Assembly (NCBI GenBank): GCA_017676145.1 | Contig: GCA_017676145.1_3628.1 | Source of the DNA: a phage | DNA: 64,000 nucleotides | Direction: 5' to 3' (one strand) | In this document: piece after piece, positions 1 through 64,000 of the stretch | Layout: the number at the start of each line of letters is the position of its first letter | Numbering within the stretch: position 1 is the first letter of the stretch | The notes under the pieces: generated by a model | Seen by the model: only the letters and a program-made list of their open reading frames with translations | Told to the model about the DNA's origin: nothing | Database searches by the model: none | Translations under genes and position numbers: made by a program

Positions 1-195
1 CAAGCCGGGGCAGTAGGGGCCGGGAGACAATCACCGGGGGTGCCCGTTATTCTGCAAACGAGAATGATTATCATTCAAAATTCTAAATGAGAACTTTTCG
101 CATTTCATAAATTTAGTTAGCATGCTAATTACCTACCGTGACAATTCTATATAAAATAATAACTCCTAAAATATTCCCATATAGAAATTTTAAAA

Positions 196-376
196 ATCCA
201 TTTCTGAAAACGAAAAATCGATTTAGTCCCCAAAAATTTCAGGTCGAGCGCCGGAACGATTTCCAGAAAATCTGATTCAGAAAACGAAAAACAGATCGAG
301 TACTGAGAGATTTATCGAGAAAAATTTTCAGAAAATCCAATCTTTGAAACGAAAAACAGATCGAGTACTGGGAAAG
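196..376. repeat. Tandem direct repeats, ~65-bp unit (two full copies plus one degenerate copy); perfect 24-bp core aaacgaaaaacagatcgagtactg at 282-305 and 347-370
   Basis: Identical 24-mer occurs twice 65 bp apart; cagaaaatc also repeated at 264-272 and 329-337; degenerate copy ctgaaaacgaaaaatcga near 203-220; sits in a 696-bp AT-rich region with no ORF. Confidence 0.7.
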
Positions 377-621
377 ATGTATCAAAACCTATTGATAATA
401 ATTAACTTATTGTTATAAAAGGTCAGAAGTAAGTTGGGAAAGTTCTGGTAGAAGGGTGAGAGTGTGTGCGGAAAATCTGGAACGGTGATTTGAAGTACGG
501 TGCGAACGATAGGATGATCAGCACAGCTTATCGTGCCTGTCTTGAAAAATCCATTTTAGTTTTCGATCCATTTTCTGATTTTCTAAGGATTTCCAAATAT
601 CTGCAAATATCTGATAAATAA

Positions 622-646
622 GGGAAAATCCATTACATATTTTCCC
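622..646. repeat. Inverted repeat / hairpin gggaaaat-N9-attttccc
   Basis: 8-bp perfect arms at 622-629 and 639-646 in the non-coding leader; neighbouring short direct repeats (atccatttt x2, aaatatctg x2). Confidence 0.5.
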
Positions 647-696
647 TCATCGCCTAAAATTTTTATAATTTTAAAATAAATACTACCATAAATATC

Positions 697-1392
697 TTAA
701 ATAAATTTCACCAATGTTATAGTCTCCTTATTATTTTTCAAATCATTCTCAAGGATAGTTATTGCACGTTTAATGGCGAACAGCCAAATCTCATCTTTGT
801 TTTTAATAGCCTGAAGTTTCATCTCCTCAAGTTTCATTTCTTGCCACACCTTGTGTGCTGTCTGTGGATCATCGAAATGACCGCCATGAACAATTTTTCC
901 ATCTCGATGACAATGCACGAGATACTTGTTTACATCTTTTCTAAGTGTCACACCCAAAGGTAAATCCCCTCGTGCTGCCTGTCTTATGCCAAATAGGGTG
1001 TTTATTTGTGGTGGAACAAACATGCATGTTTCTGGGGAGTATATTCTGTTTCCAGGGATTTTCAGATCTTTGTCAAGAGTGAACTTCTTAGCGTCTCTTT
1101 TCCACTCTTGTGTATCCATCCATTTCCAGAATTCTGAGAACAACCACCAATCTTCTACAACTTCACAACCTGTATGGTACTTTGAGTTATCGCCGTAGCA
1201 CCTCTGGAATAATGCTTTCCATGTAGCATAGTGGGGTTCTGGTACTCTCTTACCATTAACAGATTGGTACATTGGGACTTTGTCTTTTAAATCGTTTACT
1301 CCACGACCACATACTTTTCTGTCTTTAACAGGTATTCCCATCAATCCCACCTTTTCCTTTGTACATGCGTAGAGGTATAGTCTTTGTAACAT
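697..1392 (-). CDS. Putative homing-endonuclease-like DNA-binding protein with AP2-like motif
   Basis: 231-aa ORF; C-terminal GVTLRKDVNKYLVHCHRDGKIVHGGHFDDPQTAHKVWQE resembles the AP2-type domain found in phage HNH-AP2 homing endonucleases; Trp/Cys-rich N-terminal half; true start may be an internal Met (e.g. 1272). Confidence 0.35.
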   Translation of the reverse strand: MLQRLYLYACTKEKVGLMGIPVKDRKVCGRGVNDLKDKVPMYQSVNGKRVPEPHYATWKALFQRCYGDNSKYHTGCEVVEDWWLFSEFWKWMDTQEWKRDAKKFTLDKDLKIPGNRIYSPETCMFVPPQINTLFGIRQAARGDLPLGVTLRKDVNKYLVHCHRDGKIVHGGHFDDPQTAHKVWQEMKLEEMKLQAIKNKDEIWLFAIKRAITILENDLKNNKETITLVKFI

Positions 1393-1666
1393 TCCATCTC
1401 CCCAACCCTTCCCAGTTCCAATTGTGGGCGTGGTACCCAGTTATGCATGCACTGCTGGAGTGATCATAGGCATAGGAGAACGCTATGCGTAACAGATGAG
1501 GCCAGTCTTTCCACGGCTGTGGTCCGTAAGCCTTTCTCCAACACCGACACAAACTAAATGTCTCAAGAATAGGCAGGATAACAAATCCATACACCACCAC
1601 CAAGATGATCAGCGCAATGATTGTCAGGAATACATACCCTGCAGTTGAAATGATGATCTCTGTCAT
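1325..1666 (-). CDS. Hypothetical membrane protein
   Basis: 113-aa ORF; hydrophobic N-terminus TAGYVFLTIIALIILVVVYGFVILPIL predicted by eye as a transmembrane helix. Confidence 0.4.
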   Translation of the reverse strand: MTEIIISTAGYVFLTIIALIILVVVYGFVILPILETFSLCRCWRKAYGPQPWKDWPHLLRIAFSYAYDHSSSACITGYHAHNWNWEGLGRWNVTKTIPLRMYKGKGGIDGNTC

Positions 1667-1863
1667 TTGTCATCCCCTTTACGAATATAGATGTGTGAGC
1701 CTGCCTGTATATAAATTTCTCGACCATCTTCTGCAAAAATATGGAATACACGGTCACCTTCGTATTCAATACGGGATATCTTCATAACGGTCTTCCCACC
1801 CGGAATGCGGATCTCATCGCCTACAGCAATGTTCCATGCAGATTTAAGCTTAAACATCAGCAC
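1663..1863 (-). CDS. Hypothetical protein
   Basis: 66-aa ORF co-oriented and tightly packed with neighbours. Confidence 0.35.
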   Translation of the reverse strand: MLMFKLKSAWNIAVGDEIRIPGGKTVMKISRIEYEGDRVFHIFAEDGREIYIQAGSHIYIRKGDDK

Positions 1864-2095
1864 CCTCCTTTGGTAGCTTGAACTCTGGCATAGCCATATA
1901 CGCTACAACAGGGTTGTGATCAAAGTAGAACTGACCGTTAATTATCCCGGTTTTACTCACATAGTTACCAGATCCTGCAAGAACAACCTCGCAAGCTCCG
2001 AAATCTACATTGCCATCCTCATCAGTCATGGCTACGATATACTTTCCTAGAGGCATGTTTTTAACTCCGTCTACAAATGTCCACCCTTTGTTCAT
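1850..2095 (-). CDS. Hypothetical protein
   Basis: 81-aa ORF in co-directional early-gene array. Confidence 0.4.
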   Translation of the reverse strand: MNKGWTFVDGVKNMPLGKYIVAMTDEDGNVDFGACEVVLAGSGNYVSKTGIINGQFYFDHNPVVAYMAMPEFKLPKEGADV

Positions 2096-2115
2096 ACTTT
2101 ATCTCCTGCACTTTC

Positions 2116-2448
2116 TTAAGGTAACCAGTAAACAATCTCGCCTTTCAGCCTCATGTCGTTTCCAACATAAATTTCCCAGCCATCCATCTTAGCAACTGTA
2201 GGCCCAAAGTCATCCGCACCCCTTACCTCTTTCCAGGCTCCGTAGTCAGGTTGCCAGATATAGAATCCACCTTCTTTGTCCCATGCTCCGTACACTACGT
2301 TTAACAGGTTTCCCATTGCAACAATGGTGGGCCGTGGGAATAATACATCTACAGATGCGCCACAATTTCGGGTATCTTTTAAGTTGCAATCCCAAAAGAT
2401 GTCTGCCAGTGTGGCGGCGATAGCTTTACGTCTTTCCAATGTTACCAT
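2116..2448 (-). CDS. Hypothetical protein
   Basis: 110-aa ORF in co-directional array. Confidence 0.45.
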   Translation of the reverse strand: MVTLERRKAIAATLADIFWDCNLKDTRNCGASVDVLFPRPTIVAMGNLLNVVYGAWDKEGGFYIWQPDYGAWKEVRGADDFGPTVAKMDGWEIYVGNDMRLKGEIVYWLP

Positions 2449-2458
2449 GGCACGATAC

Positions 2459-2650
2459 TCACTTGTTGTTAATAAGTTCTAAAACTTTCTGTCTTACTTT
2501 GTCAAGGTCTGTTGATTCAAAAACTGTGCGATATCCCCAACTTTGCCCATAGGAGTGACTGCAATCTCCGTAGCACCATTGCTCAATTTGATAGTATTCA
2601 AGGAAGGGGTGCTGTCTAACTATGATGCCATCCCGGTTAAAAATTACCAT
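2459..2650 (-). CDS. Hypothetical protein
   Basis: 63-aa ORF in co-directional array. Confidence 0.35.
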   Translation of the reverse strand: MVIFNRDGIIVRQHPFLEYYQIEQWCYGDCSHSYGQSWGYRTVFESTDLDKVRQKVLELINNK

Positions 2651-2713
2651 AATACGTCGCTCTCTGTTAGTCTGTGCGTATATTATACACTGTAGTTTTC
2701 AGATGTCAATCTT

Positions 2714-2965
2714 TTACAGGTTACTCCAGTATACTCGGCATTTACATTTCGGGCAATGAGGCTCTTTTATGTAATAACCATCAGTCTTTGGAACACTTTT
2801 TGGTGCAGTTTTAAGATTGTACCGAGTAAAACACCGGAAGCAGGTTACCTCTCCAACCTGTTGATCGTTTATCCACGCGCCAGAGTAAAGCTCTCTCTTG
2901 TTTCTCATAATTCTCTCCCAAATCCTCTGCAATCTTATACCAAAATCTCCAGCCAGAAAGCACAC
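2714..2965 (-). CDS. Hypothetical zinc-ribbon protein
   Basis: 83-aa ORF with CxxC...CxxC spacing (CFRCF ... CPKCKC). Confidence 0.35.
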   Translation of the reverse strand: MCFLAGDFGIRLQRIWERIMRNKRELYSGAWINDQQVGEVTCFRCFTRYNLKTAPKSVPKTDGYYIKEPHCPKCKCRVYWSNL

Positions 2966-3159
2966 GGGAACACTTTGATGATTGAATCTTTACCTGGTTC
3001 AGAAGTTCTTTTTCCGTAGGGTAGGTAGAAATGCCCTCCTGCAGATTCGAATATAGCTCCTTCGGTTGTATCTATCACAGCCAGAATTAAGATTTTAGTC
3101 TCCATAGTGTTCCCCTGTTTTAGTCGTTGTGGTGACTATACCACCTCAGAAGATGGTCG

Positions 3160-3618
3160 TCAACACTTTTTGTACTCCACCACAATCACATCAATGTCTG
3201 TGGTGGCAAGATTAATAACGTCTTCCACGTGTTCCCACTTTAGACCACCAATACCGCATCCGATTTTAGGAATGTAGAACGGTAATGACATACCTTTGAA
3301 TACCTCGTTGACTCGCTCAAAGCCTTTCATGATTGAGAAGTATTCAGCATTGGGCCCTGGGTAGAACTGGGTATACAGGTTGATTCCATATACGACCCTG
3401 TTCTTGGCAAAATGCTCCCAACAAGAAAACATGCCCAGCTTGTCTAGATTACCATAAGCAGTTTCTTTGTCGGCTGCCAGTGCTTGAGGGAACTCACGGG
3501 CAATATCTTTCGCTATACCTGCACCCATTGTGTGAAAGCAGTTACAACCGTGGATCATGTGGCCTGACCCTTTCTTGAAAATGGAGATTAGATCTCCACC
3601 TATAGTATCAATAATCAC
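3160..3618 (-). CDS. Macro-domain protein (ADP-ribose binding / ADP-ribosyl hydrolase family)
   Basis: Motifs GGDL...HMIHGCNCFHTMGAGIAKDI match the macro-domain phosphate-binding loops; GTG start at 3618 preceded by GAGGAG chosen over the track start at 3717, which overlaps the upstream gene by 110 bp; ATG at 3699 is an alternative. Confidence 0.65.
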   Translation of the reverse strand: MIIDTIGGDLISIFKKGSGHMIHGCNCFHTMGAGIAKDIAREFPQALAADKETAYGNLDKLGMFSCWEHFAKNRVVYGINLYTQFYPGPNAEYFSIMKGFERVNEVFKGMSLPFYIPKIGCGIGGLKWEHVEDVINLATTDIDVIVVEYKKC

Positions 3619-4033
3619 GGTATGCCAGCTCCTCTTCCGCAATTTCAAAAAACTCAGTCCAGCACTGTGGCATATTGGAGTTACCGAAGTGGCTTTCATA
3701 GTAAAGGTTCTCACCACTCGGAAGATAGAAATCTGTTACCTCGTAGAATCCACAATCGTCGCACTCACCTTCTTCAAACTTGGCCTCAACCTTGATACCG
3801 AGGAAGGTGAAAAGTTTATGGATATCTTCAGTTTCGAACTCCCAGTGAATGTTGTTTTCCGCATCGGTGTAGAACTGGATCAGCAGACCATTGTCCAGTT
3901 TACCAAAATACTCTGTGAAGTAACTTCCTTCCCAGAAATCTTTATGACAAATAATATCCATGCGTTTGCCCATAATAATGGTGTGAGCGTTTTGGGCATC
4001 ATCACGAATCAGTTTTGGCATTTCATAGGTCAT
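3608..4033 (-). CDS. Hypothetical protein
   Basis: 141-aa ORF in co-directional array. Confidence 0.5.
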   Translation of the reverse strand: MTYEMPKLIRDDAQNAHTIIMGKRMDIICHKDFWEGSYFTEYFGKLDNGLLIQFYTDAENNIHWEFETEDIHKLFTFLGIKVEAKFEEGECDDCGFYEVTDFYLPSGENLYYESHFGNSNMPQCWTEFFEIAEEELAYRDY

Positions 4034-4101
4034 CTTAGTTCTCCGGGTTCAACAGGTGGTGGCGCTATAGGAAGATCATAAAACATGGCTATCACATCCT
4101 C

Positions 4102-4299
4102 TTACACAGGAATTGCTTCAAATAGACCGTTATCTATACCGTCCTTCAGATAGAGATTATATTCTATGTCTGTATCTGTATAAAGGGCAGCATCCAGCAT
4201 TCTATCTGTGAGTCCATCCATCGGGTGGAGAAACCACCACCCACGCCAGTCAAAGTAACAGCCTGGTGCATCTTCTCTTACACGGATTCGATAAATCAT
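4102..4299 (-). CDS. Hypothetical protein
   Basis: 65-aa ORF in co-directional array. Confidence 0.35.
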   Translation of the reverse strand: MIYRIRVREDAPGCYFDWRGWWFLHPMDGLTDRMLDAALYTDTDIEYNLYLKDGIDNGLFEAIPV

Positions 4300-4395
4300 G
4301 GGCAGTGGCCTCCTGTTAGTTATACATCCCAGTTTTCTTCGTTCATCACGTCCTCCCGTTCTATGAAGTTATAATTGCACACCTTTCAATCTGTG

Positions 4396-4812
4396 TCAAC
4401 AGAAAACTTCAACAAATTCTTCCACAGTTTTAATGTCGTGGGAAAAAGGTTTACGGCTATAACGGGCAATAGCACTATCAACCATCGCCCGGTACTCCAA
4501 ATCTTCAGAATATTTCATGAAGCATTGTAGCGTCTCTGGACAGATAGCTAAATAGCTCCACCACCCCTCTTCAGATTGGTAGTCGAATCCCATACTCTCC
4601 AACCACGAAGCATATACGCCTGCACCCTCAAGCCAGTGAGTATTTTCATCCAGAAACTTGTTAATAGACATGTGAGCTTCTAAGCATTTATCCAGCTCTT
4701 TTCCGTTAACCAGCCACGCACTGACAGTGGCGCATCCAAGGTCCACAGATTGAGTTGATAGATTGTATTGGTCATAGTTCTCAGGTTTAACAATGATATC
4801 TTCTAATGTCAT
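4396..4812 (-). CDS. Hypothetical protein
   Basis: 138-aa ORF in co-directional array. Confidence 0.5.
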   Translation of the reverse strand: MTLEDIIVKPENYDQYNLSTQSVDLGCATVSAWLVNGKELDKCLEAHMSINKFLDENTHWLEGAGVYASWLESMGFDYQSEEGWWSYLAICPETLQCFMKYSEDLEYRAMVDSAIARYSRKPFSHDIKTVEEFVEVFC

Positions 4813-4829
4813 TTTTCAGATCTCCTTAT

Positions 4830-4860
4830 ACAAAAATGCCCCACCCTTTCGGGCAGGGCT
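4830..4860 (-). terminator. Rho-independent terminator (minus strand)
   Basis: Hairpin gccccaccctttcgggcagggc (4838-4859) with an A-run on plus (U-run on the minus transcript); directly downstream of the CDS ending at 4875; identical hairpin recurs at 16641-16662. Confidence 0.6.
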
Positions 4861-4874
4861 ATGTCAGTTAGGTG

Positions 4875-5498
4875 CTAAAAGTATTCATAGAGGTATCCAT
4901 CGGGAGCTGGAATTTTTTCATGAATGTAGTAATCAACACATATTCCTGTTTCTCTTCTACAAGAATTGTGGGATACCCATTCTTTAAGAACGTTGCCATT
5001 CATGTCCAACCTCCTTACATTTTTACACCGTCTACCGCTGGTGCTTCTATGCAACAGAATATCCTCCGTCTGCTTGTCTTTATTTTCTCCCCAGGTCGTT
5101 AAACGGATATTATCAAAAGAGTACCCTTTGAAATCATCTATCCTGTCACAAGAGGGCTTTTTCCTTTTGTCGTATCCGCTGGCTACCCACTGGTCATACA
5201 ACTCTTTGTAACCGTTCAGGTATAGCCACTCCTTAAACTCTTTTTTGGTGTAAGTCGGAGGAGGGTGACCTCTTTGCTTGCTGTTGCACTTTTGAGCCTT
5301 GTACAACACGCGTATTACACCTTTTTCTGAAGAGTCGTGGGAAAACTGGTCAGCCTCCCTACTGGCCTTCTTACAACACTCTTTGCACTTATTAAGATGA
5401 CCGTCAGACATCTTTGGGTGTTTGTAGAACTCGGAGAGGTTTTTCACCTCTCCGCACTTGATGCACCTCTTACAATGCGTGGATTCTACTTTTGCCAT
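4875..5498 (-). CDS. Zinc-finger protein with degenerate HNH-like motif
   Basis: CKRCIKCG...CKECC zinc finger; [19 protein letters not shown] resembles an HNH core with His replaced; ATG at 5498 preferred over the track start at 5585. Confidence 0.45.
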
Positions 5499-6741
5499 AT
5501 TGCAAACCCACCGGAGCGAAAGGTATGTCATCACAGAAGTCATACTGTGCTGGATTCTGATCCATTGGGTCATCTTCCGCATCATCTACAGGAGGGGCGT
5601 CTACAGTGTTTTGCTGTGGAGTGGCTTCCTGTTTGGCAGCTTGAGGTTCTTGATGCTCAGTAGTCCCCGCACCATTCTTGATCCAATCGTACAACGGTTC
5701 AGCAAGATTAGTCAAGACATCTTTTGCCTCTGCAGTAATTGCTGCTGCAAAATCATCAACTTTCGTTTTCTTGTCAATACGGCGACAAGCGTTCAATACC
5801 GCGTTACCAACACTGGCACCTACTTCATCTTCAGTCCGGTTGGTGGCTTGAGCGTACTCTTTCTTAAGCTCGATGGTGACCACGTGCAATGTTTTAGCCA
5901 CATCTAAAGGGCTGTCAATCTTAAACCCGCGATCCAGAATGATCTGCAACGCATTGATACTGTGCCCTGTCTCTACACCAATGGGGTCGTAAGAGGATTT
6001 ACGCTTACCACCAGAACCTTGTGTACCGTTCTCTGCTTTAGGCGGGTAGGCCTTGAAGCCGCTGATAATATTCCCGGTGTCTTTGTCAACAATAGCTGCA
6101 ACACGACCGCCAACCACCAGATCTTTAAGCTGCTCATCAGTGACAACCATGGCACCTTCGCCAATCTTGTGGTCATTAACAGTAACCACGTTGCCAACAA
6201 TCTGAGTCACATCGCCATAGATGCGTAAAACGTCCTGATTGGCATTCTGCTGAGGTTTCTGCTTCTGACCTTGTGATTGTGCACCTTGTTGCTGTTTTTG
6301 TTGCTGTGGAGCTGCTGGAGCCTCTCCTGCACCCAGTTTGACCATCTTAGCCAGTGAGCCTTTGTAATAGGTCTTACCGTTATGCTCATTTGCCTTTAAA
6401 GGGATATTTACGATCCATCCTGGCGTTACTGTTTCCCACTTGTCATCAATTTTAACAGAGACGGAATCTTGATGACCAGGTTTGAGCAATTTATCACCCA
6501 TGCTGATCCAAACTTCTTCACCACCTTGAAGTAGGTTATCAGAAGAATCCAGTTCAGAAATCAGTAAAGAGATGGTATGGCTGGACTCGATTTTCTTACC
6601 TTGCCACACAGTGGTTTTAATACCTGTTGTAGGATCGGCACCTTTGATAGGCTTGATGCTGACACGTTTAATCATGCCGTGAGCCAGTAAAACAGTTTCA
6701 CGCGGATTCATCGGGTTAGCGAATTGTTGAATAACGCTCAT
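5470..6741 (-). CDS. Putative single-stranded DNA-binding protein
   Basis: 423-aa ORF; Q-rich linker [25 protein letters not shown]; acidic C-terminal region [23 protein letters not shown] containing the SSB-type DDIPF tip motif, followed by 15 further residues. Confidence 0.45.
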
Positions 6742-7151
6742 TATTTATCTCCTTGTTCTTCGTTAGTGTTTGCCGTGTGTGCAAACCCTGCTTGAATTAA
6801 TTTGTCCTGAACTTGAGCCAACAGGCCCATTGCAAAACTTGTGGTCCCAGAGAGGGCCATCAGCATATCTCGTTGTTGAGCTACCCAACCTAAGGCATAG
6901 TCCAAACGACGATATTTTTCTTCTTCACGCAGAGCCTGGAATAATTGTTCAGCCTCTGGCTGTTGTGTAAGCTCCTGAAGTCTTCCCATGAAAGAAGAAA
7001 GCACTAGCAGAAGAGACACTTGATCTTTACTTAACCCTAAGAAAAATTCTTGAGGTTGTTCTTGCTCGTTCATCGCAACCGACGCTTGATCGTTCATTTG
7101 TTCCATTGTGGAATCTCCGATTTTATTTGAACAACATAAAGGAGACACCAT
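6741..7151 (-). CDS. Hypothetical protein
   Basis: 136-aa ORF, Q/E-rich; in co-directional array. Confidence 0.4.
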   Translation of the reverse strand: MVSPLCCSNKIGDSTMEQMNDQASVAMNEQEQPQEFFLGLSKDQVSLLLVLSSFMGRLQELTQQPEAEQLFQALREEEKYRRLDYALGWVAQQRDMLMALSGTTSFAMGLLAQVQDKLIQAGFAHTANTNEEQGDK

Positions 7152-7188
7152 TTTAGCATCTCCTTCTGTAAATTACAACAGGTATTTG

Positions 7189-7434
7189 TTAGCCAATTAC
7201 TTCGAAAGTACCCCAACTCCCGTTCAGCAGGCAGGTGATCGGATCACCATCATCGTCAATTATTTCAAAGTTTTCAACATCCAGAATATGGTCATCGAAC
7301 ACAATACTTTCGTCACCACCGCCAGAAACAACAGTGTATTCCTTACCTTGAGTCAAGTTTTGACACCCTTTGCCACCAAAACCCACTTCAACACAACGCA
7401 CTTTCTGTCCTGCACGAGCAACTACTTCAGCCAT
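7189..7434 (-). CDS. Hypothetical protein
   Basis: 81-aa ORF in co-directional array. Confidence 0.4.
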   Translation of the reverse strand: MAEVVARAGQKVRCVEVGFGGKGCQNLTQGKEYTVVSGGGDESIVFDDHILDVENFEIIDDDGDPITCLLNGSWGTFEVIG

Positions 7435-7451
7435 CTTAAGGTCTCCTGATA

Positions 7452-7772
7452 TTAATCGTCAAGTTCAAAATAGATTTTAACAGCTTCATCAAAGATTGGA
7501 ATCCCGATGTTGTTGATAAGCTGCCAAACTACCATATCTTTTCCTGGATCTGGGAGAATGTCAACCTTTCTCCATGCGCTGTATACCCAGTTCGGACCAC
7601 CTTCTGCGCTAATTGGAAGATTTTCACCAGCTTCCTGCAGATACTTATACAGCAAAAGATATTCTGGGTACTCTAAAACACTATCCTCTGTGGTATACAA
7701 TAGTTCACGGTATACTTTCAGAAATCCTTCTGGGGTAATGTTTTCAGTCTTCATTTGCTGCTTCTCCTGCAT
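7452..7772 (-). CDS. Hypothetical protein
   Basis: 106-aa ORF in co-directional array. Confidence 0.4.
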   Translation of the reverse strand: MQEKQQMKTENITPEGFLKVYRELLYTTEDSVLEYPEYLLLYKYLQEAGENLPISAEGGPNWVYSAWRKVDILPDPGKDMVVWQLINNIGIPIFDEAVKIYFELDD

Positions 7773-8148
7773 TCATCAGATCTGCCATAGCGTCACCCAC
7801 GAAGAGGACAACCACGTCGTTGACAGCGTCAGCATCATCTTTATTAATGTTGCTGAATTTGGGGCACACTGCAATGACCATATATACCCCGTTGCCCAAC
7901 TGAACAGTGCGTGTAGTGCACATCAGTGTGGTGTTTGTGCCTTCTTTAAAGGCAAATCCTTGCAGACGTTCTTCCAGAGAGTCGCCTGTTGATTTCAACA
8001 AGGCAAGATCGCCCAATGAGTAGGTAGTGTCCTCATAGGTCAGTCCAGAGGTCAGTGTTGCCTTTCCATCAGAAACTATAATAACCCCATCGGCACCGTC
8101 AAGCTCAGAGGCTTCAAAGATATTGATATCCCAAATGTTTTTCATCAC
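7744..8148 (-). CDS. Hypothetical protein
   Basis: 134-aa ORF in co-directional array. Confidence 0.4.
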   Translation of the reverse strand: MMKNIWDINIFEASELDGADGVIIVSDGKATLTSGLTYEDTTYSLGDLALLKSTGDSLEERLQGFAFKEGTNTTLMCTTRTVQLGNGVYMVIAVCPKFSNINKDDADAVNDVVVLFVGDAMADLMNAGEAANED

Positions 8149-8477
8149 TCTGCCTCATCATCTAAGTAATCATCAAGAGAGGTGAAGATTTCACCGAAGT
8201 ATTCTAAGATCTCTAGCTCGCGTGTGGTGCAGCAAACATAATCTCCCTGGTCGTCCTTGATAGTAGCCTCTTTACCCAGAACATCTACTTCAAATTCATC
8301 GTTCAACAGGACGGCCCCTGTGTAAACTTTGTCAGCTGTGCAGTCCCGAAAAGCAGAGTCCTTTTCCAGATAGTCTGGCTTAACCTTGGCTTTAATTCGT
8401 TGATATTGTTTGGTCATTGCTGTGGTCCCCTTTCGTTTTGATAGGGCCATTATATTAGGCCCCATCACTGTTGTCAA
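8145..8477 (-). CDS. Hypothetical protein (paralog family A, copy 1)
   Basis: 110-aa ORF; shares AFRDCT...KDDQGDYVCCT pattern with the adjacent 8481-8735 product. Confidence 0.45.
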   Translation of the reverse strand: MTTVMGPNIMALSKRKGTTAMTKQYQRIKAKVKPDYLEKDSAFRDCTADKVYTGAVLLNDEFEVDVLGKEATIKDDQGDYVCCTTRELEILEYFGEIFTSLDDYLDDEAE

Positions 8478-8480
8478 GTA

Positions 8481-8735
8481 TTAATGTTCAGGTTTTACAA
8501 AAACTACTTCATTAACAGTGCACCAGACAGAGTCTCCTTCATCATCTTTAAAGGTAAGGCACTGGGCTGAGTTTTCCAGCTCATCAATCTCTTCTTGTGA
8601 TAAAGGGGCCCCTTCTTCCAGAAGGGCTTTTACCAGAGGGTTCTCACAAAACTCTGCTTCATAAATTGCACCGACTGTGCAATCCTTAAAAGCCCGGTCA
8701 TTTGCAACACATTCTGGCTTCAAAGTAATTTTCAT
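8481..8735 (-). CDS. Hypothetical protein (paralog family A, copy 2)
   Basis: 84-aa ORF; AFKDCT...KDDEGDSVWCT shared with the 8145-8477 product. Confidence 0.45.
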   Translation of the reverse strand: MKITLKPECVANDRAFKDCTVGAIYEAEFCENPLVKALLEEGAPLSQEEIDELENSAQCLTFKDDEGDSVWCTVNEVVFVKPEH

Positions 8736-8786
8736 CTTGGCAGTCTCCTTAGTTATTTAAAAATCAACGCTCTGTTTGTGTGAAGC

Positions 8787-8815
8787 ATCTTATACCTAAT
8801 CTTACTTCTTGTCAA
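8787..8815 (-). promoter_or_regulatory. Sigma70-like promoter (minus strand) TTGACA-N17-TAAGAT
   Basis: Reverse complement reads TTGACA, 17-bp spacer, TAAGAT, just upstream of the gene starting at 8735; same -10 variant as the plus-strand promoter at 27526. Confidence 0.35.
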
Positions 8816-9210
8816 TGACTATTTTCAATCATCCACACAGGGTCTAGGTAAATCTGTTGGCGTTTTGCCCAATGACAAACTTCATTGTACATCTGAATCT
8901 CTTTGTCCGTCAGTTCACGAATAGGCTCATCTATACCCTCATTTTTGTGGTAATCCCATTCGGCATCGATTTCCCACAACCATGACTTACGATCTTCACG
9001 TTTACGCACACAGAAGTCCCCAGGACGGCCTGCCAGTGCATTTAAGAACTCGTTCTCCGCTCGCTCCTGGAGAATACTGAGGAGCAAAACGTTGGAGCAC
9101 GACCGTAAGATATGCTTCAGCTCACAATCATCAATCTCAACTTCAATACGTTGCTTGACTGTGTGGGTACCTTTTACTAACATTCTGCCTCCTCTAGACA
9201 AACTCTGCAA
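8812..9210 (-). CDS. Hypothetical protein
   Basis: 132-aa ORF in co-directional array. Confidence 0.4.
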   Translation of the reverse strand: MQSLSRGGRMLVKGTHTVKQRIEVEIDDCELKHILRSCSNVLLLSILQERAENEFLNALAGRPGDFCVRKREDRKSWLWEIDAEWDYHKNEGIDEPIRELTDKEIQMYNEVCHWAKRQQIYLDPVWMIENSH

Positions 9211-9388
9211 GGGTTGTGTTGTTCACTGCACCGCAGTAGATGGAATACCCCAACCCATTATGGTGCAGAAACCACGGCACACCTTGGTCATCCTTCACGT
9301 ATACATCTCCATTTTCCGTAAAGGGCCAATACTCCTCTCCGATGGTAAAATACCTACTCATACCTTCAGCCAGATACTTTACTTTCAT
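9194..9388 (-). CDS. Hypothetical protein (paralog family B, copy 1)
   Basis: 64 aa; YVKDDQGVPWFLHHNGLGYSIY pattern shared with the next two ORFs. Confidence 0.4.
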   Translation of the reverse strand: MKVKYLAEGMSRYFTIGEEYWPFTENGDVYVKDDQGVPWFLHHNGLGYSIYCGAVNNTTLAEFV

Positions 9389-9612
9389 AGATCCTCTTCA
9401 ACAGCTACAAACTTGGCAAGTAGGGTGGTTCCATAGATATGATACTCACCATTTGCCAGATGGGAGATAAACCAGGCAACACCTTCCTCGTCTTCGATCA
9501 TATTGTTCCTGCGATCCTTATCGTAGTAAACCTTGTAGACCTTACCTTCTTCAAAGAATGACAGGTCTGTCATCTTTTCTTCTACAAACGTCGCTTTAAC
9601 CAAAGTTGTCAT
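9385..9612 (-). CDS. Hypothetical protein (paralog family B, copy 2)
   Basis: 75 aa; KVYKVYYDKDRR...EDEEGVAWFISHLANGEYHIY. Confidence 0.4.
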   Translation of the reverse strand: MTTLVKATFVEEKMTDLSFFEEGKVYKVYYDKDRRNNMIEDEEGVAWFISHLANGEYHIYGTTLLAKFVAVEEDL

Positions 9613-9920
9613 TGATCTGCCTCCTTCTTGTTGAGCCGGAACACTGCAATAATAGCATTTCCAAGATGCAGTGTCAAATCATTTCCCAGATACCATAACA
9701 TTCCACGGTCATCTTTAATGAAAGGGTAACAATCCGGTGCCTTCCAGACATTATACACTTTGCCGACCTGAAAGAAATCAGGCCCTGTTGGAATTTTAGT
9801 ACCTGGCCACACTTGAGACACCTGAACGCACTCTACCTGCATAATAACAGGAATAGTCATGGAGGTAAATGTTTTTGTCGGTTCTACTACCATAAAAGTC
9901 TCCTCTCTATCTAACAACAC
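9609..9920 (-). CDS. Hypothetical protein (paralog family B, copy 3)
   Basis: 103 aa; KVYNVWKAPDCYPFIKDDRGMLWYLGNDLTLHLG. Confidence 0.4.
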   Translation of the reverse strand: MLLDREETFMVVEPTKTFTSMTIPVIMQVECVQVSQVWPGTKIPTGPDFFQVGKVYNVWKAPDCYPFIKDDRGMLWYLGNDLTLHLGNAIIAVFRLNKKEADQ

Positions 9921-9952
9921 TTCCGTGTGTTGATAGTTTACATTAGTGACAA

Positions 9953-10609
9953 TCAGCTTACCGAGAAATTCTGCTCGGACATACTCTTCGGGGACCTCTT
10001 CCCTTTGTTTTTACACCTTGCGGTTTTAGGTATCCCAGTGTACCATGCCCAACTCCTCCCAGTCAAGATATTGGAAATGGTTATTTGATTAACACCGAAA
10101 AGATCTGCTATAGCTTGCTGTGACATACCTGTTTTGGAAAGCTTTAATATTTCGTCAACATCTCTCTCTTTAAGTTTTGCACAGTATGATCTTTCCCCTC
10201 TTGTTTTACAGTAATCGTAGTCCACATCTTGGGCATTTTTTGAAGGCGAGGCCCATTCAAGGTTATCAGCAGCATTGTTTAGACGATTATGGTCTTTATG
10301 ATTAATCGGCACATAATCCAGCCCTGCTGCCTTACACTCTTCTACAAGCTCTTTTGAGGGAGGCTCTAGAAAGGTCTCGGCAATTAACCTGTGAAGCAAT
10401 TCCGATCTTCCATCCACATTTACTTGAATGTAACCGCTACTGTCTACGCTACCTTTTAAAATCCTGTCAGGGACAGCTTTGAAAGTAACTTTACCTGTTT
10501 GGTTACTGTACTTTCTCAGGTAAGACAGCCTTTTAATCCTTCCTTTGCTGCTAACTTCATAGTCGGCCTCCTTGCCAACCAGTTTTCTCCATTCCTCCAT
10601 AGCAAACAT
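9953..10609 (-). CDS. HNH homing endonuclease with C-terminal helix-turn-helix
   Basis: EWRKL...YEVSSKGRIKRL...GYIQVNVDGRSELLHRLIAETF...HKDHNRLNNAADNLEWASPSKN is the classic HNH_3 homing-endonuclease signature; C-terminal MSQQAIADLFGVNQITISNI is HTH-like; free-standing, near the DNA polymerase gene. Confidence 0.8.
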   Translation of the reverse strand: MFAMEEWRKLVGKEADYEVSSKGRIKRLSYLRKYSNQTGKVTFKAVPDRILKGSVDSSGYIQVNVDGRSELLHRLIAETFLEPPSKELVEECKAAGLDYVPINHKDHNRLNNAADNLEWASPSKNAQDVDYDYCKTRGERSYCAKLKERDVDEILKLSKTGMSQQAIADLFGVNQITISNILTGRSWAWYTGIPKTARCKNKGKRSPKSMSEQNFSVS

Positions 10610-10620
10610 CTCTTATCAGA

Positions 10621-10977
10621 TCAATGGCAACTACCCCAATTAGCCCCACACAAGTATTCACCTGTGATCTGGAACGGAACGCCCATCATTTTAGAAGCTT
10701 GCCAGAAGCAATGTACCACCATTTCGCCCACAGGGCTCCAGATAAGTTCAAGCTTTCCGTCCTCGTTCAAGATAGGATCGTATACCGTATTTCCATCCTT
10801 GTCAACCACTTCGTTTCCGTCCTCATCCTTGCGTGCCTTTTTGTACTTATGACCGTCGAACACATGAAGTTTAGCCTCTTGCTGGGCTTTAAATGTTTCC
10901 AGCTCTTCAATTGTGTCGAAGGTGTATACAGTTTTATACTTAGGTGTGTCAGGTACTTGAAGTTGGTACTCATCCAA
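10621..10977 (-). CDS. Hypothetical protein
   Basis: 118-aa ORF in co-directional array. Confidence 0.45.
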   Translation of the reverse strand: MDEYQLQVPDTPKYKTVYTFDTIEELETFKAQQEAKLHVFDGHKYKKARKDEDGNEVVDKDGNTVYDPILNEDGKLELIWSPVGEMVVHCFWQASKMMGVPFQITGEYLCGANWGSCH

Positions 10978-11296
10978 TAGTTCAGGTAGGTCGTTAAGCT
11001 ACCCCGCACCATTACGTGCATAGCCATACAGTTTCCCGTATGGATCGGACTATCTCACTGCCTTGTCACCAAGGCACCTCTCATTTCGACCGCACTTGCT
11101 GGCCTACTCTACTCGCTTCTTCACCCCAAACTGTGTTGGAGCTATGCTTTCGATAGTCTCTGAACGTTCATCCTCTCGGATGCTTCGCTGCGGATTAGCA
11201 TATTGAGCTTTTACCATGGTTAGGTGTAAAAGTCAACTTAGCCTTCCCGTCAATTAAAGAGGTTTTCGACGTGCATCACTGCACGAAGCCACAATG

Positions 11297-13726
11297 TTAT
11301 TTATGGTAATAAATAATCCGACGAACACCCTCATCATACCATCCACGCTTCACCAGCTGGTGGTGCATGAGGATTCCCACCAAGTCGCACAACGAGGCAC
11401 CGCCATTTTGCTGATATGCATTAAGCAAAGAGTGTTTAGAGCGGGTCCAAATGGCATGACCGTCAAAAGAGTAGATGAATTTCTTACCTGTTGCTTCCCA
11501 GAATTTCTCCAGATCCTCTTTACGCCCCTTAAGACCTGGGTTGGCATCCCAGAGAGCATCGATTACTCTCTGCCCCAGCTCTGGAGAGATATCCAGCATA
11601 TCTGCAACTTTATCTTTTTGTGCCCCGTACATAACCCCATACGTGACAGGCTTACCATCGTTACGAGACACCTCCCTGCCTGCTACTTTTGTATATGCCT
11701 CAGCATTGTTTTGGTGCGCATCTCCGTTACTTACAACATCATAGTACAGACCGTTGTCGAACTCAAAGGCACCCCAAGCCCCGATAAGCTGCTCTAAGTT
11801 GGACCCGTCAATACCGATCTCAAAGTATCCGGGAGGAACACCCCACAGACTACGCATCTCTTTACCCATAACCACTTTAGGAGATGGTTTAGGCATGTTT
11901 GCACAAATGCTGTGTTTCTGTCTGGAAGTGTTTGTTAATCCAGAACTTTTAGCAGGAAGCTTATGGTCAATCTTCAAACGTGGATGATTAAGAAGACCAG
12001 TATCAACCTTATCCTCCTTGATTGGATCAAGGACCGATCTACGGTTTCGCAAGGATAACCACAAGACGATATCTTTAGCCATCTCTCCGTTCAACTTTTC
12101 AAGATTCGGACATAGGTGTCCAAACGTATCTTTCAGTTGCGGAGAAGTAATAAGCGCTCTGGCTTTTCTACGTATCTTCCCAAACACTTCCTTTTTAATC
12201 CTTTCTGAGTTAGGGAAGCTTCGGAACTTGTGCACGGTTGTCTGAAACTTAGCATCAGTTTTGTTCCAGAAGTTTATAATTAGGTCACAATACTCTGACT
12301 CTAAAAGCTCGTCCATATATGCATATACTCGTGCATCAACATCAGCATCAGGCAGAGCTTTCTTCTTGCTGTCTTTAGTTACATCCTTAGTTCTCCACAT
12401 TGTTGGGAGCCAACCAGCACTAATCAGGTATCGCTTAATGTCGTCCTGATTGCTGATTTTCATAGGTATCTTGCAGTCAGGCATTCGCTTCTGCTGTAGG
12501 TCACTTATTGCCTGATCCATTAGCTCTTTAGGTAAAGGGTGTGGTGTAGAAGTTCCTTTGATATACCCCCTCAAGAAATCAGCCATCTTATCTGGGTCTT
12601 TACAGCCCATCTCTTCACACCATTTTATCCCCATTTTGCTGACATCCCCTGCAGAGGTAAATGCTCGCTTAGGAGGGGCTTTGAACTCTAAAGCGCTCAT
12701 GTCCACAGGATAGCCAAGCTTGTCTTTTAACCATTTCCAACCATTATTGGAGATTGTCCCATCCTGGTTAAACGGCTTTTCAGGGAACTTAGGCCGCTGA
12801 GACATTGATAACTCTTTTAAAGGAAGTTGTGGTTCAACACGATCAGCGATCTCTTTCATCCACGCATCGCAGCGGTCACGTAAAGCAATAGCCCCATCTA
12901 TGTCGAAATACACACCCTGTCGAGCCTGCAGCTCCATCAGGAAATGCTGCAGCATGCCTCGGCGTAATGCATTCTTCCAGGTAATCTTCTTGAATCCTTT
13001 AGGCTTCTCTTTGGCAGGGTCATACATAAAGTTCTGCATGTCAGATTTGCCGTAGAATACACCTTTTGATTCCGCTACCAACTCTTTCCAGAGCAACTCC
13101 TGGATGATAACGTCCTCGAACACACGATCCACATATTTCCACAGTGGAAGCTCACGCCAGTCATCGATTTGAACTTTCTGGTTACCAAGGGCATAGCCCC
13201 ATGCCATAAGGCCATGAGGCCCAACAGGTTGCATTTTCTTGGTAACTGGATTGAATACTGCGTCCGGACAACCTTTTGGCAAAGGGCGGTCAGGCCACAA
13301 GATTCGGCTCATAGCTAACGTATCAAACAGATTAACCTGGTGGTCGTTGATAGTTCCCATGCATTTAGGGTCACGGAACATATCAAAATGAATACCAGAT
13401 AATCTCTCCATCAGCATAAAGTCATAACTGTAGCAGTTATGGCAGTTCAAAGCTGTTGGTGACCAGTCGGAATTGCCTGTAAGCCAACCTTCCAACTCCG
13501 AAAAATCTGCTATGCGGACTTCAAAATCTTTATAAAGAGTTTTCTTTGCTAGAATAAAGTTCTTAGCCTTCTCTACATCCTCTTCAGAGTAGTGTGTGCG
13601 GTCATTTAGAGGAAGGAACAGCATAAAACGGTTCTTATTCAGCTCTTTAAACAAACCGCAGTGATAATAAAGATCTGGATCTTCCAGCAAGCCCGAGGCC
13701 TCCAGATCGAAAGACCACATACTCAT
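11297..13726 (-). CDS. DNA polymerase, family A (T7/Pol I-like) with 3'-5' exonuclease domain
   Basis: 809 aa; N-terminal exo motif FDLEASGL; motif A IGIDGSNLEQ; motif B RNDGKPVTYGVMYGAQ; ATG at 13726 preceded by AAGGAG. Confidence 0.9.
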   Translation of the reverse strand: MSMWSFDLEASGLLEDPDLYYHCGLFKELNKNRFMLFLPLNDRTHYSEEDVEKAKNFILAKKTLYKDFEVRIADFSELEGWLTGNSDWSPTALNCHNCYSYDFMLMERLSGIHFDMFRDPKCMGTINDHQVNLFDTLAMSRILWPDRPLPKGCPDAVFNPVTKKMQPVGPHGLMAWGYALGNQKVQIDDWRELPLWKYVDRVFEDVIIQELLWKELVAESKGVFYGKSDMQNFMYDPAKEKPKGFKKITWKNALRRGMLQHFLMELQARQGVYFDIDGAIALRDRCDAWMKEIADRVEPQLPLKELSMSQRPKFPEKPFNQDGTISNNGWKWLKDKLGYPVDMSALEFKAPPKRAFTSAGDVSKMGIKWCEEMGCKDPDKMADFLRGYIKGTSTPHPLPKELMDQAISDLQQKRMPDCKIPMKISNQDDIKRYLISAGWLPTMWRTKDVTKDSKKKALPDADVDARVYAYMDELLESEYCDLIINFWNKTDAKFQTTVHKFRSFPNSERIKKEVFGKIRRKARALITSPQLKDTFGHLCPNLEKLNGEMAKDIVLWLSLRNRRSVLDPIKEDKVDTGLLNHPRLKIDHKLPAKSSGLTNTSRQKHSICANMPKPSPKVVMGKEMRSLWGVPPGYFEIGIDGSNLEQLIGAWGAFEFDNGLYYDVVSNGDAHQNNAEAYTKVAGREVSRNDGKPVTYGVMYGAQKDKVADMLDISPELGQRVIDALWDANPGLKGRKEDLEKFWEATGKKFIYSFDGHAIWTRSKHSLLNAYQQNGGASLCDLVGILMHHQLVKRGWYDEGVRRIIYYHK

Positions 13727-13784
13727 ATACAGTTCTCCTTAAAGGGGAGGCGGTTGTACTACCCCTCCCACTCTTGGTTAAACA

Positions 13785-15863
13785 TTAAAAAGGTGTTTCG
13801 TCGTCTTCAAAACCAGGAACGTGGTTAGAGGACGGATCATCATACTGAAGGTCTTCCTGTGTGTCAACAGGGTTAACAGTAGGAGTTATAACCTTATCAG
13901 CCACAACCTTGCCAACAGGTGTTTCTACAACTGCATGCTCCTGATCCTCAAACATAGCTTGAGGTCTCCAAACAACCTCTCCACCTTCCCCGTCTGTAAA
14001 CATCTGCATTTCTTTATCCCAATACCAATTGCTGGCATCGTGGAACTTGCCTGTGTGAGGATCCATAACTAAAGTGTCCGCAATACCTAACGTTTTTGCT
14101 GGGCGGTTTTTAAGACCTACTAGACGGACACGTCCACGGGAACGATCCACCATCTCTTCTGCCTCTACCCCAACAACTACCCAGCTAAGTTGCTCCAATC
14201 CGGCACTACCACGAAGGTTCTCTTTTCGTACAGGGTACCAGAAAGGCAACGGATTCCCATCCTTATCCTTAGGAGGTACAATCTCTGTGCGTTTCAGGTG
14301 GGCGATCACCAGGATAAACACATTAAACTGCTTACAGAACGCAGCTAGTTGAGTCATAGCCATGTCAAGCTCTTTGCGCTCATCCTTAACATTAAGCCCT
14401 GAAATCACCATAGACAAGTGATCCAGCACAATGTAACGGCAGTGATACAGGCACACCATTTGTTTAAGCTTAGTGATCAGCTCATCCACAGGGATGGAGC
14501 CGAAATGCTTGAACACTTTAATTTTTCCTGCCTTGGCCCAAGATTGATGAATCTCAGCGTGCTCCTGATCGGTCAGGAACTGACTGGGGTCTTCAACAAA
14601 CTCTTTAACATCAAATCCCAGCTGGTTAGCGTATAGAGAGTTGATTGCTTCCTCAGGATCCTCTTCAAGGTGAATCAGGCACAGGCGATCATCCTCTTCA
14701 TAGTCATCAGCTTTAGGGCATGTTGGATCCATCAAGTATCTTGCAATACAGTGTTCCAGCTTCTTGGCTACAGTTGTTTTACCACCGCCAGATGGGCCTG
14801 TCAGCATCATCAAGGTGCCTTTGTGGAGCCCTTTCAGCATCTTCTGCAATTTAGGGAACTCCGCACTGATATCTACGCCATTGGAAGTCTTCTTACGAAG
14901 AGACTCAATGGAGAAGTCTTCTAAATCAGATACAGCATCAGGCACATATTTGACTGGGTGACGGAACATGTTGACAATATCTTCCAGCTTTTTAGCCTTC
15001 AGCATGTCACGAATATCTTTTACACCATCAGGGTCGTTTACCTCACCTGGATATTCCACGTGGTAAACGTTATCAGCCATCAAAAATGCTGCGATATTAT
15101 GTGTGGCCTCAACACCTTTGATAACGTGTTTTTGCTTCTCTACCTCGTTAGCTGCATCGTTGTCCATTGCAAGGACCACTGTTCCGTAGCTACGGATAAA
15201 TTTCTCATTGTTCGCAAAAGTGTCTACGGCGTTTGCACACCCGCAGTTAATTCCAACAAAAGGCAGGCAGGGTTTTCCTGCCAGATCACCACCATTGATA
15301 ACTGCATCGATCCCATCCTGAACTTCTTTAGCCCACTGCTTCACCTTTGCTGGGGCTTTAGCATTGGTGAGAATCCCTTTTACTTGTATCTGATATGCAG
15401 CTTGCCATGCTGCAATAACATCACCCTCCCCCTCGCAAACGTTAATCTGTTTACGGTTGTTGGAGGATGCACACAGCTTTTGACCAAACATCTGAGAGTT
15501 GGCCTTTACTATGCCAACAACTGAGAAATGGCCCCTTTGCTCTTTAGGGATTGTCCAGTCGCGCTTTTTAAAGCCAGATAGATTACCGTAGCGGTCGTAA
15601 TATGGGAAATATGTTGCAGTGACCGTTACCCCATCTTCTTGAGACAATGCTGATCGCACACCGAAGTATTGTGCAGCCATCAGTCCGATATTTTGTTGTG
15701 GAACAGGGACAATTTTAGTATTTTCTAAAACAGTCTCTACAGTTTCGACCTCTTTTTCATCACGATAGTCTCGTTTCACACTCCCCCCACTTTTATATTT
15801 GGTTGCTTTCGGGTTTGGCTCACCGAAACGGTTGTATGCAGATGCCATGAATTTACTGCCCAT
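13785..15863 (-). CDS. Bifunctional primase-helicase (T7 gp4-like; TOPRIM primase + DnaB-type helicase)
   Basis: 692 aa; TOPRIM-like VVLAMDNDAAN; Walker A MLTGPSGGGKTT; Walker B IVLDHLS; ILVIAHLKR; acidic C-terminus ending EDDETPF; AAGGAG RBS. Confidence 0.85.
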   Translation of the reverse strand: MGSKFMASAYNRFGEPNPKATKYKSGGSVKRDYRDEKEVETVETVLENTKIVPVPQQNIGLMAAQYFGVRSALSQEDGVTVTATYFPYYDRYGNLSGFKKRDWTIPKEQRGHFSVVGIVKANSQMFGQKLCASSNNRKQINVCEGEGDVIAAWQAAYQIQVKGILTNAKAPAKVKQWAKEVQDGIDAVINGGDLAGKPCLPFVGINCGCANAVDTFANNEKFIRSYGTVVLAMDNDAANEVEKQKHVIKGVEATHNIAAFLMADNVYHVEYPGEVNDPDGVKDIRDMLKAKKLEDIVNMFRHPVKYVPDAVSDLEDFSIESLRKKTSNGVDISAEFPKLQKMLKGLHKGTLMMLTGPSGGGKTTVAKKLEHCIARYLMDPTCPKADDYEEDDRLCLIHLEEDPEEAINSLYANQLGFDVKEFVEDPSQFLTDQEHAEIHQSWAKAGKIKVFKHFGSIPVDELITKLKQMVCLYHCRYIVLDHLSMVISGLNVKDERKELDMAMTQLAAFCKQFNVFILVIAHLKRTEIVPPKDKDGNPLPFWYPVRKENLRGSAGLEQLSWVVVGVEAEEMVDRSRGRVRLVGLKNRPAKTLGIADTLVMDPHTGKFHDASNWYWDKEMQMFTDGEGGEVVWRPQAMFEDQEHAVVETPVGKVVADKVITPTVNPVDTQEDLQYDDPSSNHVPGFEDDETPF

Positions 15864-16617
15864 TAATTCTGCTCCTTACTGCAGGCTCGTTTGCTAAGAA
15901 TACAGCTTTAGCCCAGCCACGTGGTGTAAGGCTTCGAATCATCTTCGTCCTTGCACTCTTTCCACCTAGCTTAGCGTGTTGCATAGAATAACCACTAACC
16001 GCATCCACTATCTGCGGGACAGGTTTTGTGGCTGGGATTATAAATCCATTACCTATCCAACCGCAAGTTATTTTTGGGTAGGCATCACGTGGAGCTATAA
16101 ATTCAGGAAACCACGGGTTTACATCATCATCAGGTAAATACCCGCCATAATCTGAAGGATGAAAACGATAATCAGGTTTACGCCACAGTGTTGACATAAC
16201 CCCTACAGGGTTCTCTACATGCCACGGGCAATCATAAATCTCTCCCAACTCTTCTGCAACCCGAGCATCTTTTACAGCATTAATTTGGATCAGAGGGTCC
16301 TTAGCCAGCTTTTTCTTAAAATGTGCAGCACCTGATACTGCTAAATGCGTGCACGGAGGAAATGCAAGAATAAAGTCTGGAGCTGGGTACATGCAAAAAG
16401 TTTCTTGAGGGAACCACGGGTCAATCCAATAATCCACGTAGTGAATGTTGGGATGATCGGTTATCACCTCTGCATAGCTACCATGGTCAGCACCTTCTGC
16501 ATTAAAGCACAGGCACAGATACCCAGCTTTTGCCCAGTCAATGACTGCACCACCAGACCCATCAAATAGACTCCACACAACACCTTTGTGGTGGTGTTCT
16601 TTGTAGATAAATTTCAA
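15853..16617 (-). CDS. Putative compact DNA cytosine-C5 methyltransferase-like protein
   Basis: Motif I SLFDGSGGAVIDWAKAG (FxGxGG); motif IV-like AFPPCTHLAVSGA (Pro-Cys nucleophile); motif VI-like WHVENPVG (ENV); only about 255 aa with no obvious target-recognition domain; TTG start at 16617 with AGGAG RBS preferred over the track start at 16647, which lies inside the terminator hairpin. Confidence 0.5.
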   Translation of the reverse strand: MKFIYKEHHHKGVVWSLFDGSGGAVIDWAKAGYLCLCFNAEGADHGSYAEVITDHPNIHYVDYWIDPWFPQETFCMYPAPDFILAFPPCTHLAVSGAAHFKKKLAKDPLIQINAVKDARVAEELGEIYDCPWHVENPVGVMSTLWRKPDYRFHPSDYGGYLPDDDVNPWFPEFIAPRDAYPKITCGWIGNGFIIPATKPVPQIVDAVSGYSMQHAKLGGKSARTKMIRSLTPRGWAKAVFLANEPAVRSRINGQ

Positions 16618-16633
16618 TTTGCTGTCTCCTAAT

Positions 16634-16662
16634 GCAAAAAGCCCCACCCTTTCGGGCAGGGC
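16634..16662 (-). terminator. Rho-independent terminator (minus strand)
   Basis: Hairpin gccccaccctttcgggcagggc (16641-16662) preceded on plus by aaaaa; identical to the hairpin at 4838-4859; downstream of the CDS ending at 16669. Confidence 0.6.
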
Positions 16663-16668
16663 CTAGTG

Positions 16669-17151
16669 TTAAACCCGGATACCTATTGTATACTCGGTGG
16701 ATACCAATGTCAAATCTAAATTTAAAATTTCTTGCATCTCATAGTATGCGTCCAGGGTGAGATACATTTCCCCATCCTTTTCTACATACTTGTCAAGGTG
16801 TTTGAGGCACTTTGGATAACTATCAAGAGCCGCCTTTAAGCACTCAAACTCTGTGCTGTTGATAAATCCTTCCATCTTGGCTACCCGTTCTGGGGTAACG
16901 ATAGCACTGTAGTGAGATTTAGCTTCCTGAATGCAATGGGTCCAAGCATCGACTTTCTCTTCGAAAAGTCCGAAGAACTTCTTCTTGGTGAGCTTCAGAT
17001 TCTTTAAGTGCTTAAGCACTCGGTTGCCGATCACAGACACATCACGAAACTTAAGGATCACTTTGTCAATATCCTCGCGGCCTATTTTCACAAAGCAAGC
17101 CTCACACATTTCAGGAGAGGCATAGCCTACCTTCCACATAAAATCTGACAT
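16669..17151 (-). CDS. Hypothetical protein
   Basis: 160-aa ORF. Confidence 0.5.
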   Translation of the reverse strand: MSDFMWKVGYASPEMCEACFVKIGREDIDKVILKFRDVSVIGNRVLKHLKNLKLTKKKFFGLFEEKVDAWTHCIQEAKSHYSAIVTPERVAKMEGFINSTEFECLKAALDSYPKCLKHLDKYVEKDGEMYLTLDAYYEMQEILNLDLTLVSTEYTIGIRV

Positions 17152-17163
17152 AGCACTCTCCTC

Positions 17164-17559
17164 TTATTCCTGAAAAGCAACGATATCATATGAACTTGCA
17201 GACGAGCCTGGTGAAGAGTGACTCCAGTCTAGGTCATCAGAGTAGTCAGCATACTGTGCACCACTCCTCAGTTTGTATTTTACCCACTTACCTGGTGCAG
17301 GGTTTTCACCACCTTCCCATGCTTCCCAGCCTTCTGGCAGGCCATCCTGAGAGTAATCGTCCACCTCGCTAATAATCTTAGGGTTTGGCACCAAGACCCA
17401 TGCAGGCTCTTCCTTCTTAGCAAGTGTCCACACAATGTATGTGTCTGAGCAGGAGCATGTCAGTAAAGTATACCCACTGTTCAGAACTTCTGCAAGCTCT
17501 TTTTCAGCATCTTCTAATTTGGTTAGGTGGTATTGGATAATCTTCACATCTGTAATCAT
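17164..17559 (-). CDS. Hypothetical protein
   Basis: 131-aa ORF. Confidence 0.45.
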   Translation of the reverse strand: MITDVKIIQYHLTKLEDAEKELAEVLNSGYTLLTCSCSDTYIVWTLAKKEEPAWVLVPNPKIISEVDDYSQDGLPEGWEAWEGGENPAPGKWVKYKLRSGAQYADYSDDLDWSHSSPGSSASSYDIVAFQE

Positions 17560-17864
17560 TAGAAGCCTCCTACTTCTTCAGCAAATGCTGCTGCTGTTGT
17601 TGCTGCATCCAGATAGGACTCTAGTTCACGTGCTGCACGTTTATAAATCGAGTGGCGCAGATCGTTTGGCAGCTGGTGAAAATCCACCTCTTCTCCGTTG
17701 TGGTAAACATGCACATCCGTAATCTGTCTAAATCCATAATAATCAACATCAGAATCACGGCACTCTGGATCTGGCAACTGGACAACTGCCTGAGCCTCTA
17801 CAGTGAGCATATCGTCAAGTTCGAAATCTATTTCAAAAGTGTATGGTTTATAACGCTTCATCAT
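17559..17864 (-). CDS. Hypothetical protein
   Basis: 101-aa ORF. Confidence 0.45.
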   Translation of the reverse strand: MMKRYKPYTFEIDFELDDMLTVEAQAVVQLPDPECRDSDVDYYGFRQITDVHVYHNGEEVDFHQLPNDLRHSIYKRAARELESYLDAATTAAAFAEEVGGF

Positions 17865-17921
17865 TCGGTGTTCTCTTCGGTTTTGTGGGGAGGAGTTCCT
17901 CCCCTATATACTCACATCTTA

Positions 17922-18260
17922 CTACTGAAGGTCTTCAGAGTCAAGCTCAAAAAGAATCAAACTATGCATGTTTGCAGAGAGCTCAACACACTCTGCAACG
18001 ATAAGGGTCTGATAGTAAGGTTCAGCACCCTCGATGTCTTCGTTAAAATCCACAACAAGGTAGTCACCTTTGTTAAAGGTGTATTTGTCAGATGTAAACG
18101 CAAACCCTGCCCAGTCCCCTACAGGGTCTTTATCGATCACCTTTGTTAGCAGGAGGTCTTTTTCACGAGATCTTTTAGTAAAATCGTGAATCACAACAGC
18201 CTTCTCTTCAGGATTTGGATTTCCACACACGTAGTTAACTATATTTCTCCACAAACTCAT
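17922..18260 (-). CDS. Hypothetical protein
   Basis: 112-aa ORF. Confidence 0.45.
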   Translation of the reverse strand: MSLWRNIVNYVCGNPNPEEKAVVIHDFTKRSREKDLLLTKVIDKDPVGDWAGFAFTSDKYTFNKGDYLVVDFNEDIEGAEPYYQTLIVAECVELSANMHSLILFELDSEDLQ

Positions 18261-19627
18261 ACGTCCCCCTTTTCTGCTCTAGTTTCAAAATCTTTCCTGA
18301 CTTTCTCGTCTAAGCCAGGGAAAGTTGTATTATAAAACTCTACGACTCTCGGGTCAACAATAATATCCACCTCTCTTAATGGACGCAACAAGTTTATTCC
18401 TTGTATCGTCTTAACCCGACTCAAGGCAACATACGTCATTCCGGGAGAGAAAGCTCCGCTCTTTCCGAGGTCTAGGTTGTAACAATCTAACGTAAGTCCT
18501 TGACTTTTATGAGATGTTACTGCGTACCCCGATTTCAAAGGGAGTTGCTCATAAGACCCGATCACAACCCTCTCTATGAACTTCTCCATCTTCCTTTCGG
18601 CAATATTGTACCTCTGGGAAGGTTTGTACTCGTTATTCTCCCACAATCTCGGCTCAATTTCAACCTGTGTCCCATCTTCTAGCTCAACTACCACGGATTT
18701 GGTCTTGAATTTTACCACTGTGGCACGTGTCCCGTTGACATAATACGGAACTTTGTGAGTAGGGTCAACATCGTTTGAGGTTATCATAACCTTCATCCCT
18801 ATCTTCAGCCTCATTTCCTGCTCCACAGGCAGTGTGGAAGGGAACTTACCCTTCATTTTACCAATGTAGGTCTTCTCTGGGGCCTTGATGGCATCATAGA
18901 AACGTCTGTTCACCTCCTCTGCTTGCTTATTGGTGGCACAGATGGTCAAGGCATCTGTTGGGACACCGCCATGATAGCAACGAGTGTTAAGCTCTGCTAC
19001 AACCTCTTTTATGCGACGACCTTCACGAACACAGTTCAACATTGTGGCGAAGCGAACAGATTCCTGACGGAACTGGTCTACTAAGGCTATATTGTGAAGA
19101 TTAAGATCCTCCCAAGATTCTGTATAGCAACACAGATCTGTGTGGTAGAAGTTGAAGTAGGCTTCTTTCTCCATGGAAGAGACAACTGGAGGTGCTTGGT
19201 AGAAATCTCCAAACAATAACACCTGAATGCCTCCGAAAGGTTTGTCATTTTTCCGAAGAAAGCGGAGTTTTCTGTCCATCTCTATGAACTTGTCAGCACG
19301 GATCATAGAGATTTCATCGATAATTAGGATGGTAAATGCCTTGCTTTTCAGAGGCTTTGCTGTTTTTGCCCTTATTGCTGTCCAGTCTGACTCCATGCTC
19401 ACACCTGCGGCAAGATCGAAAGTTCGGTGCGCTGTTGCTCCATTAACGTTTAAAGCGGCTACCCCTGTCGGGGCAACCGTTATGCAAGAGTCTCCATACA
19501 TGGACTGGATCATGTTGATAAGATATGTCTTCCCGGTTCCACCCGGTCCACTTACGAAGACATTCTCACCACTCATAATTGCAACAAGGGCAGCATCTGT
19601 GCCTACATCGTACTGCCCTTTTTCCAT
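18257..19627 (-). CDS. dda: SF1B DNA helicase, Dda/RecD-like
   Basis: 456 aa; Walker A VSGPGGTGKTY; Walker B IIDEISM; YAVTSHKSQGLT and TYVALSRV motifs typical of Dda/RecD/Pif1 helicases; GAGGAGG RBS. Confidence 0.85.
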   Translation of the reverse strand: MEKGQYDVGTDAALVAIMSGENVFVSGPGGTGKTYLINMIQSMYGDSCITVAPTGVAALNVNGATAHRTFDLAAGVSMESDWTAIRAKTAKPLKSKAFTILIIDEISMIRADKFIEMDRKLRFLRKNDKPFGGIQVLLFGDFYQAPPVVSSMEKEAYFNFYHTDLCCYTESWEDLNLHNIALVDQFRQESVRFATMLNCVREGRRIKEVVAELNTRCYHGGVPTDALTICATNKQAEEVNRRFYDAIKAPEKTYIGKMKGKFPSTLPVEQEMRLKIGMKVMITSNDVDPTHKVPYYVNGTRATVVKFKTKSVVVELEDGTQVEIEPRLWENNEYKPSQRYNIAERKMEKFIERVVIGSYEQLPLKSGYAVTSHKSQGLTLDCYNLDLGKSGAFSPGMTYVALSRVKTIQGINLLRPLREVDIIVDPRVVEFYNTTFPGLDEKVRKDFETRAEKGDV

Positions 19628-20832
19628 TACGCCTCCTCGTAGATAATGTCGATAGTGTTACCGTCGCGGTCAACCACGTACTCGATTGGGTCTCCATCTT
19701 TGCGCGATTCTGGAGCTACTACGATTTCGTAGCGGCATGCACGGCACTTAGCGCTGTTGTGTTGGTAAGGTACACTGACTACATCAGCAGGGTCAACCAT
19801 AACCGTCATCACAGTGCCGTAGCTCTTTGCATACTCTTTGCTGGCACAGTGCAGGCCATAAGAGCATGCAGCTTCCGGATCATCCTCTACAAAGTTACGA
19901 GGCATGGATACAAAAGCGCCCTGGTATTGTGGGACTTTACCACTGTGCCAATCCACCCACTTGTCGCCGTTAAACTGAACCCCTTTGTAGCAAATGATTC
20001 GACCATCTTCTGCAATCTGAATGTCGTTTGCCTGCATAAAATCGTAGAGCATGTTTACAGATTTTGCAGACGGATTGCGTAACAGGCGAACTAGGAATTT
20101 CACATAGCGGTCATCCAGTGTTCCATCTGCATAATCTTTCTCAATTTTCTTTGCAATGGTAGATCGCATCTCTACACCGTAGTAGTAGAGCTTACCATCT
20201 TTCATAATCAGGTTGTCTGCCAGTGTAGTGAACTCATTCTTACGTTCCAGCCAGATAAGGATTTCACCAATTGCCTCGTCATATTCCTGAACAGAGATAT
20301 GGTCGAAGACTTTCTGGTAAACTTCCTCACTTTCGCTACGGCGAATTTCAAAAATACCTTCGTTGCAGGTGATCTGGAGAAGTTCTCCGCAAATAACTAC
20401 CAAAGGCTCGATGCTTCGAGTCTGTTGCTGAGACACACTGCTCACCACCTCCAGCACCGGGTCTTTGACTTCTACCGAAGGTTCTTCTGACTTAACTGCT
20501 ACCCCAGTGAACCCCACACCGTGAACAACACACAGTGGGTATACCACGCTCCAACGTTTAACGGAACCTTCGCCTAAGTCTAGGATCATGGCGTACTTAC
20601 CGTTATCTTCCAACCCATATCGAAATAAACGGGCCTCTTCACGGGTTTCAAAATCCTCACGGGTGTAGCAGACGCTGTCACGGTCAGGATCGAACACCTC
20701 TGGGGCACCAACTGCCAGTGTCCAGGTTGTGTCACCTTTCTCAATAGCGCATGTGAAACCTTTCTTCTCAAGTTCTGCACGGCGGTCTCGTGCTTCTTTA
20801 CGGGTTTTGAAATGTTCGTAGATGAAAATCAT
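19627..20832 (-). CDS. rIIB: rIIB-like protein (by synteny with the rIIA-like gene)
   Basis: 401-aa ORF immediately downstream of the rIIA-like gene on the same strand; no diagnostic motif recognised. Confidence 0.3.
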   Translation of the reverse strand: MIFIYEHFKTRKEARDRRAELEKKGFTCAIEKGDTTWTLAVGAPEVFDPDRDSVCYTREDFETREEARLFRYGLEDNGKYAMILDLGEGSVKRWSVVYPLCVVHGVGFTGVAVKSEEPSVEVKDPVLEVVSSVSQQQTRSIEPLVVICGELLQITCNEGIFEIRRSESEEVYQKVFDHISVQEYDEAIGEILIWLERKNEFTTLADNLIMKDGKLYYYGVEMRSTIAKKIEKDYADGTLDDRYVKFLVRLLRNPSAKSVNMLYDFMQANDIQIAEDGRIICYKGVQFNGDKWVDWHSGKVPQYQGAFVSMPRNFVEDDPEAACSYGLHCASKEYAKSYGTVMTVMVDPADVVSVPYQHNSAKCRACRYEIVVAPESRKDGDPIEYVVDRDGNTIDIIYEEA

Positions 20833-20842
20833 CTTGGTCTCC

Positions 20843-22825
20843 TTATTTGATGTTATTCTTTGTATCGATCAGTTCACGGTATTCAATCATAGCAGGGGTG
20901 TCCCAATATTTCAAGCCTACATGCTTTAAAAGTGGATATTTCTTTTCCAATCTTGCAATATAGGCCTTCCCGCACTTAACTCGGTTGGCGATTAAGACTT
21001 TGGCACGATGATTCAGCTCACCATACTTCCACGTGGTGCTACCTTCCCACTTGTGGAAATGTGGCTGATAATTTCCAAAATCCTGCATGGGTATAATTTT
21101 ACCTAACTGTCTGTACAGGCTGTCATATGAAGTTTCATTTGCTGCGCGAGTCAGTAAGAATTTCCAAGCATCCTCTTTCAGCAAATGTTCCACATTCTTC
21201 TCTGTAACATATTGGCAATTAGGATCAGTCCAAAGCAGACGAGATTCTGATACCAGGTACAGATCTTCACCTTCAGGGATCTGGAGTGCCGCACGCACAC
21301 GGTCATAATTTTGCTGGTAGATGTTACTCATCTGCCCTAGCCAACAACTTCCGCGTTGGATATCCCCCTCATACGGTATGCAGTGCTTAATCTTCCTGAA
21401 CTCTGCCTTAGTAATACGCTCACGCCGGAAGTAACCATCCTTCTCAAGTTTTTTAACCCAATAACCTGGTTCGTAACGGGTTTTGGTTTCACCTTTCTTC
21501 GTAGGTCGGCGTGGAAGCTCCGATAACAATTTGACCGTATCTGCAAAAAACGGATGGTGTGCCGCCTCTTTAAACTCTTTCACCAGATCCGTGTTACGGC
21601 AATAGAAAACGTTGCGTCCGGTGATCTCGCTTAAGTAGTTACACTTATTTCGGTTATATTTACCGTCTCCGTCGTTAAATACTAAATAAACTCCCCGTAA
21701 GAATTCTACCTTTCCGTAGCAGGCGTAACCTATGCGGCCTTTATTTAAGCCGCCAGCGAAGATCTCGCAGTCCCCCAAATTCCCTAGCCCTGTTTCTTCC
21801 CAGCGGTCATACATAAAATTCTTACCGAAGATGTGCCCGAACACTCCACTGTTCTTCATCATCTCGCGTGCTTCTGAGGATGTTTTTGCTGTCTTCAGTT
21901 CTGCAACAACTTCTGCTCCACGAAGGCGAATGCCTTCTTTGACAAAAGCTTCCAAACGCTCTTGGAATCCACCATCATCGTGACCTTCTATGGTCCATTC
22001 ACGCCCTGGGTTAATATTGCAATCTCCGATAGGGATCTCTACACAAATTGCAGGATAATCTGTTAGTGTTTCCAGGAACTTAGAACGGTAAGGTTGGTGA
22101 CCCATTACCACACGACTCTCGTCAGAACTGGTATAGCCCTTCAGGATGGTCATCTTCCAACCATCTTTTTCATAATAATACTGCGCCTCTACTTTGTCTC
22201 CCTCCAGCATCTTGCTCGTCATCGGATCGGTGACAGTGAACGGAAATTTTGCATAGCGCAAACATGATGCAATAGCAGTGCGATATTTCAGAACATGCTC
22301 TTTCTTAACATGAAACTGAACTTTTACCCCGTTGTGCTCTTCAGTCTTCCGCTCACGGATCTTGGTGACATTTGGGATGCCCTGATCCAAGAACAATAGA
22401 TATGTGCTTTCCACACCATTGTGCACACTGATTACATCGAAAGTGTCTACCATGCTGAACGGGGCCTTTGAACCAACACCCTTATTACCAACCAGAGCGT
22501 TGCTATTGCGCTTGGTTGACTCACCGAGGTTCATGAAGGTGTTGCGGACCATCTCTTCTGACATGCCTAGGCCAACGTCCTGCACAAAGAAGTAGGGTTC
22601 AAGATCTGTAGGAGAGTGAATAATGATCGGTACATCACCCCGTCCAGACTCAACATGGGAGTCTACAGCATTGAAGATTGGTTCACGGCAGCTTGCCAGC
22701 ACCTTATCTTCATAAATCCCTTTAATGATTAACCCAAAAGTCTCTTTATTCAGAGAAATTGATCCCCTTGTGACCTCCATATTCCCAGTTAGCACTGCTT
22801 TAGTTTCATTACTGTTTACAATCAT
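20843..22825 (-). CDS. rIIA: rIIA-like protein with N-terminal GHKL-type ATPase domain
   Basis: 660 aa; GHKL boxes EPIFNAVDS (N box), FFVQDVGLGMSEEM (G1), GNKGVGSKAPF (G2) near the N-terminus; size and the adjacent second large ORF fit rIIA/rIIB organisation. Confidence 0.5.
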   Translation of the reverse strand: MIVNSNETKAVLTGNMEVTRGSISLNKETFGLIIKGIYEDKVLASCREPIFNAVDSHVESGRGDVPIIIHSPTDLEPYFFVQDVGLGMSEEMVRNTFMNLGESTKRNSNALVGNKGVGSKAPFSMVDTFDVISVHNGVESTYLLFLDQGIPNVTKIRERKTEEHNGVKVQFHVKKEHVLKYRTAIASCLRYAKFPFTVTDPMTSKMLEGDKVEAQYYYEKDGWKMTILKGYTSSDESRVVMGHQPYRSKFLETLTDYPAICVEIPIGDCNINPGREWTIEGHDDGGFQERLEAFVKEGIRLRGAEVVAELKTAKTSSEAREMMKNSGVFGHIFGKNFMYDRWEETGLGNLGDCEIFAGGLNKGRIGYACYGKVEFLRGVYLVFNDGDGKYNRNKCNYLSEITGRNVFYCRNTDLVKEFKEAAHHPFFADTVKLLSELPRRPTKKGETKTRYEPGYWVKKLEKDGYFRRERITKAEFRKIKHCIPYEGDIQRGSCWLGQMSNIYQQNYDRVRAALQIPEGEDLYLVSESRLLWTDPNCQYVTEKNVEHLLKEDAWKFLLTRAANETSYDSLYRQLGKIIPMQDFGNYQPHFHKWEGSTTWKYGELNHRAKVLIANRVKCGKAYIARLEKKYPLLKHVGLKYWDTPAMIEYRELIDTKNNIK

Positions 22826-23322
22826 TTATTGCGCTCCTTGTAGTAGATATGACTCCCGAATTGAGCTGTCCTCTGCATCTTTTTTGCCCATTCCGGTCGT
22901 ACTTTTGTTGTATGATAGTGTGTTGCTCCACCTGTTATATCCATAGCCATGTATGCAACATGGTTGTTATTATAGACCTTTAGAAGCATCTTTGCAAGAC
23001 TTTTAGCGTGATCCCATGAATCTTTTTCTGTCACCTTAAAAGTTTTGCCGTGGTTTGTCCACGAAAACTGGTTAGGTTGGTAGACAATCTTTCTTATAGT
23101 GTCTGGGTATTTAGGGTGAGATTTCCTGTTTAGTGTGGCAAACCCAGATGCCAACATACCCATCGTGCCATCTCCTCTGGCTTCCCTGTAGATATTGCAT
23201 GCCAGAATGTTCTCCTTAGTATCCGATGGCTTGCAGGTGTGATATACTTTTTGTTTTGGTGCTGCAACAACAGGCAGCGATAAAAGTGCGCTCAAAATAA
23301 TAGCAAAGATCTTAATTTTCAC
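22822..23322 (-). CDS. Secreted cell-wall hydrolase, SleB/Hydrolase_2 family
   Basis: N-terminal signal peptide MKIKIFAIILSALLSLPVVAAP; IYREARGDGTMGMLASGFATLNRKSHPKYPDTIRKIVYQPNQFSW matches the SleB-type hydrolase core; GTG start. Confidence 0.55.
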   Translation of the reverse strand: MKIKIFAIILSALLSLPVVAAPKQKVYHTCKPSDTKENILACNIYREARGDGTMGMLASGFATLNRKSHPKYPDTIRKIVYQPNQFSWTNHGKTFKVTEKDSWDHAKSLAKMLLKVYNNNHVAYMAMDITGGATHYHTTKVRPEWAKKMQRTAQFGSHIYYKERNK

Positions 23323-23330
23323 AATAACTC

Positions 23331-23359
23331 CAAATAGAAAATCCCCGCCGAAGCGGGGG
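23331..23359 (-). terminator. Rho-independent terminator (minus strand), TTCG-loop hairpin
   Basis: ccccgc-cgaa-gcgggg hairpin with a plus-strand A-rich tract; downstream of the CDS ending at 23372. Confidence 0.55.
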
Positions 23360-23371
23360 TGGTCTTAGAAA

Positions 23372-23752
23372 TTAGTCGTAGTGTGCCAAAATCTCTCCAT
23401 CGTTGCAAGTTCCCTCTACGAAGTTGTGAAGATTCATGCACTCGTCTTGGTAGAAGAATTTACCGCTTTTCAGCCGTAGACCAAACAACTCCGCATCTCC
23501 ACGATGGCAAGCCTCTACAAGTTCATAGATTTCATACGGTAACTCTCCATCGTCATGGAAGAACCCCGCTTTATCGTTGACATAGATGAAGAAATAGTCA
23601 CTGCTGTCGCAAGCGTCTAATATTTTAAACCAGATTTCATCTACATCTTTTTCTCTGATATCGATCACGCAAGTGGAGCTGCATTCGTACTCCTTCTCCG
23701 GCTCCTCGGTCAATACCACCAGGTAGTTTCCCCGCTTACCTACTTTAGCCAT
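23372..23752 (-). CDS. Hypothetical protein
   Basis: 126-aa ORF downstream of the AAA+ ATPase gene. Confidence 0.5.
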   Translation of the reverse strand: MAKVGKRGNYLVVLTEEPEKEYECSSTCVIDIREKDVDEIWFKILDACDSSDYFFIYVNDKAGFFHDDGELPYEIYELVEACHRGDAELFGLRLKSGKFFYQDECMNLHNFVEGTCNDGEILAHYD

Positions 23753-23761
23753 ACAACCTCC

Positions 23762-24946
23762 TCAAGCTTTAGCTAAAATGGCGCTAAACTCTTCACCAAA
23801 CTCTTTTACAATCTTCATCAGGTTTGGGTATGCTTTGATCAGCTGAGCAACGATCTTGTCCCGGCCTTTACCAATAAGTAAGGCATTTCCTAGGGCGTTG
23901 GGTTTCATCATCGCCATAAAGACTGAGAATACAAAGTCTCGGTTCTCATCCTTGAAATTTTCCCAAAGGAAATCAAGGAAGTTTGCCACGCAGCTAACAA
24001 GATCTTCGTCTGAGACACTTGCATTTTCCATCATATTCCGAATAGCAATACAACCTTCAGACCCAAGAATCCACAAAATATCTGGCTGCTTAGGACCTAC
24101 ATACTCTTTGCAACCCCCTGCCATAATCCGACCGATTTCTGGCAAGTTTCGTTTCTTGGTGTGGTAGGTCCAGATTTCTACCGCTGCAGTGTGACCAATA
24201 GCACCTTGCAGAAGAACACGAGCCATAGCGTCAGAAATAATACCGCTGTCAAAATCGTGCAGGATGTCAGATGCAGCAACCCAAGATCGCGGTGTAGCAA
24301 AAGATGGACAATTAATCTCAGCCATAGCCTCATAATTATCGATAGCTGATGGAACTCTTTTCAGATATCCAATTACAGAGGAATGCACACCATTAAGGAA
24401 TGCGTAGTCCTCAATAAATACCTCTGCACTGCTTGTAACTTCTACAATGATAAAGCGGTTAGCCAGAGGGGCTTCGAGCGCTGAAAGAACAGCACCATCC
24501 GTAGCACGGTTACCTGCAGCTACAAAAACAGAGCCCTTAGGAAATGCATAGGTGCCGCACTTGTGGTCGAGCATAATTTGCATTGCAACCTTCTGCAGGT
24601 AGTTATCTGCATGAGTAAGCTCATCCAGAAAGATAATTCCGCTCCAGTCCGAGTCTGCAGGCCAAAATTCTGGAATTGCAAACACTGTGCGTGTAGTTCC
24701 ATCTGCCTCTACAGGGATAGGTAGTCCAGACAAGTCAGCAGGATCTTTATCTGACAGCCGCACGTCAACCAGGTTGTCATCTCGCTCACCGAACATATTA
24801 TCAGCAATCTGCTTCATCACCTGGCTCTTCCCCACACCCATCGGTCCTAAAATCAGGACAGATCGGTTATGACGCTGGGCAAATTGAATAATAGCTGGCA
24901 ACTCGCGGACAGTGATTTGACCACTTTCGAATACGTTTCTTGACAT
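23762..24946 (-). CDS. MoxR-family AAA+ ATPase (CbbQ/NorQ/CobS-like)
   Basis: 394 aa; Walker A LILGPMGVGKSQ; Walker B IIFLDELTHAD; sensor AAGNR; single AAA module of MoxR size. Confidence 0.8.
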   Translation of the reverse strand: MSRNVFESGQITVRELPAIIQFAQRHNRSVLILGPMGVGKSQVMKQIADNMFGERDDNLVDVRLSDKDPADLSGLPIPVEADGTTRTVFAIPEFWPADSDWSGIIFLDELTHADNYLQKVAMQIMLDHKCGTYAFPKGSVFVAAGNRATDGAVLSALEAPLANRFIIVEVTSSAEVFIEDYAFLNGVHSSVIGYLKRVPSAIDNYEAMAEINCPSFATPRSWVAASDILHDFDSGIISDAMARVLLQGAIGHTAAVEIWTYHTKKRNLPEIGRIMAGGCKEYVGPKQPDILWILGSEGCIAIRNMMENASVSDEDLVSCVANFLDFLWENFKDENRDFVFSVFMAMMKPNALGNALLIGKGRDKIVAQLIKAYPNLMKIVKEFGEEFSAILAKA

Positions 24947-25215
24947 TAGTAAAAGTCCTCTACTTGTGTGTAAGTGTTTTCAAAGTTTTCCAAAACAGAC
25001 ATCACATCGGATCTGTCAATATCATACGCAACTCTCCAGCCATATGCAACCCTTTCTGCTGTTGCCTCTTCTGGAGCTAGTCGTCTGCTGGCATGAAAGA
25101 GTGTTGGAGTACACTTTCTTGCTTGCCCTCTAACTTTCCCATAATAATATCTGTGAATATCTTTGTCAAAATTTAATTCTTTTTCTGCACGAAGTTCGTA
25201 CTGCTGGTATAACAT
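24946..25215 (-). CDS. Hypothetical protein
   Basis: 89-aa ORF. Confidence 0.4.
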   Translation of the reverse strand: MLYQQYELRAEKELNFDKDIHRYYYGKVRGQARKCTPTLFHASRRLAPEEATAERVAYGWRVAYDIDRSDVMSVLENFENTYTQVEDFY

Positions 25216-25259
25216 CTCTACTGCTCCTTAAGCAGCATCCTTGCCGCCATCCCTACCCA

Positions 25260-25640
25260 CTAAAATGCAGTCCGAATCCAGACAAGGTTCTTATCTGCCC
25301 AATCATAAAGGCAAGTCATTGCACTATTGAATTGCTCACACGGAGGGTAATCTTCTTCCATCCGGCGCATAGCGGATCCTTGTGGGTATAACTCCAGTGC
25401 TGCAAACCACGCATCGTAGTCATCCACGGTGTCGAAGTAGTATACAACATCCTCCAACTCAGGATCGAACTTTGAACTATCAGGATCCAGTTGTTCAGGG
25501 AACTTGGAGCGTAACTTGCCAGCCACAATACTTGCCAACTCGCTAACATGCTTGTTGTCCCACTCTACCAGTTTCCCGTCTTCAGCTATGCGTCCTAACC
25601 ACTGATCATGAAGGTCAACTGTTGTCTTCCACTGGGCCAT
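25260..25640 (-). CDS. Hypothetical protein
   Basis: 126-aa ORF. Confidence 0.45.
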   Translation of the reverse strand: MAQWKTTVDLHDQWLGRIAEDGKLVEWDNKHVSELASIVAGKLRSKFPEQLDPDSSKFDPELEDVVYYFDTVDDYDAWFAALELYPQGSAMRRMEEDYPPCEQFNSAMTCLYDWADKNLVWIRTAF

Positions 25641-25642
25641 TA

Positions 25643-25900
25643 TCAGTTCACCTCTTCTTCTCGTTGCAGTTCAAGATACCCGTAGGTCTGGATATCTTCA
25701 AGGGTGTGGAACTCCCCATCTGCCGCTAAGGCACGGACAACCTGGCATAGGGTTTTATAAGGTACTTTCTCCAAACCTAGATTCAGCGCAGGAAAAACCT
25801 TATCTAAGTCAACAAAATATACAAACTGTAGCTCACCAGTTTCAAAAGGCGTATCTTCGATAAACATCTTCTCGGCATTGGTTAAGATTTGCACTTTCAT
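25643..25900 (-). CDS. Hypothetical protein
   Basis: 85-aa ORF. Confidence 0.4.
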   Translation of the reverse strand: MKVQILTNAEKMFIEDTPFETGELQFVYFVDLDKVFPALNLGLEKVPYKTLCQVVRALAADGEFHTLEDIQTYGYLELQREEEVN

Positions 25901-26256
25901 TATTCTACCTCCTCTTCTTTTTCTTCAGTATTAGTTTCAGTGCTACCCCACTCTGGAGTTTCCACCTCGATAGTAAACTCACGCACTACACGGTAATTGC
26001 CCATGAAGCGCTCCACTTCTTCAAGGCTTATGGAGAGGCCATTGGCAACCAAGTCTGCAGCACCCTTCTCTACCAGGTAGTCCAGATTGGCTTCCAAGGC
26101 TTCAGGCTCAAACCCTGTCAATGCAATCATATAACCTTCCCCTTCATCAAGGAGGGCAATACAGCCCAACTGATTTTCTTTAAAAAAGCAGTGACCATCA
26201 CTATTGATTGGGTGTTCATTACAGTAAATAGCTGCACGATAAGTAACTTTAGACAT
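25900..26256 (-). CDS. Hypothetical protein
   Basis: 118-aa ORF with acidic C-terminus. Confidence 0.45.
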   Translation of the reverse strand: MSKVTYRAAIYCNEHPINSDGHCFFKENQLGCIALLDEGEGYMIALTGFEPEALEANLDYLVEKGAADLVANGLSISLEEVERFMGNYRVVREFTIEVETPEWGSTETNTEEKEEEVE

Positions 26257-26268
26257 TGGTAGGCCTCC

Positions 26269-26547
26269 TTAGGCAACTGTCATTTTACATTCTTGAAATT
26301 TTAACACAAGACGGTGATTGTGTCTAGTGTCTAAAAAGATTTTTTCAACCATCAGGCACACGGTATAACCGTCCGTCTTGTTGACAACAAAATCCCCAGG
26401 GTGAGGGAGAATGTCTCCGGGATTGGGGAAACATAACCCGCTCAAGAAGGCATCATCGGTGGTGGACTTAATGGATTTCCACACACTATCTGCCTGAACA
26501 TTCTCACCCACATAGTATACACTACCACATGCCTTCATCATAGTCAA
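26269..26547 (-). CDS. Hypothetical protein
   Basis: 92-aa ORF. Confidence 0.4.
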   Translation of the reverse strand: MTMMKACGSVYYVGENVQADSVWKSIKSTTDDAFLSGLCFPNPGDILPHPGDFVVNKTDGYTVCLMVEKIFLDTRHNHRLVLKFQECKMTVA

Positions 26548-27443
26548 ATCTCCGCGTAAATTAAACTGGAATCAGTATACTTCTTTAACGGGTAAATATC
26601 CTGTCCATAGATGCCGTCATTAAACACCTCATCTACCCAAAGGCTACACTTATATCCCATCATTTCTAAAACGCCCATCTCTTCTTCGGTAAACTTATCA
26701 CCACTCTTGCAAGATGTCAATACCTCATTCTGCACTCTTGCTACCTCGAAGCGGTTATTGGCAATATCACTATTGGCAATCAAATACTCACCTAAAGGGT
26801 GTGCAGCATTAAAGATGCACAGTGGACGGTTGACGTAATAGTCTCCCGGTGTATAAAAATTGTTGAGATCCTTCACCAGAACATTCTTATCAGTCACTTC
26901 ATTTATAACATCATGCATATCACACATCTTTATATGTTTGAGGATTCCATCCCCCATCACAAAATAAAAACTTGCTGAGACACTCTCGGCATAGATCTTA
27001 CTAGATCCGTTGTAGTTGTATTTTACGCGAATGCTCACAGGGGTTTTGCCTGTCGCGTTAGCCATCATCCAAAGGAACGGAAGTTCAAACTTCTCCTCTG
27101 AGGAAACAAAAGGTGAAGTTGCCAGAGATCGGAAACCACCAGAGAAGTTGAAAGTTACAGAGCCGCTCCGGCGATATGATACCGCATATTCTACTTTTAT
27201 ATCGACATAGCCGTTGGAGTAAGTGTGGCCTCCATTATCCAGATATGTCCACTTATCAGATCCGGATACCAGCCTACGCTCAATAACCTTCATTACTATA
27301 GGAATTAGCGGGTTGGTACAAACCGATTTTGAAGTAGCTTTATCATCCAAAGCCTCGTAAATTGCAGAAAGGATATCGCCTGCTGAGAGATTAGTTGTGA
27401 TATCTTGTTTCCATCGAGTGCTAAAGCTGTTAAGATTTGCCAT
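26544..27443 (-). CDS. Hypothetical protein
   Basis: ATG at 27443 (MANLNSF...) preceded by GGAG; first gene of the minus-strand block next to the divergent promoters. Confidence 0.55.
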   Translation of the reverse strand: MANLNSFSTRWKQDITTNLSAGDILSAIYEALDDKATSKSVCTNPLIPIVMKVIERRLVSGSDKWTYLDNGGHTYSNGYVDIKVEYAVSYRRSGSVTFNFSGGFRSLATSPFVSSEEKFELPFLWMMANATGKTPVSIRVKYNYNGSSKIYAESVSASFYFVMGDGILKHIKMCDMHDVINEVTDKNVLVKDLNNFYTPGDYYVNRPLCIFNAAHPLGEYLIANSDIANNRFEVARVQNEVLTSCKSGDKFTEEEMGVLEMMGYKCSLWVDEVFNDGIYGQDIYPLKKYTDSSLIYAEI

Positions 27444-27483
27444 GATTAAGTACTCCTGTGTTCGTTTTCTTTCGAATGGGTGC

Positions 27484-27512
27484 ACTATATCGTGGATTTA
27501 GAGTAAAGTCAA
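27484..27512 (-). promoter_or_regulatory. Sigma70-like promoter (minus strand) TTGACT-N17-TATAGT
   Basis: Reverse complement of 27484-27512 reads TTGACT, 17-bp spacer, TATAGT; about 40 bp upstream of the ATG at 27443. Confidence 0.5.
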
Positions 27513-27525
27513 CACGTTTTTGAGG

Positions 27526-27554
27526 TTGACATATTCCCAGGCACTTGATAAGAT
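27526..27554 (+). promoter_or_regulatory. Sigma70-like promoter (plus strand) TTGACA-N17-TAAGAT
   Basis: TTGACA at 27526-27531, 17-bp spacer, TAAGAT at 27549-27554; about 30 bp upstream of the ATG at 27586; back-to-back with the minus-strand promoter. Confidence 0.5.
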
Positions 27555-27585
27555 TTCTCCACCTACAGAGCACAAGAGACAACTC

Positions 27586-28575
27586 ATGAATCTTGAAAAA
27601 TATTATACACCAGAAGAGTTAGAGCGCCTGCTCAAAAAATACAGACGCAAACAAAATAATGCACGGAAACGAGATATAGAGTTCAACCTGTCGTGGGAAG
27701 AATACCTCCTATTTGGTAAAAAACTTTTAGGAGAGGGGGTATGCGACTATACCCTTATACCTTTCGACATGCACACAGATGAAAACGGGCTGGGGAATCC
27801 TTTCTACCCATCTCTGGAGCGGATAGATGATGAAGGTCCTTACGCAATTGATAACTGTTGTGTGGTAGGATTGAGGTGTAACTCTCTGAAAGACTGCCTG
27901 GTAGATAAAAAGACCGCAATCTTGATTAAAGACAAAACTGATCGAAAAATTGTCCAGCAGATGATGCTCCACCTGAGCGAAGAGCGCATGGAGAAATTGA
28001 AAGGTGATTACACTTTTGAAGATTTCATCTTGCAATATGGGACGGAAGAGGATAAACTGGCACTCTTTGACGAAGAATGGGAGGAAGATATGTCACCAAT
28101 GCAGGATTTTAAAAACTTCATGGCTAACCGTGGAGCCAACAAGCACATTTCTGACATTGTAAACGAGCCTGCAGCAGAGGAGATTGAAGAAGTGGAGCAA
28201 CAGGCTTACGAAGAGGAAAAAGAGCCTCAAGGGGACGAAGAAGAGCTTACAGAAGAGGTTCCTGCACTGCCTGACGATGTTGAGATTGCCAAAGCTTACA
28301 CTTTCTATTGTCAGACGTTCTACGATGCAGGTATGAAAGTTGATCTGTCATTCAGTCAATTTAAGAGCACGTACATTCGAAAATGTTGTGCTTTAACTGG
28401 TGAGCGTCTCGGGGTCGGACTTAAACCACTATTAGTGACCGACTGGAATAAAGGTTTCACCAAGGGCAACTTTATGGTAGTATCTCCAATTATGGAGAAG
28501 GCTATGACAGACCTTATGAAGACCACTCGCATGACAATGACCGAGTTGGCTGGTATTTTCAAGCACGTTAAATAA
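27586..28575 (+). CDS. Protein with duplicated degenerate HNH-like module and acidic linker
   Basis: Two related segments (CDYTLIPFD...PSLERIDDEGPYAIDNCCVV and CALTGERLG...LLVTDWNKGFTKGNFMVV) flank an E/D-rich linker; the PSLERIDD...Y..DN motif echoes the 4875-5498 product; ATG at 27586 preferred over the TTG at 27520. Confidence 0.45.
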   Translation: MNLEKYYTPEELERLLKKYRRKQNNARKRDIEFNLSWEEYLLFGKKLLGEGVCDYTLIPFDMHTDENGLGNPFYPSLERIDDEGPYAIDNCCVVGLRCNSLKDCLVDKKTAILIKDKTDRKIVQQMMLHLSEERMEKLKGDYTFEDFILQYGTEEDKLALFDEEWEEDMSPMQDFKNFMANRGANKHISDIVNEPAAEEIEEVEQQAYEEEKEPQGDEEELTEEVPALPDDVEIAKAYTFYCQTFYDAGMKVDLSFSQFKSTYIRKCCALTGERLGVGLKPLLVTDWNKGFTKGNFMVVSPIMEKAMTDLMKTTRMTMTELAGIFKHVK

Positions 28576-28608
28576 TGACAGGGGCCAATGGCCCCTTCTG
28601 GAGTTTTA

Positions 28609-30069
28609 ATGGATAGCAGAAGTTCAGAAATCATTGCCGCACAAAAAGATGACGCCTTGCGAATGCTGCAGGCAGCACGCATGTATCTTCTTGAAAAGCT
28701 GCCGTTTTATGGCACACTGTTGTCAGGGTTGCAGTTCGTAGAAAACCACACATGGTGCTCCACTATGGCAACAGACCATAAACGCATTTATTACAGCCCT
28801 GAGTTCATTATGGGGTTGGCGGATGAGCGCAAAACCATTCTTAAAGCATCTTTGACTGACAAGCAGTTTGAGATGGCTGAGGTTTTCTATTCCCCAAAAT
28901 CTGTGAAAGAGGTGGCATTTCTTCTATCGCATGAGGTGGGGCATATTATCTGTGATCATCTGGTCCGTGGCAAAAGTTTTGAGCCGGAGCTGTTCAATAT
29001 TGCCTGTGATCATGTTATCAACACAGGTCTTGTGGTTGACTTTAGCAAGCCTCCTTGTGTTTTCTTCCCGAAGGGGAAAAGCACTACGTTTGTAAAAGGT
29101 AAGCCTTTTGGCTTCTTAGCTAGTTGCTACTGTGACATGAGGTTCCATGGATGGATTGCTGAGAACGTCTATGCGGTTCTTGATAAGCAAAGAGATCAGA
29201 ATAGCGGTAAAAGTAAGAACGGTAAAGGCGAGAGCTCTCAAGGAGATAAACGACAAACCGATGATCACATGAGTGGTAACGGTGGCACTAGCGATGATCT
29301 TGGAAAGGCGATGGGGTATGATCAGCCACAACCAGTGATCAGTCAATCTGATAAAGATCAAGCCATGCAGGACTCTGGTGACATGTTGGAAGCAGCAATG
29401 CAGGCTTCCGGAGGTCGTTGCCCTGAGGCTGTGCGTGAGTTTGTCAAGAACAGAGGTAAGCCTGTAATCAATTATATAGACATCATTAAGCAACGTATGC
29501 TGTCTAAACGAAAGGCTGAACTAACCTATAGAAAACCCGGTCGCCGATCTGGGTCTTTGACCAGCACAATGCGAAAAGTTGGGGCTATAAACAAGAATCA
29601 GCACGTTGTTGTTCCAGGTCGTAATCCGGAAAACACTATAGATATTGTGGTGGCTCTAGACGTTTCTGGATCGATCTCCCAAAGAACTTTAAAGAAAATG
29701 TTCAATGAGATCACTGGGTTGTGCAATCTGTATAAAGAGTTCAAGGTTACGATGTTCTGCTGGTCAACCGAGGTTGGAGAGGTTAAAGTATACACTCGTG
29801 GGAACATCGACGAGATGATCAACTATGAGGTCCACTCAACATGGGGAACAACAGCCGCTTGCGTGTTCGAGTATCTGGACGCTAACATACCAAATGCAAA
29901 AGATGTCATCGTCCTGACCGACCTATACTTTGAGCATAACTTTGAACAAAAGGCTGTTGACAACAAGTGGAAAAAGTACGATACTCTATGGGTCCTCACT
30001 GAAGGGTATAATAAAAATTATATCCCGAGCTTTGGGAAAACTGTGGAATTAATCGAGTACGCTAAGTAA
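28609..30069 (+). CDS. vWA-domain protein with N-terminal HExxH metallopeptidase-like domain
   Basis: HExxH zinc-binding motif LSHEVGHIICDH; C-terminal vWA MIDAS motif VVALDVSGSIS; ATG at 28609 with GGAG RBS preferred over the track start at 28588. Confidence 0.7.
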   Translation: MDSRSSEIIAAQKDDALRMLQAARMYLLEKLPFYGTLLSGLQFVENHTWCSTMATDHKRIYYSPEFIMGLADERKTILKASLTDKQFEMAEVFYSPKSVKEVAFLLSHEVGHIICDHLVRGKSFEPELFNIACDHVINTGLVVDFSKPPCVFFPKGKSTTFVKGKPFGFLASCYCDMRFHGWIAENVYAVLDKQRDQNSGKSKNGKGESSQGDKRQTDDHMSGNGGTSDDLGKAMGYDQPQPVISQSDKDQAMQDSGDMLEAAMQASGGRCPEAVREFVKNRGKPVINYIDIIKQRMLSKRKAELTYRKPGRRSGSLTSTMRKVGAINKNQHVVVPGRNPENTIDIVVALDVSGSISQRTLKKMFNEITGLCNLYKEFKVTMFCWSTEVGEVKVYTRGNIDEMINYEVHSTWGTTAACVFEYLDANIPNAKDVIVLTDLYFEHNFEQKAVDNKWKKYDTLWVLTEGYNKNYIPSFGKTVELIEYAK

Positions 30070-30084
30070 GAGAGGGGGTTATTT

Positions 30085-30348
30085 ATGGCAACAGAGTTAA
30101 AATTTGCATCAAACCGTAAAACTAAGAAATATCTGTCCTCAGTGGCTCCAGGCACTGTGGTGATGTTTGTTGATGAACTTGGGGATGTGAATACAGCACT
30201 TGTTGTAAAATCACATCCTGCAAACATATATGTTGGGGTATTTGACCTGTTCAGAAAAGTGTTTGTAGAACTACCCCACAGTTTAGTTGTTACAGAAATG
30301 GATGCCTGCATAGAAATTCTTGGCGAAGTTATGGTGGAGGAACAATAA
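30085..30348 (+). CDS. Hypothetical protein, tandem paralog 1 of 4
   Basis: 87 aa; GAGGGGG RBS; same length and K-rich N-terminus as the next two copies. Confidence 0.6.
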   Translation: MATELKFASNRKTKKYLSSVAPGTVVMFVDELGDVNTALVVKSHPANIYVGVFDLFRKVFVELPHSLVVTEMDACIEILGEVMVEEQ

Positions 30349-30611
30349 TGGCTACTAGCATTGTATTCAATTCTAAGGTGAAGAACAAAAAGCGTGCAGA
30401 CAGCTTTCCGTGTGGGACCGTGGTAAGTTGCGACGGAGACGGCATTCAAAACATAGTTATGATTGTCAAAACAGGAGAACATTGTGTGTGGGGGTTCGAT
30501 TTAGAAAATAATGAGTTGTACGATCTGCCACCAAACATGAAAGTTACAGAGCTTGACACCAAAATTACCATCCTTGGAGAGACAAGCTATTCAAAAGAAG
30601 GAGGAGAATAA
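30348..30611 (+). CDS. Hypothetical protein, tandem paralog 2 of 4
   Basis: 87 aa; ATG overlaps the upstream stop (translational coupling). Confidence 0.6.
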   Translation: MATSIVFNSKVKNKKRADSFPCGTVVSCDGDGIQNIVMIVKTGEHCVWGFDLENNELYDLPPNMKVTELDTKITILGETSYSKEGGE

Positions 30612-30874
30612 TGACCACAAAAATCACTATCGCAGAACCGAAAGCTAACACTCAACCTATCGAAAAGTTTAAATGCGGGGAGGTGGTAACATTTACACCA
30701 GATAATGAAGATGCTAAGATTTTCGCCATGGTCACAGCTGAGTGGATGTGTGACAATACCACACAGGTTCTGCGTTTTGACACCTATCTTACAGATGAAA
30801 TCAGGAACGATAAGATCGTGACTGGTGTGGATACTGAGATTATTTTCTACAAGAGCTTTTTAGAGGGTTTCTGA
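30611..30874 (+). CDS. Hypothetical protein, tandem paralog 3 of 4
   Basis: 87 aa; ATG overlaps the upstream stop. Confidence 0.6.
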   Translation: MTTKITIAEPKANTQPIEKFKCGEVVTFTPDNEDAKIFAMVTAEWMCDNTTQVLRFDTYLTDEIRNDKIVTGVDTEIIFYKSFLEGF

Positions 30875-30875
30875 T

Positions 30876-31109
30876 ATGGCAAAAATTCGTAAATTATCCA
30901 GCAATCAAGTTGTGAAAGACTTTGAATCTGGAGAGATTCTGTATGTTCGTGATGCAGATGACGAAGGTGAAGATCTTGTTATGCTAGTAGGACACGCTGA
31001 AGACGGATGCATACAGGCTGTTTTTCTTGAAACAGCTATGGTGCACTGGATAGAGCTGGACCTGAAAGCACGAAAACCTAAAGCAGAGATCCTGATTTAC
31101 GAAGATTAA
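30876..31109 (+). CDS. Hypothetical protein, tandem paralog 4 of 4
   Basis: 77 aa; similar layout, acidic core DADDEGEDLVMLVGHAEDG. Confidence 0.55.
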   Translation: MAKIRKLSSNQVVKDFESGEILYVRDADDEGEDLVMLVGHAEDGCIQAVFLETAMVHWIELDLKARKPKAEILIYED

Positions 31110-31124
31110 CAAAAGGAGAGAGCC

Positions 31125-31574
31125 GTGTTGAGCAAACGTGAATGCGACAGCATCAGCCTGAATTCTTATAAAAAACAATGGTTTGGGGTAGAAGTTTGCC
31201 GACTGCGGCTAGGCTCCTACCTGAACTTCGTTTATTACGAGAGCGACAGTCGTATAGTTTCTTATGAAGTGTTCTACACTAAGAATACATTCGAACTACG
31301 CCGTAAAGTGGACGGAGGGAGAACTACCACCCAGAATAATTGGGAAACTATTCTGCCCCCGGATGTTATAGGTAGTCCCCTGAATGTATCTGAAGATGAA
31401 AATCTTATGGTTCATGCTATGATGGGACTTGACAGCTTAGAGCTGGCGATCTATGATATGTCCATCGAAGCAGTTAAGCTGGACTACATCGAAAACACTT
31501 TAGAGGAAGGTATCAAGAAGTTTCTCGGTGAGAAATTGAAAGCCCACTTTCATAAGGAGCTATATCTGTTATGA
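31125..31574 (+). CDS. Hypothetical protein
   Basis: 149 aa; GTG start preceded by AAGGAG. Confidence 0.5.
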   Translation: MLSKRECDSISLNSYKKQWFGVEVCRLRLGSYLNFVYYESDSRIVSYEVFYTKNTFELRRKVDGGRTTTQNNWETILPPDVIGSPLNVSEDENLMVHAMMGLDSLELAIYDMSIEAVKLDYIENTLEEGIKKFLGEKLKAHFHKELYLL

Positions 31575-31816
31575 AGACCCGTAAAGAACGTAACAAGATT
31601 TTACCTGGCGCTCTCGAACACATGATGAAGTGCAGATCTATCTGGCACTCTGCCAAGGAGGGGCAGCATGTGGTCGTGGTTAGTGATAATGCCAACCCAT
31701 TCGGTGATTATGTCACCATGATGACTCCATACATCCGCGACGGTGTTGTGGAAGTGGTTCCTTATAGCGGTCTGCATGAGAGGCATTTTGAGAGCACTTT
31801 GCTAGTGGAGCTATAA
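31571..31816 (+). CDS. Hypothetical protein
   Basis: 81-aa ORF; start overlaps the upstream stop. Confidence 0.45.
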   Translation: MKTRKERNKILPGALEHMMKCRSIWHSAKEGQHVVVVSDNANPFGDYVTMMTPYIRDGVVEVVPYSGLHERHFESTLLVEL

Positions 31817-31818
31817 TT

Positions 31819-32385
31819 ATGGCGGTCAATGTGTCTTACAACACAGGAAAGCTTGACAGGGACATTGGGTGTCTTGTCCTTTCAGATACAGAGGAGTATT
31901 GGGGTTATGGGTTGCTGTCAGACCCACACCCGAGCAATCTTGTATCAACAGTGCTATATCGCTACGACCCTGTGCCAACGGTACACGACAAAGATATTCA
32001 CGACCTTCGGATCAAGTGCCTGGAAGATCTTCTGAACAATGGCTGCAACGATCTGCAGGTAGCCAAGGAGAAGCTTACAAACATCCACAAGGAGGAGGTG
32101 ATGAGCACCCTCAGTAAGAGGTCAGTGCACAAAAAGATGATGCTGAACTTTGCAATGGGTATCTACATGGATGGGTATAAGGGTGGGGATCCGATCCTCA
32201 AGCTTCGCTGCCCAACACTGTGGGAAAGAGTGGTTGACAGTAAGGACGGTACTGCTCTTCTTGAGCTCCACACTTCGGGTTGGATATGGAAGTATGTGGA
32301 CGGATACCCTCTGTGGGCATGTGGAGCTGGCGAGTTTGTTGACAGACCTAGCGCGGTGGTGGACTTGCTATTGCAGTTTGAATAA
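31819..32385 (+). CDS. Hypothetical protein
   Basis: 188 aa; GGAG RBS. Confidence 0.5.
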   Translation: MAVNVSYNTGKLDRDIGCLVLSDTEEYWGYGLLSDPHPSNLVSTVLYRYDPVPTVHDKDIHDLRIKCLEDLLNNGCNDLQVAKEKLTNIHKEEVMSTLSKRSVHKKMMLNFAMGIYMDGYKGGDPILKLRCPTLWERVVDSKDGTALLELHTSGWIWKYVDGYPLWACGAGEFVDRPSAVVDLLLQFE

Positions 32386-32441
32386 AAGGTGAGTTATAAG
32401 GCATTTATACACTTATCAACAATACAACAGGAGAGACTGAG

Positions 32442-32717
32442 ATGACGAAAGAAGAGGCAGATGTATTAGACTTTGCATTAGAAGCTACGCAGGAGGCTTT
32501 GGTGTTGGCTTGGAAAATGAACCAGCGTGCTGCAGAATGCAACCGCCGCATCAATGAGATTCTAGGCATGTCTATGTATGATTTCACTATGCATGCTGGA
32601 GAGATTCCTGAATTAACTGCTGAGATGAATGATCTTGACAATAAAATTAATATCATTCTGAAGACAGCAGAAACAACTCACCAAACCGCCCGTAAATTTA
32701 TCAACGAGAAGGTGTGA
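32442..32717 (+). CDS. Hypothetical protein
   Basis: 91 aa; GGAGAG RBS; looks helical (judged by eye). Confidence 0.45.
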   Translation: MTKEEADVLDFALEATQEALVLAWKMNQRAAECNRRINEILGMSMYDFTMHAGEIPELTAEMNDLDNKINIILKTAETTHQTARKFINEKV

Positions 32718-33193
32718 ATATGGACTACAGCTACTGCGGAGAAGAAGTACCTTTTAACTACAGCAATCTCACCACGAGCAATCCATATGAGACTCGTCAC
32801 GGCACACACATCATTGCTATTGACTTTGATGGAACGTTTAATGCGAGCCCTTTCATCTTCTCCCGCCTTATTAAGGACCTGAAGAAGGAAGGGTGGACAG
32901 TCTATCTTGTGACTTTCCGATTCATAACTCAAGACAATGTGGACATCGAATACTGGCGCAAGGAGCTAGATGTTGGAGTGTTTTATACTGGAGGTGTTCA
33001 GAAGGCTGCTTATCTGGCTCAGTTTGATATCTACCCGGACATCTGGGTTGATGATTCTCCAGCTTGCATTCCAGCCAAGAATCAGCTAGAGTTTGCAATG
33101 AAGGAGATCAAGTATAAGTCTGACGCTAAACGTAACGGATGGCCCTTTATTATTGAAGATTACCCAGATCCTGAACCGGAGAAAGAGCCATGA
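32714..33193 (+). CDS. HAD-superfamily phosphatase (possibly a 5'(3')-deoxyribonucleotidase-like enzyme)
   Basis: HAD motif I IIAIDFDGTF (DxDGT); motif IV-like IWVDDSP; 159 aa. Confidence 0.55.
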   Translation: MNMDYSYCGEEVPFNYSNLTTSNPYETRHGTHIIAIDFDGTFNASPFIFSRLIKDLKKEGWTVYLVTFRFITQDNVDIEYWRKELDVGVFYTGGVQKAAYLAQFDIYPDIWVDDSPACIPAKNQLEFAMKEIKYKSDAKRNGWPFIIEDYPDPEPEKEP

Positions 33194-33360
33194 AACGAAG
33201 ATACCATTACTTGATGTGGAAGTTATATCAGGGTGCTGCTAAAACTTATCGCACCGTGTTTGGTAATGACAATCACTATATTGTGTTACACCTTGCCGCC
33301 ATTAAGCATCACAATGAGTGGATTCGTGCAATCGTAATAGGTGACAAAGACTTTAAGTAA
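33190..33360 (+). CDS. Small hypothetical protein (56 aa)
   Basis: ATGA overlap with the HAD gene stop (translational coupling); MKRRYHYLMWKLYQG...; not in the 60-aa ORF track. Confidence 0.3.
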   Translation: MKRRYHYLMWKLYQGAAKTYRTVFGNDNHYIVLHLAAIKHHNEWIRAIVIGDKDFK

Positions 33361-33411
33361 GGTATGCCTCAAAAACGTAATAGTGTGGATTTCTAAATGG
33401 AGACTGATTAA

Positions 33412-33792
33412 ATGTGCAAGTGTAAATCCTATAATTGGAAAGTGAAAGGTGCCAAGCATCAAAATGTTATCGTTGATGTGCCTAAAAAGCTCCGTGACGG
33501 CAAAAAACGTGTGTGCCTTGGTAAGTGCATGGCTAAACCTATCATGAGCTTGTGGGCAGCAGGATTGAAGACTCTAAACTGCTGCTGTGGTCATAACAAA
33601 GATGCTCCAAGCATCATTATCCCAGAGGATGCAGACCCTAAAGCTTATGCCAAAATACTGACTCGCTACCCCAGCACCTTTCTGATCGGAAAATGGTGTC
33701 ACGATGAACTTCAATGGTGGATAGCATACGGCAGCATAGGTACTGCTGTTGGCTTTCCAGCTTTGTCAGAGCGCTACGTCAAAGTGTCATAA
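33412..33792 (+). CDS. Cysteine-rich hypothetical protein
   Basis: 126 aa; MCKCK...CLGKC...NCCCGHN, likely metal-binding. Confidence 0.45.
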   Translation: MCKCKSYNWKVKGAKHQNVIVDVPKKLRDGKKRVCLGKCMAKPIMSLWAAGLKTLNCCCGHNKDAPSIIIPEDADPKAYAKILTRYPSTFLIGKWCHDELQWWIAYGSIGTAVGFPALSERYVKVS

Positions 33793-33894
33793 TCGATTTT
33801 AAGGCCTCAAACGAGGCCTGTGCCTTCATAAACTTCCTACCTATGTGCGATTACCCTTCTGAATAAAATACCCTCTCAAATTGCTTAAAATTAA

Positions 33895-33923
33895 GCTTGA
33901 CACTAACACCAGATTTATATATG
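33895..33923 (+). promoter_or_regulatory. Sigma70-like promoter (plus strand) TTGACA-N17-TATGAT
   Basis: TTGACA at 33895-33900, 17-bp spacer, TATGAT; follows the hairpin aggcctc-aaac-gaggcct (33802-33819); precedes GAGGAG RBS and the ATG at 33956. Confidence 0.4.
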
Positions 33924-33955
33924 ATTATCTCACCAACCCAACAGAGGAGATTGTC

Positions 33956-34363
33956 ATGGATAATCTTGCAAGTGTAAACGTAGAAATTGTTAAACTAAAG
34001 TTCTTGGGCTTTCGAGACCCTAATTCTCTAACAGCTATACTGATGGATACCCACTTCACACCGGGGAAAGAGTACACTGCCTTCCGTTATACTCACGGAG
34101 ATCACGAATCGGCCTATAGTGTGAATACAAACCTCGGTGAGGGATATTTCATCAGAGATATCACAGATCACTTGTGGGGTATGTGGGAATTGGTGGGAGA
34201 AGAGAATAAATCCCTTCCCAAAGAGATTTGGGTGCACACCTTCCACACAGGGAAGTTTGGTGGAACGGAGCATAAATCTATCCACTATGATGAAGGAAGT
34301 GCCATCAAGCAACAAGCTGTGCTTGGCGGATCTGTAGAAAAATTTGTTAAATGCGAGGACTGA
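33956..34363 (+). CDS. Hypothetical protein
   Basis: ATG at 33956 (MDNLASV...) with GAGGAG RBS, preferred over the track start at 33881. Confidence 0.5.
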   Translation: MDNLASVNVEIVKLKFLGFRDPNSLTAILMDTHFTPGKEYTAFRYTHGDHESAYSVNTNLGEGYFIRDITDHLWGMWELVGEENKSLPKEIWVHTFHTGKFGGTEHKSIHYDEGSAIKQQAVLGGSVEKFVKCED

Positions 34364-34366
34364 GAA

Positions 34367-34567
34367 ATGGCTGATTTTTGTAAAGATTGCTCTGAAGAGT
34401 TGTTTGGCTTTGACTGCAAAGATTTGGAAGGTCTGATCACTGAGGATCAGTGGAAGGAAGGCTATGCAGCACCTGTTATTTGTGAAGGTTGTGGCTATAC
34501 CTATGTTGACCATAAAGGTAAGCGCGTCAAGCCGTCTGAAGATGGGGCATGTTGGGAGTATTACTAA
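34367..34567 (+). CDS. Small zinc-ribbon protein
   Basis: 66 aa; CKDC...CEGCG. Confidence 0.45.
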   Translation: MADFCKDCSEELFGFDCKDLEGLITEDQWKEGYAAPVICEGCGYTYVDHKGKRVKPSEDGACWEYY

Positions 34568-34571
34568 CTAT

Positions 34572-34606
34572 AAAAAGAAAGGGGCCGTTTGGCCCCTTTT
34601 TTATTT
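34572..34606. terminator. Bidirectional rho-independent terminator between convergent plus and minus blocks
   Basis: Hairpin ggggcc-gttt-ggcccc (34581-34596) flanked by aaaaagaaa upstream and tttttt downstream; lies between the plus-strand stop (34567) and the minus-strand stop (34616). Confidence 0.8.
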
Positions 34607-34615
34607 ACCCCCTTG

Positions 34616-37600
34616 TTAACGAGAAAAGGTTGCGTAGGCTTCTAGACGATACTGCTGGTCACCAGGGAACATAACACCTATAGAGGCTGTCCCTAGAATC
34701 CTGCCTTCCTTTCCAGACTCCATTCTGAACCCTACCCATCCTGAACTCCTTGCAGCATCGATGTTGTCTCTATACCCGAAAGTGGCAAGATCGTCAACAC
34801 CAGCCCCAAACAGCAACTGAAGCTGACTTCTCGGAAGCCCTATAATTTCAGGAATATACGCACCAAAGTACACCATCTGCCCTACCTTAGGACCGCTGCC
34901 GTACTCCATCGGCTTGCTTGTAGAGAAAGTCTTCATACCAGAAGTCCCTGCCGGATTAGGATATGCCCCGTTTGTTGCTGTACCTATCCACATTCTCCAC
35001 TGTGGTGCCATCTGTTTGACAGTAAAAGATGTTGAAGACGTTTTGCGCCCTGCATCATCTGTAACTACAAACTTTATAGTGACATTCCCAGTAGCTTTAA
35101 ATGTTACCAGCCCTGTGGTAGCATCCACTGTTGCAATGTTGGTATTACTACTTTCCCAAGTCTTTCTGATTCCTGGCACATTGGAAGGGGTAATAGAAGG
35201 TTCCTGCATCTGCAGTTTACCACCTACAATCCCTATCCCGTTTCCTGGATTATACAACGCACCAACCTCGTCTACAATGTTACCTGCCTTGAGGCTGTAC
35301 TTTTTAGAGAAGTTGTAAGTGCCGTTATATGTGTGTGTCCCTGAGAAGGTTACATCTGCTTTTCCGTAAGAGATGCAAACCAAAGCATACTTCCTGTCAG
35401 GCAACGGTGCCCCAGTTTCTGGGTGAGTTTTACCCACCTGAAACACACTCGGGTCAGTGGAGTCTTGGCTATCACTAACGGAGTTTGGACCCCCCATCAG
35501 TTGTGACAGGCAATTCCTTACCCATGTCCAGTTATTATCGCTGGAGAAGTCCACAGTTAAATCAAACACAACCCACTCATTTGGCTTCCACACAGGTGTT
35601 GCAATGGACTTGCCTACACCGCCTCCTTGGAGTGTTGCCGACTGTTCAGTGATCAGGGCCGCGTAGGCCAGAGTTCCTAAACTCAGAGTTTGGCTTGCTG
35701 TCCTCACTACCTTAGAATCAGCATCTGTGAAGTTGTTGATGATCTGGAATGTGCCATAAGTGTTTTTACAGGTAATTCTGGCGTTCAGCGTGTCAATCTT
35801 CCTCACATCTGCCATAGCAGTGTTAGACACAGAGAAGTCAGAAGCTTTAGCTGAGTTTGCCGCAACAGCAGGATCAACGTTAAGAGTTGCGTTGAACTGA
35901 CAAGCTGGGGTAACCAGCAGCTTGTTATCACCTATTTGCTTCCATGAAACACTTTGAACAGGGAGATTCCATTTAATACCTGAGAAAACTTTAGCAACCC
36001 TTGGCCCCAGAGCTCCAGTCCTGGTGTCTTTACAGCACATGGACATGGTGATCGTTGACGGAGTGGCCTGACCAAACAATTGCTGTGCTTTTGCAGAGGA
36101 CATGGTGTAGAAATTGTCCTTAACAAACTCATCAGCCGCCAATGATCCGTCAGATCTCCACCATTGCACCTGGTACCCTGTCTTATCCCAGCCACCGACC
36201 TGCTTCAGGTCCTCCCAGGAGATTTCCAGATCCCCAGTGGTAGGGTTGATTGCAGCAGTTCCTGGTGTTCCAGAGGACCATAATGGGATATCGAACCATG
36301 CTGGTTTAACAGATTGTACTGCGTTCGGTCCTATTGCAGCAGCAAGTTGCTGACCCATCAACACACGAGAATCTTTTACCAAGCCCCATTCAATCATGGA
36401 CCCAGAGTAGCCTTCTTTCTTATAGGCCGAAGATCCGTTCAAATGGATAAGCCTGCTGCAGTCGAAACCATACGCCCCGCCACCGTTAGGATCTGCAAAG
36501 TTAGTTATGATTCTATCCCTTATATTTTTCCATGCCCTGCCTCCAATCTCGTAGTCATGGTCATAACATCTCTGCAGCGTTGTCCAGCAAATGATTGCCA
36601 TTCTTCTGCCACCAGTAAACCCGAAAGCGCCGTCATTCAACTCTTTCCACAGATAGCAGTTAGTTGCCCACATAGCTCTGTGGATATTGAACCAGTTTAT
36701 AGACTTAGCAGAATTGTCCCACTGAGTTCCCGGTAATTCAGGCCACACTGCATTAACCAACATGTCTTCTGTTCCTGCATCAACTAAGAACCCTCTCACC
36801 TTTTTACCCATACCTGCCCTGTCTTTAGCAATCCAATTGCCAAACAGTCTCAGTTTTGGACCATAAACGACATCCTCTGGGTGCTCAAAAGAAACATACT
36901 TTAAGTAGATTGTTGGGTCACCGTAGGTGCCATCACAAACACTTTTGTGCATGTTTTCGCCAAGATCTAGACGAAGCCCTGTCACCACTTTAGACGTGTC
37001 GGTGAATTTGTCTGTTAAATCAAATTCATACCACCACCATCCACCACCAAGCATAAATTTCTTGCATCGAGCATTGTCTGTATCAGATATTCTCTTATCC
37101 CCTGCAAAAGGTGAATCAGCAAACTGATAATGCAGAGCAGTCTCGAATAAATGTGTTGAGGTTCCGTTTTCTGCAAGAACTTGCTTACCTATTAAGTCGC
37201 ACTTAATGATCATCACAACACGTTTGTACCCGTTTGTTACTGGAACTTGCATAGACATGGATGTCCCATCCATGTTTGATCTCAGCACGGTCATGACGAT
37301 ATAAGGGTCAACGGCATTGCCCAGAGTTTCAGGACCAGGGATTATCTTGTACTTCTTAACCTGCCCCATAAACCTGTCACTGGCGTAAGTTGCAGCCTCG
37401 AAGCAAGATCCTCCATTAGGTAGTTCGCCAGGACCCCAGAAAAATGCGCCATAACAGTTATAAAACCACTTGTTAGGATCGTATTTGTTCTTGAAGGTCT
37501 GAACCTCGTTAGCCTGTTTTGTCAAGAAAACCTGAGTATCTGTGAAGATTGCAGGATTCACTCTTGCCTGTCGATCAGCATATCCAGGTTGGTTAAACCA

Positions 37601-40252
37601 CTGATTGCAAGAATAGTCCCGCATATAGTCATAATCAGAGTATTTGTTGTTTGCATCCTCGTTCCAACACATATTAAGGTTGGTGCCGCCCATGCACACA
37701 ATATATTCTTCAACATATTTATCACTTCTGGTGGGAATACCTGTGAACCATCTGTTAACAGGTTCGTTCCAAGCGGTACGCTCATCTTTAACGCAGATCG
37801 CAATCCAGTCATGTGTTCCTGTTTTCTTGCACACATCTCGCTTCATACCATAGTAGAATTCTTTAGTATTCGGCTCAGGTGCGCTTATCAGGTAGCTCCA
37901 CGCTTGGTCTGCATAGGTTCCGTCGGTGCGTGGGTCATGATCAAAAGCGTACATAATGATCCTTTCCCCGCCAAGATGTTCACCAAGAGTAACTTTGATG
38001 TTCACATCCCCGTAACCATTGCGAACAACATCCATATTGTCAATAGAGATGCCTCTGGGTGTGTAGGCAATTTTCAGCGAGTTATCCTCACTGGTGCCGC
38101 CAAGAGTAATCCCAATATTGTTTGTCGTCCCGTCGGCATATCTTACCGTGGCTTCCCAGCGTATTCCGAAATATCCTACGTCATGGCTGACAATTTTTAG
38201 TGTACGAGCACCTGGGTTCGGTTTCCCAGGATCAGGCCAAGGGTTTGGGTGTTCGTGAACAGTCAACGATGTCCCGTTTTGTTCGTTGACCTGCAACATT
38301 TTACCACCTCTGCCGTTTGGGTTGAACTCCCATAAGGCCTGTGTCTGCACCAAGTTATCATAGGTATTTCGTCGCTGATTATAAATCTCTTGGGTAACAT
38401 CAGAAGTTACTGATCCAGCATCCATTCTATGGAGTCTGATCATATACGATGTATCCCCTTCTACTGCAGGCTGAGCCGCATTCAGTCCAAAGTATACGGT
38501 GTCATTAACATGGAACTGTTTGTTTCTACCGGCAGTATGCCATTTACCATCAGACGGGTACGCTGGGACGATAGTGTTCCAGTTCAAATTCCTTGTTGTG
38601 TGGGTCCTGCCTGTGCCATGTTTGTCATGATAGGTTATTTTTACAGAGTACAGGCCACGTCTATTAACATTCCTGTTATACTGGGTAACAATAACTTCGT
38701 TGGCCCCACCGTGGTTCCAGTTGGTAGAGAATTGGTAATTTGCATCTGTAACAACCGTGCCTGCAGCATTTACCAGTTCAATCTTATCAATAATGAACGT
38801 GGCCCCTTCTGGTTGAGGCTTCAATTTCATCTTGACCGTATCACCAATGTAAATATTGCTAACACTGCTAACACCGTTAACGTCGAAAATATCTTCAACA
38901 CCCCAACTATCTACTGGGACATTTTTATACCAATTCTCAGGTACCTCCGTGAACCCTTGGCTATTAAGTCTGCCGCCAAACAGGTTATTAGAGCCTGCAA
39001 AACTTCCCCTTGGGATACCTGACCACCAAAGTTTACCATTAACAACAGTAAAGGTTCCTAAAAAACCCTCCCTGTGAATGCCTTGGAAATAAACACTCTC
39101 TGTCCAGCTAACTGGGAGGCGTTGCTCAACGTATTTGGCTGTGGCAAGAGCTTGGTAGTGGATAAAATTGGCCCTAGGGCTATTGTTTGCAGATTGTGCA
39201 CCAATATCATTACATAAGTTGCGAGAGAATCCACGATACTGCTTAGTGCCATTATTGAAGAAAATACCGCTTGTTCCGTACCCACGAGCCATTATTACTT
39301 CATGGGTGTAGGTAATATTTAAGGAACGCCATGTATCATCTCCCCAGACATTTTGCCCGTAGAATACGTTAACAAGCTGCTGGTCATCAGGTCTGTGCAT
39401 TCTTTGTGTTACAACCACTGCCCCGTTCGGACCGCACATGAACCCTTTCCACTCCTCATCTGCAGGAATACCTCTCAAATCGTCACGGGTAATCTGAGCA
39501 GGAGGCCAAACAAGGTCGTTTCTACTGTTGTTTCTCAGAAAATCGTACCCAGCAATCCAGAAACCTCTAGGACCACCGAAAATAACAGAGTTATCATGCA
39601 CCTCACAGTTGATGCTTGGGTTTTTCCAAGGACCTGTTTCAGGATTTTCCGATGTTTCACCAATCTTTACAGGGGTTGCATGCTGGTTTTTATCCACATG
39701 TAAAGATCCGTAGGTGTTGTTACCAGATCCGTACAGGTGTAAAATGCCAGTGCCTTCTGCCTCTGCAATAACCCAAACAGTGTTGTTAATACCGCCCATC
39801 ACCTCAACAAGACGCTCTGGGTGGGTGTCAAGGTGCAACCCTTTAACAATCTGTTCAGGAAGAGGTGTCCACTCGCTTACGTAAACATCATTACCACCTG
39901 CCGCAGTGGATCCGATAAGACCTGCAGTGCAGCCGATGTAGAAAAACTGGTTATCAAAAGTCCGAATCACAAACGCACGGTCTGCTCTCCACACATGATC
40001 AACATTCCAGGCTGTTTCGCTAGGGTAGTTTATAGGGTTACGATCCCCAGTGCGACACTCCCCGAACTTGTTATAGCCAGTGATATTAAGTTGACCGTCG
40101 TCAAAAAGTATAGCTAAGCTATTTACATAGGCTACTGCAGTGCTTGTACCGTCACTGTTGTCTATTGGGTATGACAGAACAGCAAGTTCCTTAACTCCAC
40201 CCCTCTTATCGAGGAAATGACGACCAAGTTTTAGCAAAGGGATTGGAAGCAT
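34616..40252 (-). CDS. Giant tail fibre / adhesin-like structural protein (1878 aa)
   Basis: Longest ORF in the window; C-terminal Big_2-like Ig segment (ATVDATTGLVTFKATGNVTIKFVVTDDAGRK); Gly/Trp-rich repeats consistent with beta-rich domains; last gene of the late block; GGAG RBS. Confidence 0.6.
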   Translation of the reverse strand: MLPIPLLKLGRHFLDKRGGVKELAVLSYPIDNSDGTSTAVAYVNSLAILFDDGQLNITGYNKFGECRTGDRNPINYPSETAWNVDHVWRADRAFVIRTFDNQFFYIGCTAGLIGSTAAGGNDVYVSEWTPLPEQIVKGLHLDTHPERLVEVMGGINNTVWVIAEAEGTGILHLYGSGNNTYGSLHVDKNQHATPVKIGETSENPETGPWKNPSINCEVHDNSVIFGGPRGFWIAGYDFLRNNSRNDLVWPPAQITRDDLRGIPADEEWKGFMCGPNGAVVVTQRMHRPDDQQLVNVFYGQNVWGDDTWRSLNITYTHEVIMARGYGTSGIFFNNGTKQYRGFSRNLCNDIGAQSANNSPRANFIHYQALATAKYVEQRLPVSWTESVYFQGIHREGFLGTFTVVNGKLWWSGIPRGSFAGSNNLFGGRLNSQGFTEVPENWYKNVPVDSWGVEDIFDVNGVSSVSNIYIGDTVKMKLKPQPEGATFIIDKIELVNAAGTVVTDANYQFSTNWNHGGANEVIVTQYNRNVNRRGLYSVKITYHDKHGTGRTHTTRNLNWNTIVPAYPSDGKWHTAGRNKQFHVNDTVYFGLNAAQPAVEGDTSYMIRLHRMDAGSVTSDVTQEIYNQRRNTYDNLVQTQALWEFNPNGRGGKMLQVNEQNGTSLTVHEHPNPWPDPGKPNPGARTLKIVSHDVGYFGIRWEATVRYADGTTNNIGITLGGTSEDNSLKIAYTPRGISIDNMDVVRNGYGDVNIKVTLGEHLGGERIIMYAFDHDPRTDGTYADQAWSYLISAPEPNTKEFYYGMKRDVCKKTGTHDWIAICVKDERTAWNEPVNRWFTGIPTRSDKYVEEYIVCMGGTNLNMCWNEDANNKYSDYDYMRDYSCNQWFNQPGYADRQARVNPAIFTDTQVFLTKQANEVQTFKNKYDPNKWFYNCYGAFFWGPGELPNGGSCFEAATYASDRFMGQVKKYKIIPGPETLGNAVDPYIVMTVLRSNMDGTSMSMQVPVTNGYKRVVMIIKCDLIGKQVLAENGTSTHLFETALHYQFADSPFAGDKRISDTDNARCKKFMLGGGWWWYEFDLTDKFTDTSKVVTGLRLDLGENMHKSVCDGTYGDPTIYLKYVSFEHPEDVVYGPKLRLFGNWIAKDRAGMGKKVRGFLVDAGTEDMLVNAVWPELPGTQWDNSAKSINWFNIHRAMWATNCYLWKELNDGAFGFTGGRRMAIICWTTLQRCYDHDYEIGGRAWKNIRDRIITNFADPNGGGAYGFDCSRLIHLNGSSAYKKEGYSGSMIEWGLVKDSRVLMGQQLAAAIGPNAVQSVKPAWFDIPLWSSGTPGTAAINPTTGDLEISWEDLKQVGGWDKTGYQVQWWRSDGSLAADEFVKDNFYTMSSAKAQQLFGQATPSTITMSMCCKDTRTGALGPRVAKVFSGIKWNLPVQSVSWKQIGDNKLLVTPACQFNATLNVDPAVAANSAKASDFSVSNTAMADVRKIDTLNARITCKNTYGTFQIINNFTDADSKVVRTASQTLSLGTLAYAALITEQSATLQGGGVGKSIATPVWKPNEWVVFDLTVDFSSDNNWTWVRNCLSQLMGGPNSVSDSQDSTDPSVFQVGKTHPETGAPLPDRKYALVCISYGKADVTFSGTHTYNGTYNFSKKYSLKAGNIVDEVGALYNPGNGIGIVGGKLQMQEPSITPSNVPGIRKTWESSNTNIATVDATTGLVTFKATGNVTIKFVVTDDAGRKTSSTSFTVKQMAPQWRMWIGTATNGAYPNPAGTSGMKTFSTSKPMEYGSGPKVGQMVYFGAYIPEIIGLPRSQLQLLFGAGVDDLATFGYRDNIDAARSSGWVGFRMESGKEGRILGTASIGVMFPGDQQYRLEAYATFSR

Positions 40253-40265
40253 TGTGTTCTCCAGA

Positions 40266-40292
40266 TAAGAAAACCGCCCCGTCAGGAGCGGT
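40266..40292 (-). terminator. Possible terminator / stem-loop
   Basis: Minus strand reads accgc-loop-gcggt followed by TTTTCTT, then the RBS of the 1878-aa gene. Confidence 0.4.
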
Positions 40293-40300
40293 CAGATATA

Positions 40301-42046
40301 TTAACGTTGTGCAATAACCACATCCACAATATCACCAACACCACAATATGTCAATTGTAGCAAGGTAACGCTGTTGGCTTTGTTGTTAATGACAGGGGTA
40401 GCCGACAGTATGGCATATTTATCGTGCAAAGTCACGTTGTGGCCTACAGCATCTTGAATGACATAGATGATTGCAGTAAACGGGTAAGGTTTATCTTCAG
40501 CCGATGTTCCAGGCCATTGGCCTATTGTAAAATCCCCTTTCGCGTGGACAACATACATGCTGGCCTGCCCGTTAGGTGTCCATGTCCCACTAGATGCGTC
40601 AACCTCCTCTAAATCAAAATCTACCTTCCCTGCGTGGAAAGTAGGGGCAGTAATAGTTTTACCAGCCTCAATTTCTTGAGAGGTGGTTATCTTACCACTG
40701 GAGTTAATGCCGTTGCAGACAAAGTTAACATTAGAGAAGTCTGGCAGCCACCCAGTCACCGTGCCGGATATTTCAAGGTTGTGAAGATAAGTGGTTCCCG
40801 TACCTGCTGCGTTTAAACTAACATCTCCATTTACCTGCAAGTTGCGGGTAACGTTGCAGTTTTCAGAGTTTGCAGTTGTTGCAGTTAGAGTAGTGGTTGT
40901 CAGCTCGGTAATTGCACCTTTGTTGGCTGTAAGCCCTTCTCCTTCAAAAGTGGCACGCTCATTCACCCTCAGAGTATTTAAAGATATGTTCTGGACGGAT
41001 GCTGTGCCACGAATGACTATAGATCCGCCAACCTCTAAATCTCCATTGATCAGTGCATCTCCCGTGCTTTCAATATAGCTAGGGTAGATCATGGTGCCAT
41101 CTACAGAGTAGGTTATCCCTGTAACGGTACCTGTCACCTCAAGGTTCTTAACCCTGGTGGTCCCATCAACCTGCAATGTCGGTTCGGTTGCTGCCTTCAT
41201 GGCATTACCACGAATGTACACGTAGTCAAAAAAGTTATTACCTAGACCATCAAAATGCACATCGTTGTTATTAGCCACTGGTTTCCCAGAAGTTATAGTG
41301 TCAGCTATAACTCTGTGGGTGGCTACTTCATGAGGTTGCAGCTCTGTGCTTCTCCAGTCTGCATGCTTAGGATCGCTCCACGCAAAAGTCAGTGTAGAAG
41401 TATTTGCAGTAAGGATTAGGTTCCTGAAGCGTGCAGTAGAATCCGCTCCATTAACAGGCCCGTGTAAGGTAAGGGTGCCACCAACTATGGTGTTAGCAAG
41501 TTCTGTAAGACCTTTTACCACCAAAGACCCTACAGTAACTTTCATCCCCTCCATGGCTTTAAATATGCTATCCACATAGTCCACAACAAACTCTGTGTTT
41601 GCTATAGACTCGGACTTATCGTCCATTGGAGGTGTAGGTACTCGCGGGTCACCTTCGAATCTTGGGCTGTTAAGTTTTGCGTAGTATTTTGCCATTACTG
41701 CAGAATCGGTATATAATCTCCAGTTCGGAGATTGTGAAGGATCTGCTGGCATCCTAACCGGGTTAGATTTTGATGCTGCTGGGGCGTACCACCACTGAGG
41801 GCCTGTATCCCCTTTAAACTCATACAACTGGTTAAAAACTGTTGTGGATGCACCATACGCCCAAGGGATTGGTGGCGTTTTAAAATAAAGGGTGTCAAGC
41901 ATGGCTTTTCGTACCGTAGGGATGGTGGTCCCATCCTCTACGACAACTTCATCCACAGCGTTACCGTTGACAATCAGGTGCAAACGTTCAGAATCAACAA
42001 TTACTTGATCTACCGCCTGCTCAAAGCTTGTCATGTCTTGCGCCAT
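40301..42046 (-). CDS. Tail fibre protein
   Basis: 581 aa; Thr/Gly/Asn-rich beta-type repeats (LEVTGTVTGITYSVDGT, NLQVNGDVSLNAAGTGTTY) typical of fibre shafts. Confidence 0.6.
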   Translation of the reverse strand: MAQDMTSFEQAVDQVIVDSERLHLIVNGNAVDEVVVEDGTTIPTVRKAMLDTLYFKTPPIPWAYGASTTVFNQLYEFKGDTGPQWWYAPAASKSNPVRMPADPSQSPNWRLYTDSAVMAKYYAKLNSPRFEGDPRVPTPPMDDKSESIANTEFVVDYVDSIFKAMEGMKVTVGSLVVKGLTELANTIVGGTLTLHGPVNGADSTARFRNLILTANTSTLTFAWSDPKHADWRSTELQPHEVATHRVIADTITSGKPVANNNDVHFDGLGNNFFDYVYIRGNAMKAATEPTLQVDGTTRVKNLEVTGTVTGITYSVDGTMIYPSYIESTGDALINGDLEVGGSIVIRGTASVQNISLNTLRVNERATFEGEGLTANKGAITELTTTTLTATTANSENCNVTRNLQVNGDVSLNAAGTGTTYLHNLEISGTVTGWLPDFSNVNFVCNGINSSGKITTSQEIEAGKTITAPTFHAGKVDFDLEEVDASSGTWTPNGQASMYVVHAKGDFTIGQWPGTSAEDKPYPFTAIIYVIQDAVGHNVTLHDKYAILSATPVINNKANSVTLLQLTYCGVGDIVDVVIAQR

Positions 42047-42055
42047 GATTTCTCC

Positions 42056-42322
42056 TTAAGCTTTTTGCTCTTCGTTTTTAACGTGGTCAGGGTGCTGGCA
42101 ACCCCACCGGAGCGAGATGAATTTGCTAATAAGCTGGGGGCAAGCTACTGAAGGTGCGTATATCCACGCATACCATTCAGGAAGCGTATCATTGTACCCC
42201 ATATGAATAAACACCCCAGTCATCACTGCCATGCCTATGTTTGACCATAGCTTAGATTGGGACACTTTTGTAGGGTCATCAGATGCTGCAACCAGTCCCC
42301 ATAAAAACTGAGTTAATTTCAT
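42056..42322 (-). CDS. Small hypothetical membrane protein
   Basis: 88 aa; hydrophobic segment IGMAVMTGVFIHMGY. Confidence 0.4.
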   Translation of the reverse strand: MKLTQFLWGLVAASDDPTKVSQSKLWSNIGMAVMTGVFIHMGYNDTLPEWYAWIYAPSVACPQLISKFISLRWGCQHPDHVKNEEQKA

Positions 42323-42331
42323 TTACCCTCT

Positions 42332-43378
42332 TTAAGCATAAGATATGGTGATCCATTGACCGTTTACAAATTTTTGAATGGCTCCAGTCCAATAGTCGCC
42401 CTGATACGGGTGTTTATATGCGTAATTGCCGGAGCACATTACATGCCCAGGGTATACTCTTGATTCTCTGTAGGTGGTTCTGAAACGGTTTGCTATCCTT
42501 ACATCTTCAACACCTCTACTAGGCATAGGAATAGTAAGGTTACCACTACTGTCTGCGCTACTACCATTTACCCTGCGGACCACGTTTCTTCCACCAACTG
42601 TTGCATATTGACCCCTGGCGGTTTTATCGTTACAATCTACTCTTCCACCTATTTGAGCGCTGCCGCAGGATTGTTGCCCATTAACAGTGGATCTAGGTAT
42701 CGTTACCGCATTAGCATTTGCAGAGGAGCTTTTTGCATCATTGCATTCAAGATTTCCTTGGATAGCCAGTCTTGCACGGTTGGCAGTTATAGCATTGAGC
42801 TTCATAGCCGAAAACACAGGCTGCCCACCAGAAGGTTGAAATCTCCAACGGAAACCGTCTATTTGGTGAGAGGGATCATCAAGGTCTGTGCCGTCAGCAC
42901 CACCGATGTTGTCCATAATCCAGAAATCCATCATCGTCTTGTCTGGAGTTATGGTGGTGTATATCGCCGCACTATCTGTTGACGCGGATGCAAACTCGAT
43001 TCTTTGAAGACCTAAAGTTTGAGTCTGGATCATTGTGTCTCCAGCCTTGTCAACATAAAGGTCATCCATTTCTTCAGGCGAGTATACATTGAGAACTTGA
43101 CGTGCAGCAGCTTTGTCTGGAACGTCTGCCAGATTATTAGTGACCCTTAAGAATCTATTATCCCATCCTGGGACAACATCTTCTGTTAAATGCTTTAGCC
43201 ACGCAGAGAGCATGTGGAGTTCAAAGTTAACAACTTCACATGCTATCCTTTGTGTCATATCCCAACCTTTCAATCTCTCTTCTTTGTTCGGTTGAGATTT
43301 GTTCAACTCTCCTGTATTTTCAAGCACAACATCCTGATTGGCCCAAATATCAAGAGGGATAACTGGTTTAGTCATCAC
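42332..43378 (-). CDS. Tail fibre protein (paralog of 44391-45431)
   Basis: 348 aa; N-terminus PLDIWANQDVVL...KGWD and C-terminus QKFVNGQWITISYA shared with the 44391-45431 product; divergent central region. Confidence 0.65.
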   Translation of the reverse strand: MMTKPVIPLDIWANQDVVLENTGELNKSQPNKEERLKGWDMTQRIACEVVNFELHMLSAWLKHLTEDVVPGWDNRFLRVTNNLADVPDKAAARQVLNVYSPEEMDDLYVDKAGDTMIQTQTLGLQRIEFASASTDSAAIYTTITPDKTMMDFWIMDNIGGADGTDLDDPSHQIDGFRWRFQPSGGQPVFSAMKLNAITANRARLAIQGNLECNDAKSSSANANAVTIPRSTVNGQQSCGSAQIGGRVDCNDKTARGQYATVGGRNVVRRVNGSSADSSGNLTIPMPSRGVEDVRIANRFRTTYRESRVYPGHVMCSGNYAYKHPYQGDYWTGAIQKFVNGQWITISYA

Positions 43379-43435
43379 GTTCTCCTGAGAAAATTCCTTA
43401 AGGACTATTTTAACACTTTAGAGAACAAAATGCAA

Positions 43436-43455
43436 GAACGGCATCCTTGCCGTTC
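43436..43455 (-). terminator. Stem-loop / probable terminator
   Basis: gaacggca-tcct-tgccgttc perfect 8-bp stem; T-rich tract follows on the minus strand. Confidence 0.45.
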
Positions 43456-43465
43456 TGACCTTTGT

Positions 43466-43780
43466 TTACCTTTTACTATGCTCTACAAGCATGTGTAAAA
43501 TCTTTTGCACATCGGCTCTGATACCGGAGACATCTGTCCTGACATCTTGCTTAAGGTCGTTAATATCGGCCTCTAGCTTACTTAACCGGGTCTCAATAAT
43601 GGAATCAAGTCTATCTTTTGTAACCATGCTATTTTTCACTAAAATGAGGTCTTTCTCCAGCTCATCCAACCTCTTGGAAATGCCTTTCCATTTGGTGTGC
43701 CACTGGTTGAAAGCCCATACACAGATCGGGACAACGGTACCCATGCAGATACCGTACAATGCCGCCAAATCCAACTCCAC
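43466..43780 (-). CDS. Small membrane-anchored coiled-coil protein
   Basis: 104 aa; hydrophobic N-terminus LYGICMGTVVPICVWAF then a heptad-like LDELEKDLILVK...LSKLEADINDLKQDV segment. Confidence 0.45.
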   Translation of the reverse strand: MELDLAALYGICMGTVVPICVWAFNQWHTKWKGISKRLDELEKDLILVKNSMVTKDRLDSIIETRLSKLEADINDLKQDVRTDVSGIRADVQKILHMLVEHSKR

Positions 43781-43791
43781 AACACCTCCTC

Positions 43792-44376
43792 TTAGAGGGT
43801 AGGTCGTTCCGGGAAGAAAATGTCAGGGGCTTTAGATGTATCTATTTCAAGAAGTTTTACCCTGTACATTTTCAAATCTCTGATGTTGCGTTTTTGGTCA
43901 TCAGTGAGATCGTATTCAAGGTCAATCATGTCTTGATAGGCACCAATTCTAGCAGTAGCCCAAGCAAGTTCTGTCTCTATGACACCCTCTGCCTGTTGAA
44001 CAAAGAATTCATTGTCTGTGACAAATTCATCACCAACTAAACGCAAAGCGTCGTGGTGGAGCATAATGTTTTCTGGTACCTCTTCTTTTTTGGCGATAAC
44101 CACACGAAGACCTGGAGCAGGCCACAAGGCATCAGGTTCTTCTGTAGATGTCTTAAGAATACCCTTCTCGTCAACAAGTAGGAAGATACAGCCTGGATTT
44201 TCTTGTCGTAGTGTTCGTGATTGCACATACCAATCGCCATCATCATTACGTAAAAAATATCCAGTGTATGCCGTATAATCCTCAACCTCCTGAGGAGTCA
44301 GCTCCTTGGTACCTTTGTTGGTGTGGTATTCGCCAGATCCCGGTTGGTAAAGCTTAAACTCTTGAAGTATTTTCAT
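43792..44376 (-). CDS. Tail fibre assembly chaperone (Tfa family)
   Basis: C-terminus DLKMYRVKLLEIDTSKAPDIFFPERP matches the conserved Tfa motif (lambda Tfa [28 protein letters not shown]); located directly downstream of a fibre gene. Confidence 0.8.
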   Translation of the reverse strand: MKILQEFKLYQPGSGEYHTNKGTKELTPQEVEDYTAYTGYFLRNDDGDWYVQSRTLRQENPGCIFLLVDEKGILKTSTEEPDALWPAPGLRVVIAKKEEVPENIMLHHDALRLVGDEFVTDNEFFVQQAEGVIETELAWATARIGAYQDMIDLEYDLTDDQKRNIRDLKMYRVKLLEIDTSKAPDIFFPERPTL

Positions 44377-44390
44377 GCTAGTCCTCCGAT

Positions 44391-45431
44391 CTACGCATAA
44401 TTAACAGTGATCCATTGACCATTTACAAGTTTCTGTAAAGGCCCTGCCCAGTAGGTTGAACCACGCATCTCTTTTTTATCACCAAAATGCCAACCTGTGA
44501 CAACGTAGCCGTTGCGAACTGGAGATTCAGAAACACCATCAACAAGTCTTGCGCCGATTCTGATATCCTGTACACCTGTCTGCGGGATGGTGATCGTTAC
44601 ATCCCCGTTGCCGTTAGCCGTCACTCCATTCACAGAGCGCACCACATTTCTGTTACCGACAACACAATGCTGGCTTCTTACAACCATACTGTCACAACTT
44701 GCACCGCCATTGACATATACTGACCCAGCCGTCAACTGACTAGCTACATTGCAGTTGGTGAATGTTGCTGTGCTGCTAATGGTGAGGTTATTACATCGCA
44801 TGTTATCAACAACTTCAACATTGCCCACCACTTTCAACAACGCACGATTAGCCGTGATTGCGTTCAGATACATCAAAGTGAACTCTGGGTTAATGTCAGG
44901 CTGAGTTGGCTGAAATCTCCAACGGAACGCATCTACTGTAGAGGTGCCACCATCATCAAACGCCCCAATATTATCACTTAACCCAAAGTCGAGAGTTGTC
45001 TTATCTGGGCCAATAGTTGTCTCTATCCAAGCCTTATCTGTCTCGGCAGCTTTAAAGTTGATACGTTGCAAACCCAATGGGCCTGTCATTGTATCACCTG
45101 TAACTTTCACATACCTGGCGTCTGCCTCTTCCTTAGTAATAATACCAAGGTTTCTACGGGCAACAGGGATGTTCAAAAGATCACTCAAGTTATTATCACG
45201 TACCAGATAACGGCCTTCTTGAGCGGGGATCTGCTCGTCAGCAATGTATTTTGCCCAAGTCCCGAGCATATTGAAAATATAGTTAAGTTCTTCACAGGAT
45301 GGCTTTTGACCAAGATCCCAACCTTTTCTCCACAAATCATCAATCGGGCGTAGCCTGTTCTGTCTGTGGGTGTTAGGCAGAACCTGATCCTCCTCTGCCC
45401 AAATCTCTAATGGAAAACTAGGTTTTGACAT
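44391..45431 (-). CDS. Tail fibre protein (paralog of 42332-43378)
   Basis: 346 aa; shares N- and C-terminal modules (FPLEIWAEEDQVL...; ...QKLVNGQWITVNYA) with the 42332-43378 product. Confidence 0.65.
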   Translation of the reverse strand: MSKPSFPLEIWAEEDQVLPNTHRQNRLRPIDDLWRKGWDLGQKPSCEELNYIFNMLGTWAKYIADEQIPAQEGRYLVRDNNLSDLLNIPVARRNLGIITKEEADARYVKVTGDTMTGPLGLQRINFKAAETDKAWIETTIGPDKTTLDFGLSDNIGAFDDGGTSTVDAFRWRFQPTQPDINPEFTLMYLNAITANRALLKVVGNVEVVDNMRCNNLTISSTATFTNCNVASQLTAGSVYVNGGASCDSMVVRSQHCVVGNRNVVRSVNGVTANGNGDVTITIPQTGVQDIRIGARLVDGVSESPVRNGYVVTGWHFGDKKEMRGSTYWAGPLQKLVNGQWITVNYA

Positions 45432-45443
45432 TTTATCTCCTGA

Positions 45444-47516
45444 TTATGAGAAGTCTGGCGGGACAACATCTTCTACATACCCTTTCAGAGCAACCTGCCC
45501 CATATGGAGCACGGTAGAATCCCTAGCGGTAACAGTGATGCTGTCAGACATTACTTGCGGGTATGCCCACACATACTGTTTTACCTCAGGGTATCTATAC
45601 TCTATGGTTGCCATGTTCCCGCAGATACATCTCCATAAAAATTCTTGGTAATTCCTGGTTGGGTCGTAGCCATATACCGGAGCAAGCTCTTTGCTAGGAA
45701 CGAACCCTGCAAGGTATTGTATTTCAGACGGTTGCCAACCTAACTTAACGATAGGTATGTTTACAGACTCTTTTGCCTTTTCAATACCACCCTGCATCAC
45801 CCAATCGTAGCACTCAGTGCAGAAGAAATCAAGAGCACCTGCTTCCTTTTTATATTGGTCAGCAAGGTTCAGCTTTTGCGTAAGCTCGGTTTCCATAATG
45901 GTCGGGAAAAACAGCAAAGCTGTCATCTGAGCCGATGCAGCGTGTGCTTTTATTGCCTTTGAAATAGCTGCAATACGAGCGCCAAGCTTACCACGACAAA
46001 ATGCTACATACTTGTCATAAACACCGCCAGTTTTAGGATCGTCAATAGTCCCAATGTCTAGTGCATATTCACCAGTCTCATCATAAAACGCCTGTTTTGT
46101 AGGGTAGTCATAAATACAAGGCTTACGAGTATCGGTATTGAACCACCACCACGGTTCACCAATCTGCATAATTACTGGCAGGTTGTTTCTCATAGCGGCT
46201 GATGCAAAATTCTTAAATACTGCAGTAAGGAAATTCATACCCTCTTCAATGGTTGGAGACAAGAGGTAACTACAAGGCGTATAGCCTGTTTTAGCATAGT
46301 TATCGTTCCAATCTCTCTGGGTCCATTCCAACGGACAGGCATCGCTATAAAGCTCAAAGCTTACAGACTGCATAACGTCGAAGTCATGTCGCTTGGCATT
46401 ATACATAAAGTCATCGTGCCATTTATAAGCTGCAGCGTTTAGAGCCCCTGTCCTGTTTATAGACCATTGGGTTCCGGACCATGTGTAATCATAATAATGG
46501 CTCATACCAACATAATGGTTTATGGTTCCGGTATAGCCCAGACGCTTGATATTGCTCACCACCCTTAAAGGAGATACGTTCCACATATCGTCATATGCTG
46601 TGCAGATCCCAACGTCGTGCTCTTTCACCTGGATATTGTTAAGTTGCATCATTTTCCAGCCTGTGTCTGGCTGAAGCAGATCTAGACGCAACTCACACTC
46701 TACATTTTCCGTTCTTGGGTCTGTACTATTACTTACCCAATCTTTAGGCATAAGTGGTATTAGAATCCTTCTCACCTGTCGAGGATCAACACCCATCATG
46801 TTGTTGTTCTGGTCCATCCCGACGCAGTCCTCGAAATCAATATGAATTTCTGCAACATTCTTATCCTCTGAGATGCTGACAGCATATTGAGCTAAAGGAA
46901 CATAGATGATTGTGCCATCAACAAGGTCTACAGTCATAATCATCTTTTCAGGGGTGGAGAAGTTGCTGGCATTGGTTATTGACATTCTGAACCAAAGCTT
47001 GGTGTTTCTCATCTCGTAGTGATCATCAAATCCAATGCCGAAATGGTCATACTTGTCAACTGTTTCCCAAATGCACCCAGCCATGCCTCCATATGTTCTT
47101 GACACTAAACGGTTAATACAGCAGTTATTATCTGCAACAATACAGGTGCTTTCAGTCTGCTGGGTAGTTGTAACCCAATATCTTGGGTGAAACATTCTCT
47201 CCTCAACAGTATCCCAAGATATTCTGTCAAGATTCTCATCTGAAACTATTGTGCATTTCGCTCTTTGTGTTCCAATCATAACCCCTTGAGAGTTTGATGA
47301 AAACTCCATAAAGAAGCTTCTTGGCAACCTGTTTGGCAATTTGTCAACAATTTCTACAGGGATCTCAATACTGGTTGCCCCAACCGGGATAGTTACATCG
47401 CCCTCAACATGATCATAATCTCTACCTGGAACTGCAGTATCCTGAACTGTGCGGTAATGAAACCGTGCAGCCATCGTAGAGTAATCACGGTAAGGTTTAA
47501 AAACAGCTGTTGCCAT
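45444..47516 (-). CDS. Baseplate- or fibre-associated structural protein
   Basis: 690-aa ORF in the late structural block, adjacent to baseplate genes; no diagnostic motif. Confidence 0.5.
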   Translation of the reverse strand: MATAVFKPYRDYSTMAARFHYRTVQDTAVPGRDYDHVEGDVTIPVGATSIEIPVEIVDKLPNRLPRSFFMEFSSNSQGVMIGTQRAKCTIVSDENLDRISWDTVEERMFHPRYWVTTTQQTESTCIVADNNCCINRLVSRTYGGMAGCIWETVDKYDHFGIGFDDHYEMRNTKLWFRMSITNASNFSTPEKMIMTVDLVDGTIIYVPLAQYAVSISEDKNVAEIHIDFEDCVGMDQNNNMMGVDPRQVRRILIPLMPKDWVSNSTDPRTENVECELRLDLLQPDTGWKMMQLNNIQVKEHDVGICTAYDDMWNVSPLRVVSNIKRLGYTGTINHYVGMSHYYDYTWSGTQWSINRTGALNAAAYKWHDDFMYNAKRHDFDVMQSVSFELYSDACPLEWTQRDWNDNYAKTGYTPCSYLLSPTIEEGMNFLTAVFKNFASAAMRNNLPVIMQIGEPWWWFNTDTRKPCIYDYPTKQAFYDETGEYALDIGTIDDPKTGGVYDKYVAFCRGKLGARIAAISKAIKAHAASAQMTALLFFPTIMETELTQKLNLADQYKKEAGALDFFCTECYDWVMQGGIEKAKESVNIPIVKLGWQPSEIQYLAGFVPSKELAPVYGYDPTRNYQEFLWRCICGNMATIEYRYPEVKQYVWAYPQVMSDSITVTARDSTVLHMGQVALKGYVEDVVPPDFS

Positions 47517-48202
47517 TAACCCTCCTGTCTAGTTGCGTTTACTGTAATACTTTCACAATAAATAGTTGTGGTGTCCCAATCAGGTCTTACGTCAGGAACA
47601 TATAGCAAAGTAGCCAACCCACCAACTCCGAACTGGTTTTCTTCCCACACCGATCCGAAGCCGAGAGCTGTAGAATCGCCTTCAAAACCAAAAGCTTGTC
47701 CTTGCGATTCTGTAAGACGCAAATGACAAGGCAGTGGTAGCATATCTAAGATCTGATCTATGGACTGTAATATGTCAAAGCAAGTTTTTCTAATGTTTAT
47801 GTCAAATCTAAAGTTGTCACCTTTCCACGTATCGAAATTGTCTCTTCCGAACAATTGTCGCAAGGTTGAGATGACATCTTCACGAGTCCCGCCCCTCGAT
47901 GCTGCTGCCTGCTGAATAATCAGGGTAGCACGAAAATCAGCATCTGAAAGCCCATTCCGAAGAATACCGAGTTGATTACCAACTTCGTCAAGGTATCTTC
48001 CACTGGCATTGTTAAGCAATCTTCCTTCAGCCAAACCTACCAGCATCTTATCAACATTCTCCAACCTTTTAAGGTACACGGTTAAGAATGTGACTAAATT
48101 AACCTTCTCAGCCAGAAAATCTCCAGGCAGGTAGTCAAGACCCCCCTGAACAAAATCTGGCAGAGTGTGGATGTGGTTAACATCCGACTTAATCTCTGCC
48201 AT
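47516..48202 (-). CDS. Putative baseplate protein
   Basis: 228 aa immediately downstream of the Baseplate_J-like gene, the position a P2 gpI-type protein would occupy. Confidence 0.45.
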   Translation of the reverse strand: MAEIKSDVNHIHTLPDFVQGGLDYLPGDFLAEKVNLVTFLTVYLKRLENVDKMLVGLAEGRLLNNASGRYLDEVGNQLGILRNGLSDADFRATLIIQQAAASRGGTREDVISTLRQLFGRDNFDTWKGDNFRFDINIRKTCFDILQSIDQILDMLPLPCHLRLTESQGQAFGFEGDSTALGFGSVWEENQFGVGGLATLLYVPDVRPDWDTTTIYCESITVNATRQEG

Positions 48203-48214
48203 ATCCCCGCCGCC

Positions 48215-49705
48215 TTAAATAGTTTGTTGGAAAGTTATATTGCTTTCATCGAGGTCAAACACCTCGGTCATGTTCGCAACAACATCGTTTGTAGTGTAAG
48301 CTTCGTCAGAGGCTCCTACAGGTTTAACTTGAATTACCAATCTGTTAAATCTGCCTATCGACACAGCAGCCGATGCAGCACCTACCAATTGGATATTATA
48401 CAACGTATCGGCAACATCTAAGCCGTTAACAACTTGCAAAAGAGCCTCTGTAATGGCATCTTTTTCGGTAGTAGAAAGCGCAGCACCTGAGTAGGTAATT
48501 CTCATATCCAGGCGGTAAGTGTTTGCCTTAGAATAATAAATCCTTTCAGTCTGACCGTCTGATGTGGTAATATCGTAGAAGATATTCCCATAAGTTCTAT
48601 TTGTGCAAGCTATGGTTTGATACAGCGCCTGACAGATATCCTCTGTTGCACCACCGAACACCACCACTTGAAACTTATAAGGTGGTATACCTTTCGCATC
48701 CGTTTTATCGGTGTTGTTAGAGAACACTCTTACTTTCTCAACACCCTTCACCTCGCTTACAGCGCTAAGGATTGCAGGACGGGTAGCTTTAGATGTTAAC
48801 TGTTTAGTGCTGGAAGCTCTTAAGCGATACTCTGAGTCCTTCTCAACATCCCTGCCCTCATTGAATCTTTCTCGGTTGGTAAGCTTGATAAATCCGCTGG
48901 GAGTAGGCGACATTGTTGTCACGGTTTCTGCCTCTCTTGACAGCTCACCAGCCTCGTTAGCTATAACATCTAAGGTGATAGTTCTTTCACCTACAATCGG
49001 GGATACTCTGAAATCTACTCTGCTATTAAGACCAACTTGATCAAGATTCGAATTGTATCCTATCCACAACGTTCCTGTCAACATATCGATCTGAATCAAA
49101 TCGTCGTTCAACAGGGTTGTATTATCTACAATGAATTGCTTAATCTCGCCGTAAAAGCTTGGTAAATCAGAAGAGTCCAGAGACTTATCGGTTAAAACCA
49201 GACTTTTTGTTTTGATACTTCCATCTGTCTGGTTGGTAATTTGAAAGTTGTATTTACCAATCCTTAGGTCTGGAGCATTTATTCTGTGAGCAATAAGATT
49301 CCCTGCTACTTGCACATCGTTGCTAAGAACAAAGTTGCCACTGTCCAGCGTATAAGTTTTGGAATCATAAATCATATTGTACGGCACAGTTGTGTTGATT
49401 GTCAACTGGCAAGTACCCGATGATTTAGAACGGCCTCTTCGGTAAATACCCTGTCTTCCAAGAAGCTCATCCAGGTAAATACCTTCTGCCCCATACAGCG
49501 TCTGTGATGCGTATACAGATGCTGCCATAAGAATAAGTTGATACTCTCGCTCGTTGAAGATAGTGGTCAGCTTATCTGCAACGGAGTTACTCTGTACGTT
49601 GAAGTTTTCGCCAAAAGCACGGATCAGGCTTTGCTTAGTTTCAACGATTAGGTCATTTAGGGTTGGTATAACGAAACCAGCCTCTGTCAATCCATACTTA
49701 GCCAC
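48215..49705 (-). CDS. Baseplate J-like protein (P2 gpJ / T4 gp6 family)
   Basis: 496 aa; N-terminal GLTEAGFVIPTLNDLIVETKQSLIRAFGENFN resembles the Baseplate_J N-terminus; flanked by baseplate and fibre genes. Confidence 0.6.
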   Translation of the reverse strand: MAKYGLTEAGFVIPTLNDLIVETKQSLIRAFGENFNVQSNSVADKLTTIFNEREYQLILMAASVYASQTLYGAEGIYLDELLGRQGIYRRGRSKSSGTCQLTINTTVPYNMIYDSKTYTLDSGNFVLSNDVQVAGNLIAHRINAPDLRIGKYNFQITNQTDGSIKTKSLVLTDKSLDSSDLPSFYGEIKQFIVDNTTLLNDDLIQIDMLTGTLWIGYNSNLDQVGLNSRVDFRVSPIVGERTITLDVIANEAGELSREAETVTTMSPTPSGFIKLTNRERFNEGRDVEKDSEYRLRASSTKQLTSKATRPAILSAVSEVKGVEKVRVFSNNTDKTDAKGIPPYKFQVVVFGGATEDICQALYQTIACTNRTYGNIFYDITTSDGQTERIYYSKANTYRLDMRITYSGAALSTTEKDAITEALLQVVNGLDVADTLYNIQLVGAASAAVSIGRFNRLVIQVKPVGASDEAYTTNDVVANMTEVFDLDESNITFQQTI

Positions 49706-49774
49706 GTCACTCCTCCGGTATGAAAATCTCTACAAGGTATTTTACCAAATTTTGTAACAATAGTCAATCTGAGC

Positions 49775-49802
49775 ATAAAAATAAACCCCGCCGAAGCGGG
49801 GC
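49775..49802 (-). terminator. Rho-independent terminator (minus strand), TTCG-loop hairpin
   Basis: Minus strand reads CCCCGC-ttcg-GCGGGG followed by TTTATTTTTAT; directly after the stop of the 1279-aa gene. Confidence 0.65.
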
Positions 49803-49810
49803 TTTAAAGG

Positions 49811-52800
49811 TTAGTCGTGAGACTCGTTCCAAGGTCCCTGGAAGCTTGAGTTAGAACGACTAACGATCACAGTGGGACAGGAGATTGTGACACCTGTCAC
49901 GCTAGACGTTGACCACGGTGTGTAAATCTCGATAACAATGTCTATAGTTTGTTCACCCAGACCTGTTATCCCTACCGCACACATGCCGTTGTTGTCGTTA
50001 AAATACTTCTTGCCAGCAAGGATCTGATGACCAGCTATCCATGCATTCAGTTGGGAGCTGGCAAGAGTACCATTCAGTTTAAAGAAGAATGTTACGTTCT
50101 TACCCTGACCTGAAACGTTATCTACGTATCTCCACCTCCAACGGCAAACCCTTTGCTGGGAGTTATATACTGGAGCACAATCCCCGTAAGTCCTGTGTGC
50201 AACAATTGCACCTTCGAACTGGTTAGCGCGGATAACAGAAGCTTCTACACGACCACGGAAGGTACCTCCGGTTGCATCTATGGTGCCTCTAAAGCTACCA
50301 TTATTGGCATAAACATCCCCACGGAAGGTACCACTGGTGGCGTTAACTGCCCCTGTGAAGTTACCTGCACTAGCGTTGATGTTACCTTTCACCCACACAT
50401 CCATAAACTGGGCGTGCCCGTTCTTGTTAATATACCAACCGTATTTGTGGTACCCGTTGCCATCGTAGTTGTTAGACGAAATTTCTTGTGCAATCTTGGC
50501 AGAAGAGATCGTCCCGTTCTCTATAAAGGCATCTTTCAAGAACGCTTGGTTGTTCTTAATTGCGAAAGCAAGGGTTGCTGTTCCATTCCCAGGGTTGTAT
50601 ACCGCAAAGTTGTTTGCACTAACCATGAAGTATGATTGAACTTGGCCTCCAGAACCTTCCATGCCCAATTGGATACCTGCCACATACTTATTCCCTGCGG
50701 AGTCTACCTGTATTTTTGTGCCCCATTGAGCATTTACTTTGCCCTCTAAGTCGGTCACAGCCTTAGATGTTGTAGCCACTGCAGCTCTTAGCTCTGATAC
50801 ATCCCCAACATCATCAATGATCTCCTGCTTAGCAACAGCAAGTTCTTGACGAATAGCTGACGCTGTGCCGTTAATAAGATCCACAGTTGCTTTGTTGGTA
50901 TCGGAGATTGTAGCGTCCAGTGCTGTTTTTGTGGAGGTCAGCTTACCATCCAAATCCGCAATCGCCTGTTTGTTGGTAGAAATCTCCCCACGTGCAGAAG
51001 TTATCTGCTCAGACAGTGCGGAGGTTTTCTGATTCAACAAATCTGTGGTGGCCTTGTTGGTATTGGCAATCAAGGTATTGAGATCAGTTTTTGCGGTAGT
51101 TATCTTACCATCAAGGGTGGCATAGTTCTTAGATACCGTCGCGTTTGTCTGACTGATCTTTTGATCCAGAGTTTCAGAGGTCCTGTTAAGAAGATCCACT
51201 GTCGCCTTATTGGTGCTCAAGATGCTTGCGTCAAGTTCTGTTCTCTGGGTATTGATCTTGCCATCCAGAGTTTTATCTCCGGCAAGGTATCCGCTCTCCA
51301 CTCCACCTATTTGTTCTACCAACTCCCCTTTGGCTGCAACCAATTTCTCGTCTAAAGCCTCTGTCTTTTTGTTCAGAAGATCAGTGGTTGCTTTATTGGT
51401 TGTCTCAATCAGGGATGCCAGTCTTCCACTTTCAGTGTTCAGATCGTTGGTGAACTTGTTCTGTGCAGCAACAAGTTTCTTATCCAGCGCTGTGATATTG
51501 CCATTGACATCCTCAAACTTCTGAGTTGTCTCTGTAACTACAGCACCTATCCTATCCCCAAGTTGTTGGAATGCCTCATCTACCCTTCCGTCCATGTACT
51601 TGTTAAGTTCTGTGACACGATTTTCAACCTCTTCAATAGAGGAATCTAAAGTGCTCATCAACTCTTTATAAGTTTCTGTCTTTTTAAATTCAGCATCTAT
51701 CTGAGGCATCAAATCTTCAATGGAGGTATAGCAGCGTGCAGCACACTCTACAAACTGAGAACTACCAAAAGCATTTGTGGTTCGAATATACCAATAATAA
51801 ATCTTATCGTTCTGCAGACCTTCAGATGTCCAAGTTGAACCAACACCCATGCGGGTGGCTTTTGAAGTAACGGTTGCATCACTTGTGTCCGGCAACCTTG
51901 TCATACCAGATGTCCAAAAGTCATACTGGGTGCTTACACTTGCCAAGTCCCTACTGTGTGGAATCAGGGTGATAGCAAAGTACCCCTGCTTAACTTCTAC
52001 AGAAACCGGAGCTTCAGGTGCCTGAATGTTAAACTCGCAGTACGCTTCTGGAGATACACCGCCTTTATAAGATGTTGCAACCACGGTTGCTGTGTATGAC
52101 CCTTTGGTCAATCCTTCTACGCGGACAAACTGCTCGACTGTTTGTGCTGTCCAAATAATCTCTCCGTTCTTTCTTACCTGCACAATATTTTGAGCGTAAG
52201 TCCCAACGTTGTCCCAAGCTAAAACACCGTGAGTTACTTCTCCAGCTTGGAGAACGGAATATCTGAAGTTTTGCGGTTGAGCTACACCAGATGGGGATAT
52301 CGGAATATCTACATCGCCAGAATCCGGAAGTTGCCCTGTGGCATCATTCCACTCTTTAGCATCTTGACGAAGTTTTACCTTGACACCGCCCTTTTTGGTG
52401 AACTCCCATTCAAGAACCCTCATTTCTTGGCCCACTATACCAATACTTGGGAGGTCCATTGTAACATAACGGCCAGGCTTAAATTTAAAACCTCGCATAT
52501 TGCAGGTGACTTCAATAATCCTGCCAGCTCTAGCACGTCTTAAGAAGATTGCAGAAACACGTTGAGCTTGATAAGGACTGGTAACAAAGCGATAGTCTAT
52601 ATCGATTATCTTTCTTTCTCCATCCTTCTCTATCCACTCTGGTACAAACACTGATGGGAAATCTGTTTCAGAATACCCTTTGGTCGGACTAGTGAATCTG
52701 CCAGTTATCGTGTTAGATCTTTTGTCAAATGAGGCTTCCGGATAGATCTTAACCTCACCACAGACACAGTCCTCACTCAATGTCATTGTTGCCGGACCAT

Positions 52801-53650
52801 AGTATGCACCAACCAGCAAACCATACTTACCAGCAACATAACTAAGGTCTGCACCGCAAGCTTTCAGCATTTCTGCCATAATACTTGCTGGGGCCTCATC
52901 CATGTCAAACTCACCGTTAATGGTGTAACGTCGCTCACTGGTGCCGTCAGCGTTTTTTACCGCCTCGTCGCATATGTTGGCAGCCTCCTTGAAGGACTCC
53001 CAGTTGATGGTTTCGTCAGGACATTTAAGGTACGTTCTTAAATAGTCTAGGATCACCAAGGCCGCGTTATTGGTATACACCTCTTTACTGGTGCGAGGAT
53101 CATAACATTTTTTACCAACCTTGATGAGTGTAACGTTTGGCAACCCAAAAGGAAACTTGTTAGGGTCAAACCTGAAGCTAACACGTAGCCAGCTGATCCC
53201 TCTACCTATCATGTCCGGTGACCACGATGGGCAGTGTGTGCCCATGAAAGGATCAGAGGTTTTTCTGTCGTTATGTAGCTCCCACGATACCAAATCTCCA
53301 TACGAAGAAATAGGATTACCGTCGATAAGTATATCTTCTATACCTTCTAGCGGGTGATTGGCAAGAACAATGGCACAATGGAGGGTTCTGTCTCTATCCT
53401 GCTCCAAAAACGCAAGCAATCCAGATGTGCGTGTCTTCCCATACACTACAGAGCAAGGTGCAGCAGAAGATCTGAGAAGCTTTTGTCTATCTTGCTGACT
53501 TCTGTAAGATTTGTTACCCTCGAAAATCTTATCCAGAGTTCTGGTGGTAACAGTGTTCAGACTGTCAGCCAGAGCTGCCTTGGATGCGTTCCAGTCATAG
53601 CTTGAAGATCTTGCAGAAGCAACGATGTTATCAATCATTGCAATTGGCAT
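49811..53650 (-). CDS. Large tail/baseplate-attached fibre protein with internal coiled-coil repeats
   Basis: 1279 aa; four ~35-aa repeats each containing TNKAT(T/V)DL(L/I)N; Gly-rich C-terminal segment (NFTGAVNATSGTFRGDVYANNGSFRGTIDATGGTFRG) typical of fibre tips. Confidence 0.6.
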   Translation of the reverse strand: MPIAMIDNIVASARSSSYDWNASKAALADSLNTVTTRTLDKIFEGNKSYRSQQDRQKLLRSSAAPCSVVYGKTRTSGLLAFLEQDRDRTLHCAIVLANHPLEGIEDILIDGNPISSYGDLVSWELHNDRKTSDPFMGTHCPSWSPDMIGRGISWLRVSFRFDPNKFPFGLPNVTLIKVGKKCYDPRTSKEVYTNNAALVILDYLRTYLKCPDETINWESFKEAANICDEAVKNADGTSERRYTINGEFDMDEAPASIMAEMLKACGADLSYVAGKYGLLVGAYYGPATMTLSEDCVCGEVKIYPEASFDKRSNTITGRFTSPTKGYSETDFPSVFVPEWIEKDGERKIIDIDYRFVTSPYQAQRVSAIFLRRARAGRIIEVTCNMRGFKFKPGRYVTMDLPSIGIVGQEMRVLEWEFTKKGGVKVKLRQDAKEWNDATGQLPDSGDVDIPISPSGVAQPQNFRYSVLQAGEVTHGVLAWDNVGTYAQNIVQVRKNGEIIWTAQTVEQFVRVEGLTKGSYTATVVATSYKGGVSPEAYCEFNIQAPEAPVSVEVKQGYFAITLIPHSRDLASVSTQYDFWTSGMTRLPDTSDATVTSKATRMGVGSTWTSEGLQNDKIYYWYIRTTNAFGSSQFVECAARCYTSIEDLMPQIDAEFKKTETYKELMSTLDSSIEEVENRVTELNKYMDGRVDEAFQQLGDRIGAVVTETTQKFEDVNGNITALDKKLVAAQNKFTNDLNTESGRLASLIETTNKATTDLLNKKTEALDEKLVAAKGELVEQIGGVESGYLAGDKTLDGKINTQRTELDASILSTNKATVDLLNRTSETLDQKISQTNATVSKNYATLDGKITTAKTDLNTLIANTNKATTDLLNQKTSALSEQITSARGEISTNKQAIADLDGKLTSTKTALDATISDTNKATVDLINGTASAIRQELAVAKQEIIDDVGDVSELRAAVATTSKAVTDLEGKVNAQWGTKIQVDSAGNKYVAGIQLGMEGSGGQVQSYFMVSANNFAVYNPGNGTATLAFAIKNNQAFLKDAFIENGTISSAKIAQEISSNNYDGNGYHKYGWYINKNGHAQFMDVWVKGNINASAGNFTGAVNATSGTFRGDVYANNGSFRGTIDATGGTFRGRVEASVIRANQFEGAIVAHRTYGDCAPVYNSQQRVCRWRWRYVDNVSGQGKNVTFFFKLNGTLASSQLNAWIAGHQILAGKKYFNDNNGMCAVGITGLGEQTIDIVIEIYTPWSTSSVTGVTISCPTVIVSRSNSSFQGPWNESHD

Positions 53651-54087
53651 TAATACCTCCAGACATCAACAACGATAGAATCTTTCATATCGAACGTAAA
53701 GATCCCTTTATCACCTTTCGCCCAAATCTGGTTGTTCCAGAACACACCAGCGGTGAGGCCGTTCAGACCTTCGAAAATAACAATATCGCCACGCTGAACC
53801 TGTTTAGGAGTATCCAGTCTAGTCAAAAAGAGATCAAAAATAGTAGGCAGGTGTGTGGTTTTGAAACGGAGCATGCACCATCTCTTGCTTTCCAACTCTG
53901 TTTTATACGTTCCTTCAAAGTTAGAAAGAAAATCTGTTCCGTATTGGGCATCAACACACTTAGCCGCAAAAGTGCAACAATCGTGGAATCCCCATTCAAA
54001 CGGGACGGTGGCTTCTTCGTCAAATACTTTCCACAATTTTTCTTGCCAGTCTACTAAACGAGGGTGTGTGCTCATTAAACCTCCCAA
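53650..54087 (-). CDS. Tail-associated protein, possible NlpC/P60-like cysteine peptidase fold
   Basis: 145 aa; FHDCCTFAAKC near the N-terminus is compatible with an NlpC/P60 catalytic Cys; weak call. Confidence 0.35.
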   Translation of the reverse strand: MGGLMSTHPRLVDWQEKLWKVFDEEATVPFEWGFHDCCTFAAKCVDAQYGTDFLSNFEGTYKTELESKRWCMLRFKTTHLPTIFDLFLTRLDTPKQVQRGDIVIFEGLNGLTAGVFWNNQIWAKGDKGIFTFDMKDSIVVDVWRY

Positions 54088-54641
54088 ATGATCGGGCGGC
54101 TCGCCACCTGATCCACATATTTAAAAAATCTGTCATTATCGTTTCTTGAGCTATGGCTTTCCTCTGTGTATCGGTAAGGAAAACCTCTTAACCAGCTGTT
54201 GAAGATGGAAGAGATGGATATGGACAAAGCACTATTCTCCCCTGTCTGAATAGCCATGTCCGTTATAAGGCCGTCAAACAAGCCATTAGTTGTAACAGGC
54301 AAACCATTCTCCATAGCGGTGATATACAACGTGGCACGGCAACCGGAATACTCAGTCTTCAGAAGATCACCTACATACTTGGGATCAAACCCGTTCAATG
54401 TTGCTACCACAGATCCGAAGTTGGTGGCATCTTTCTCAGACACAGCAGTCAATGTTGCTGATCCACCTATCCCTATAAAATGTTGCCCCTCAATAACCAC
54501 AACACCAGTTCCTGAGCACACCCTGACAGTCCCTGTTGGCAGCTCTAGCTTTGCAGCAATTAAGATCTCAACACCATCAAGCTCTAGCTTTTCAAGAAAT
54601 AAATTATCTAATGGCGCTCTTATCATCTTAGAAATCCTCAA
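54075..54641 (-). CDS. Tail/baseplate-associated hypothetical protein
   Basis: 188-aa ORF in the late block. Confidence 0.45.
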   Translation of the reverse strand: MRISKMIRAPLDNLFLEKLELDGVEILIAAKLELPTGTVRVCSGTGVVVIEGQHFIGIGGSATLTAVSEKDATNFGSVVATLNGFDPKYVGDLLKTEYSGCRATLYITAMENGLPVTTNGLFDGLITDMAIQTGENSALSISISSIFNSWLRGFPYRYTEESHSSRNDNDRFFKYVDQVASRPIIWEV

Positions 54642-55218
54642 AGAAGTTGATAACTATATTGTCACCTTTCTGCATAGCATCAACCTTTTGCTTAATTTTA
54701 TAAAGATCTCGGATATGAAATCTACCCTTCGGAGATTGAGTTATTATTTTCATGGTATCCCCTGCGGCAATGGGTTTCCTAAGTCTTGGGGATATGTTTA
54801 TAACAGCGGCCCCAACACCATCACTTCGTACTGAGGCTGTCACCACTTTCAACTCATCATTGACAGATATTTTATCTCCAGCTCTGGCTATATCCCTGTT
54901 AGGCTCCCAACCAACCGTCTTCAAAAAATCGTCGTTACCAGTCGGTCCTAGAGCGATTGGCTCATTGGAGGTCACTGAATGCCCATAAGCCTTGATAAGA
55001 AAAATGTTTCCATCTTTGTAAACCTGATCAACAAAACTTTTAAGCTCTAACAACTGAGACTCGCTGATATTGGAAACCGTCAAAGTGCCTTTCCAATTAG
55101 GTGTGGCATAGGTTACTTTTTGCGTTTTACCTGTAAACGGGCTTTTAAACGTAACAATATCTGCCAACAACTCCAATCTAATGTCTGGAAGGTATCTAGG
55201 CCTTTCCCATAAAAACAT
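54628..55218 (-). CDS. Tail/baseplate-associated hypothetical protein
   Basis: 196-aa ORF in the late block. Confidence 0.45.
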   Translation of the reverse strand: MFLWERPRYLPDIRLELLADIVTFKSPFTGKTQKVTYATPNWKGTLTVSNISESQLLELKSFVDQVYKDGNIFLIKAYGHSVTSNEPIALGPTGNDDFLKTVGWEPNRDIARAGDKISVNDELKVVTASVRSDGVGAAVINISPRLRKPIAAGDTMKIITQSPKGRFHIRDLYKIKQKVDAMQKGDNIVINFFEDF

Positions 55219-55283
55219 TGTGCCTCCAGGTTAAACAATCATGATAATTATTTTACCAGATTTTAAGTTAATACGCAATATAA

Positions 55284-55310
55284 ACAAAAAGCCCCCGCCG
55301 AAGCGAGGGC
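55284..55310 (-). terminator. Rho-independent terminator (minus strand), TTCG-loop hairpin
   Basis: Minus strand reads gccctcgc-ttcg-gcgggggc followed by TTTTTG; directly after the stop of the 1268-aa fibre gene. Confidence 0.6.
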
Positions 55311-55317
55311 AAAACAG

Positions 55318-58300
55318 TTACTTCAATTTTCCTTGTAACTCGGTGACAACCTCTGTCAATTTTTTAACCTGTTCCTCAAGGGAGGTTATTCTATCATCTT
55401 GTTCTCTGCAAACCTGAACAAGCAATCCTGTTACAGCAGCATAGTCAACATTATAGAATCTTTCCTCGGTCATCAGAGGAATACCATCTTGAGTAGGACC
55501 AGGAACCTCTTTCCTTTTCACGAAAGAACCAACCGCTTCAGGTAATGCTTCCATAACCTCTTGAGCAATTACCCCCGCGTGAGGCATACCATTCTCTTTT
55601 AGAGTGTAGGTATAGCCTTTCATCTTACGGATAGCTTCCAGCGCGTTAGGAATAACCTCTATGTTATCCTTCAGGTCACGGTCAGAGCTCTGGCTGACAG
55701 CAGTGCACTCTACTACGCCGTTAACAGCAAGGTACCTTGACTTGGCCTCATCTGTCTTAGCACCACAATGCCATACCCAACTGGCAGATGTAGCGTTGTC
55801 GTTTATCTGGAACTCAAGCACGTTCTTCCTGTCTGCGCCATTACCCCAGTAGTACATTCTGCCTGTATTAGAAGGCATGTTGGAAGTGTTGGTAACATCA
55901 GTCCCACCACCTGTATGTATCATGAACTCCGGGTCAAGATTGGAGCCTGCGGTTTTAAGAGTAATTCCCTTACCACCAAGCTGCTGCCAAGGTCCCCATG
56001 TGAAAACACTACCTATTGTTGTTCCATAACGCAGGAATTTTTCCCCAAGATATGATATATACTCCTGTACGCAACTCTCTGGAACATTGGCGTAGTTCCT
56101 GTACACTATAAGCGTACCTGCTCGGGAGCATGGGTAGTTTCTATCAGGTGTGGCTTGAGCATTGGCCTCCTGATGATAAAAACCTTCCCTATCCCCTTTA
56201 TAGTCGTTAAGGTCATTAACCCCCAGACCTTGCCCTCTGTGTTGTATGACCTTGTTCCACGCTCTATGGTTACCACCCTCGATAGACCTGGTGTATAACT
56301 GATCAAGGCGACCAGCCATTTGGAAAGCATAGTTCCCAGAAAAAGCCACAGACAGTCCACCAACAACCATCGAACCTTCTGGTCCGTTGACGTTGCCAGC
56401 CATTATTTTGGACGGGTTATTAGGCCCAAACTGGTTGTTCCAGTCTGCACCAGTGTGGCATACAAAACCACCAGGAGCTGAGAAAGTGCCATCTTTGTTG
56501 AAGTTGTAGAATCTGTGAGCAGAACCTACAACATCACGAACAATAACTTGACCAGCCTCTGGAGTAGATCTGAACTCTGCCTGTCCTTGCAGTCTTGCGC
56601 CATTACCGCATTTAGAGGTAAAGGTATTGTTGATCAGATCCTCTGTTCCTTCCGATGCAGCTTGGAACCCTGCGTTAGAGAACAGTGCTTTTCTAGTGGT
56701 TTGGCTACCCGGGCAAATGTAGTTAAGACCGTTGTACCACATCTCTACAGGGGGCATTTCTGTCTTACTCATCAGAACCATTCGGTCAGGTGTGCCTATA
56801 TAGTGCCGATCTGTACTACCGCCTGTATAGAACCCAGGTGTTCCCTTGAACTCCGCAAGAGTCCTAGTGTTTGTTACATCATCACCTTTAATTGCAAGGC
56901 TTAAATTATCCGACGCAAGAGGGGCGCAAAACTTGACACCATCTTGGTTATTAGTAACATTTCCTACCTGCCAGTCATTTTCTCTGGTAAATACCTCAAG
57001 AACGTTTCTGCTTGTGTAGACACTGACAGGGAAAGCACGCGACTCAACATAGAATGCAACATACTCCTGCTTTCCTCTGGTTGGGGATACACATCCAAGA
57101 ATTGCTTTCTCGTTTTGGTAGAAATTAATAACCCCTTGGAAAGAATCCCCTCTGTCTGTCCACCCACCGGTTCTATAGTGACACTGTAAGGTCGCACAGT
57201 TCATAGGGTCACTGCCAGATGACGATCTGGTAACTATAGTAATATCAGTACCAGTTGTGGGCGCATAGTATGGATCTGTTCTAACGATGATTGGGTAGTA
57301 TTTCCCATCTTCCATTCCTGCAGTTCTTGGCAGTGTTAAGAAATCTTTTACGCCTGCCGCTACAGGAACTTTGAACAGATTCTGAGCATCTGCTAAAGTT
57401 GTAGCTCCAGTGCCACCTGCGGCCTGAGGTAAAGGTTCCCACTTGGCCTTCCGGTTGTTATAAACACCCCATTCCAGAGTACCATTACCGGACTCATCCA
57501 TCCCTCCATCCCAGACGACCATCTTGGCGGCTTTCTTGGAACCCCAGAATCCTCTTTCTGCCCCTGAACTACGAATCCATTCTCCAAGTCCCCAGTTTGT
57601 CAGCTGACCAGTGAGATCCCCGACCTGCATGTACTTAGGACAATCTAATACACCATCTTCACGGAATCCTAAATACCGATGAGTTTCAGATCCTTTTGCG
57701 CCTTTGTGCAGGTGGACTGTTAACCAAGTCTTATTGTCGTTTCTTACCTCGGAGTAGATCCTATACCCATGCTCAAGGACACCGTCAGCACTGTATTTGT
57801 CCCCGTTAACAATACCTGATGCCGACTTAACATCAGCAGAGCTTTGAGACAGGTAAAGGTGCCCGAAGGTAGGGGAATTTCTAGACCCAAGACCGATGTG
57901 CGATCTAAAAGTATCATCGTTACGAGGTCTGACCATTGGCTGCCATGCAGTCCACTGGTTTGTGTTGGCCTGATAGGTTCTTAAATACCAAACATCTACG
58001 TTAGAGAATGGATAGTATTCCTGACGACAGCCAGTGCCACCGTTAGCATTGTTCTGCCAAACAATCAAGTGACCAGCACCAGAACCTGCAGGATAACCAT
58101 TTGCCTCAGTTGCATTAGCTGTCATCGGCTGGTAGTATATGCCGTCCTGATTACCAGTCAAGTTATTGATATTGAAATTTGCCTCAAGGGCTGCACGTTG
58201 CTTATAGAAAGCACCGATATTGATACGGACTCCAGCGGCATCTCTGGCTCCTGTACCGCCTTGCTCTATAGCAAGAGGTTGCCACGAGGCTGTTTGCTGG

Positions 58301-59124
58301 TTCCACATACCCCAACGGCCTGTTGCATCAAGCTGCAAGTACCCTGCCGTGTTTAAATCATCTCCAGCACGGATAACTGTTCTTGTTGGGTTGTTTGCCT
58401 CCAGGCGTTTAAATTCATCACGAAGTGCTATTCTTTTTGTTGTTGCTACACCGTTGGTTACTGCAATGGTATACATGGCTCCAGAGGTAGCGCCACGGAA
58501 AATACCATCAACAGTCGTAGTATCACGACGAGATACCACACCGTTCAAAAATTTTTCACCAGCTGCTTCAGAGGGGTAGTTAGTAGTTCTTCCCTCTTCA
58601 ATAACTGCAGGACCAACAAAGTTGACAAGGTGAATAACATCGCCTACAGTATGCACTGTACCAAAATCTACCCGCTGTGCAAGTGCTTTAGCATCGTTGG
58701 CTGTCTGAACCGTAACATCCATTACATCCTGGACAGACTGCCCTTCGGCTGTCATGATCATAGATGCGCCAATGGTAGACTCCAACTCCTCCCTTAAGGA
58801 CGGGTCTGTATATACCATCCATGCAGCATCAGTAATCCCACCATCAGAGTACGGTGAAGACAGTGCAGGCACAGTGTGTGGAAATTCGCCTTTCCAACGC
58901 AGGTAGAGGTCTTCCTCTTCGAAGTAGGCAAAATCCATTGGGCCGTTTAACTTACCACCTTCCTTAAAGGAGATTACATGAGAAACAGTCCCATCCACAT
59001 GGACAACATCGCCAATTTTTACACGACGGGTCAGGTCTGGTTGTTGAACAACCAGGTAATCATCCTCTGTCACTGCGGTAGTGGCAGGAAGAGATTCAAT
59101 TCTGACAACTTTAATATCAGCCAT
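55318..59124 (-). CDS. L-shaped-tail-fibre-like protein with C-terminal intramolecular chaperone (peptidase S74) domain
   Basis: 1268 aa; C-terminus SQSSDRDLKDNIEVIPNALEAIRKMKGYTYTLKENG...LEEQVKKLTEVVTELQGKLK matches the self-cleaving chaperone domain (Ser...Lys dyad, SDxxLK) of T5 pb1 and endosialidases; N-terminal domain paralogous to the 61759-62427 product. Confidence 0.7.
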   Translation of the reverse strand: MADIKVVRIESLPATTAVTEDDYLVVQQPDLTRRVKIGDVVHVDGTVSHVISFKEGGKLNGPMDFAYFEEEDLYLRWKGEFPHTVPALSSPYSDGGITDAAWMVYTDPSLREELESTIGASMIMTAEGQSVQDVMDVTVQTANDAKALAQRVDFGTVHTVGDVIHLVNFVGPAVIEEGRTTNYPSEAAGEKFLNGVVSRRDTTTVDGIFRGATSGAMYTIAVTNGVATTKRIALRDEFKRLEANNPTRTVIRAGDDLNTAGYLQLDATGRWGMWNQQTASWQPLAIEQGGTGARDAAGVRINIGAFYKQRAALEANFNINNLTGNQDGIYYQPMTANATEANGYPAGSGAGHLIVWQNNANGGTGCRQEYYPFSNVDVWYLRTYQANTNQWTAWQPMVRPRNDDTFRSHIGLGSRNSPTFGHLYLSQSSADVKSASGIVNGDKYSADGVLEHGYRIYSEVRNDNKTWLTVHLHKGAKGSETHRYLGFREDGVLDCPKYMQVGDLTGQLTNWGLGEWIRSSGAERGFWGSKKAAKMVVWDGGMDESGNGTLEWGVYNNRKAKWEPLPQAAGGTGATTLADAQNLFKVPVAAGVKDFLTLPRTAGMEDGKYYPIIVRTDPYYAPTTGTDITIVTRSSSGSDPMNCATLQCHYRTGGWTDRGDSFQGVINFYQNEKAILGCVSPTRGKQEYVAFYVESRAFPVSVYTSRNVLEVFTRENDWQVGNVTNNQDGVKFCAPLASDNLSLAIKGDDVTNTRTLAEFKGTPGFYTGGSTDRHYIGTPDRMVLMSKTEMPPVEMWYNGLNYICPGSQTTRKALFSNAGFQAASEGTEDLINNTFTSKCGNGARLQGQAEFRSTPEAGQVIVRDVVGSAHRFYNFNKDGTFSAPGGFVCHTGADWNNQFGPNNPSKIMAGNVNGPEGSMVVGGLSVAFSGNYAFQMAGRLDQLYTRSIEGGNHRAWNKVIQHRGQGLGVNDLNDYKGDREGFYHQEANAQATPDRNYPCSRAGTLIVYRNYANVPESCVQEYISYLGEKFLRYGTTIGSVFTWGPWQQLGGKGITLKTAGSNLDPEFMIHTGGGTDVTNTSNMPSNTGRMYYWGNGADRKNVLEFQINDNATSASWVWHCGAKTDEAKSRYLAVNGVVECTAVSQSSDRDLKDNIEVIPNALEAIRKMKGYTYTLKENGMPHAGVIAQEVMEALPEAVGSFVKRKEVPGPTQDGIPLMTEERFYNVDYAAVTGLLVQVCREQDDRITSLEEQVKKLTEVVTELQGKLK

Positions 59125-59136
59125 TCTTTCTCCTGA

Positions 59137-59155
59137 AAGGGGGCAAACAGCCCCC
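59137..59155 (-). terminator. Stem-loop between tailspike and fibre genes
   Basis: ggggg-caaacag-ccccc hairpin; on the minus strand followed by TTT and the AGGAGA RBS of the fibre gene. Confidence 0.35.
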
Positions 59156-59159
59156 TATG

Positions 59160-61757
59160 TTAAAGGTACAATCCACGGTATTGAGCATAAAGTCCCAGAC
59201 CGCGAAGGATTTCGCCAGAGTGATAGCCTACCGGATCAGAAACTGCCCAGCAGCCGTTTAAAACATTATCCCCGTTAATGAAGTGGTGCTTTTGCAGTAA
59301 CTTCACACAGGCTTCTACAACAATATCTATTTGAGGTATTGTCTCTGAATACCCGCAAAGACCTAGCCAGCAGCAACCTGCAAGCCATTCACCTACCACC
59401 CACATCCTGTCACCTCTGTCTTGATAAGAATATCCTCCTGAGGTGTTAAAGTCTGTAGGGAGATTTCCGGAATGAGATGACTGGAATCTGTTGAGGAACC
59501 ATGCCCATTTCTGGCAGAACAGGAACAGTCTTTCGTCAACAGGTTCTTTATGTTTCTTAAGCTCATATAGTGTGCGGCACGCAGCAACAAAGGCTCTTGA
59601 TTGGAGTTTAGAGTTATCTACCATCTCCCACCAACCAGTCAACCCTTCATTACCCCTCTGCCATACGTAGCGGGATGCAACTGGTCCTTCTGTTTTAAAT
59701 GTGTTATTATACCAAACTTGGGAGTCGTACATAAATCCAATTGTATTTGCCAATCTTTGACGATCTATGTTTTCCGCACCCATACAGTAGACTACCGGAT
59801 ATTGCATTCCGGGATAGGGCCAATTTGGCCTTTCCTCTAGAAGATAATTTTCCTTATCTATCACCTTTCCGGCAGGGAACACACCTGGAGTGTGTCTGTA
59901 TGCGCCTTGCTTGTAGTTTCTGACATAGCAATCACCAACCTTGGCGGTTGATTCTGTCTTGCTTGCCATCCATACACTAAACCAGATCAGATAAGCATCC
60001 CTATCTGCAACATAAAATTGCGGCAGCGTGTTGACGCAATACAGATCGAACAAGCCATTACCTATCTGCCTGTCGCTCAGACTGAAATCTACAGAGGTAA
60101 TTCCTTTAGGGTTGGCAAAGAAAGGTTTAATCTCATCTTCTGTGTGATGAGGTTGTGTTGGATCTAGTTTAAAATCACCTAGGGTAAGAGTTTCTGTTAT
60201 CCATTGTCCGTTAGTGGCATATAGATCAGCATACCATAACCAACGGTCTTTGTCAAGAAATTTGACCCTTACCATCTCATCATCTGATCGATAAGTTACT
60301 GAATTTAAAGAAATCTCTCTTCCAAAATTGAAAGTTACTTTGCCTCTTACTATGTTGCAACGGGTGAAGTTGTCGGAGTGGTTGTAAATGTCGGTATCAT
60401 ACTGCATACTAACACTAGCGCCACCGCTTACGGCAATGTTTTCCTCTTTTGGCAAGAGATACGGGTTACCGTCTTTACCAACCACCTCTACGAAATCAGT
60501 AACTTTGGCAACTGTCTCTGTTACTTCTGACCCTCCAAAAGGGACCCCTATCCTATACTGTTTTTTGTTATTGTTGCCATCATTAAGGATGAAATGTGGC
60601 TGGAACAGAACCCCCTCTCCTCCGAAATTCATAACAATTTCAGCATCTCTGCCTATCTTGTATGTAGTCCCTTTTTGGATTATTTCGCAAGGCTGGCGTG
60701 CGTTCATTCTAAAATTGATATACCCGTCGCTGTCCCTACTCATGACAGGAACTGTTCCTGCAACGAGACAAGTACCATCTGTGAACGGTGCCTTAATCAA
60801 CGTGGTCTTTCTAAACAACTTGTCGTAGGCATTTATATCACTGAAATTAAGCAACTTGTTGTAAGACTGTTTAAACGCGGTGTAATACTTTTCCTCGCCT
60901 GTCAAAGTGTAGAGTTGATAACAAGCGTCACACCACATTTCTTCCCCGTCCAACTCTGGGGCTTGATTGTCTGCAACCACATTTATAGGGTTTACAATTA
61001 CAGGGGATCCAGCAGGTATCACCGATCCACCCTGCTCTTGTGGCAATCTCACACAGTAGGTTACCTTGTGGCTGCCTGTAACACCCTTATCCTGCAGTTG
61101 GATTGTGCCGAACTCTGCAGACGTATGACCACTGTCGGCTATGCTACCGTTGGCCCAATAGCGGTTACCATCCCATGCTATATACCACTCAACCCACCAA
61201 CTTAATCCAGATGTTGTCCAATTTGGGTTAGCATCCGTGCCGCCGTAAACATCAGAGTCTACAGTGTTTCTTCCTAGCACACCGTTATACGCTTGAAATG
61301 CCTTGTCTAGGTATTCACCCCATGTCGGAGATCCAGCTGGGATTTTTCCTCTACCATTGGTAAAAGACACCACTACATCTTTAAACCCACCATGTGATGG
61401 GACCCCGTCTGTAGATAATGGGTAGTGGGACAATCTTTGCATTTTACTTTCTACTGCATATGCACCCAGAAGATGACTGTTGTAGGCTTCCCAGGCTTCT
61501 TTGGCCCTATCTAGATAAAAATCGCTTTTCGATGCCCTGTATGCTTCAATGTATCCCAGAATCAACACAGCCTGAGCTTCATGCATTGCCCAATCATTAT
61601 TTATCTTACTCCCTGACCAACCTGACGCTATAAGTCCATCCTGGTTTACCAGCTTGTTCTGCGTGGAGAGATTGGTAATGCCTGTGTTATTATCGAGGCA
61701 CTTCCTGTGCCCCTCAATCATCTGAAATACGTTATCAATGTTGTGTTGAATACGCAT
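59160..61757 (-). CDS. Tailspike-like protein with putative glycan depolymerase domain
   Basis: 865 aa; Trp/Tyr-rich (HEAQAVLILGYIEAYRASKSDFYLDRAKEAWEAY, WWVEWYIAWDGNRYW) consistent with a carbohydrate-active fold; starts 1 nt after the stop of the anchor-domain gene, with its own GGAG RBS. Confidence 0.5.
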   Translation of the reverse strand: MRIQHNIDNVFQMIEGHRKCLDNNTGITNLSTQNKLVNQDGLIASGWSGSKINNDWAMHEAQAVLILGYIEAYRASKSDFYLDRAKEAWEAYNSHLLGAYAVESKMQRLSHYPLSTDGVPSHGGFKDVVVSFTNGRGKIPAGSPTWGEYLDKAFQAYNGVLGRNTVDSDVYGGTDANPNWTTSGLSWWVEWYIAWDGNRYWANGSIADSGHTSAEFGTIQLQDKGVTGSHKVTYCVRLPQEQGGSVIPAGSPVIVNPINVVADNQAPELDGEEMWCDACYQLYTLTGEEKYYTAFKQSYNKLLNFSDINAYDKLFRKTTLIKAPFTDGTCLVAGTVPVMSRDSDGYINFRMNARQPCEIIQKGTTYKIGRDAEIVMNFGGEGVLFQPHFILNDGNNNKKQYRIGVPFGGSEVTETVAKVTDFVEVVGKDGNPYLLPKEENIAVSGGASVSMQYDTDIYNHSDNFTRCNIVRGKVTFNFGREISLNSVTYRSDDEMVRVKFLDKDRWLWYADLYATNGQWITETLTLGDFKLDPTQPHHTEDEIKPFFANPKGITSVDFSLSDRQIGNGLFDLYCVNTLPQFYVADRDAYLIWFSVWMASKTESTAKVGDCYVRNYKQGAYRHTPGVFPAGKVIDKENYLLEERPNWPYPGMQYPVVYCMGAENIDRQRLANTIGFMYDSQVWYNNTFKTEGPVASRYVWQRGNEGLTGWWEMVDNSKLQSRAFVAACRTLYELKKHKEPVDERLFLFCQKWAWFLNRFQSSHSGNLPTDFNTSGGYSYQDRGDRMWVVGEWLAGCCWLGLCGYSETIPQIDIVVEACVKLLQKHHFINGDNVLNGCWAVSDPVGYHSGEILRGLGLYAQYRGLYL

Positions 61758-61758
61758 C

Positions 61759-62427
61759 TTAGATAGCTCCTGCTATAATCAGTGCCCCGTACCAAGTTAA
61801 CCCGTTGTCGTAGGTTTCTAACTTGAAAATATCTGTTGCACCAGCTGTAAATGTTAGGATAGGATCTCTTCCGTATGCCCATTTAACATTATCAGGCCAA
61901 TAGACTTTGTTACCGCCAGAGGTCTGAGTAATGCATACGGTTATAGTTCTCGCTACCCCTTCAAGACCTTCTGTCTGATTTTCAAAAGAGATTGTGGTAT
62001 TTGAAGTTAGTCGAACTTTAAAAGTGTCCGCAACTTCAAGATCCATATCAAGCTGACCACCAATAGATCCGTAATCAACTATTCTGCCAGAAGAAGTTGC
62101 AGCAAGCTCCCCAAAAACAGACCAGGCTTTTGCAGACACACCCCCAGCACCCTCTACAGTAGAGTCTGGGAGGATTATTTTAGGATAATCCCCGTTCCAC
62201 GTGTAGTAGCGCTTAGTTTCTGGATCATAAGCAAAGTCCTTCTTGCTCTTAAGATAACCACCCTCTGTGAAATAGACTATCTTAGTAATGCTAAGATCGT
62301 TGACAACATCGTCAATCTTAGCCTTTCTTGTCCCATCAGTCTGGTTGACAACCAAGAAGTCATCACTCAGGACTGTTTCTGCATCTTCAAGATCTGGAAT
62401 TGGTATTGTAGGATAAGCTACAGCCAT
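61759..62427 (-). CDS. Tail fibre/tailspike N-terminal anchor (adaptor) domain protein
   Basis: 222 aa; N-terminus DFLVVNQTDGTRKAKIDDVV...YFTEGGYLKSKKDFAY parallels DYLVVQQPDLTRRVKIGDVV...SFKEGGKLNGPMDFAY of the 55318-59124 product. Confidence 0.55.
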   Translation of the reverse strand: MAVAYPTIPIPDLEDAETVLSDDFLVVNQTDGTRKAKIDDVVNDLSITKIVYFTEGGYLKSKKDFAYDPETKRYYTWNGDYPKIILPDSTVEGAGGVSAKAWSVFGELAATSSGRIVDYGSIGGQLDMDLEVADTFKVRLTSNTTISFENQTEGLEGVARTITVCITQTSGGNKVYWPDNVKWAYGRDPILTFTAGATDIFKLETYDNGLTWYGALIIAGAI

Positions 62428-62436
62428 GATTTCTCC

Positions 62437-63153
62437 TTAGTTAACATCAATAGCACGACCAGACTGGTTGGCAATAGCCTCATCATTAGAGGTAGCAATA
62501 ACACCAGAGTATTCGCGCTCATCTGGAGCAAGCGTCCAGGTATTGCGGTTAATGGTTTGTTCTGCCTCGGTCATCAGTAGATCTTTATCCTGAGTCAACA
62601 GAGAGCCTACAGGGATTGGGTTTTCCATCTCAGGACCAGCATACTGGTTCCACCATGTGGCATCCCCGGTTCTAGGCAACCTGAAGTTGATCAGGTAGTA
62701 CAGCTTATTAGCCCACTTAATCCAGCCTTCATCATCACAGAGAGAAGTTGTCCCAGCATCAGGTTGTGGATAGGTAAACTGATCAAGACCTACGAAAGCA
62801 AGTCTTACAATCTCGTTCTCCTTGGTAACAACCTCGAAGAACGCTTGATATGTTCTCGATCTTCGATCCATGGTAGATTGGAAGTTTATGATGTTTAGCA
62901 CATCCGGCTCTTGTCTTGCCACTTCCATAATCTTGTTATCAAGAACAGTCTTCATGACCTTCTTGCTAAGAAAGTCCATATAAGGGAAGCCAAACAATTC
63001 GTCAAAGTACCAGCTCCCTTTCCAGGTATTAAACCTCATCCACAGGCGCTGGCGCAGACTTACCTGGTTTGAGTCTATCAACTCAAGACCTTTGTCTATC
63101 GCCAAATCGCCTGTCTGTGGGTCCATCAATATATCACTATAAAGCGTAGCCAT
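62437..63153 (-). CDS. Putative baseplate wedge protein
   Basis: 238 aa; N-terminus MATLYSDILMDPQTGDLAIDKGLELIDSNQVSLRQRLWMRF resembles gp25/W-like baseplate proteins; position between spike and fibre genes. Confidence 0.4.
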   Translation of the reverse strand: MATLYSDILMDPQTGDLAIDKGLELIDSNQVSLRQRLWMRFNTWKGSWYFDELFGFPYMDFLSKKVMKTVLDNKIMEVARQEPDVLNIINFQSTMDRRSRTYQAFFEVVTKENEIVRLAFVGLDQFTYPQPDAGTTSLCDDEGWIKWANKLYYLINFRLPRTGDATWWNQYAGPEMENPIPVGSLLTQDKDLLMTEAEQTINRNTWTLAPDEREYSGVIATSNDEAIANQSGRAIDVN

Positions 63154-63165
63154 GCAAGCCCTCTA

Positions 63166-63843
63166 TTAGTGCGGTCCACTTGTCTCACCATCAGGGCAAG
63201 AGTGGGTATGACCTTTATATTCTGCATAGAATGAGTCCAAATCCACACCAGCAGCAGTTATGATTCTACCCGATGGGTCTATTGTGGCACCATTCATTCT
63301 AATATTTCCATCCACAGCAGCTCGTAAATTGGCAGCTCCGTTGGTGAAAGAAAACTCCCCGCTACTGTCGCACCGTAATGTCCCACCAGGTGTTTGAAGC
63401 TCAAAATCACCAGAAGGTGTCAGCTTAAAATAAACCCTATCATTCCATAACTCTACATTATCAGGATCGATCTGCAGAGCATTAGAGTCTGAATGAACAG
63501 AGGTTATTGCCCACCCCGGAAACAGGCCGTGAGTTTGTTGATCATCGTTATTGTTTTCATTTCTCTCTGAAAACTGCAACCCTACAACATCTCCAGCCTT
63601 AATAGGGAGTGTTAACCTTGCCTTCCCACTGTTTGCAGACATCACCTGGATTGGCACATCATAGATAAGAGGGTATCTCTCAACATCTCCGTCATCAAAC
63701 GTGGTTTCAGCTATTGGCTGCACGGCTGCGGAAGGGATACTGTAATCTACGCTGACAACTCTAGCCCTGATACTGGTGTGGTAGTCCCTCATTATTTTTT
63801 CTATAAAGGATCTTACGGCAGCATCTTTCCTATTTATTGCCAT
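63166..63843 (-). CDS. Putative baseplate central spike protein (gpV / gp138-like)
   Basis: 225 aa; C-terminal YKGHTHSCPDGETSGPH contains an HxH motif like the metal-binding apex of spike proteins; upstream of the baseplate wedge gene. Confidence 0.45.
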   Translation of the reverse strand: MAINRKDAAVRSFIEKIMRDYHTSIRARVVSVDYSIPSAAVQPIAETTFDDGDVERYPLIYDVPIQVMSANSGKARLTLPIKAGDVVGLQFSERNENNNDDQQTHGLFPGWAITSVHSDSNALQIDPDNVELWNDRVYFKLTPSGDFELQTPGGTLRCDSSGEFSFTNGAANLRAAVDGNIRMNGATIDPSGRIITAAGVDLDSFYAEYKGHTHSCPDGETSGPH

Positions 63844-64000
63844 TATACCTCCTCAGTTTTGTCAACAACTCCACCTATTGTTTCCCCAAGGCCAAGCTCT
63901 GTAGTGTAATCACCGCCCTCTATGGTGCCCTTATGGTGCACCGTGATCACCTTATAGAAGCCTGTGTATTGCCTGCTTTTAAGATAAATGGTGGACTCTG
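63843..64000 (-). CDS. Structural protein, 5'-truncated by the window edge (C-terminal ~52 aa only)
   Basis: Open frame on the minus strand ending in TAA that overlaps the next ATG (TAATG); C-terminus ...HHKGTIEGGDYTTELGLGETIGGVVDKTEEV. Confidence 0.4.
   Translation of the reverse strand, partial: ESTIYLKSRQYTGFYKVITVHHKGTIEGGDYTTELGLGETIGGVVDKTEEV

Follow-up and report, generated by a model that had tools for sequence, protein, structure and literature searches.

The gene 11–26 unit of a Vequintavirus phage as a conserved, mosaic rightward operon probably read by host RNA polymerase

In coliphage rV5, genes 11–26 form a transcription unit that has P011 and P025 as promoters and t026/t027 as terminators (Kropinski et al. 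2013, Virol J 10:76). These elements and P010 appear in the paper and in its supplementary tables, and its authors reported sigma70-like promoters spread genome-wide (Kropinski et al. 2013). Two further described systems bear on proteins of this unit. T4 Srd is described as stimulating RNase E (Qi 2015, as cited in PMC7430671); it was earlier called an anti-sigma 'decoy'. N4 gp24 and gp25 belong to the core gene set of N4-like phages, and in N4 itself they are middle transcripts.

The block studied here, at 27526–34606, is the published rV5 unit already described in 2013. The window (the whole 64 kb stretch of DNA analysed) belongs to a Vequintavirus, an rV5-like coliphage, and 122 phage records match the block at 90–97% identity. 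It consists of 15 tightly packed plus-strand genes located between the tail-fibre module and the replication module. Its features, together with two leftward features outside it, are as follows.

23762–24946, minus strand: AAA+ ATPase of the N4 gp24 type, with Walker A/B motifs, named MoxR by the depositors; outside the block
27512–27484, minus strand: leftward promoter (rV5 P010), TTGACT-17-TATAGT, back-to-back with the block promoter
27526–27554, plus strand: rightward block promoter (rV5 P011), TTGACA-17-TAAGAT, with a TG extended −10
27586–28575, plus strand: g1, 329 aa, T4 Srd homolog with an acidic linker and a second, C-terminal Srd-core-like domain
28580–28596, plus strand: GC-rich hairpin in the g1/g2 gap, fold of −14 kcal/mol
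28609–30069, plus strand: g2, 486 aa, N4 gp25-type protein, zincin (HEVGH) plus VWA domain with full MIDAS
30085–31109, plus strand: g3, g4 and g5 (87 aa each) and g6 (77 aa), tandem acidic all-beta paralogs, genus-restricted
31125–31574, plus strand: g7, 149 aa, conserved, directly 3' of the g2 homolog in other genera
31571–32717, plus strand: g8 (81 aa), g9 (188 aa) and g10 (91 aa), soluble
32714–33193, plus strand: g11, 159 aa, HAD-like phosphatase candidate, motifs DxDxT, T, K, DD
33190–33360, plus strand: g12, 56 aa, basic
33412–33792, plus strand: g13, 126 aa, Cys-rich, motif CxCxSYN…DxC…CCCGH
33802–33819, plus strand: hairpin 3' of g13, −14.3 kcal/mol, without a T-run behind it
33897–33925, plus strand: internal promoter (rV5 P025), TTGACA-17-TATGAT
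33956–34363, plus strand: g14, 135 aa, exchangeable cargo slot behind P025
34367–34567, plus strand: g15, 66 aa, zinc-ribbon-like, CxxC…CxxC
34578–34599, both strands: bidirectional intrinsic terminator (rV5 t026/t027), common to the convergent tail-fibre operon

Positive GC skew occurs solely at ~27–34 kb within the window, and the minus strand carries every long ORF outside 27520–34567, in agreement with annotated relatives. These observations uphold the claim of an earlier note that the block is the only plus-strand unit in 64 kb, and its estimate of about 15 genes agrees with our count. Intergenic gaps range from −4 to +15 nt with four exceptions (33, 56, 51 and 163 nt). Shine-Dalgarno sequences of the GGAG/GAGG type lie directly 5' of most starts, and are weak or absent ahead of g1, g4, g6 and g11. 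The products contain no transmembrane segments and have a mostly acidic pI, and most are small and soluble. The GC content of the block equals that of its flanks, and no integrase, transposase, homing endonuclease or other mobility gene was found at its borders.

The unit is present in 108 of the 122 matching Vequintavirus records, and a relative with ~70% DNA identity keeps all 15 genes in the same order. A backbone of g1, g2, g7 and g11, together with the promoter, is common to Mydovirus and Seunavirus, indicating that the unit is ancestral and not inserted. Of the earlier description, "inserted between" the replication and structural modules, the position thus holds, between tail-fibre and replication genes, and the insertion does not. 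Asked whether the block is variable or conserved, comparative genomics returned a mostly conserved order and content with variable slots at g3/g4 and g14. The g14 gene is replaced by two smaller genes in nom and locus L016 (109 and 72 aa) and in APCEc02 (56 and 72 aa as annotated). Genes g5–g6, g13 and g15 form gene-sized patches of 89–94% DNA identity against a background of 60–74%.

A promoter consensus scan was unenriched overall (22 sites, compared with 16.3 ± 4.8 expected from shuffled sequence), and support for the named promoters comes from intergenic placement and conservation, not from scan enrichment. In Vequintavirus, Mydovirus and Seunavirus alike, a TTGACA-17-xATAAT sequence precedes the g1 start by 60–67 nt and is kept although the intergenic DNA around it has diverged; an equivalent of P011 occupies the same position in four other Vequintavirinae loci. 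The −35 box of P025 is retained before differing cargo genes, and the hairpin trailing g13 is conserved even where g14 is replaced. Between g1 and g2, the hairpin that the annotation of phage Murica calls a terminator is possibly an attenuator. At the 3' end, the folding energy of the terminator hairpin is −19.7 kcal/mol for the plus strand (z = −4.4) and −18.0 kcal/mol for the minus strand, and on both a T-run comes after the hairpin. Both sigma70-like promoters that had been proposed were found, one exactly at 27526 and the other at 33897, 2 nt from the position given (33895), as was the strong bidirectional terminator placed at 34572–34606. The promoters of the block are of the sigma70 type, the kind used for early genes. 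Minus-strand copies of a putative late-promoter motif lie upstream of structural genes (49747 and 55258) and inside a structural ORF (59714); the plus strand of the block has none. Promoter type is the sole basis for an 'early/middle' assignment, since our literature search found no transcriptome or time course for any Vequintavirinae phage.

The first gene, g1, is related to T4 Srd (hhalign probability 96.9%, E = 1.7e-10; BLASTP E = 1e-7), the alignment being limited to the N-terminal ~140 residues. Its C-terminal domain matches Srd residues 30–80 (E = 0.002), and the N- and C-domains match each other in hhalign (P = 0.002). It also matches PHROGs 3118, 1400 and 4592. Judged from sequence, this kinship with a host mRNA-decay factor supports a part for g1 in host takeover.

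The second gene, g2, matches DUF2201_N (E = 6e-28) and DUF2201 (E = 4e-11) in Pfam, both above cut-offs, and carries HEVGH at residues 108–112 and the MIDAS motif DVSGS at residues 351–355, bearing out its earlier designation as a HExxH-vWA protein. From Vequintavirus to N4-like phages there is no variation at residues H108, E109, H112, D351, S353, S355, T414 and D438, and 619 phage records match g2. The ATPase–VWA genes are adjacent in N4-like, jumbo and Acinetobacter phages. The window ATPase, which lies 2.6 kb from the promoter region on the strand opposite to g2, is homologous to the ATPases whose genes immediately precede gp25-like genes in ABPH49, phAPEC6 and St11Ph5. It falls below every Pfam MoxR/AAA cut-off, and its PDB matches are confined to the P-loop region. 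Both the depositors and Iyer et al. 2021 give N4 gp24-type ATPases the name MoxR. We infer that the window ATPase is the partner of g2 and works with it. Homologs of g7 were found in Mydovirus, Seunavirus and ABPH49 by phmmer and HMM searches.

Among the small proteins, g3 and g4 show clear kinship (37% identity, E = 7e-11), g5 is a significant member of the array (E = 0.0019) and g6 a marginal one (E = 0.082). The array had been described as four tandem 87-aa paralogs; the array stands, with three proteins of 87 aa and a marginal fourth of 77 aa. The g3–g6 fold appears to be an SH3/Tudor-like beta-barrel. HAD motifs I–IV are present in g11, and D37, D39, T41, T67, K97, D113 and D114 are invariant among its homologs, which include proteins of Mydovirus and Seunavirus; the earlier assignment as a HAD phosphatase is retained as a candidate, with no Pfam or PDB sequence match. 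The previously noted Cys-rich and zinc-ribbon proteins correspond to g13 and g15. The g13 family is large and unnamed (945 representative clusters), with no matching Pfam, PDB or annotated PHROG family, and g15 is 57–72% identical to ORFs of Felixounavirus and T5-like phages, which are unrelated virulent enterophages. Most of the small proteins (g7–g10, g12 and g14) yielded no functional clue in homology searches.

We considered three other explanations. That g1 is an HNH/endonuclease VII-type nuclease acting on DNA, either still working or inactivated not long ago, is suggested by its database labels: the matching PHROGs are named 'HNH endonuclease', 'endonuclease' and 'endonuclease VII' (E = 1e-10 to 1e-111), RefSeq names it 'HNH endonuclease', and many database records call it a nuclease of this type. 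However, searches for the Pfam HNH and Endonuclease_7 families in g1, in each of its domains alone, in T4 Srd and in distant homologs all came back empty, even at E ≤ 10. A profile comparison with T4 endonuclease VII, its sequence entered by hand, gave no match, and g1 has no PDB match. Its core, by alignment S-L-E-R-I-D…N…N-x-L-K, lacks an invariant histidine or paired CxxC. A nuclease is thus very improbable, and from the earlier label "duplicated degenerate HNH-like" we keep the duplicated domain and replace HNH with Srd homology. A virion-assembly module made up of g2, g7 and perhaps the beta-barrel paralogs, in which the ATPase and the VWA–zincin protein chaperone and trim structural proteins, would tie the block functionally to the adjoining tail-fibre genes, with which it shares a terminator. 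Iyer et al. 2021 propose such a role for the ATPase and metallopeptidase–vWA pair in jumbo phages, the phAPEC6 ATPase homolog was detected in virions, and PHROG labels g7 'tail protein'. This label is unsupported, since none of gp11–26 is marked as detected by virion mass spectrometry in rV5 supplementary Table S3. Moreover, the N4 pair is transcribed in the middle phase alongside replication genes, the pair lies among nucleotide-metabolism genes in N4-like and jumbo phages, and the block has sigma70-type promoters and no putative late motif. We regard such a module as unlikely.

Equally doubtful is a horizontally acquired accessory island for host shutdown or defence inhibition, dispensable and variable among relatives. 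In its favour are the small, acidic nature of most products, the variable g3/g4 and g14 slots, the patches of high DNA identity, the occurrence of g15 in Felixounavirus and T5-like phages and the kinship of g1 with a host-takeover factor. Outside the genus, g3–g10 and g12–g14 were unmatched by tblastn, except for the C-terminal end of g14, although g7 homologs do surface there by phmmer/HMM. Against the island are the gene order and content kept across the genus and in the ~70%-identity relative, the backbone and promoter shared with other genera, the unshifted GC content and the borders free of mobility genes. The gene for the partner of g2 lies beyond the block, and N4-like phages have the pair as a core function. 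No block protein was matched by NCBIfam or by PADLOC, a library of defence rather than anti-defence systems, and our literature search found no paper tying block genes to defence escape. The block is an old conserved operon and not a freshly inserted anti-defence island. The interpretation as a host-takeover or anti-defence island is therefore partly supported: takeover by the promoters of early-gene type, the Srd homolog, the small acidic proteins and the variable slots and patches, and the anti-defence island not, given the conservation and the lack of PADLOC and NCBIfam matches.

We favour, with a probability of about 0.7, the reading of the block as the rightward arm of a conserved back-to-back sigma70-type promoter pair, a mosaic rV5 operon read by host RNA polymerase. 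The polymerase would start at P011 and again at the internal P025, 15 translationally coupled genes would be read into soluble, mostly acidic proteins, and transcription would halt at the hairpin where the convergent tail-fibre operon ends as well. In content, the operon is a mosaic with three layers. The first is the ancestral backbone common to other Vequintavirinae genera: g1, predicted to speed host mRNA decay by stimulating RNase E; g2 and g7, which with the leftward-arm AAA+ ATPase may form a remodelling/proteolysis machine of the N4 gp24/gp25 type; and g11, a candidate HAD-like phosphatase. The second comprises the genus-restricted small proteins, including the putative SH3/Tudor-like paralog array inserted between g2 and g7, which presumably bind host or phage factors. 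The third is a terminal promoter-plus-cargo unit, in which g14 is exchangeable and the zinc-ribbon gene g15 is widely shared.

Comparison with T4 Srd shows that g1 residues 7–146 align with Srd residues 3–136, and that both share the motif C-x-Y-[ST]…S-L-E-R-[IF]-D…G-Y…N and lie within units starting at a sigma70-type promoter. In contrast to Srd (248 aa), g1 is longer (329 aa), only 24% identical, and adds the acidic linker and a second Srd core at the C-terminus. The likeness to N4 gp24/gp25 lies in the same two-domain architecture of g2, the invariant HExxH and MIDAS residues and the homologous ATPases. Unlike in the N4 pair, the ATPase lies on the opposite arm of a divergent promoter here, in Seunavirus and in Mydovirus, the VWA gene has an additional conserved gene (g7) after it, and in Vequintavirus four beta-barrel paralogs sit between the two.

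The g14–g15 end resembles morons and the early small-ORF arrays of T5-like and FelixO1-like phages in combining promoter, exchangeable cargo and terminator, and shares g15 with those phages (57–72% identity). It is not a prophage moron, however, but the end of a longer conserved operon. The closest likeness is to rV5, in which the unit lies between gene 10 and the gene for the 1878-aa Ig-like tail-fibre protein gp27, with the same gene order, the same P011, P025 and bidirectional t026/t027, and, in close relatives, proteins 90–100% identical. The present phage differs in having g3 and g4 where rV5 has a single 85-aa gene, in an intact g2, annotated as two ORFs (12 and 13) in rV5, and in promoter P020, which is listed for rV5 and was not found in our scan of this phage.

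The plus-strand block at 27526-34606 is the sole plus-strand unit in the 64 kb of the window, as the earlier note had proposed: positive GC skew is confined to ~27–34 kb, and the long ORFs outside 27520–34567 all lie on the minus strand. The expected gene number of about 15 was also correct, with 15 tightly packed plus-strand genes (g1–g15) separated by gaps of −4 to +15 nt and four exceptions of 33, 56, 51 and 163 nt. Most of these genes are preceded by a GGAG/GAGG-type Shine-Dalgarno sequence, which is weak or absent for g1, g4, g6 and g11. The encoded proteins are mostly acidic, and none of the 15 has a hydrophobic segment of membrane-helix length. Annotated relatives contain a plus-strand run of 15–16 genes between two minus-strand flanks, one with genes for DNA polymerase, primase/helicase, rIIA/rIIB and a 'MoxR ATPase', and the other with tail-fibre and baseplate genes. 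The DNA polymerase gene of phage EmilHeitz (L003 1098-4717) is annotated as two joined pieces around a homing endonuclease; the window polymerase ORF (11297–13726, 809 aa), assigned by where it lies in the replication module, appears unbroken.

The following signals bound and subdivide the block, the promoters being those of the promoter scan:
27512, minus strand: promoter P010, back to back with P011
27526, plus strand: promoter P011, TTGACA-17-TAAGAT with a TG extension
33897, plus strand: internal promoter P025, TTGACA-17-TATGAT
34578–34599, both strands: hairpin of terminator t026/t027, folding at −19.7 kcal/mol (plus) and −18.0 kcal/mol (minus)

The scan for the sigma70 consensus returned 22 sites, compared with 16.3 ± 4.8 in shuffled sequence, which is no overall enrichment, and the weight of the named promoters therefore lies in their placement and conservation. 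In two further Vequintavirus phages, in Mydovirus KB57 and in Seunavirus EspYZU14, the g1 start is preceded at 60–67 nt by a TTGACA-17-xATAAT site, and the intergenic DNA around it otherwise differs between these phages. The P025 −35 box is retained even where a different gene lies behind it. On these grounds the unit does have sigma70-like promoters of its own at 27526 and 33897. Two 11-of-12 consensus matches, at 31429-31457 (inside g7) and 31788-31817 (end of g8), score above P011; lying within coding sequence, they are indistinguishable from chance. The bidirectional terminator was confirmed as well, the hairpin being stable on both strands with a T-run behind it on each; on the plus strand it has z = −4.4, and none of 200 shuffles folds as well. 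A putative late motif, T[AG]GTA[AT]AATA (TGGTAAAATA-like), has two minus-strand copies, at 49747 and 55258, just 5' of the structural genes ending at 49705 and 55218, with a third match to this putative rV5 late-promoter motif at 59714, minus strand, within a structural ORF. No copy was found on the plus strand of the block, and Rfam gave no RNA family between 26.5 and 35.5 kb at E ≤ 1.

The unit is real but already known. For phage rV5, four transcription units were put forward by Kropinski et al. (2013), 'genes 11–26' among them; the authors also described gp11 as a probable Srd homolog, and listed P010 (−), P011 (+), P020 (+), P025 (+) and t026/t027 in their supplementary tables. The rV5 promoter and terminator sequences given there are identical to those in the window, and the rV5 gene table corresponds to g1–g15; rV5's P020, 5' of g10, was not picked up in the window by the promoter scan. 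The block has the matching gene order, lies between a gene 10 homolog and an Ig-like tail-fibre gene, and carries the divergent P010/P011 pair, the internal P025 and the bidirectional t026/t027. In the same supplementary material, the virion mass-spectrometry mark is absent for all of gp11–26. With the unit, its promoters, its terminator and its Srd-like first gene all described for rV5 in 2013, the finding in itself is of little weight. What novelty remains lies in the split ATPase/VWA/g7 system, the array of beta-barrel proteins and the g13 family, which has no name.

A megablast search with 27000–35000 matched 122 phage records, and in 108 of them the match, at 90–97% identity, extends over 80% or more of the query; the records with checked taxonomy are Vequintavirus (rV5-like E. 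coli myophages). Sixteen matching GenBank records are named 'Campylobacter phage' (host: C. jejuni), one of them (phage C12, MG065635.1) being 92.8% identical over its full length; probably these host labels are wrong, or the sequences are contaminating coliphages. Across Vequintavirus the block proteins are 80–100% identical, as are those of the flanks, apart from the g3/g4 and g14 slots. Locus L016, a phage contig within an E. coli assembly, has g1 at 56% identity and retains 15 of 15 genes in order. Against a DNA background of 60–74% identity to the window, this contig has three much closer patches:
L016 12932-13430, window 30611-31109: g5 and g6, 89% identical
L016 15651-16031, window 33412-33792: g13, 93.7% identical
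L016 16821-17021, window 34367-34567: g15, 92.5% identical

These gene-sized patches suggest recent recombination between lineages. Across genera only g1, g2, g7 and g11 are kept, with order and arm unchanged. A tblastn search with g3–g15 joined as one query matched 1,042 records, and outside the genus only g11 and g14C–g15 were matched; because ~900 of these records fall outside the genus and g15 is matched by most of those sampled, the ~900 are likely to be g15 matches. The genus-wide presence, together with the cross-genus backbone of g1, g2, g7 and g11, argues that the unit is ancestral.

The earlier note had read the block as an inserted accessory island of the host-takeover or anti-defence type, variable or absent in relatives. 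Patchy presence among close relatives was not observed: the block is found throughout the genus and in a relative at ~70% DNA identity, and the variability is confined to the g3/g4 and g14 slots. Its GC content (0.425–0.453, vs 0.42–0.47 in the flanks) shows no compositional anomaly, no integrase or transposase is found at its borders, and the partner of g2 lies outside it. These results speak against an inserted accessory island. Nor is an anti-defence role supported, as scans of the block proteins with PADLOC, a defence-system library, and NCBIfam gave no match. A literature search by BASEL gene tags yielded nothing on block genes; it returned only Bas52_0087, an SSB-like DRT10 trigger encoded outside the block. 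PDB sequence searches with g1, g2, g7, g9, g11 and g14 singly, and PDB profile searches with g1, g11 and g13 alignments, gave nothing usable. The opposite possibility, a uniform housekeeping operon, is not the case either, since small genes turn over on a stable backbone. The earlier interpretation is thus partly supported: a takeover element and exchangeable small genes have support, and insertion and anti-defence lack it.

The first gene, g1 (27586–28575), is homologous to T4 Srd. Using a 13-sequence alignment, hhalign aligned g1 residues 7–146 with Srd residues 3–136 (probability 96.9%, E = 1.7e-10), and BLASTP gave E = 1e-7; g1 also matches PHROGs 1400 and 4592. Its C-terminal domain (residues 253–299) matches Srd residues 30–80 (E = 0.002), and the N- and C-domains align with each other in hhalign (P = 0.002, 56 columns), so that the proposed duplication is moderately supported. 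The two-domain layout is found in 202 phage records, 115-kb Aeromonas phages among them. The accompanying description of g1 as degenerate HNH-like was discarded. Even at a threshold of E ≤ 10, Pfam HNH and Endonuclease_7 were matched neither by g1 or its two domains taken apart nor by T4 Srd or more distant homologs, and the g1 profile did not match T4 endonuclease VII. The g1 alignment has no invariant His, and the HNH designation was traced to PHROG labels only. T4 Srd binds the N-terminal half of RNase E and stimulates the enzyme, which accelerates the decay of host mRNA (Qi et al. 2015, cited in PMC7430671); these are features of T4 Srd, to which g1 is likened by sequence homology.

Many database entries start g1 upstream of the ATG at 27586, as 346-aa forms, and the TTG ORF in the window is 351 aa (27520-27585 region). 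An upstream start would fall inside P011, and the shorter form of 325–329 aa is therefore consistent. The gap behind g1 holds one further element:
28580-28596: GC-rich hairpin GGGGCC-AAU-GGCCCC, −14 kcal/mol, filling the 33-nt g1/g2 gap

This hairpin covers an in-frame upstream ATG of g2 (28588) and is annotated as a terminator in phage Murica. It could act as an attenuator of read-through after the Srd-like gene.

At the other end of the block, the P025–g14 slot combines a conserved promoter with exchangeable cargo, which is potentially useful to specialists. There, g14 is replaced by two smaller genes, of 109 and 72 aa in nom and L016, and of 56 and 72 aa as annotated in APCEc02. The last gene, g15, encodes a CxxC…CxxC protein. 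Small ORFs at 57–72% identity to it occur in Felixounavirus and T5-like phages, where, in one locus per group, they lie in early-type arrays among uncharacterised small genes:
window 34367-34567: g15, 66-aa zinc-ribbon-like protein
L006 6004-6204: counterpart in another phage
L007 5001-5201: counterpart in another phage

The proposed HAD phosphatase corresponds to g11 (32714–33193). HAD motifs I (DxDxT), II (S/T), III (K) and IV (DD) are present, and homologs at 44% identity keep D37, D39, T41, T67, K97, D113 and D114 without exception. No HAD family or solved HAD structure was matched in Pfam, NCBIfam or PDB sequences; g11 is a HAD-like phosphatase candidate. A profile search with g13 (33412–33792) against 1.84 billion representatives returned, at E ≤ 1e-3, 945 clusters represented at 50% identity. 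Most members have ~100 aa, with the invariant motif CxCxSYN…DxC…W…T..CCCGH; in cultured phages they occur mostly in Vequintavirus, and in a few Aeromonas, Caulobacter, Vibrio and Lactococcus phages. The family had no Pfam, PDB or annotated PHROG match. A scan of its longer members for a Pfam identity yielded only an unrelated methyltransferase fusion, and the structure model of g13 was too poor for use. g13 defines a large unnamed Cys-rich protein family of at least 945 clusters, potentially useful to specialists.

The array g3–g6 (30085–31109) consists of paralogs. g3 and g4 are 37% identical (E = 7e-11); an HMM of these two placed g5 top among 738 ORFs (E = 0.0019), and an HMM of g3–g5 ranked g6 first at a marginal E = 0.082. 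g8 was rejected as a fifth paralog (E = 21–50). A profile search of 5.8 billion proteins found 28 proteins, and those placed on long contigs are all on ~120–142-kb contigs of Vequintavirus size. The AlphaFold2 model of g4 (pLDDT 77) is eight-stranded and all-beta, a candidate SH3/Tudor/KOW-like small beta-barrel, and BFVD gave weak matches to many uncharacterised phage proteins of 70–90 aa, N4 Gp21 included. rV5 and nom have one 85-aa gene in place of g3 and g4, the nom copy being ~40% identical to each.

Alongside the anatomy, homologies, conservation and mosaic patches, which are direct observations, a mechanism can be proposed. Host sigma70 RNA polymerase would transcribe the unit from P011 and P025 in the early or middle phase. 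No time-course data emerged from our literature search on transcriptomes of Vequintavirus or Vequintavirinae; the rV5 authors described sigma70-like promoters as spread over the entire genome. g1 may act on RNase E as Srd does, g2, with g7, may cooperate with an ATPase encoded in the leftward arm, and the small acidic proteins may bind host or phage factors. A bolder proposal, which we regard as a long shot, is that g3–g6 and g7 are interchangeable adaptors or clients of an AAA+/VWA/zincin machine that remodels or cleaves host proteins early, the split across the divergent promoter co-expressing both halves. It draws on the position of the array, wedged between g2 and g7, on the allelic replacement of g3/g4, and on the g5–g6 recombination patches. 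If true, it would provide the first proposed substrates for the widespread but uncharacterised N4 gp24/gp25 core pair.

The HExxH–vWA protein reported in the block was borne out as g2 (28609–30069), with intact motifs and both Pfam domains above their cut-offs: DUF2201_N (E = 6e-28, 98.6 bits vs 23.2) and the VWA-like DUF2201 (E = 4e-11, 43.7 bits vs 26.4). Homologs were found by tblastn in 619 phage records, at 43–47% identity in other Vequintavirinae genera, ~27% in the jumbo phages K64-1 and phAPEC6, and ~22% in N4-like phages, where the homolog is named 'N4 gp25-like'. In a comparison of six sequences, from Vequintavirus to N4-like phages, H108, E109, H112 and H117 as well as the MIDAS residues D351, S353, S355, T414 and D438 (DxSxS…T…D) are invariant. 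The proposed partner lies outside the block:
23762–24946, minus strand: AAA+ ATPase, Walker A GPMGVGKS, Walker B IIFLDE

Homologs of this ATPase are encoded directly 5' of the gp25-like gene in three phages: ABPH49 of Acinetobacter (E = 1e-72), the jumbo phage phAPEC6 (E = 2e-32) and the N4-like St11Ph5 (gp24, E = 5e-19). 'MoxR' is the name given by depositors and by Iyer et al.; in Pfam, AAA_5 (E = 0.006) and bpMoxR (E = 0.008) are both below cut-off, and PDB matches are limited to the P-loop region. A g7 (31125–31574) homolog lies directly 3' of the g2 homolog in Mydovirus, Seunavirus and ABPH49, and in Vequintavirus the paralog array is inserted between the two.

The 14 core genes of N4-like phages include N4 gp24 and gp25, which in N4 are carried on middle transcripts. 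Iyer et al. (2021) described the pair of an ATPase and a metallopeptidase–vWA protein in jumbo phages and proposed a virion-assembly chaperone role, and the phAPEC6 ATPase has been detected in virions. As a core function, the ATPase–VWA–zincin pair is common to N4-like, jumbo and rV5-like phages, a point potentially useful to specialists. The adjacent, co-oriented ATPase gene expected of a MoxR–VWA system is not seen beside g2, the window's ATPase gene being on the opposite strand. The two genes adjoin each other in ABPH49, phAPEC6 and St11Ph5, and it is from these relatives that the partnership is inferred. The block does not stand on its own. The rV5-like variant of the gp24/gp25-type pair has a conserved third gene, g7, and its halves have moved to opposite arms of one promoter region. 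In ABPH49 (L012 3263-12079), the ATPase, VWA and g7-like genes follow one another on one strand, and an Srd-like gene is on the other, a partition that is the reverse of the Vequintavirus arrangement. This gene order implies that the region around the divergent promoters underwent an ancient inversion, and the two arms have accordingly exchanged genes in the course of evolution.

Follow-up and report, generated by a model that had tools for sequence, protein, structure and literature searches.

Gene duplication is the best explanation for four consecutive small genes in an rV5-like Vequintavirus phage of E. coli. Overall, we read these genes as an array of duplicated small beta-barrels that are accessory to the phage and bind host proteins, and we give this reading a probability of about 0.45. 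Paralogy, fold class and accessory status of the four genes are, taken together, very probable, and the function is put forward as a candidate. The evidence comes from the gene layout, from profile comparisons within the family, from structure prediction, from the distribution of family members among related phages and from published transposon data on a phage that carries three family members.

Gene organization of the locus

The window, i.e. the whole stretch of 64,000 nucleotides that was analysed, derives from an rV5-like Vequintavirus phage of E. coli. Between positions 28588 and 32400 it has 94–95% nucleotide identity to more than 100 rV5-like phages (genus Vequintavirus), e.g. Murica, APECc02 and B9-1. 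The elements of the locus are the following.

27520–34599, + strand: transcription unit containing the array (rV5 genes 11–26), running from a divergent promoter region to a bidirectional terminator, as proposed from gene layout, a hairpin and PMC3606486
28588–30069, + strand: DUF2201 metallopeptidase/VWA-like gene, 493 aa (PF13203, E = 6e-28; PF09967, E = 3.6e-11), the upstream anchor of the slot
30085–30348, + strand: o1, 87 aa, slot-1a paralog, phrog_10698, equivalent of rV5 gene 13
30099–30600, + strand: exchangeable cassette, delimited by blastn breakpoints against FV3-type loci
30348–30611, + strand: o2, 87 aa, slot-1b paralog, phrog_10698
30611–30874, + strand: o3, 87 aa, phrog_12861, a diverged paralog and the one under the strongest constraint
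30876–31109, + strand: o4, 77 aa, most diverged paralog, phrog_12046
31125–31574, + strand: o5, 149 aa, phrog_6790, the conserved gene that bounds the slot downstream

The initial annotation of this DNA had described four consecutive head-to-tail ORFs of 87, 87, 87 and 77 aa, and all four are present exactly at the positions listed here, on the + strand. The o1/o2 and o2/o3 junctions both read TAATG, with one base common to stop and start. A 1-nt spacer (TGAtATG) separates o3 from o4, and there are 15 nt between the stop codon of the metallopeptidase gene and the start of o1. A Shine-Dalgarno-like GGAGG/GAGGG motif precedes each start within the final codons of the preceding gene, and the Glu/Gly-rich C-termini of the array proteins are partly explained by the ribosome-binding site of the next gene being located there.

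Transcription units have been proposed for phage rV5, in which gp11 is an Srd-like anti-sigma factor (PMC3606486); the same paper does not mention the four genes or their paralogy. A terminator-like hairpin at 34578–34599 matches the proposed end of the unit. The array operon has the Srd-like anti-sigma gene nearby and the rIIA/rIIB and MoxR genes opposite, and the MoxR-like ATPase gene (23762–24946, − strand) and the DUF2201 gene on the + strand flank the divergent promoter region. Closely packed in this non-structural operon of rV5 genes 11–26, o1–o4 are presumably co-transcribed, and their junctions suggest translational coupling.

More than 100 genomes of related phages have CDS annotations for all four genes, whose products are listed there as hypothetical proteins (e.g. 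Murica genes 13–16). An antisense ORF at 30018–30482 (154 aa) was treated as spurious. Several names in the region that derive from PHROGs seem misleading. ‘HNH endonuclease’ is the label of both the metallopeptidase/VWA protein, which Pfam assigns to DUF2201_N/DUF2201, and the Srd-like anti-sigma factor (27520–28575), and PHROGs and several GenBank records call o5 a ‘tail protein’. Furthermore, 16 ‘Campylobacter phage’ records (host C. jejuni) are at least 94% identical to E. coli rV5-like phages in this region and are probably mislabelled or contaminant genomes.

A superfamily of diverged paralogs

The equal lengths of the four products could be coincidental, only o1 and o2 being related and o3 and o4 being unrelated ORFans. 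PHROGs splits them in just this way into three separate families, with o1/o2, o3 and o4 as full-length members of phrog_10698, phrog_12861 and phrog_12046, respectively (E = 1e-41 to 1e-62; 7.6e-43 for o1 in phrog_10698). In BLASTP, o1 and o2 are 37% identical (E = 2.7e-12), and the window's o3 and o4 have no direct match to other members; with the first, shallow profiles, o4 remained within noise. Profiles that include intermediate sequences, however, connect all four products over nearly their full length and far above the nulls obtained from ORFs and shuffled sequences. A profile of the o1/o2 family that included oX, the allele found at this place in FV3-type phages, aligns with o3 over 77 columns (hhalign P = 1.1e-5, probability 82%). 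When this profile was run against a null set of 86 window ORFs (60–130 aa, both strands), its best match other than its own members was o3 with a score of 32.6, the next being 21.6 over 9 columns.

The more distant o4 is reached through additional members. When 1.84 billion cluster representatives were searched exhaustively by HMM, only nine clusters matched, two of which, P0030 and P0031, are new. Once these two sequences and a diverged o3 (P0016) were added, a profile free of o4 aligned with the o4 family over 69 columns (hhalign P = 1.3e-6, probability 90.6%), with P ranging from 1.3e-6 to 2.8e-6 over 66–69 columns. The score of o4 against the o4-free profile is 34.6, compared with 16.4 for the next-best ORF of the window and with a mean of 9.9 (sd 2.1, maximum 18.9) for 150 shuffles of o4.

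Pairwise comparisons along the chain o2–o3–o4 agree with the profiles. The FV3 allele of o4 aligns with o3 without a gap over 70 aa (pairwise BLASTP E = 4e-5), and Smith-Waterman permutation gives p ∼1.7e-3 for o2–o3, 3.6e-3 for o3–o4 and 1e-4 for o3 against the FV3 o4. P0031, which is a single-copy relative, matches oX (E = 7e-9), o2, o3 and o1. MAFFT alignments of the members are collinear, and similarity declines with gene order from slot 1 to o3 and then to o4. Coincidence of length is thus rejected statistically and is extremely improbable. The paralogy proposed in the initial annotation is upheld, significant and collinear similarity over nearly the full length being found among all four products, and sequence comparison identifies o1–o4 as true, anciently diverged paralogs that belong to one superfamily uniting three PHROGs. 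At the DNA level no repeats are detectable among the four genes, where only matches of 16–21 nt with 71–81% identity occur; the duplications must be old because similarity between the genes is essentially gone.

A search for further members found none in the window and none in the other 72 kb of the Murica genome (43–115 kb), where 154 ORFs reach scores of at most 15.6. The product of o6 (31571–31816, 81 aa) was considered as a fifth member, given a Smith-Waterman p of 0.007 against o4, and was rejected, with hhalign scores of at most 13.6 and no profile support.

Predicted fold and charge distribution

No known fold had been recognised in these proteins initially, a statement now superseded by AlphaFold2 models of o2 and o4, according to which o1–o4 are predicted to be single-domain, SH3/Tudor-like small beta-barrels of ∼9–10 kDa. 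The o2 model has a pLDDT of 77 and a pTM of 0.62 (9-sequence family alignment) and the o4 model a pLDDT of 83 and a pTM of 0.70 (14 sequences). Both models consist of beta-strands only, and the strands common to the two follow one another in the same order. They do not constitute independent tests of a common fold as they were computed from pooled-paralog alignments. In o4, which lacks four N-terminal residues and the ‘TELD’ strand motif, the modelled N-terminal strand pair is absent and the last strand of o2 has no counterpart.

Structure matches of the two models in BFVD overlap and comprise uncharacterised phage proteins of 70–90 aa, including N4 gp21 and proteins of phages 172-1, NJ01, LAMP, ES17, EP335 and Erwinia phage Cronus; the o4 model also matches the BFVD entry for o1. 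These likenesses correspond to Foldseek TM values of 0.6–0.7 to the o2 and o4 models, with E-values of only 2e-3 to 4e-2 and no sequence homology. N4 gp21 was tried as a homolog and rejected, the similarity being structural only (hhalign P = 0.05). Sequence searches of the array proteins gave no match above noise in Pfam, including no SH3, Tudor, KOW or S1 family, no match in NCBIfam or PADLOC and no match with E < 1 among PDB sequences.

Compared with known SH3-like, Tudor and KOW domains, e.g. the C-terminal domain of ribosomal protein L2, the Tudor domains of PHF19 and SMN or the C-terminal Tudor domain of UvrD/PcrA, the array proteins differ in several respects. They are strongly acidic, stand-alone and phage-encoded, o1–o3 carry an extra N-terminal strand pair ahead of the barrel, and no aromatic-cage or RNA-binding signature was identified in them. 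The only residues invariant across the family are Met1, one Gly and one Ile, for which reason nothing points to an active site.

Such fold neighbours suggest nucleic-acid-binding regulators of the Tudor, KOW or L2 type, whose targets would be RNA or DNA of the phage or the host. The charge distribution argues against this function, since all four proteins are acidic overall (pI 4.5–5.0) and the barrel bodies have a net charge of −7 to −9. The K-rich N-terminal 20 aa noted at the outset as a shared feature are found in o1 and o2 (net charge +4) but hardly in o3 and o4 (net charge +1), so that the basic N-terminus is not conserved. Together with the lack of sequence matches to the KOW, S1, Tudor and SH3 families, this makes nucleic-acid binding very improbable.

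Growth and remodelling of the array

In the phage collection the family is restricted to Vequintavirus (118 records), and word-indexed protein searches and IMG/VR scans yielded only near-identical Vequintavirus copies. The family is lineage-specific and variable in copy number: the number of genes in the slot is one in L012 (a metagenomic sister lineage), three in FV3-type phages and four in rV5-type phages and in L017. Outside the family's range the slot is empty: in Avunavirus, Seunavirus and Mydovirus the metallopeptidase gene is followed directly by the o5 homolog, and in Certrevirus by a gene of o5-like size, with no array in either case. In L012 the metallopeptidase is 61% identical to that of the window and synteny is complete, with exactly one family member, P0031, and the o5 homolog next to it. 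L017, with a metallopeptidase 82% identical, has four genes whose products are 58% (o1′), 70% (o2′), 96.6% (o3′) and 94.8% (o4′) identical to those of the window.

The first slot differs between Vequintavirus phages by exchange of a cassette. Among the 118 records, 44 carry o1 and o2, and the other 74 carry the single gene oX instead. Nucleotide homology to FV3-type phages ends at 30099 and resumes at 30600, with the same breakpoints in four loci (blastn), and the swap replaces o1 and o2 (∼500 nt) with oX (∼230 nt) in surrounding DNA that is 88–97% identical. The idea that oX is a recent chimera of o1 and o2 produced by unequal crossover was rejected, as its identity to each of them is only ∼40% throughout.

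Single members also occur away from the slot. A distant lineage, with a metallopeptidase 41% identical, has a solo gene that is either o3-like (82% aa and 81.6% nucleotide identity) or oX-like (61%). The o3 gene is the only strong nucleotide match between this lineage and the array region, which indicates horizontal transfer of a single gene. The solo member is always found next to a Cys-rich gene of ∼142 aa (MCKCKSY...CCCGHNKH; L015, 1621–2052; L020, 2558–2986), on one side of it in L015 and on the other in L020.

On our reading, the array grew by duplication from a single gene of the kind located between the DUF2201 metallopeptidase/VWA gene and o5 in the sister lineage. Later changes were the exchange of cassettes in the first slot and the horizontal spread of individual members. 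A possible ancestral source was sought in genes of ∼86 aa with the motif ‘FKVGDRV’ in Avunavirus, Seunavirus and Mydovirus and was not supported (hhalign P = 0.016). These genes lie directly upstream of the metallopeptidase gene (L002, 3692–3955; L003, 3668–3928; L004, 3697–3957), and have a motif that looks like the beginning of an SH3-like strand; at the P value just given, they are not significantly similar to the array proteins.

Two further observations concern the L012 contig (123.6 kb). The homolog of o7 (window 31819–32385) is tandemly duplicated there (5938–6531 and 6577–7128; 197 and 183 aa, 26–29% identical to o7), i.e. the same operon shows another local duplication. At 1119–2258, just upstream of the anti-sigma-like gene, is an IS605 OrfB/TnpB-like gene (Cas12f1-like TNB), a transposon-associated nuclease gene located in the genome of an apparently lytic myophage.

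Selection acting on the four genes

The suggestion of a rapidly evolving family does not apply to the array as a whole. The dN/dS analysis proposed with it reveals purifying selection on every gene, with values of 0.01–0.03 for o3, 0.02–0.17 for o4 and ∼0.15–0.17 for o1 and o2 (0.01–0.17 overall). The o3 and o4 proteins are among the best conserved of the region, being 95–97% identical in L017, where flanking proteins are 37–82% identical to those of the window, and the 82% identity of o3 in the distant lineage contrasts with the 41% of its metallopeptidase. When o3 is compared with L011 and L007, synonymous divergence is nearly saturated (∼40–45 differences) and the protein is 93–94% identical, which indicates that alleles of old origin, very strongly constrained, have passed between lineages.

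Rapid change is confined to the first slot, where diversity is concentrated and alleles are 40–70% identical. This diversity arises via replacement of the cassette with its sharp boundaries at 30099 and 30600, and no evidence was obtained that it originated in an arms race of point mutations.

Dispensability and candidate functions

Transposon data are available for Bas54 (phage MaxBurger), whose gene essentiality was mapped in the HIDEN-SEQ preprint (10.1101/2025.11.20.689424). The products of bas54_0053 and bas54_0052 are 100% identical to o3 and o4, respectively, and bas54_0054 is the oX allele. On K-12, bas54_0054, bas54_0053 and bas54_0052 are non-essential, with insertions in 17/17, 13/15 and 12/12 TA sites (10.1101/2025.11.20.689424). 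The preprint's data also include a comparison of K-12 with a single clinical isolate, the identity of which is ambiguous as sheet Data S6 is titled K-12 vs CFE303 and the command line uses ‘311’ data. In that sheet, the log2 fold change in the isolate is +0.46 for oX (adjusted p 1.0), +0.33 for o3 (adjusted p 1.0) and −1.32 for o4 (adjusted p 0.68), compared with −7.23 for the MoxR ATPase (bas54_0063, adjusted p 0), −2.20 for the DUF2201 metallopeptidase (bas54_0055, adjusted p 0.009), −5.48 for bas54_0140 (unknown, adjusted p 0) and −2.3 for o5. MoxR and bas54_0140 are reported in the preprint to be needed to overcome the DS-28 system (10.1101/2025.11.20.689424). On these data, o3, o4 and oX are dispensable on laboratory E. 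coli (K-12) and show no significant requirement in the one clinical isolate whose comparison was used here. Nor do the array products have the profile of structural components of the virion: they are non-essential, the virion proteins that the rV5 paper names in its main text do not include them, and names of the gp13–16 style are absent from its supplements.

The location of the array suggests that the barrels could assist the phage MoxR ATPase and VWA/metallopeptidase, a pair that a published screen links to overcoming DS-28, and could serve it as adaptors, substrates or regulators, each paralog recruiting or gating a different client. The DUF2201 gene is linked to the family in every context: members lie directly downstream of it in the window, at the tight 15-nt spacing, and also in L012 and L017, and in L020 it is in the same operon, ∼2 kb upstream. 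In the sheet of the preprint cited above, MoxR and the metallopeptidase were conditionally required in the clinical isolate and o5 and o4 tend in the same direction, but insertions in oX and o3 were not depleted where those in MoxR and the metallopeptidase were. Phage N4 has homologs of the pair, gp24 and gp25, and its structural analogue gp21 is encoded just upstream of them, yet gp21 is without sequence homology to the array. Moreover, the metallopeptidase occurs without the family in four other genera of Vequintavirinae and in numerous N4-like and jumbo phages, and linkage may merely reflect a common accessory operon. A partnership with the MoxR/VWA module is for these reasons unlikely. A narrower version is distinctly improbable, in which the barrels would be swappable target-recognition adaptors and the host immune protein passed to the MoxR AAA+/VWA-metallopeptidase for remodelling or cleavage would differ from one paralog or slot-1 allele to the next; if true, the array would be a modular specificity cassette set for protease-based counter-defence.

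Small beta-barrels often oligomerise, and the paralogs could be subunits of one hetero-oligomer, as in Sm/Lsm-type rings, with gene packing ensuring equimolar synthesis. Overlapping stop and start codons and the conserved gene order would fit such an assembly, as would o3 and o4 of L017, which have a similar dS of ∼0.67 where the flanks are saturated and were apparently inherited or transferred jointly. A common assembly is, however, difficult to reconcile with copy numbers of one, three or four, with a slot 1 that is swapped independently of o3 and o4, and with solo members in L012, L015 and L020, which imply that single members work alone. The models also lack the N-terminal alpha-helix of the Sm/Hfq-like fold, no helix of four or more residues being present in that of o2 or o4. 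Assembly of this kind is improbable.

The function that we favour, tentatively, is that of stoichiometric, non-enzymatic binders or inhibitors of host proteins; inhibitors with different targets, the hypothesis of the initial annotation, would be of this kind. Each barrel would bind one host protein during counter-defence or host takeover, with target specificity set by variable hairpin loops. The paralogs and the interchangeable slot-1 alleles may then cover different targets or host variants, slot 1 being the diversifying position. Homology to a characterised anti-defence protein was not found, and the literature yielded no described function or paralogy of the array genes.

Significance and relation to known systems

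The family is previously undescribed and of a familiar kind, that of duplicated small accessory phage genes. PHROGs 10698, 12861 and 12046 are three unannotated and unrelated families in that resource; here they form one superfamily with a common origin and a predicted fold. Their merger comes with a history that leads from one copy to three or four, with cassette swaps and single-gene transfer. The array is a small group of candidate host-interaction genes, amenable to genetics, in Vequintavirus, phages that are widely used for biocontrol of E. coli O157 and are part of the BASEL collection. Natural variants with one, three and four copies and existing transposon libraries of one member phage make function easy to test. 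A genuine link to the MoxR/VWA-metallopeptidase pair would help to explain a widespread and unexplained phage module; if the link is not real, the array represents ordinary accessory-gene duplication in a large lytic phage.

The closest parallels are tandem groups of small accessory early genes in lytic phages, e.g. anti-CRISPR and other anti-defence clusters and the internal-protein genes of T4. Clusters of the Acr type generally combine unrelated genes, whereas the four genes of the array are true paralogs as judged from their profiles. A further difference from anti-defence clusters is that o3 and o4 are strongly conserved and not diversifying. In the preprint's isolate comparison, the single data set used for this point, no significant requirement tied to the host was seen either. 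In other respects the resemblance is close: like these clusters and the T4 genes, the array is composed of small, non-essential and lineage-restricted genes located in a non-structural operon, and it shows copy-number variation, allele replacement and transfer of single cassettes.

Follow-up and report, generated by a model that had tools for sequence, protein, structure and literature searches.

The main finding of this analysis is that gp27, the giant protein encoded by the final gene in the minus-strand structural block of the window (the 64,000-nucleotide stretch of phage DNA that was analysed), is best read as a large, low-copy and dispensable bead-chain adhesin in which a β-propeller is followed by Ig-like domains. 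We put the probability that it is an accessory adhesin of the tail-fibre apparatus, neither enzymatic nor a classical fibre, at about 0.5. The gene is the already catalogued rV5 gp27 of rV5-like Escherichia coli phages, and that the late block ends in a large Ig-bearing gene can already be read from public annotations. Among E. coli phages with a broad host range, the rV5-like ones are some of the most often isolated, and therapy cocktails make use of them.

The window is from a Vequintavirus, and the single ATG-started ORF that had been noted earlier, 97.6% identical in nucleotide sequence to that of phage SYGMH1, was confirmed (Table 1). Its product (208.35 kDa, pI 6.4) is the orthologue of rV5 gp27, with which it shares 94% amino acid identity. 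Orthologues with at least 80% coverage are found in 110 phage records at 88–99% amino acid identity; the Vequintavirus orthologues are 1875–1878 aa long and fill the same slot—the variable position after the lateral tail-fibre gene—between gp28 and a bidirectional terminator. The gene order around it is the same in CarlMeissner, Murica and rV5, and the flanking hairpins are likewise found in rV5. This is not a chance ORF because pairwise dN/dS against five orthologues is 0.06–0.09 over the whole length, which indicates strong purifying selection, and because phrog_15684 aligns end to end in a PHROGs profile search (residues 1–1878 of 1878, 4416 bits). Public labels for the orthologues are “Ig-like domain-containing protein” in RefSeq and “lateral tail fiber protein with intimin domain” in BASEL. 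The earlier note had also described Gly/Trp-rich repeats, and this description stands for composition—Gly makes up 10.0% of gp27 versus 7.5% in the window's other long ORFs, and Trp 3.0% versus 1.9%—but not for repeats. Literal sequence repeats were dropped, as self-BLAST returned the identity match alone, and anything resembling a repeat is limited to seven degenerate, Gly-rich blades of RCC1-like type, which are N-terminal and away from the Ig-like segment.

Table 1. Features of the gp27 locus, with positions in the window and the basis or character of each
Feature	Position	Strand	Basis or remark
gp27 ORF	34616..40252	minus	ATG start, 1878 aa + stop
N-terminal peptide MLPIPLLKL..., residues 1–16	40205..40252	minus	conserved M[LFY]PIP motif
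Putative RCC1-like seven-blade β-propeller, about residues 20–445	38918..40195	minus	profile, Foldseek and blade motifs
Ig-like β-sandwich spacer, residues 446–800	37853..38917	minus	DSSP all-β; Foldseek Ig V-set-like
Orphan central region, residues 801–1330 (~530 aa)	36263..37852	minus	Trp/Cys-rich; predicted β-sandwich and helical segment
Fn3-like β-sandwich, residues 1331–1440	35933..36262	minus	weak fn3 match at 1335–1375; pLDDT 60–69
β-rich segment, residues 1441–1600	35453..35932	minus	genus-conserved
Tandem Ig-like domains, residues 1601–1760	34973..35452	minus	Big_2, intimin match, pLDDT 70–90
C-terminal domain, residues 1741–1878	34619..35032	minus	two allele classes among Vequintavirus isolates
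Bidirectional rho-independent terminator (rV5 t027/t026)	34578..34599	both	GGGGCC-AAAC-GGCCCC, A-run on one side, T-run on the other
Shine-Dalgarno GGAGA	40258..40262	minus	5 nt ahead of the gp27 ATG; direct sequence reading
gp28–gp27 hairpin and T-run (rV5 t028), terminator/attenuator	40272..40293	minus	9 bp GC-rich stem, then TTTTCTTAT
gp28, trimeric lateral tail fibre, 581 aa	40301..42046	minus	phiTE long tail fibre homologue
gp28 C-terminal head, residues 477–581	40304..40618	minus	only part in common with phAPEC8 gp179
Counterpart of rV5 late promoter P030	43396..43421	minus	3 mismatches, 0 expected by chance

Domain-wise structure prediction, which had been suggested as a check, was useful for part of the protein. 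Modelled with AF2 in two halves from 7-row alignments, gp27 gave poor overall confidence (pLDDT 46.6 for residues 781–1878 and 38.0 for residues 1–800), yet its Ig-like and β-sandwich parts are usable, and fold searches are informative for those parts alone. The protein opens with a short peptide whose M[LFY]PIP motif also begins the slot proteins of Phapecoctavirus, Seunavirus (two phages) and Justusliebigvirus; it is retained in the last of these, where the propeller is missing, and is a candidate docking or assembly element. The adjacent propeller is predicted, tentatively like the domain boundaries in general, from poor AF2 models and from profile matches below the Pfam gathering score: WD40_RLD aligns with residues 40–199 at an E value of 3.2e-5, yet with 23.9 bits versus a cut-off of 150, and RCC1_2 reaches 13.3 bits versus a cut-off of 22. 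In the homologues phAPEC8 gp180, PVP-SE1 gp40 and 4MG_038, which are 27–40% identical to gp27 over residues 1–197/293, an RCC1 repeat scores 24.0, 36.1 and 36.9 bits versus a gathering score of 21.7. Foldseek with the low-confidence model of the N-terminal half (pLDDT 38) returned HERC1 RLD3, UVR8, HERC2 RLD3, Kti13 and RCC1, with E values of 5e-4 to 8e-3 over 270–340 columns and an rmsd of about 11 Å. Seven Gly-rich blade motifs are visible by eye between residues 40 and 430, five of which were caught by a regex scan, and a variable patch within the propeller covers residues 241–300. PHROG 11922, a “tail protein,” aligns with residues 38–197, and a word-indexed protein search with residues 1–470 found two near-identical entries and nothing else.

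For the spacer between the propeller and the Ig-like array, homologues show a weak match to Bact_surface_Ig-like, and in the relative P0015 the spacer is an unrelated replacement, with 26% identity to gp27 versus 67% in the propeller. The orphan region that follows shows family-wide conservation and includes acidic and aromatic residues that do not vary. For most of it the AF2 confidence stays under 50, rising to 60–78 at residues 970–1125, where a β-sandwich is predicted at about these positions, followed by a helical segment at about 1130–1310. The orphan region matched nothing in PDB sequences, Pfam or NCBIfam, and a profile of residues 780–1450, searched with full HMMER against 1.84e9 representatives, retrieved the family itself plus two fragments and no outside protein. 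Further downstream, residues 1441–1600 are swapped in the P0003–P0015 relatives, with about 20% identity.

The C-terminal Ig-like segment that had been claimed is borne out by Pfam Big_2 (PF02368), which matches residues 1686–1733 (nt 35054–35197) at 31.7 bits versus a cut-off of 22.8, and, in a scan limited to the C-terminal 298 aa, at 36.5 bits. An Ig-like domain is thus present in gp27. A search of PDB sequences gave an intimin-like match of about 40 residues (1696–1735), and this intimin/Sap Ig match was the only one in PDB sequence and profile searches, whether the query was the whole protein, the family alignment, or the N-terminal or central part. Foldseek neighbours of the array are tandem Ig, cadherin and S-layer arrays and phage Ig decorations. 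An intimin-like adhesin was rejected as the family of gp27, NCBIfam NF033627 scoring 21.9 bits versus 1400 and over residues 1696–1734 only. One Big_2 unit does align with the D-domains of intimin, and a bead-like architecture is seen in both gp27 and intimin/invasin, but gp27 is without the LysM, β-barrel anchor or C-type-lectin-like tip of the latter. The label “intimin domain” on gp27 means only “Big_2.”

The C-terminal domain of gp27 has 27–48% variable sites, and its two classes are separated by a dN of 0.18–0.37 and saturated dS, with near-identity within a class. In a tblastn search, about 74 records carry this domain at 90% identity or more and about 40 at 60–86%; the allele in the window is “rV5-type” and not of the FFH2/MaxBurger type. 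Allele classes are found at residues 1741–1878, 961–1330 and 241–460, against a background dN/dS of 0.06–0.09. The variation in these regions is probably host-facing, which we count in favour of an adhesin, and the C-terminal domain is a candidate ligand-binding tip.

That gp27 closes the minus-strand structural block, ahead of a bidirectional terminator, was confirmed: a plus-strand ORF (34367..34567) is convergent with it and shares the terminator, which works in both directions because its stem-loop is flanked by an A-run and, at the opposite end, by a T-run. Both of the flanking stem-loops that had been reported are present (40293–40272 and 34599–34578), the former corresponding to an entry of −12.4 kcal/mol for t028 in Table S4 of rV5. 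The nearest predicted promoter upstream of gp27 is the counterpart of P030, and Table S4 of rV5 lists none between P030 and gp27, including the interval between t028 and the ATG. A σ70-like site, TTGACA-17-TATTGT, lies at 40354–40326, just 5′ of the gp28–gp27 hairpin, and judging by these letters an independent gp27 promoter is possible there. The junction 5′ of the slot gene, consisting of hairpin, T-run, Shine-Dalgarno site and ATG, is found in six genera with its structure kept and with differing stem sequences. The earlier proposal of an exchangeable module bounded by stem-loops holds in part. The slot gene does differ between genera, but the hairpins are ordinary rV5 terminators, and exchange within the genus is domain-level and takes place inside the ORF; hairpins as recombination boundaries within the genus were rejected since the allele breakpoints fall inside the ORF.

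The upstream neighbour, gp28, matches the “putative tail fiber protein” of PDB 9cuy_g/9mjn with an E value of 1.2e-76, its N-terminal 330 aa and C-terminal head being aligned; Pfam Phage_phiTE_241_N/C is found on its orthologues, and it is 44% identical to PVP-SE1 gp41. The phiTE long tail fibre has been solved on the baseplate, where its N-terminal bundle attaches to both wedge and sheath initiator (PMC11972413); at 793 aa, it has a longer β-helix than gp28. β-Helix, collagen or fibritin signals are seen in gp28, phAPEC8 gp179 and alia_32, unlike in gp27. The gp28 head is 51% identical to that of phAPEC8 gp179 over 105 aa, the remainder of both proteins being unrelated. Likewise, gp27 and phAPEC8 gp180 have only their N-terminal ~200 aa in common (40% identity). 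That gp28 shares only its C-terminal 105 aa, and gp27 only its N-terminal ~200 aa, with phAPEC8 suggests, at the level of sequence, that these are paired modules, in which the gp28 head would be a candidate docking site for gp27 and gp28 its proposed carrier. This head domain occurs in 385 phage records and is also present in Mydovirus and in jumbo phages without a gp27-like partner, and it is therefore not a dedicated gp27 adaptor.

Comparison of the locus among relatives, another check that had been suggested, shows that the slot is conserved in position but variable in product. In Vequintavirus, Phapecoctavirus, Seunavirus, Justusliebigvirus and Certrevirus, the slot gene always comes last, behind the lateral-fibre gene. 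Its product ranges from 413 to 1878 aa across six genera, and in Mydovirus (KpS8) nothing occupies the slot. Four of the sister-genus proteins—phAPEC8 gp180 (891 aa), PVP-SE1 gp40 (604 aa), 4MG_038 (567 aa) and alia_33 (939 aa)—are two to three times shorter than gp27, which they resemble in lying after a lateral-fibre gene, starting with M[LFY]PIP, having a hairpin–Shine-Dalgarno junction and carrying Big_2. The predicted RCC1-like propeller is common to gp27, gp180, gp40 and 4MG_038 and has been lost in alia_33 of Justusliebigvirus. The ~1200 aa that separate the propeller from the Ig array in gp27, including the orphan region, are missing from the sister-genus proteins, which beyond the first ~200 aa have only Ig-level similarity to gp27. 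The Justusliebigvirus slot protein has a weak match to SASA esterase. The Certrevirus slot protein CB7_37, of 413 aa, comes from CB7, a phage related to phiTE, and is annotated “MS/MS confirmed” as structural; its homology to gp27 is not claimed, hhalign with the propeller alignment giving 0.7% probability. Within the gp27 family, the gene has decayed in phage V18, which is viable, through an in-frame deletion of 226 aa in the propeller and several frameshifts, and it has one frameshift in phage YP-6. The earlier suggestion of an accessory adhesin thus fits the predicted propeller and Ig-like content, the variable slot and the decay in V18 and YP-6.

Other readings of gp27 have to be weighed against this one. 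According to the BASEL annotation, it would be a lateral tail fibre of the classical homotrimeric kind and make up one of the three sets of lateral fibres in Vequintavirinae, a reading in keeping with its place in a tail-fibre module with moderate allelic variation like that of other large fibre genes (BASEL paper), with the match to PHROG 11922, and with a length compatible with a long fibre. However, Pfam, PHROG and NCBIfam revealed no coiled-coil, collagen, triple-β-helix/β-spiral, T4 gp34–37-like or intramolecular-chaperone signatures in gp27. The predicted N-terminal RCC1-like propeller, a fold that is normally monomeric, argues against a trimeric fibre; what else is modelled with confidence consists of Ig-like beads of the sort seen in monomeric adhesins; and cryo-EM of two Vequintaviruses shows only three fibres near the baseplate, none of which is assigned to gp27. 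The fibre proposed earlier is doubtful, and we consider a classical fibre quite unlikely. We find it less probable still that gp27 is a decoration of the head or neck, a Hoc-like fibre whose Ig-like domains would provide weak adherence to mucus or cell surfaces. T4 Hoc and phage tail and head proteins bearing Big_2, I-set or Fn3 domains carry Ig beads, are dispensable and are presumed to bind carbohydrates or surfaces weakly; typically they are either short decorations or small appendages of a major structural protein. The C-terminal 290 aa of gp27 indeed match phrog_215, a “structural protein with Ig domain” in the head and packaging category, and its BFVD neighbours include Hoc and Ig-bearing major and minor capsid proteins, but this likeness to phrog_215 and Hoc in PHROG and Foldseek searches is carried by generic Ig domains, and no capsid-binding module was recognised in gp27. 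Two fibre candidates of phi92, gp140 and gp151, have been reported to resemble the Pa223 head spike; neither is linked to gp27. Unlike Hoc-type decorations, gp27 stands alone as a protein of 208 kDa that has a predicted propeller and an orphan core. Its gene terminates the tail-fibre cluster, and in six genera the slot gene is coupled directly to that of the lateral fibre.

An enzyme-bearing tail protein, in which the Trp/Asp/Glu-rich orphan region at about residues 800–1330 would be a glycan-degrading or -modifying domain and gp27 a further blade in these phages' “Swiss army knife,” is favoured by the glycosidase or deacetylase domains carried by neighbouring fibre proteins, by the invariant acidic and aromatic residues in that region and by the weak SASA esterase match in Justusliebigvirus. 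Against it, no catalytic family was found in gp27 with Pfam (E ≤ 10 on seven segments), NCBIfam, PHROGs, PDB sequences and profiles or 1.84 billion representative proteins, and within that region moderate confidence was reached only for a β-sandwich. The enzyme that the earlier note had offered as an option thus found no support, and we see it as improbable, between the classical fibre and the head decoration in rank. An adhesin can also carry an enzyme, so the two readings are compatible. The other alternative, in which gp27 would be a moron-like accessory outside the virion and its product would act in the cell or lysate as a decoy, a binder of biofilm or mucus or a surface anchor, seems to us as improbable as the head decoration. 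The gp27 cassette is flanked by terminators, the original rV5 note called gp27 a “cell wall surface anchor,” in some isolates the gene has decayed or is dispensable, and Mydovirus has no gene in the slot. The weak MS evidence points the same way and counts against our preferred reading: in rV5, gp27 was represented by three peptides, of which at most one has a tryptic end, with 3.1% coverage and poor scores, a level of evidence like that for gp1 and gp228, both probably nonstructural, and the rV5 authors omitted it from the detected proteins. However, a direct reading of the N terminus shows neither a signal peptide nor a membrane anchor, the positional equivalent in Certrevirus is MS/MS confirmed as structural, and the Shine-Dalgarno–ATG coupling to the fibre gene together with the co-conserved gp28-C and gp27-N modules points to co-assembly.

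For an accessory adhesin, which is our preferred reading, we infer a mechanism in which gp27 would be a monomeric virion protein of attenuated expression, attached to gp28 and with a surface polymer as ligand. Transcription of gp27 would occur only via read-through of the hairpin terminator closing gp28, and as a consequence less gp27 than fibre would be made. The N-terminal end of gp27 would then dock on the C-terminal head of the gp28 trimer, and the Ig-like array and variable C-terminal domain, perhaps together with the variable face of the propeller, would make weak and reversible contacts with surface polymers, which would raise adsorption on some hosts. Docking specifically on the gp28 head is a tentative part of this scheme, possible rather than probable. 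A more elaborate version, which we regard as unlikely, makes gp27 a giant and probably monomeric tip adhesin whose short MxPIP peptide is plugged into the head of the trimeric fibre, with the structurally conserved read-through terminator setting the stoichiometry, the unassigned density on the tip of the TC8 fibre of Bas49/Bas54 (RBP65 in RBPseg), itself possibly gp28, corresponding to it, and the orphan core representing a new binding or catalytic fold. Such an arrangement would be reminiscent of T4-type phages, in which gp38, a separate tip polypeptide of about 180–260 aa encoded right after the fibre gene, sits distally on gp37 and bears the variable binding surface; the likeness would be one of function only, gp27 having 1878 aa and no sequence or fold relationship to gp38.

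What the analysis means depends on which of these versions holds. If gp27 is merely a dispensable Ig-decorated accessory, it is an ordinary one. If it sits at the tip of gp28, it would define a fibre–adhesin coupling module in six genera of rV5-like and phi92-like phages, part of a cryo-EM assignment problem would be solved, and the C-terminal alleles would offer an engineering handle. The cryo-EM studies of phi92, Bas49/Bas54 and phiTE each leave one fibre or density unassigned (for phiTE, PMC11972413). Infection of K-12 by rV5-like phages has been explained by ECA/NGR and the LPS core, without invoking gp27 (PMC8594841; preprint).

The first finding of this analysis is that the large ORF flagged in the earlier note is a true gene: its product, here called gp27 after its rV5 orthologue, matches phrog_15684 end to end, and dN/dS is 0.06-0.09 at dS 0.4-0.9 (Nei-Gojobori, against five orthologues). 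On the best-supported account, gp27 serves the lateral-fibre apparatus as an accessory adhesin that is dispensable and made in low copy. The earlier guess of an accessory adhesin was a reasonable one. By megablast, the 7 kb around the gene match 123 phage records, nearly all Vequintavirus (rV5-like myoviruses) and headed by Escherichia phage vB_EcoM_SYGMH1 (97.6% nucleotide identity), and gene order is the same in the curated relatives CarlMeissner/Bas48, Murica and rV5. Full-length copies occur in 110 phage records, including rV5 (ORF 27, 1878 aa, 208,334 Da; 94.1% identical). On the minus strand the gene closes the structural block and faces a convergent plus-strand block; the stem-loops on either side are present, and Table S4 of PMC3606486 already gives them for rV5 as rho-independent terminators: t028 (-12.4 kcal/mol) on one side and t027/t026, a bidirectional pair, on the other. 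Gly (10.0% versus 7.5% in other long window ORFs) and Trp (3.0% versus 1.9%) are enriched, and Pfam Big_2 scores over its gathering threshold at residues 1686-1733, within the C-terminal segment described as Ig-like. Gene, Ig-like domain, block-end position, hairpins and composition therefore confirm the earlier observation, save for the "repeats": self-BLAST finds none within gp27, and the term fits only degenerate blades of an N-terminal propeller. The feature is already in public annotation, variously as "hypothetical protein" or "cell wall surface anchor" (rV5), "Ig-like domain-containing protein" (RefSeq), "structural protein with Ig domain" and "lateral tail fiber protein with intimin domain" (BASEL). 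What we add are five candidate features, namely the propeller, an N-terminal peptide, a pairing of the gp28 C terminus with the gp27 N terminus, an attenuator-like junction and an orphan core of 530 aa, which provide leads for assigning fibres to their genes in rV5-like and phi92-like phages.

Features of the gp27 locus in the window, and products of the slot after the lateral-fibre gene
Feature	Coordinates	Strand	Details
gp27 ORF	34616-40252	-	ATG start, 1878 aa, 208.35 kDa, pI 6.4
gp28 (lateral tail fibre)	40301-42046	-	581 aa; phiTE long tail fibre homologue, PDB 9cuy/9mjn, E=1.2e-76
gp28 C-terminal head	40304-40618	-	105-aa module
Hairpin gp28/gp27	40293-40272	-	terminator-like; rV5 t028
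Hairpin 3' of gp27	34599-34578		rV5 t027/t026
Counterpart of rV5 predicted late promoter P030	43396-43421	-	match in window
Sigma-70-like site	40326-40354	-	TTGACA, 17 nt, TATTGT, upstream TG; 10/12 matches
Slot, Vequintavirus			1878 aa
Slot, uncultured relatives			~1710-1980 aa; 40-58% identical, segment 1441-1600 swapped
Slot, Phapecoctavirus			891 aa
Slot, Seunavirus			604 and 567 aa
Slot, Justusliebigvirus			939 aa; MYPIP start, no propeller, two Big_2, C terminus 63% identical to phAPEC8 gp180
Slot, Certrevirus			413 aa; annotated MS/MS-confirmed structural protein
Slot, Mydovirus			empty

Some database records of this gene carry unexpected hosts. Fifteen or 16 "Campylobacter phage" entries (MG0656xx, host C. 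jejuni) are ~93% identical in nucleotide sequence over window positions 34000-41000 (7 kb) and look like rV5-like coliphages under the wrong host, or contaminants of those preparations. An entry of 318 aa, "hypothetical protein, partial [Eggerthella lenta]", matches part of the gp27 N terminus at 100% identity, and a full-length copy (73% identical), from a contig of 124 kb, is recorded under E. coli (P0019/P0002); both are probably phage DNA inside bacterial assemblies.

As proposed here, gp27 would combine a propeller with Ig-like beads and carry variable patches that can be exchanged. Residues 1-16 (MLPIPLLKL...) carry an M[LFY]PIP motif, with which the slot proteins of four further phages, from three other genera, also begin. 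Residues ~20-445 are a candidate RCC1-like propeller: they match Pfam WD40_RLD at E=3.2e-5, under the curated cut-off, and Foldseek with a low-confidence AF2 model (pLDDT 38) returns the RLDs of HERC1/HERC2, UVR8, Kti13 and RCC1. Seven Gly-rich blade motifs can be seen by eye, five of them caught by a regex scan. The slot proteins phAPEC8 gp180 (40% identical over residues 1-197), PVP-SE1 gp40 (31% over the same stretch) and Seunavirus 4MG_038 (27% over residues 1-293) all pass the Pfam RCC1 repeat threshold. Residues 446-800, replaced by unrelated sequence in one homologue (P0015), are all-beta in a low-confidence AF2 model with Ig V-set-like Foldseek neighbours. Residues 801-1330, a putative sequence-orphan core of ~530 aa, have no match in PDB sequences, Pfam or NCBIfam, and a profile of residues 780-1450 run against 1.84 billion representative proteins retrieved only its own family and two fragments; AF2 suggests a beta-sandwich at ~970-1125 (pLDDT 60-78) and, with low confidence, a helical stretch at ~1130-1310. 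Beta-sandwich and Ig-like domains, Big_2 included, fill residues 1331-1760, which Foldseek aligns over 450-650 columns with tandem-domain proteins such as NUP210, cadherins, Sidekick and Sap; in the PDB, intimin and the S-layer protein Sap align with the same 40 residues as Big_2. The C-terminal domain (1741-1878) exists in two allele classes.

Four other readings have to be weighed against an accessory adhesin. That gp27 is a classical trimeric fibre, as the BASEL label might imply, or an unrecognised enzyme, both combined in the earlier suggestion of an enzyme-bearing fibre, finds no support in its domains: searches across the whole protein gave no coiled-coil, collagen, beta-helix, chaperone or catalytic family. 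A head decoration would be in keeping with Foldseek matches to viral models of Hoc and Ig-bearing major head/tail proteins; the same search also returned two slot proteins, PVP-SE1 gp40 and Justusliebigvirus alia_33. Finally, gp27 could be a non-virion moron product, its arrangement being similar to a moron-type cassette between two terminators. In the rV5 mass spectrometry table, gp27 is represented by 3 peptides (9 spectra, 3.1% coverage), of which no more than one has a tryptic end (K/R cut site); ranks and DeltaCN are poor, and gp1 (660 aa) and gp228, which we infer to be non-structural, stand in the same tier. The rV5 authors did not include gp27 among the proteins named as detected. We regard its association with the virion as plausible.

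An accessory function on hosts other than K-12, or in different surroundings, would be consistent with the receptors known for these phages on K-12, namely ECA/NGR, via a deacetylase fibre, and the LPS core, via short fibres (PMC8594841; preprint); they leave gp27 without an essential role. The gene is also seen in decay. The copy in phage V18, annotated as four CDS, has lost 226 aa in frame within the propeller and also carries another deletion and several frameshifts. The YP-6 copy, to which the window allele is most closely related, is annotated as two CDS and has a single frameshift, at codon ~397. Sequencing error could explain the latter but hardly the V18 deletions.

The earlier idea of an exchangeable module bounded by stem-loops holds in part. 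Between genera, the slot is variable (Table); homology of the Certrevirus protein to gp27 is not demonstrable. Within Vequintavirus, the peaks of variation lie inside the ORF. Across seven alleles of this genus, variable sites make up 13.8%, with peaks at residues 241-300 (33%), 961-1020 (28%), 1741-1800 (48%) and 1801-1860 (27%). Between allele classes, dN reaches 0.18-0.37 with dS saturated, and same-class segments are near-identical; these segments are exchanged alleles rather than products of point-wise positive selection. With tblastn, the C-terminal 293 aa find ~74 records at >=90% identity and ~40 at 60-86%, and the classes differ between Bas49 and Bas54, both imaged by cryo-EM.

How gp27 might be attached is suggested by its neighbour. 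Orthologues of gp28 carry Pfam Phage_phiTE_241_N/C, and the phiTE fibre has been solved on the baseplate, where its N-terminal helical bundle contacts the wedge and sheath initiator (PMC11972413). Between window and phAPEC8, only the last 105 residues of gp28 and gp179 (51% identical) and the first ~200 of gp27 and gp180 (40%) are related, a co-conservation that would be expected of two modules in contact. The gp28 head is present in 385 phage records; among them are Mydovirus and jumbo phages that have no gp27-like gene, and the head is not exclusive to gp28/gp27-type pairs. It is a widely travelled module on fibres of otherwise unrelated architecture, ending collagen/fibritin-type fibres in Phapecoctavirus and Justusliebigvirus and beta-helix-type fibres in Vequintavirus, Seunavirus, Certrevirus and Mydovirus, and is seen in jumbo phages such as GAP32. 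The RBPseg study describes a Vequintavirinae fibre class, TC8, which has a helical bundle, two beta-helices, a C-terminal head and no InterPro annotation, and which shows extra density on that head not filled by any fibre model. This description fits gp28. Since the head also occurs without a gp27 partner and TC8 is equated with gp28 by description, we infer only tentatively that gp27 rides on the gp28 tip, which we consider possible but distinctly short of even odds.

Expression may set the copy number. In six genera, the fibre-gene/slot-gene junction is 38-48 nt of GC-rich hairpin, T-run, GGAG and ATG; stem sequences differ between genera, and structure is therefore what is conserved, in what may be an attenuator. 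The rV5 table has no promoter between P030 and gp27 (PMC3606486), and the simplest reading is that gp27 would be expressed by terminator read-through, with a yield below that of gp28. Transcription could alternatively start at a sigma-70-like site in the final gp28 codons, just ahead of the t028 hairpin and gp27, a match at chance expectation: such sites are no more frequent region-wide than in shuffled sequence. The core of the predicted rV5 late promoter, TGGTAAAATA (at most one mismatch), has 18 copies in the whole window, where 5.9 would be expected; most are on the minus strand (e.g. 49738-49747 and 55249-55258, -), and two one-mismatch copies lie inside gp28 at 40688-40697 and 41685-41694.

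Several minor observations concern other genes. The slot protein alia_33 (L006, 7334-10153, +), from a phi92-like phage, has a weak SASA (sialate O-acetylesterase-like) match at residues 374-433 and may bear on the assignment of phi92 fibre II. YadA_anchor is the membrane anchor of trimeric autotransporters; a 369-aa protein bearing it, unusual for a lytic myovirus, is encoded in the early block just past the gp27 homologue of an uncultured relative (140-kb Logan contig, SRR25477885; L012, 14189-15298, -). In the window, 30085-31109 (+) holds four successive small ORFs (87, 87, 87 and 77 aa) that abut or overlap by a single base and are tandem paralogues that have diverged (38% identity between the first two, weaker for the rest); CarlMeissner has the same array, annotated as hypothetical proteins.
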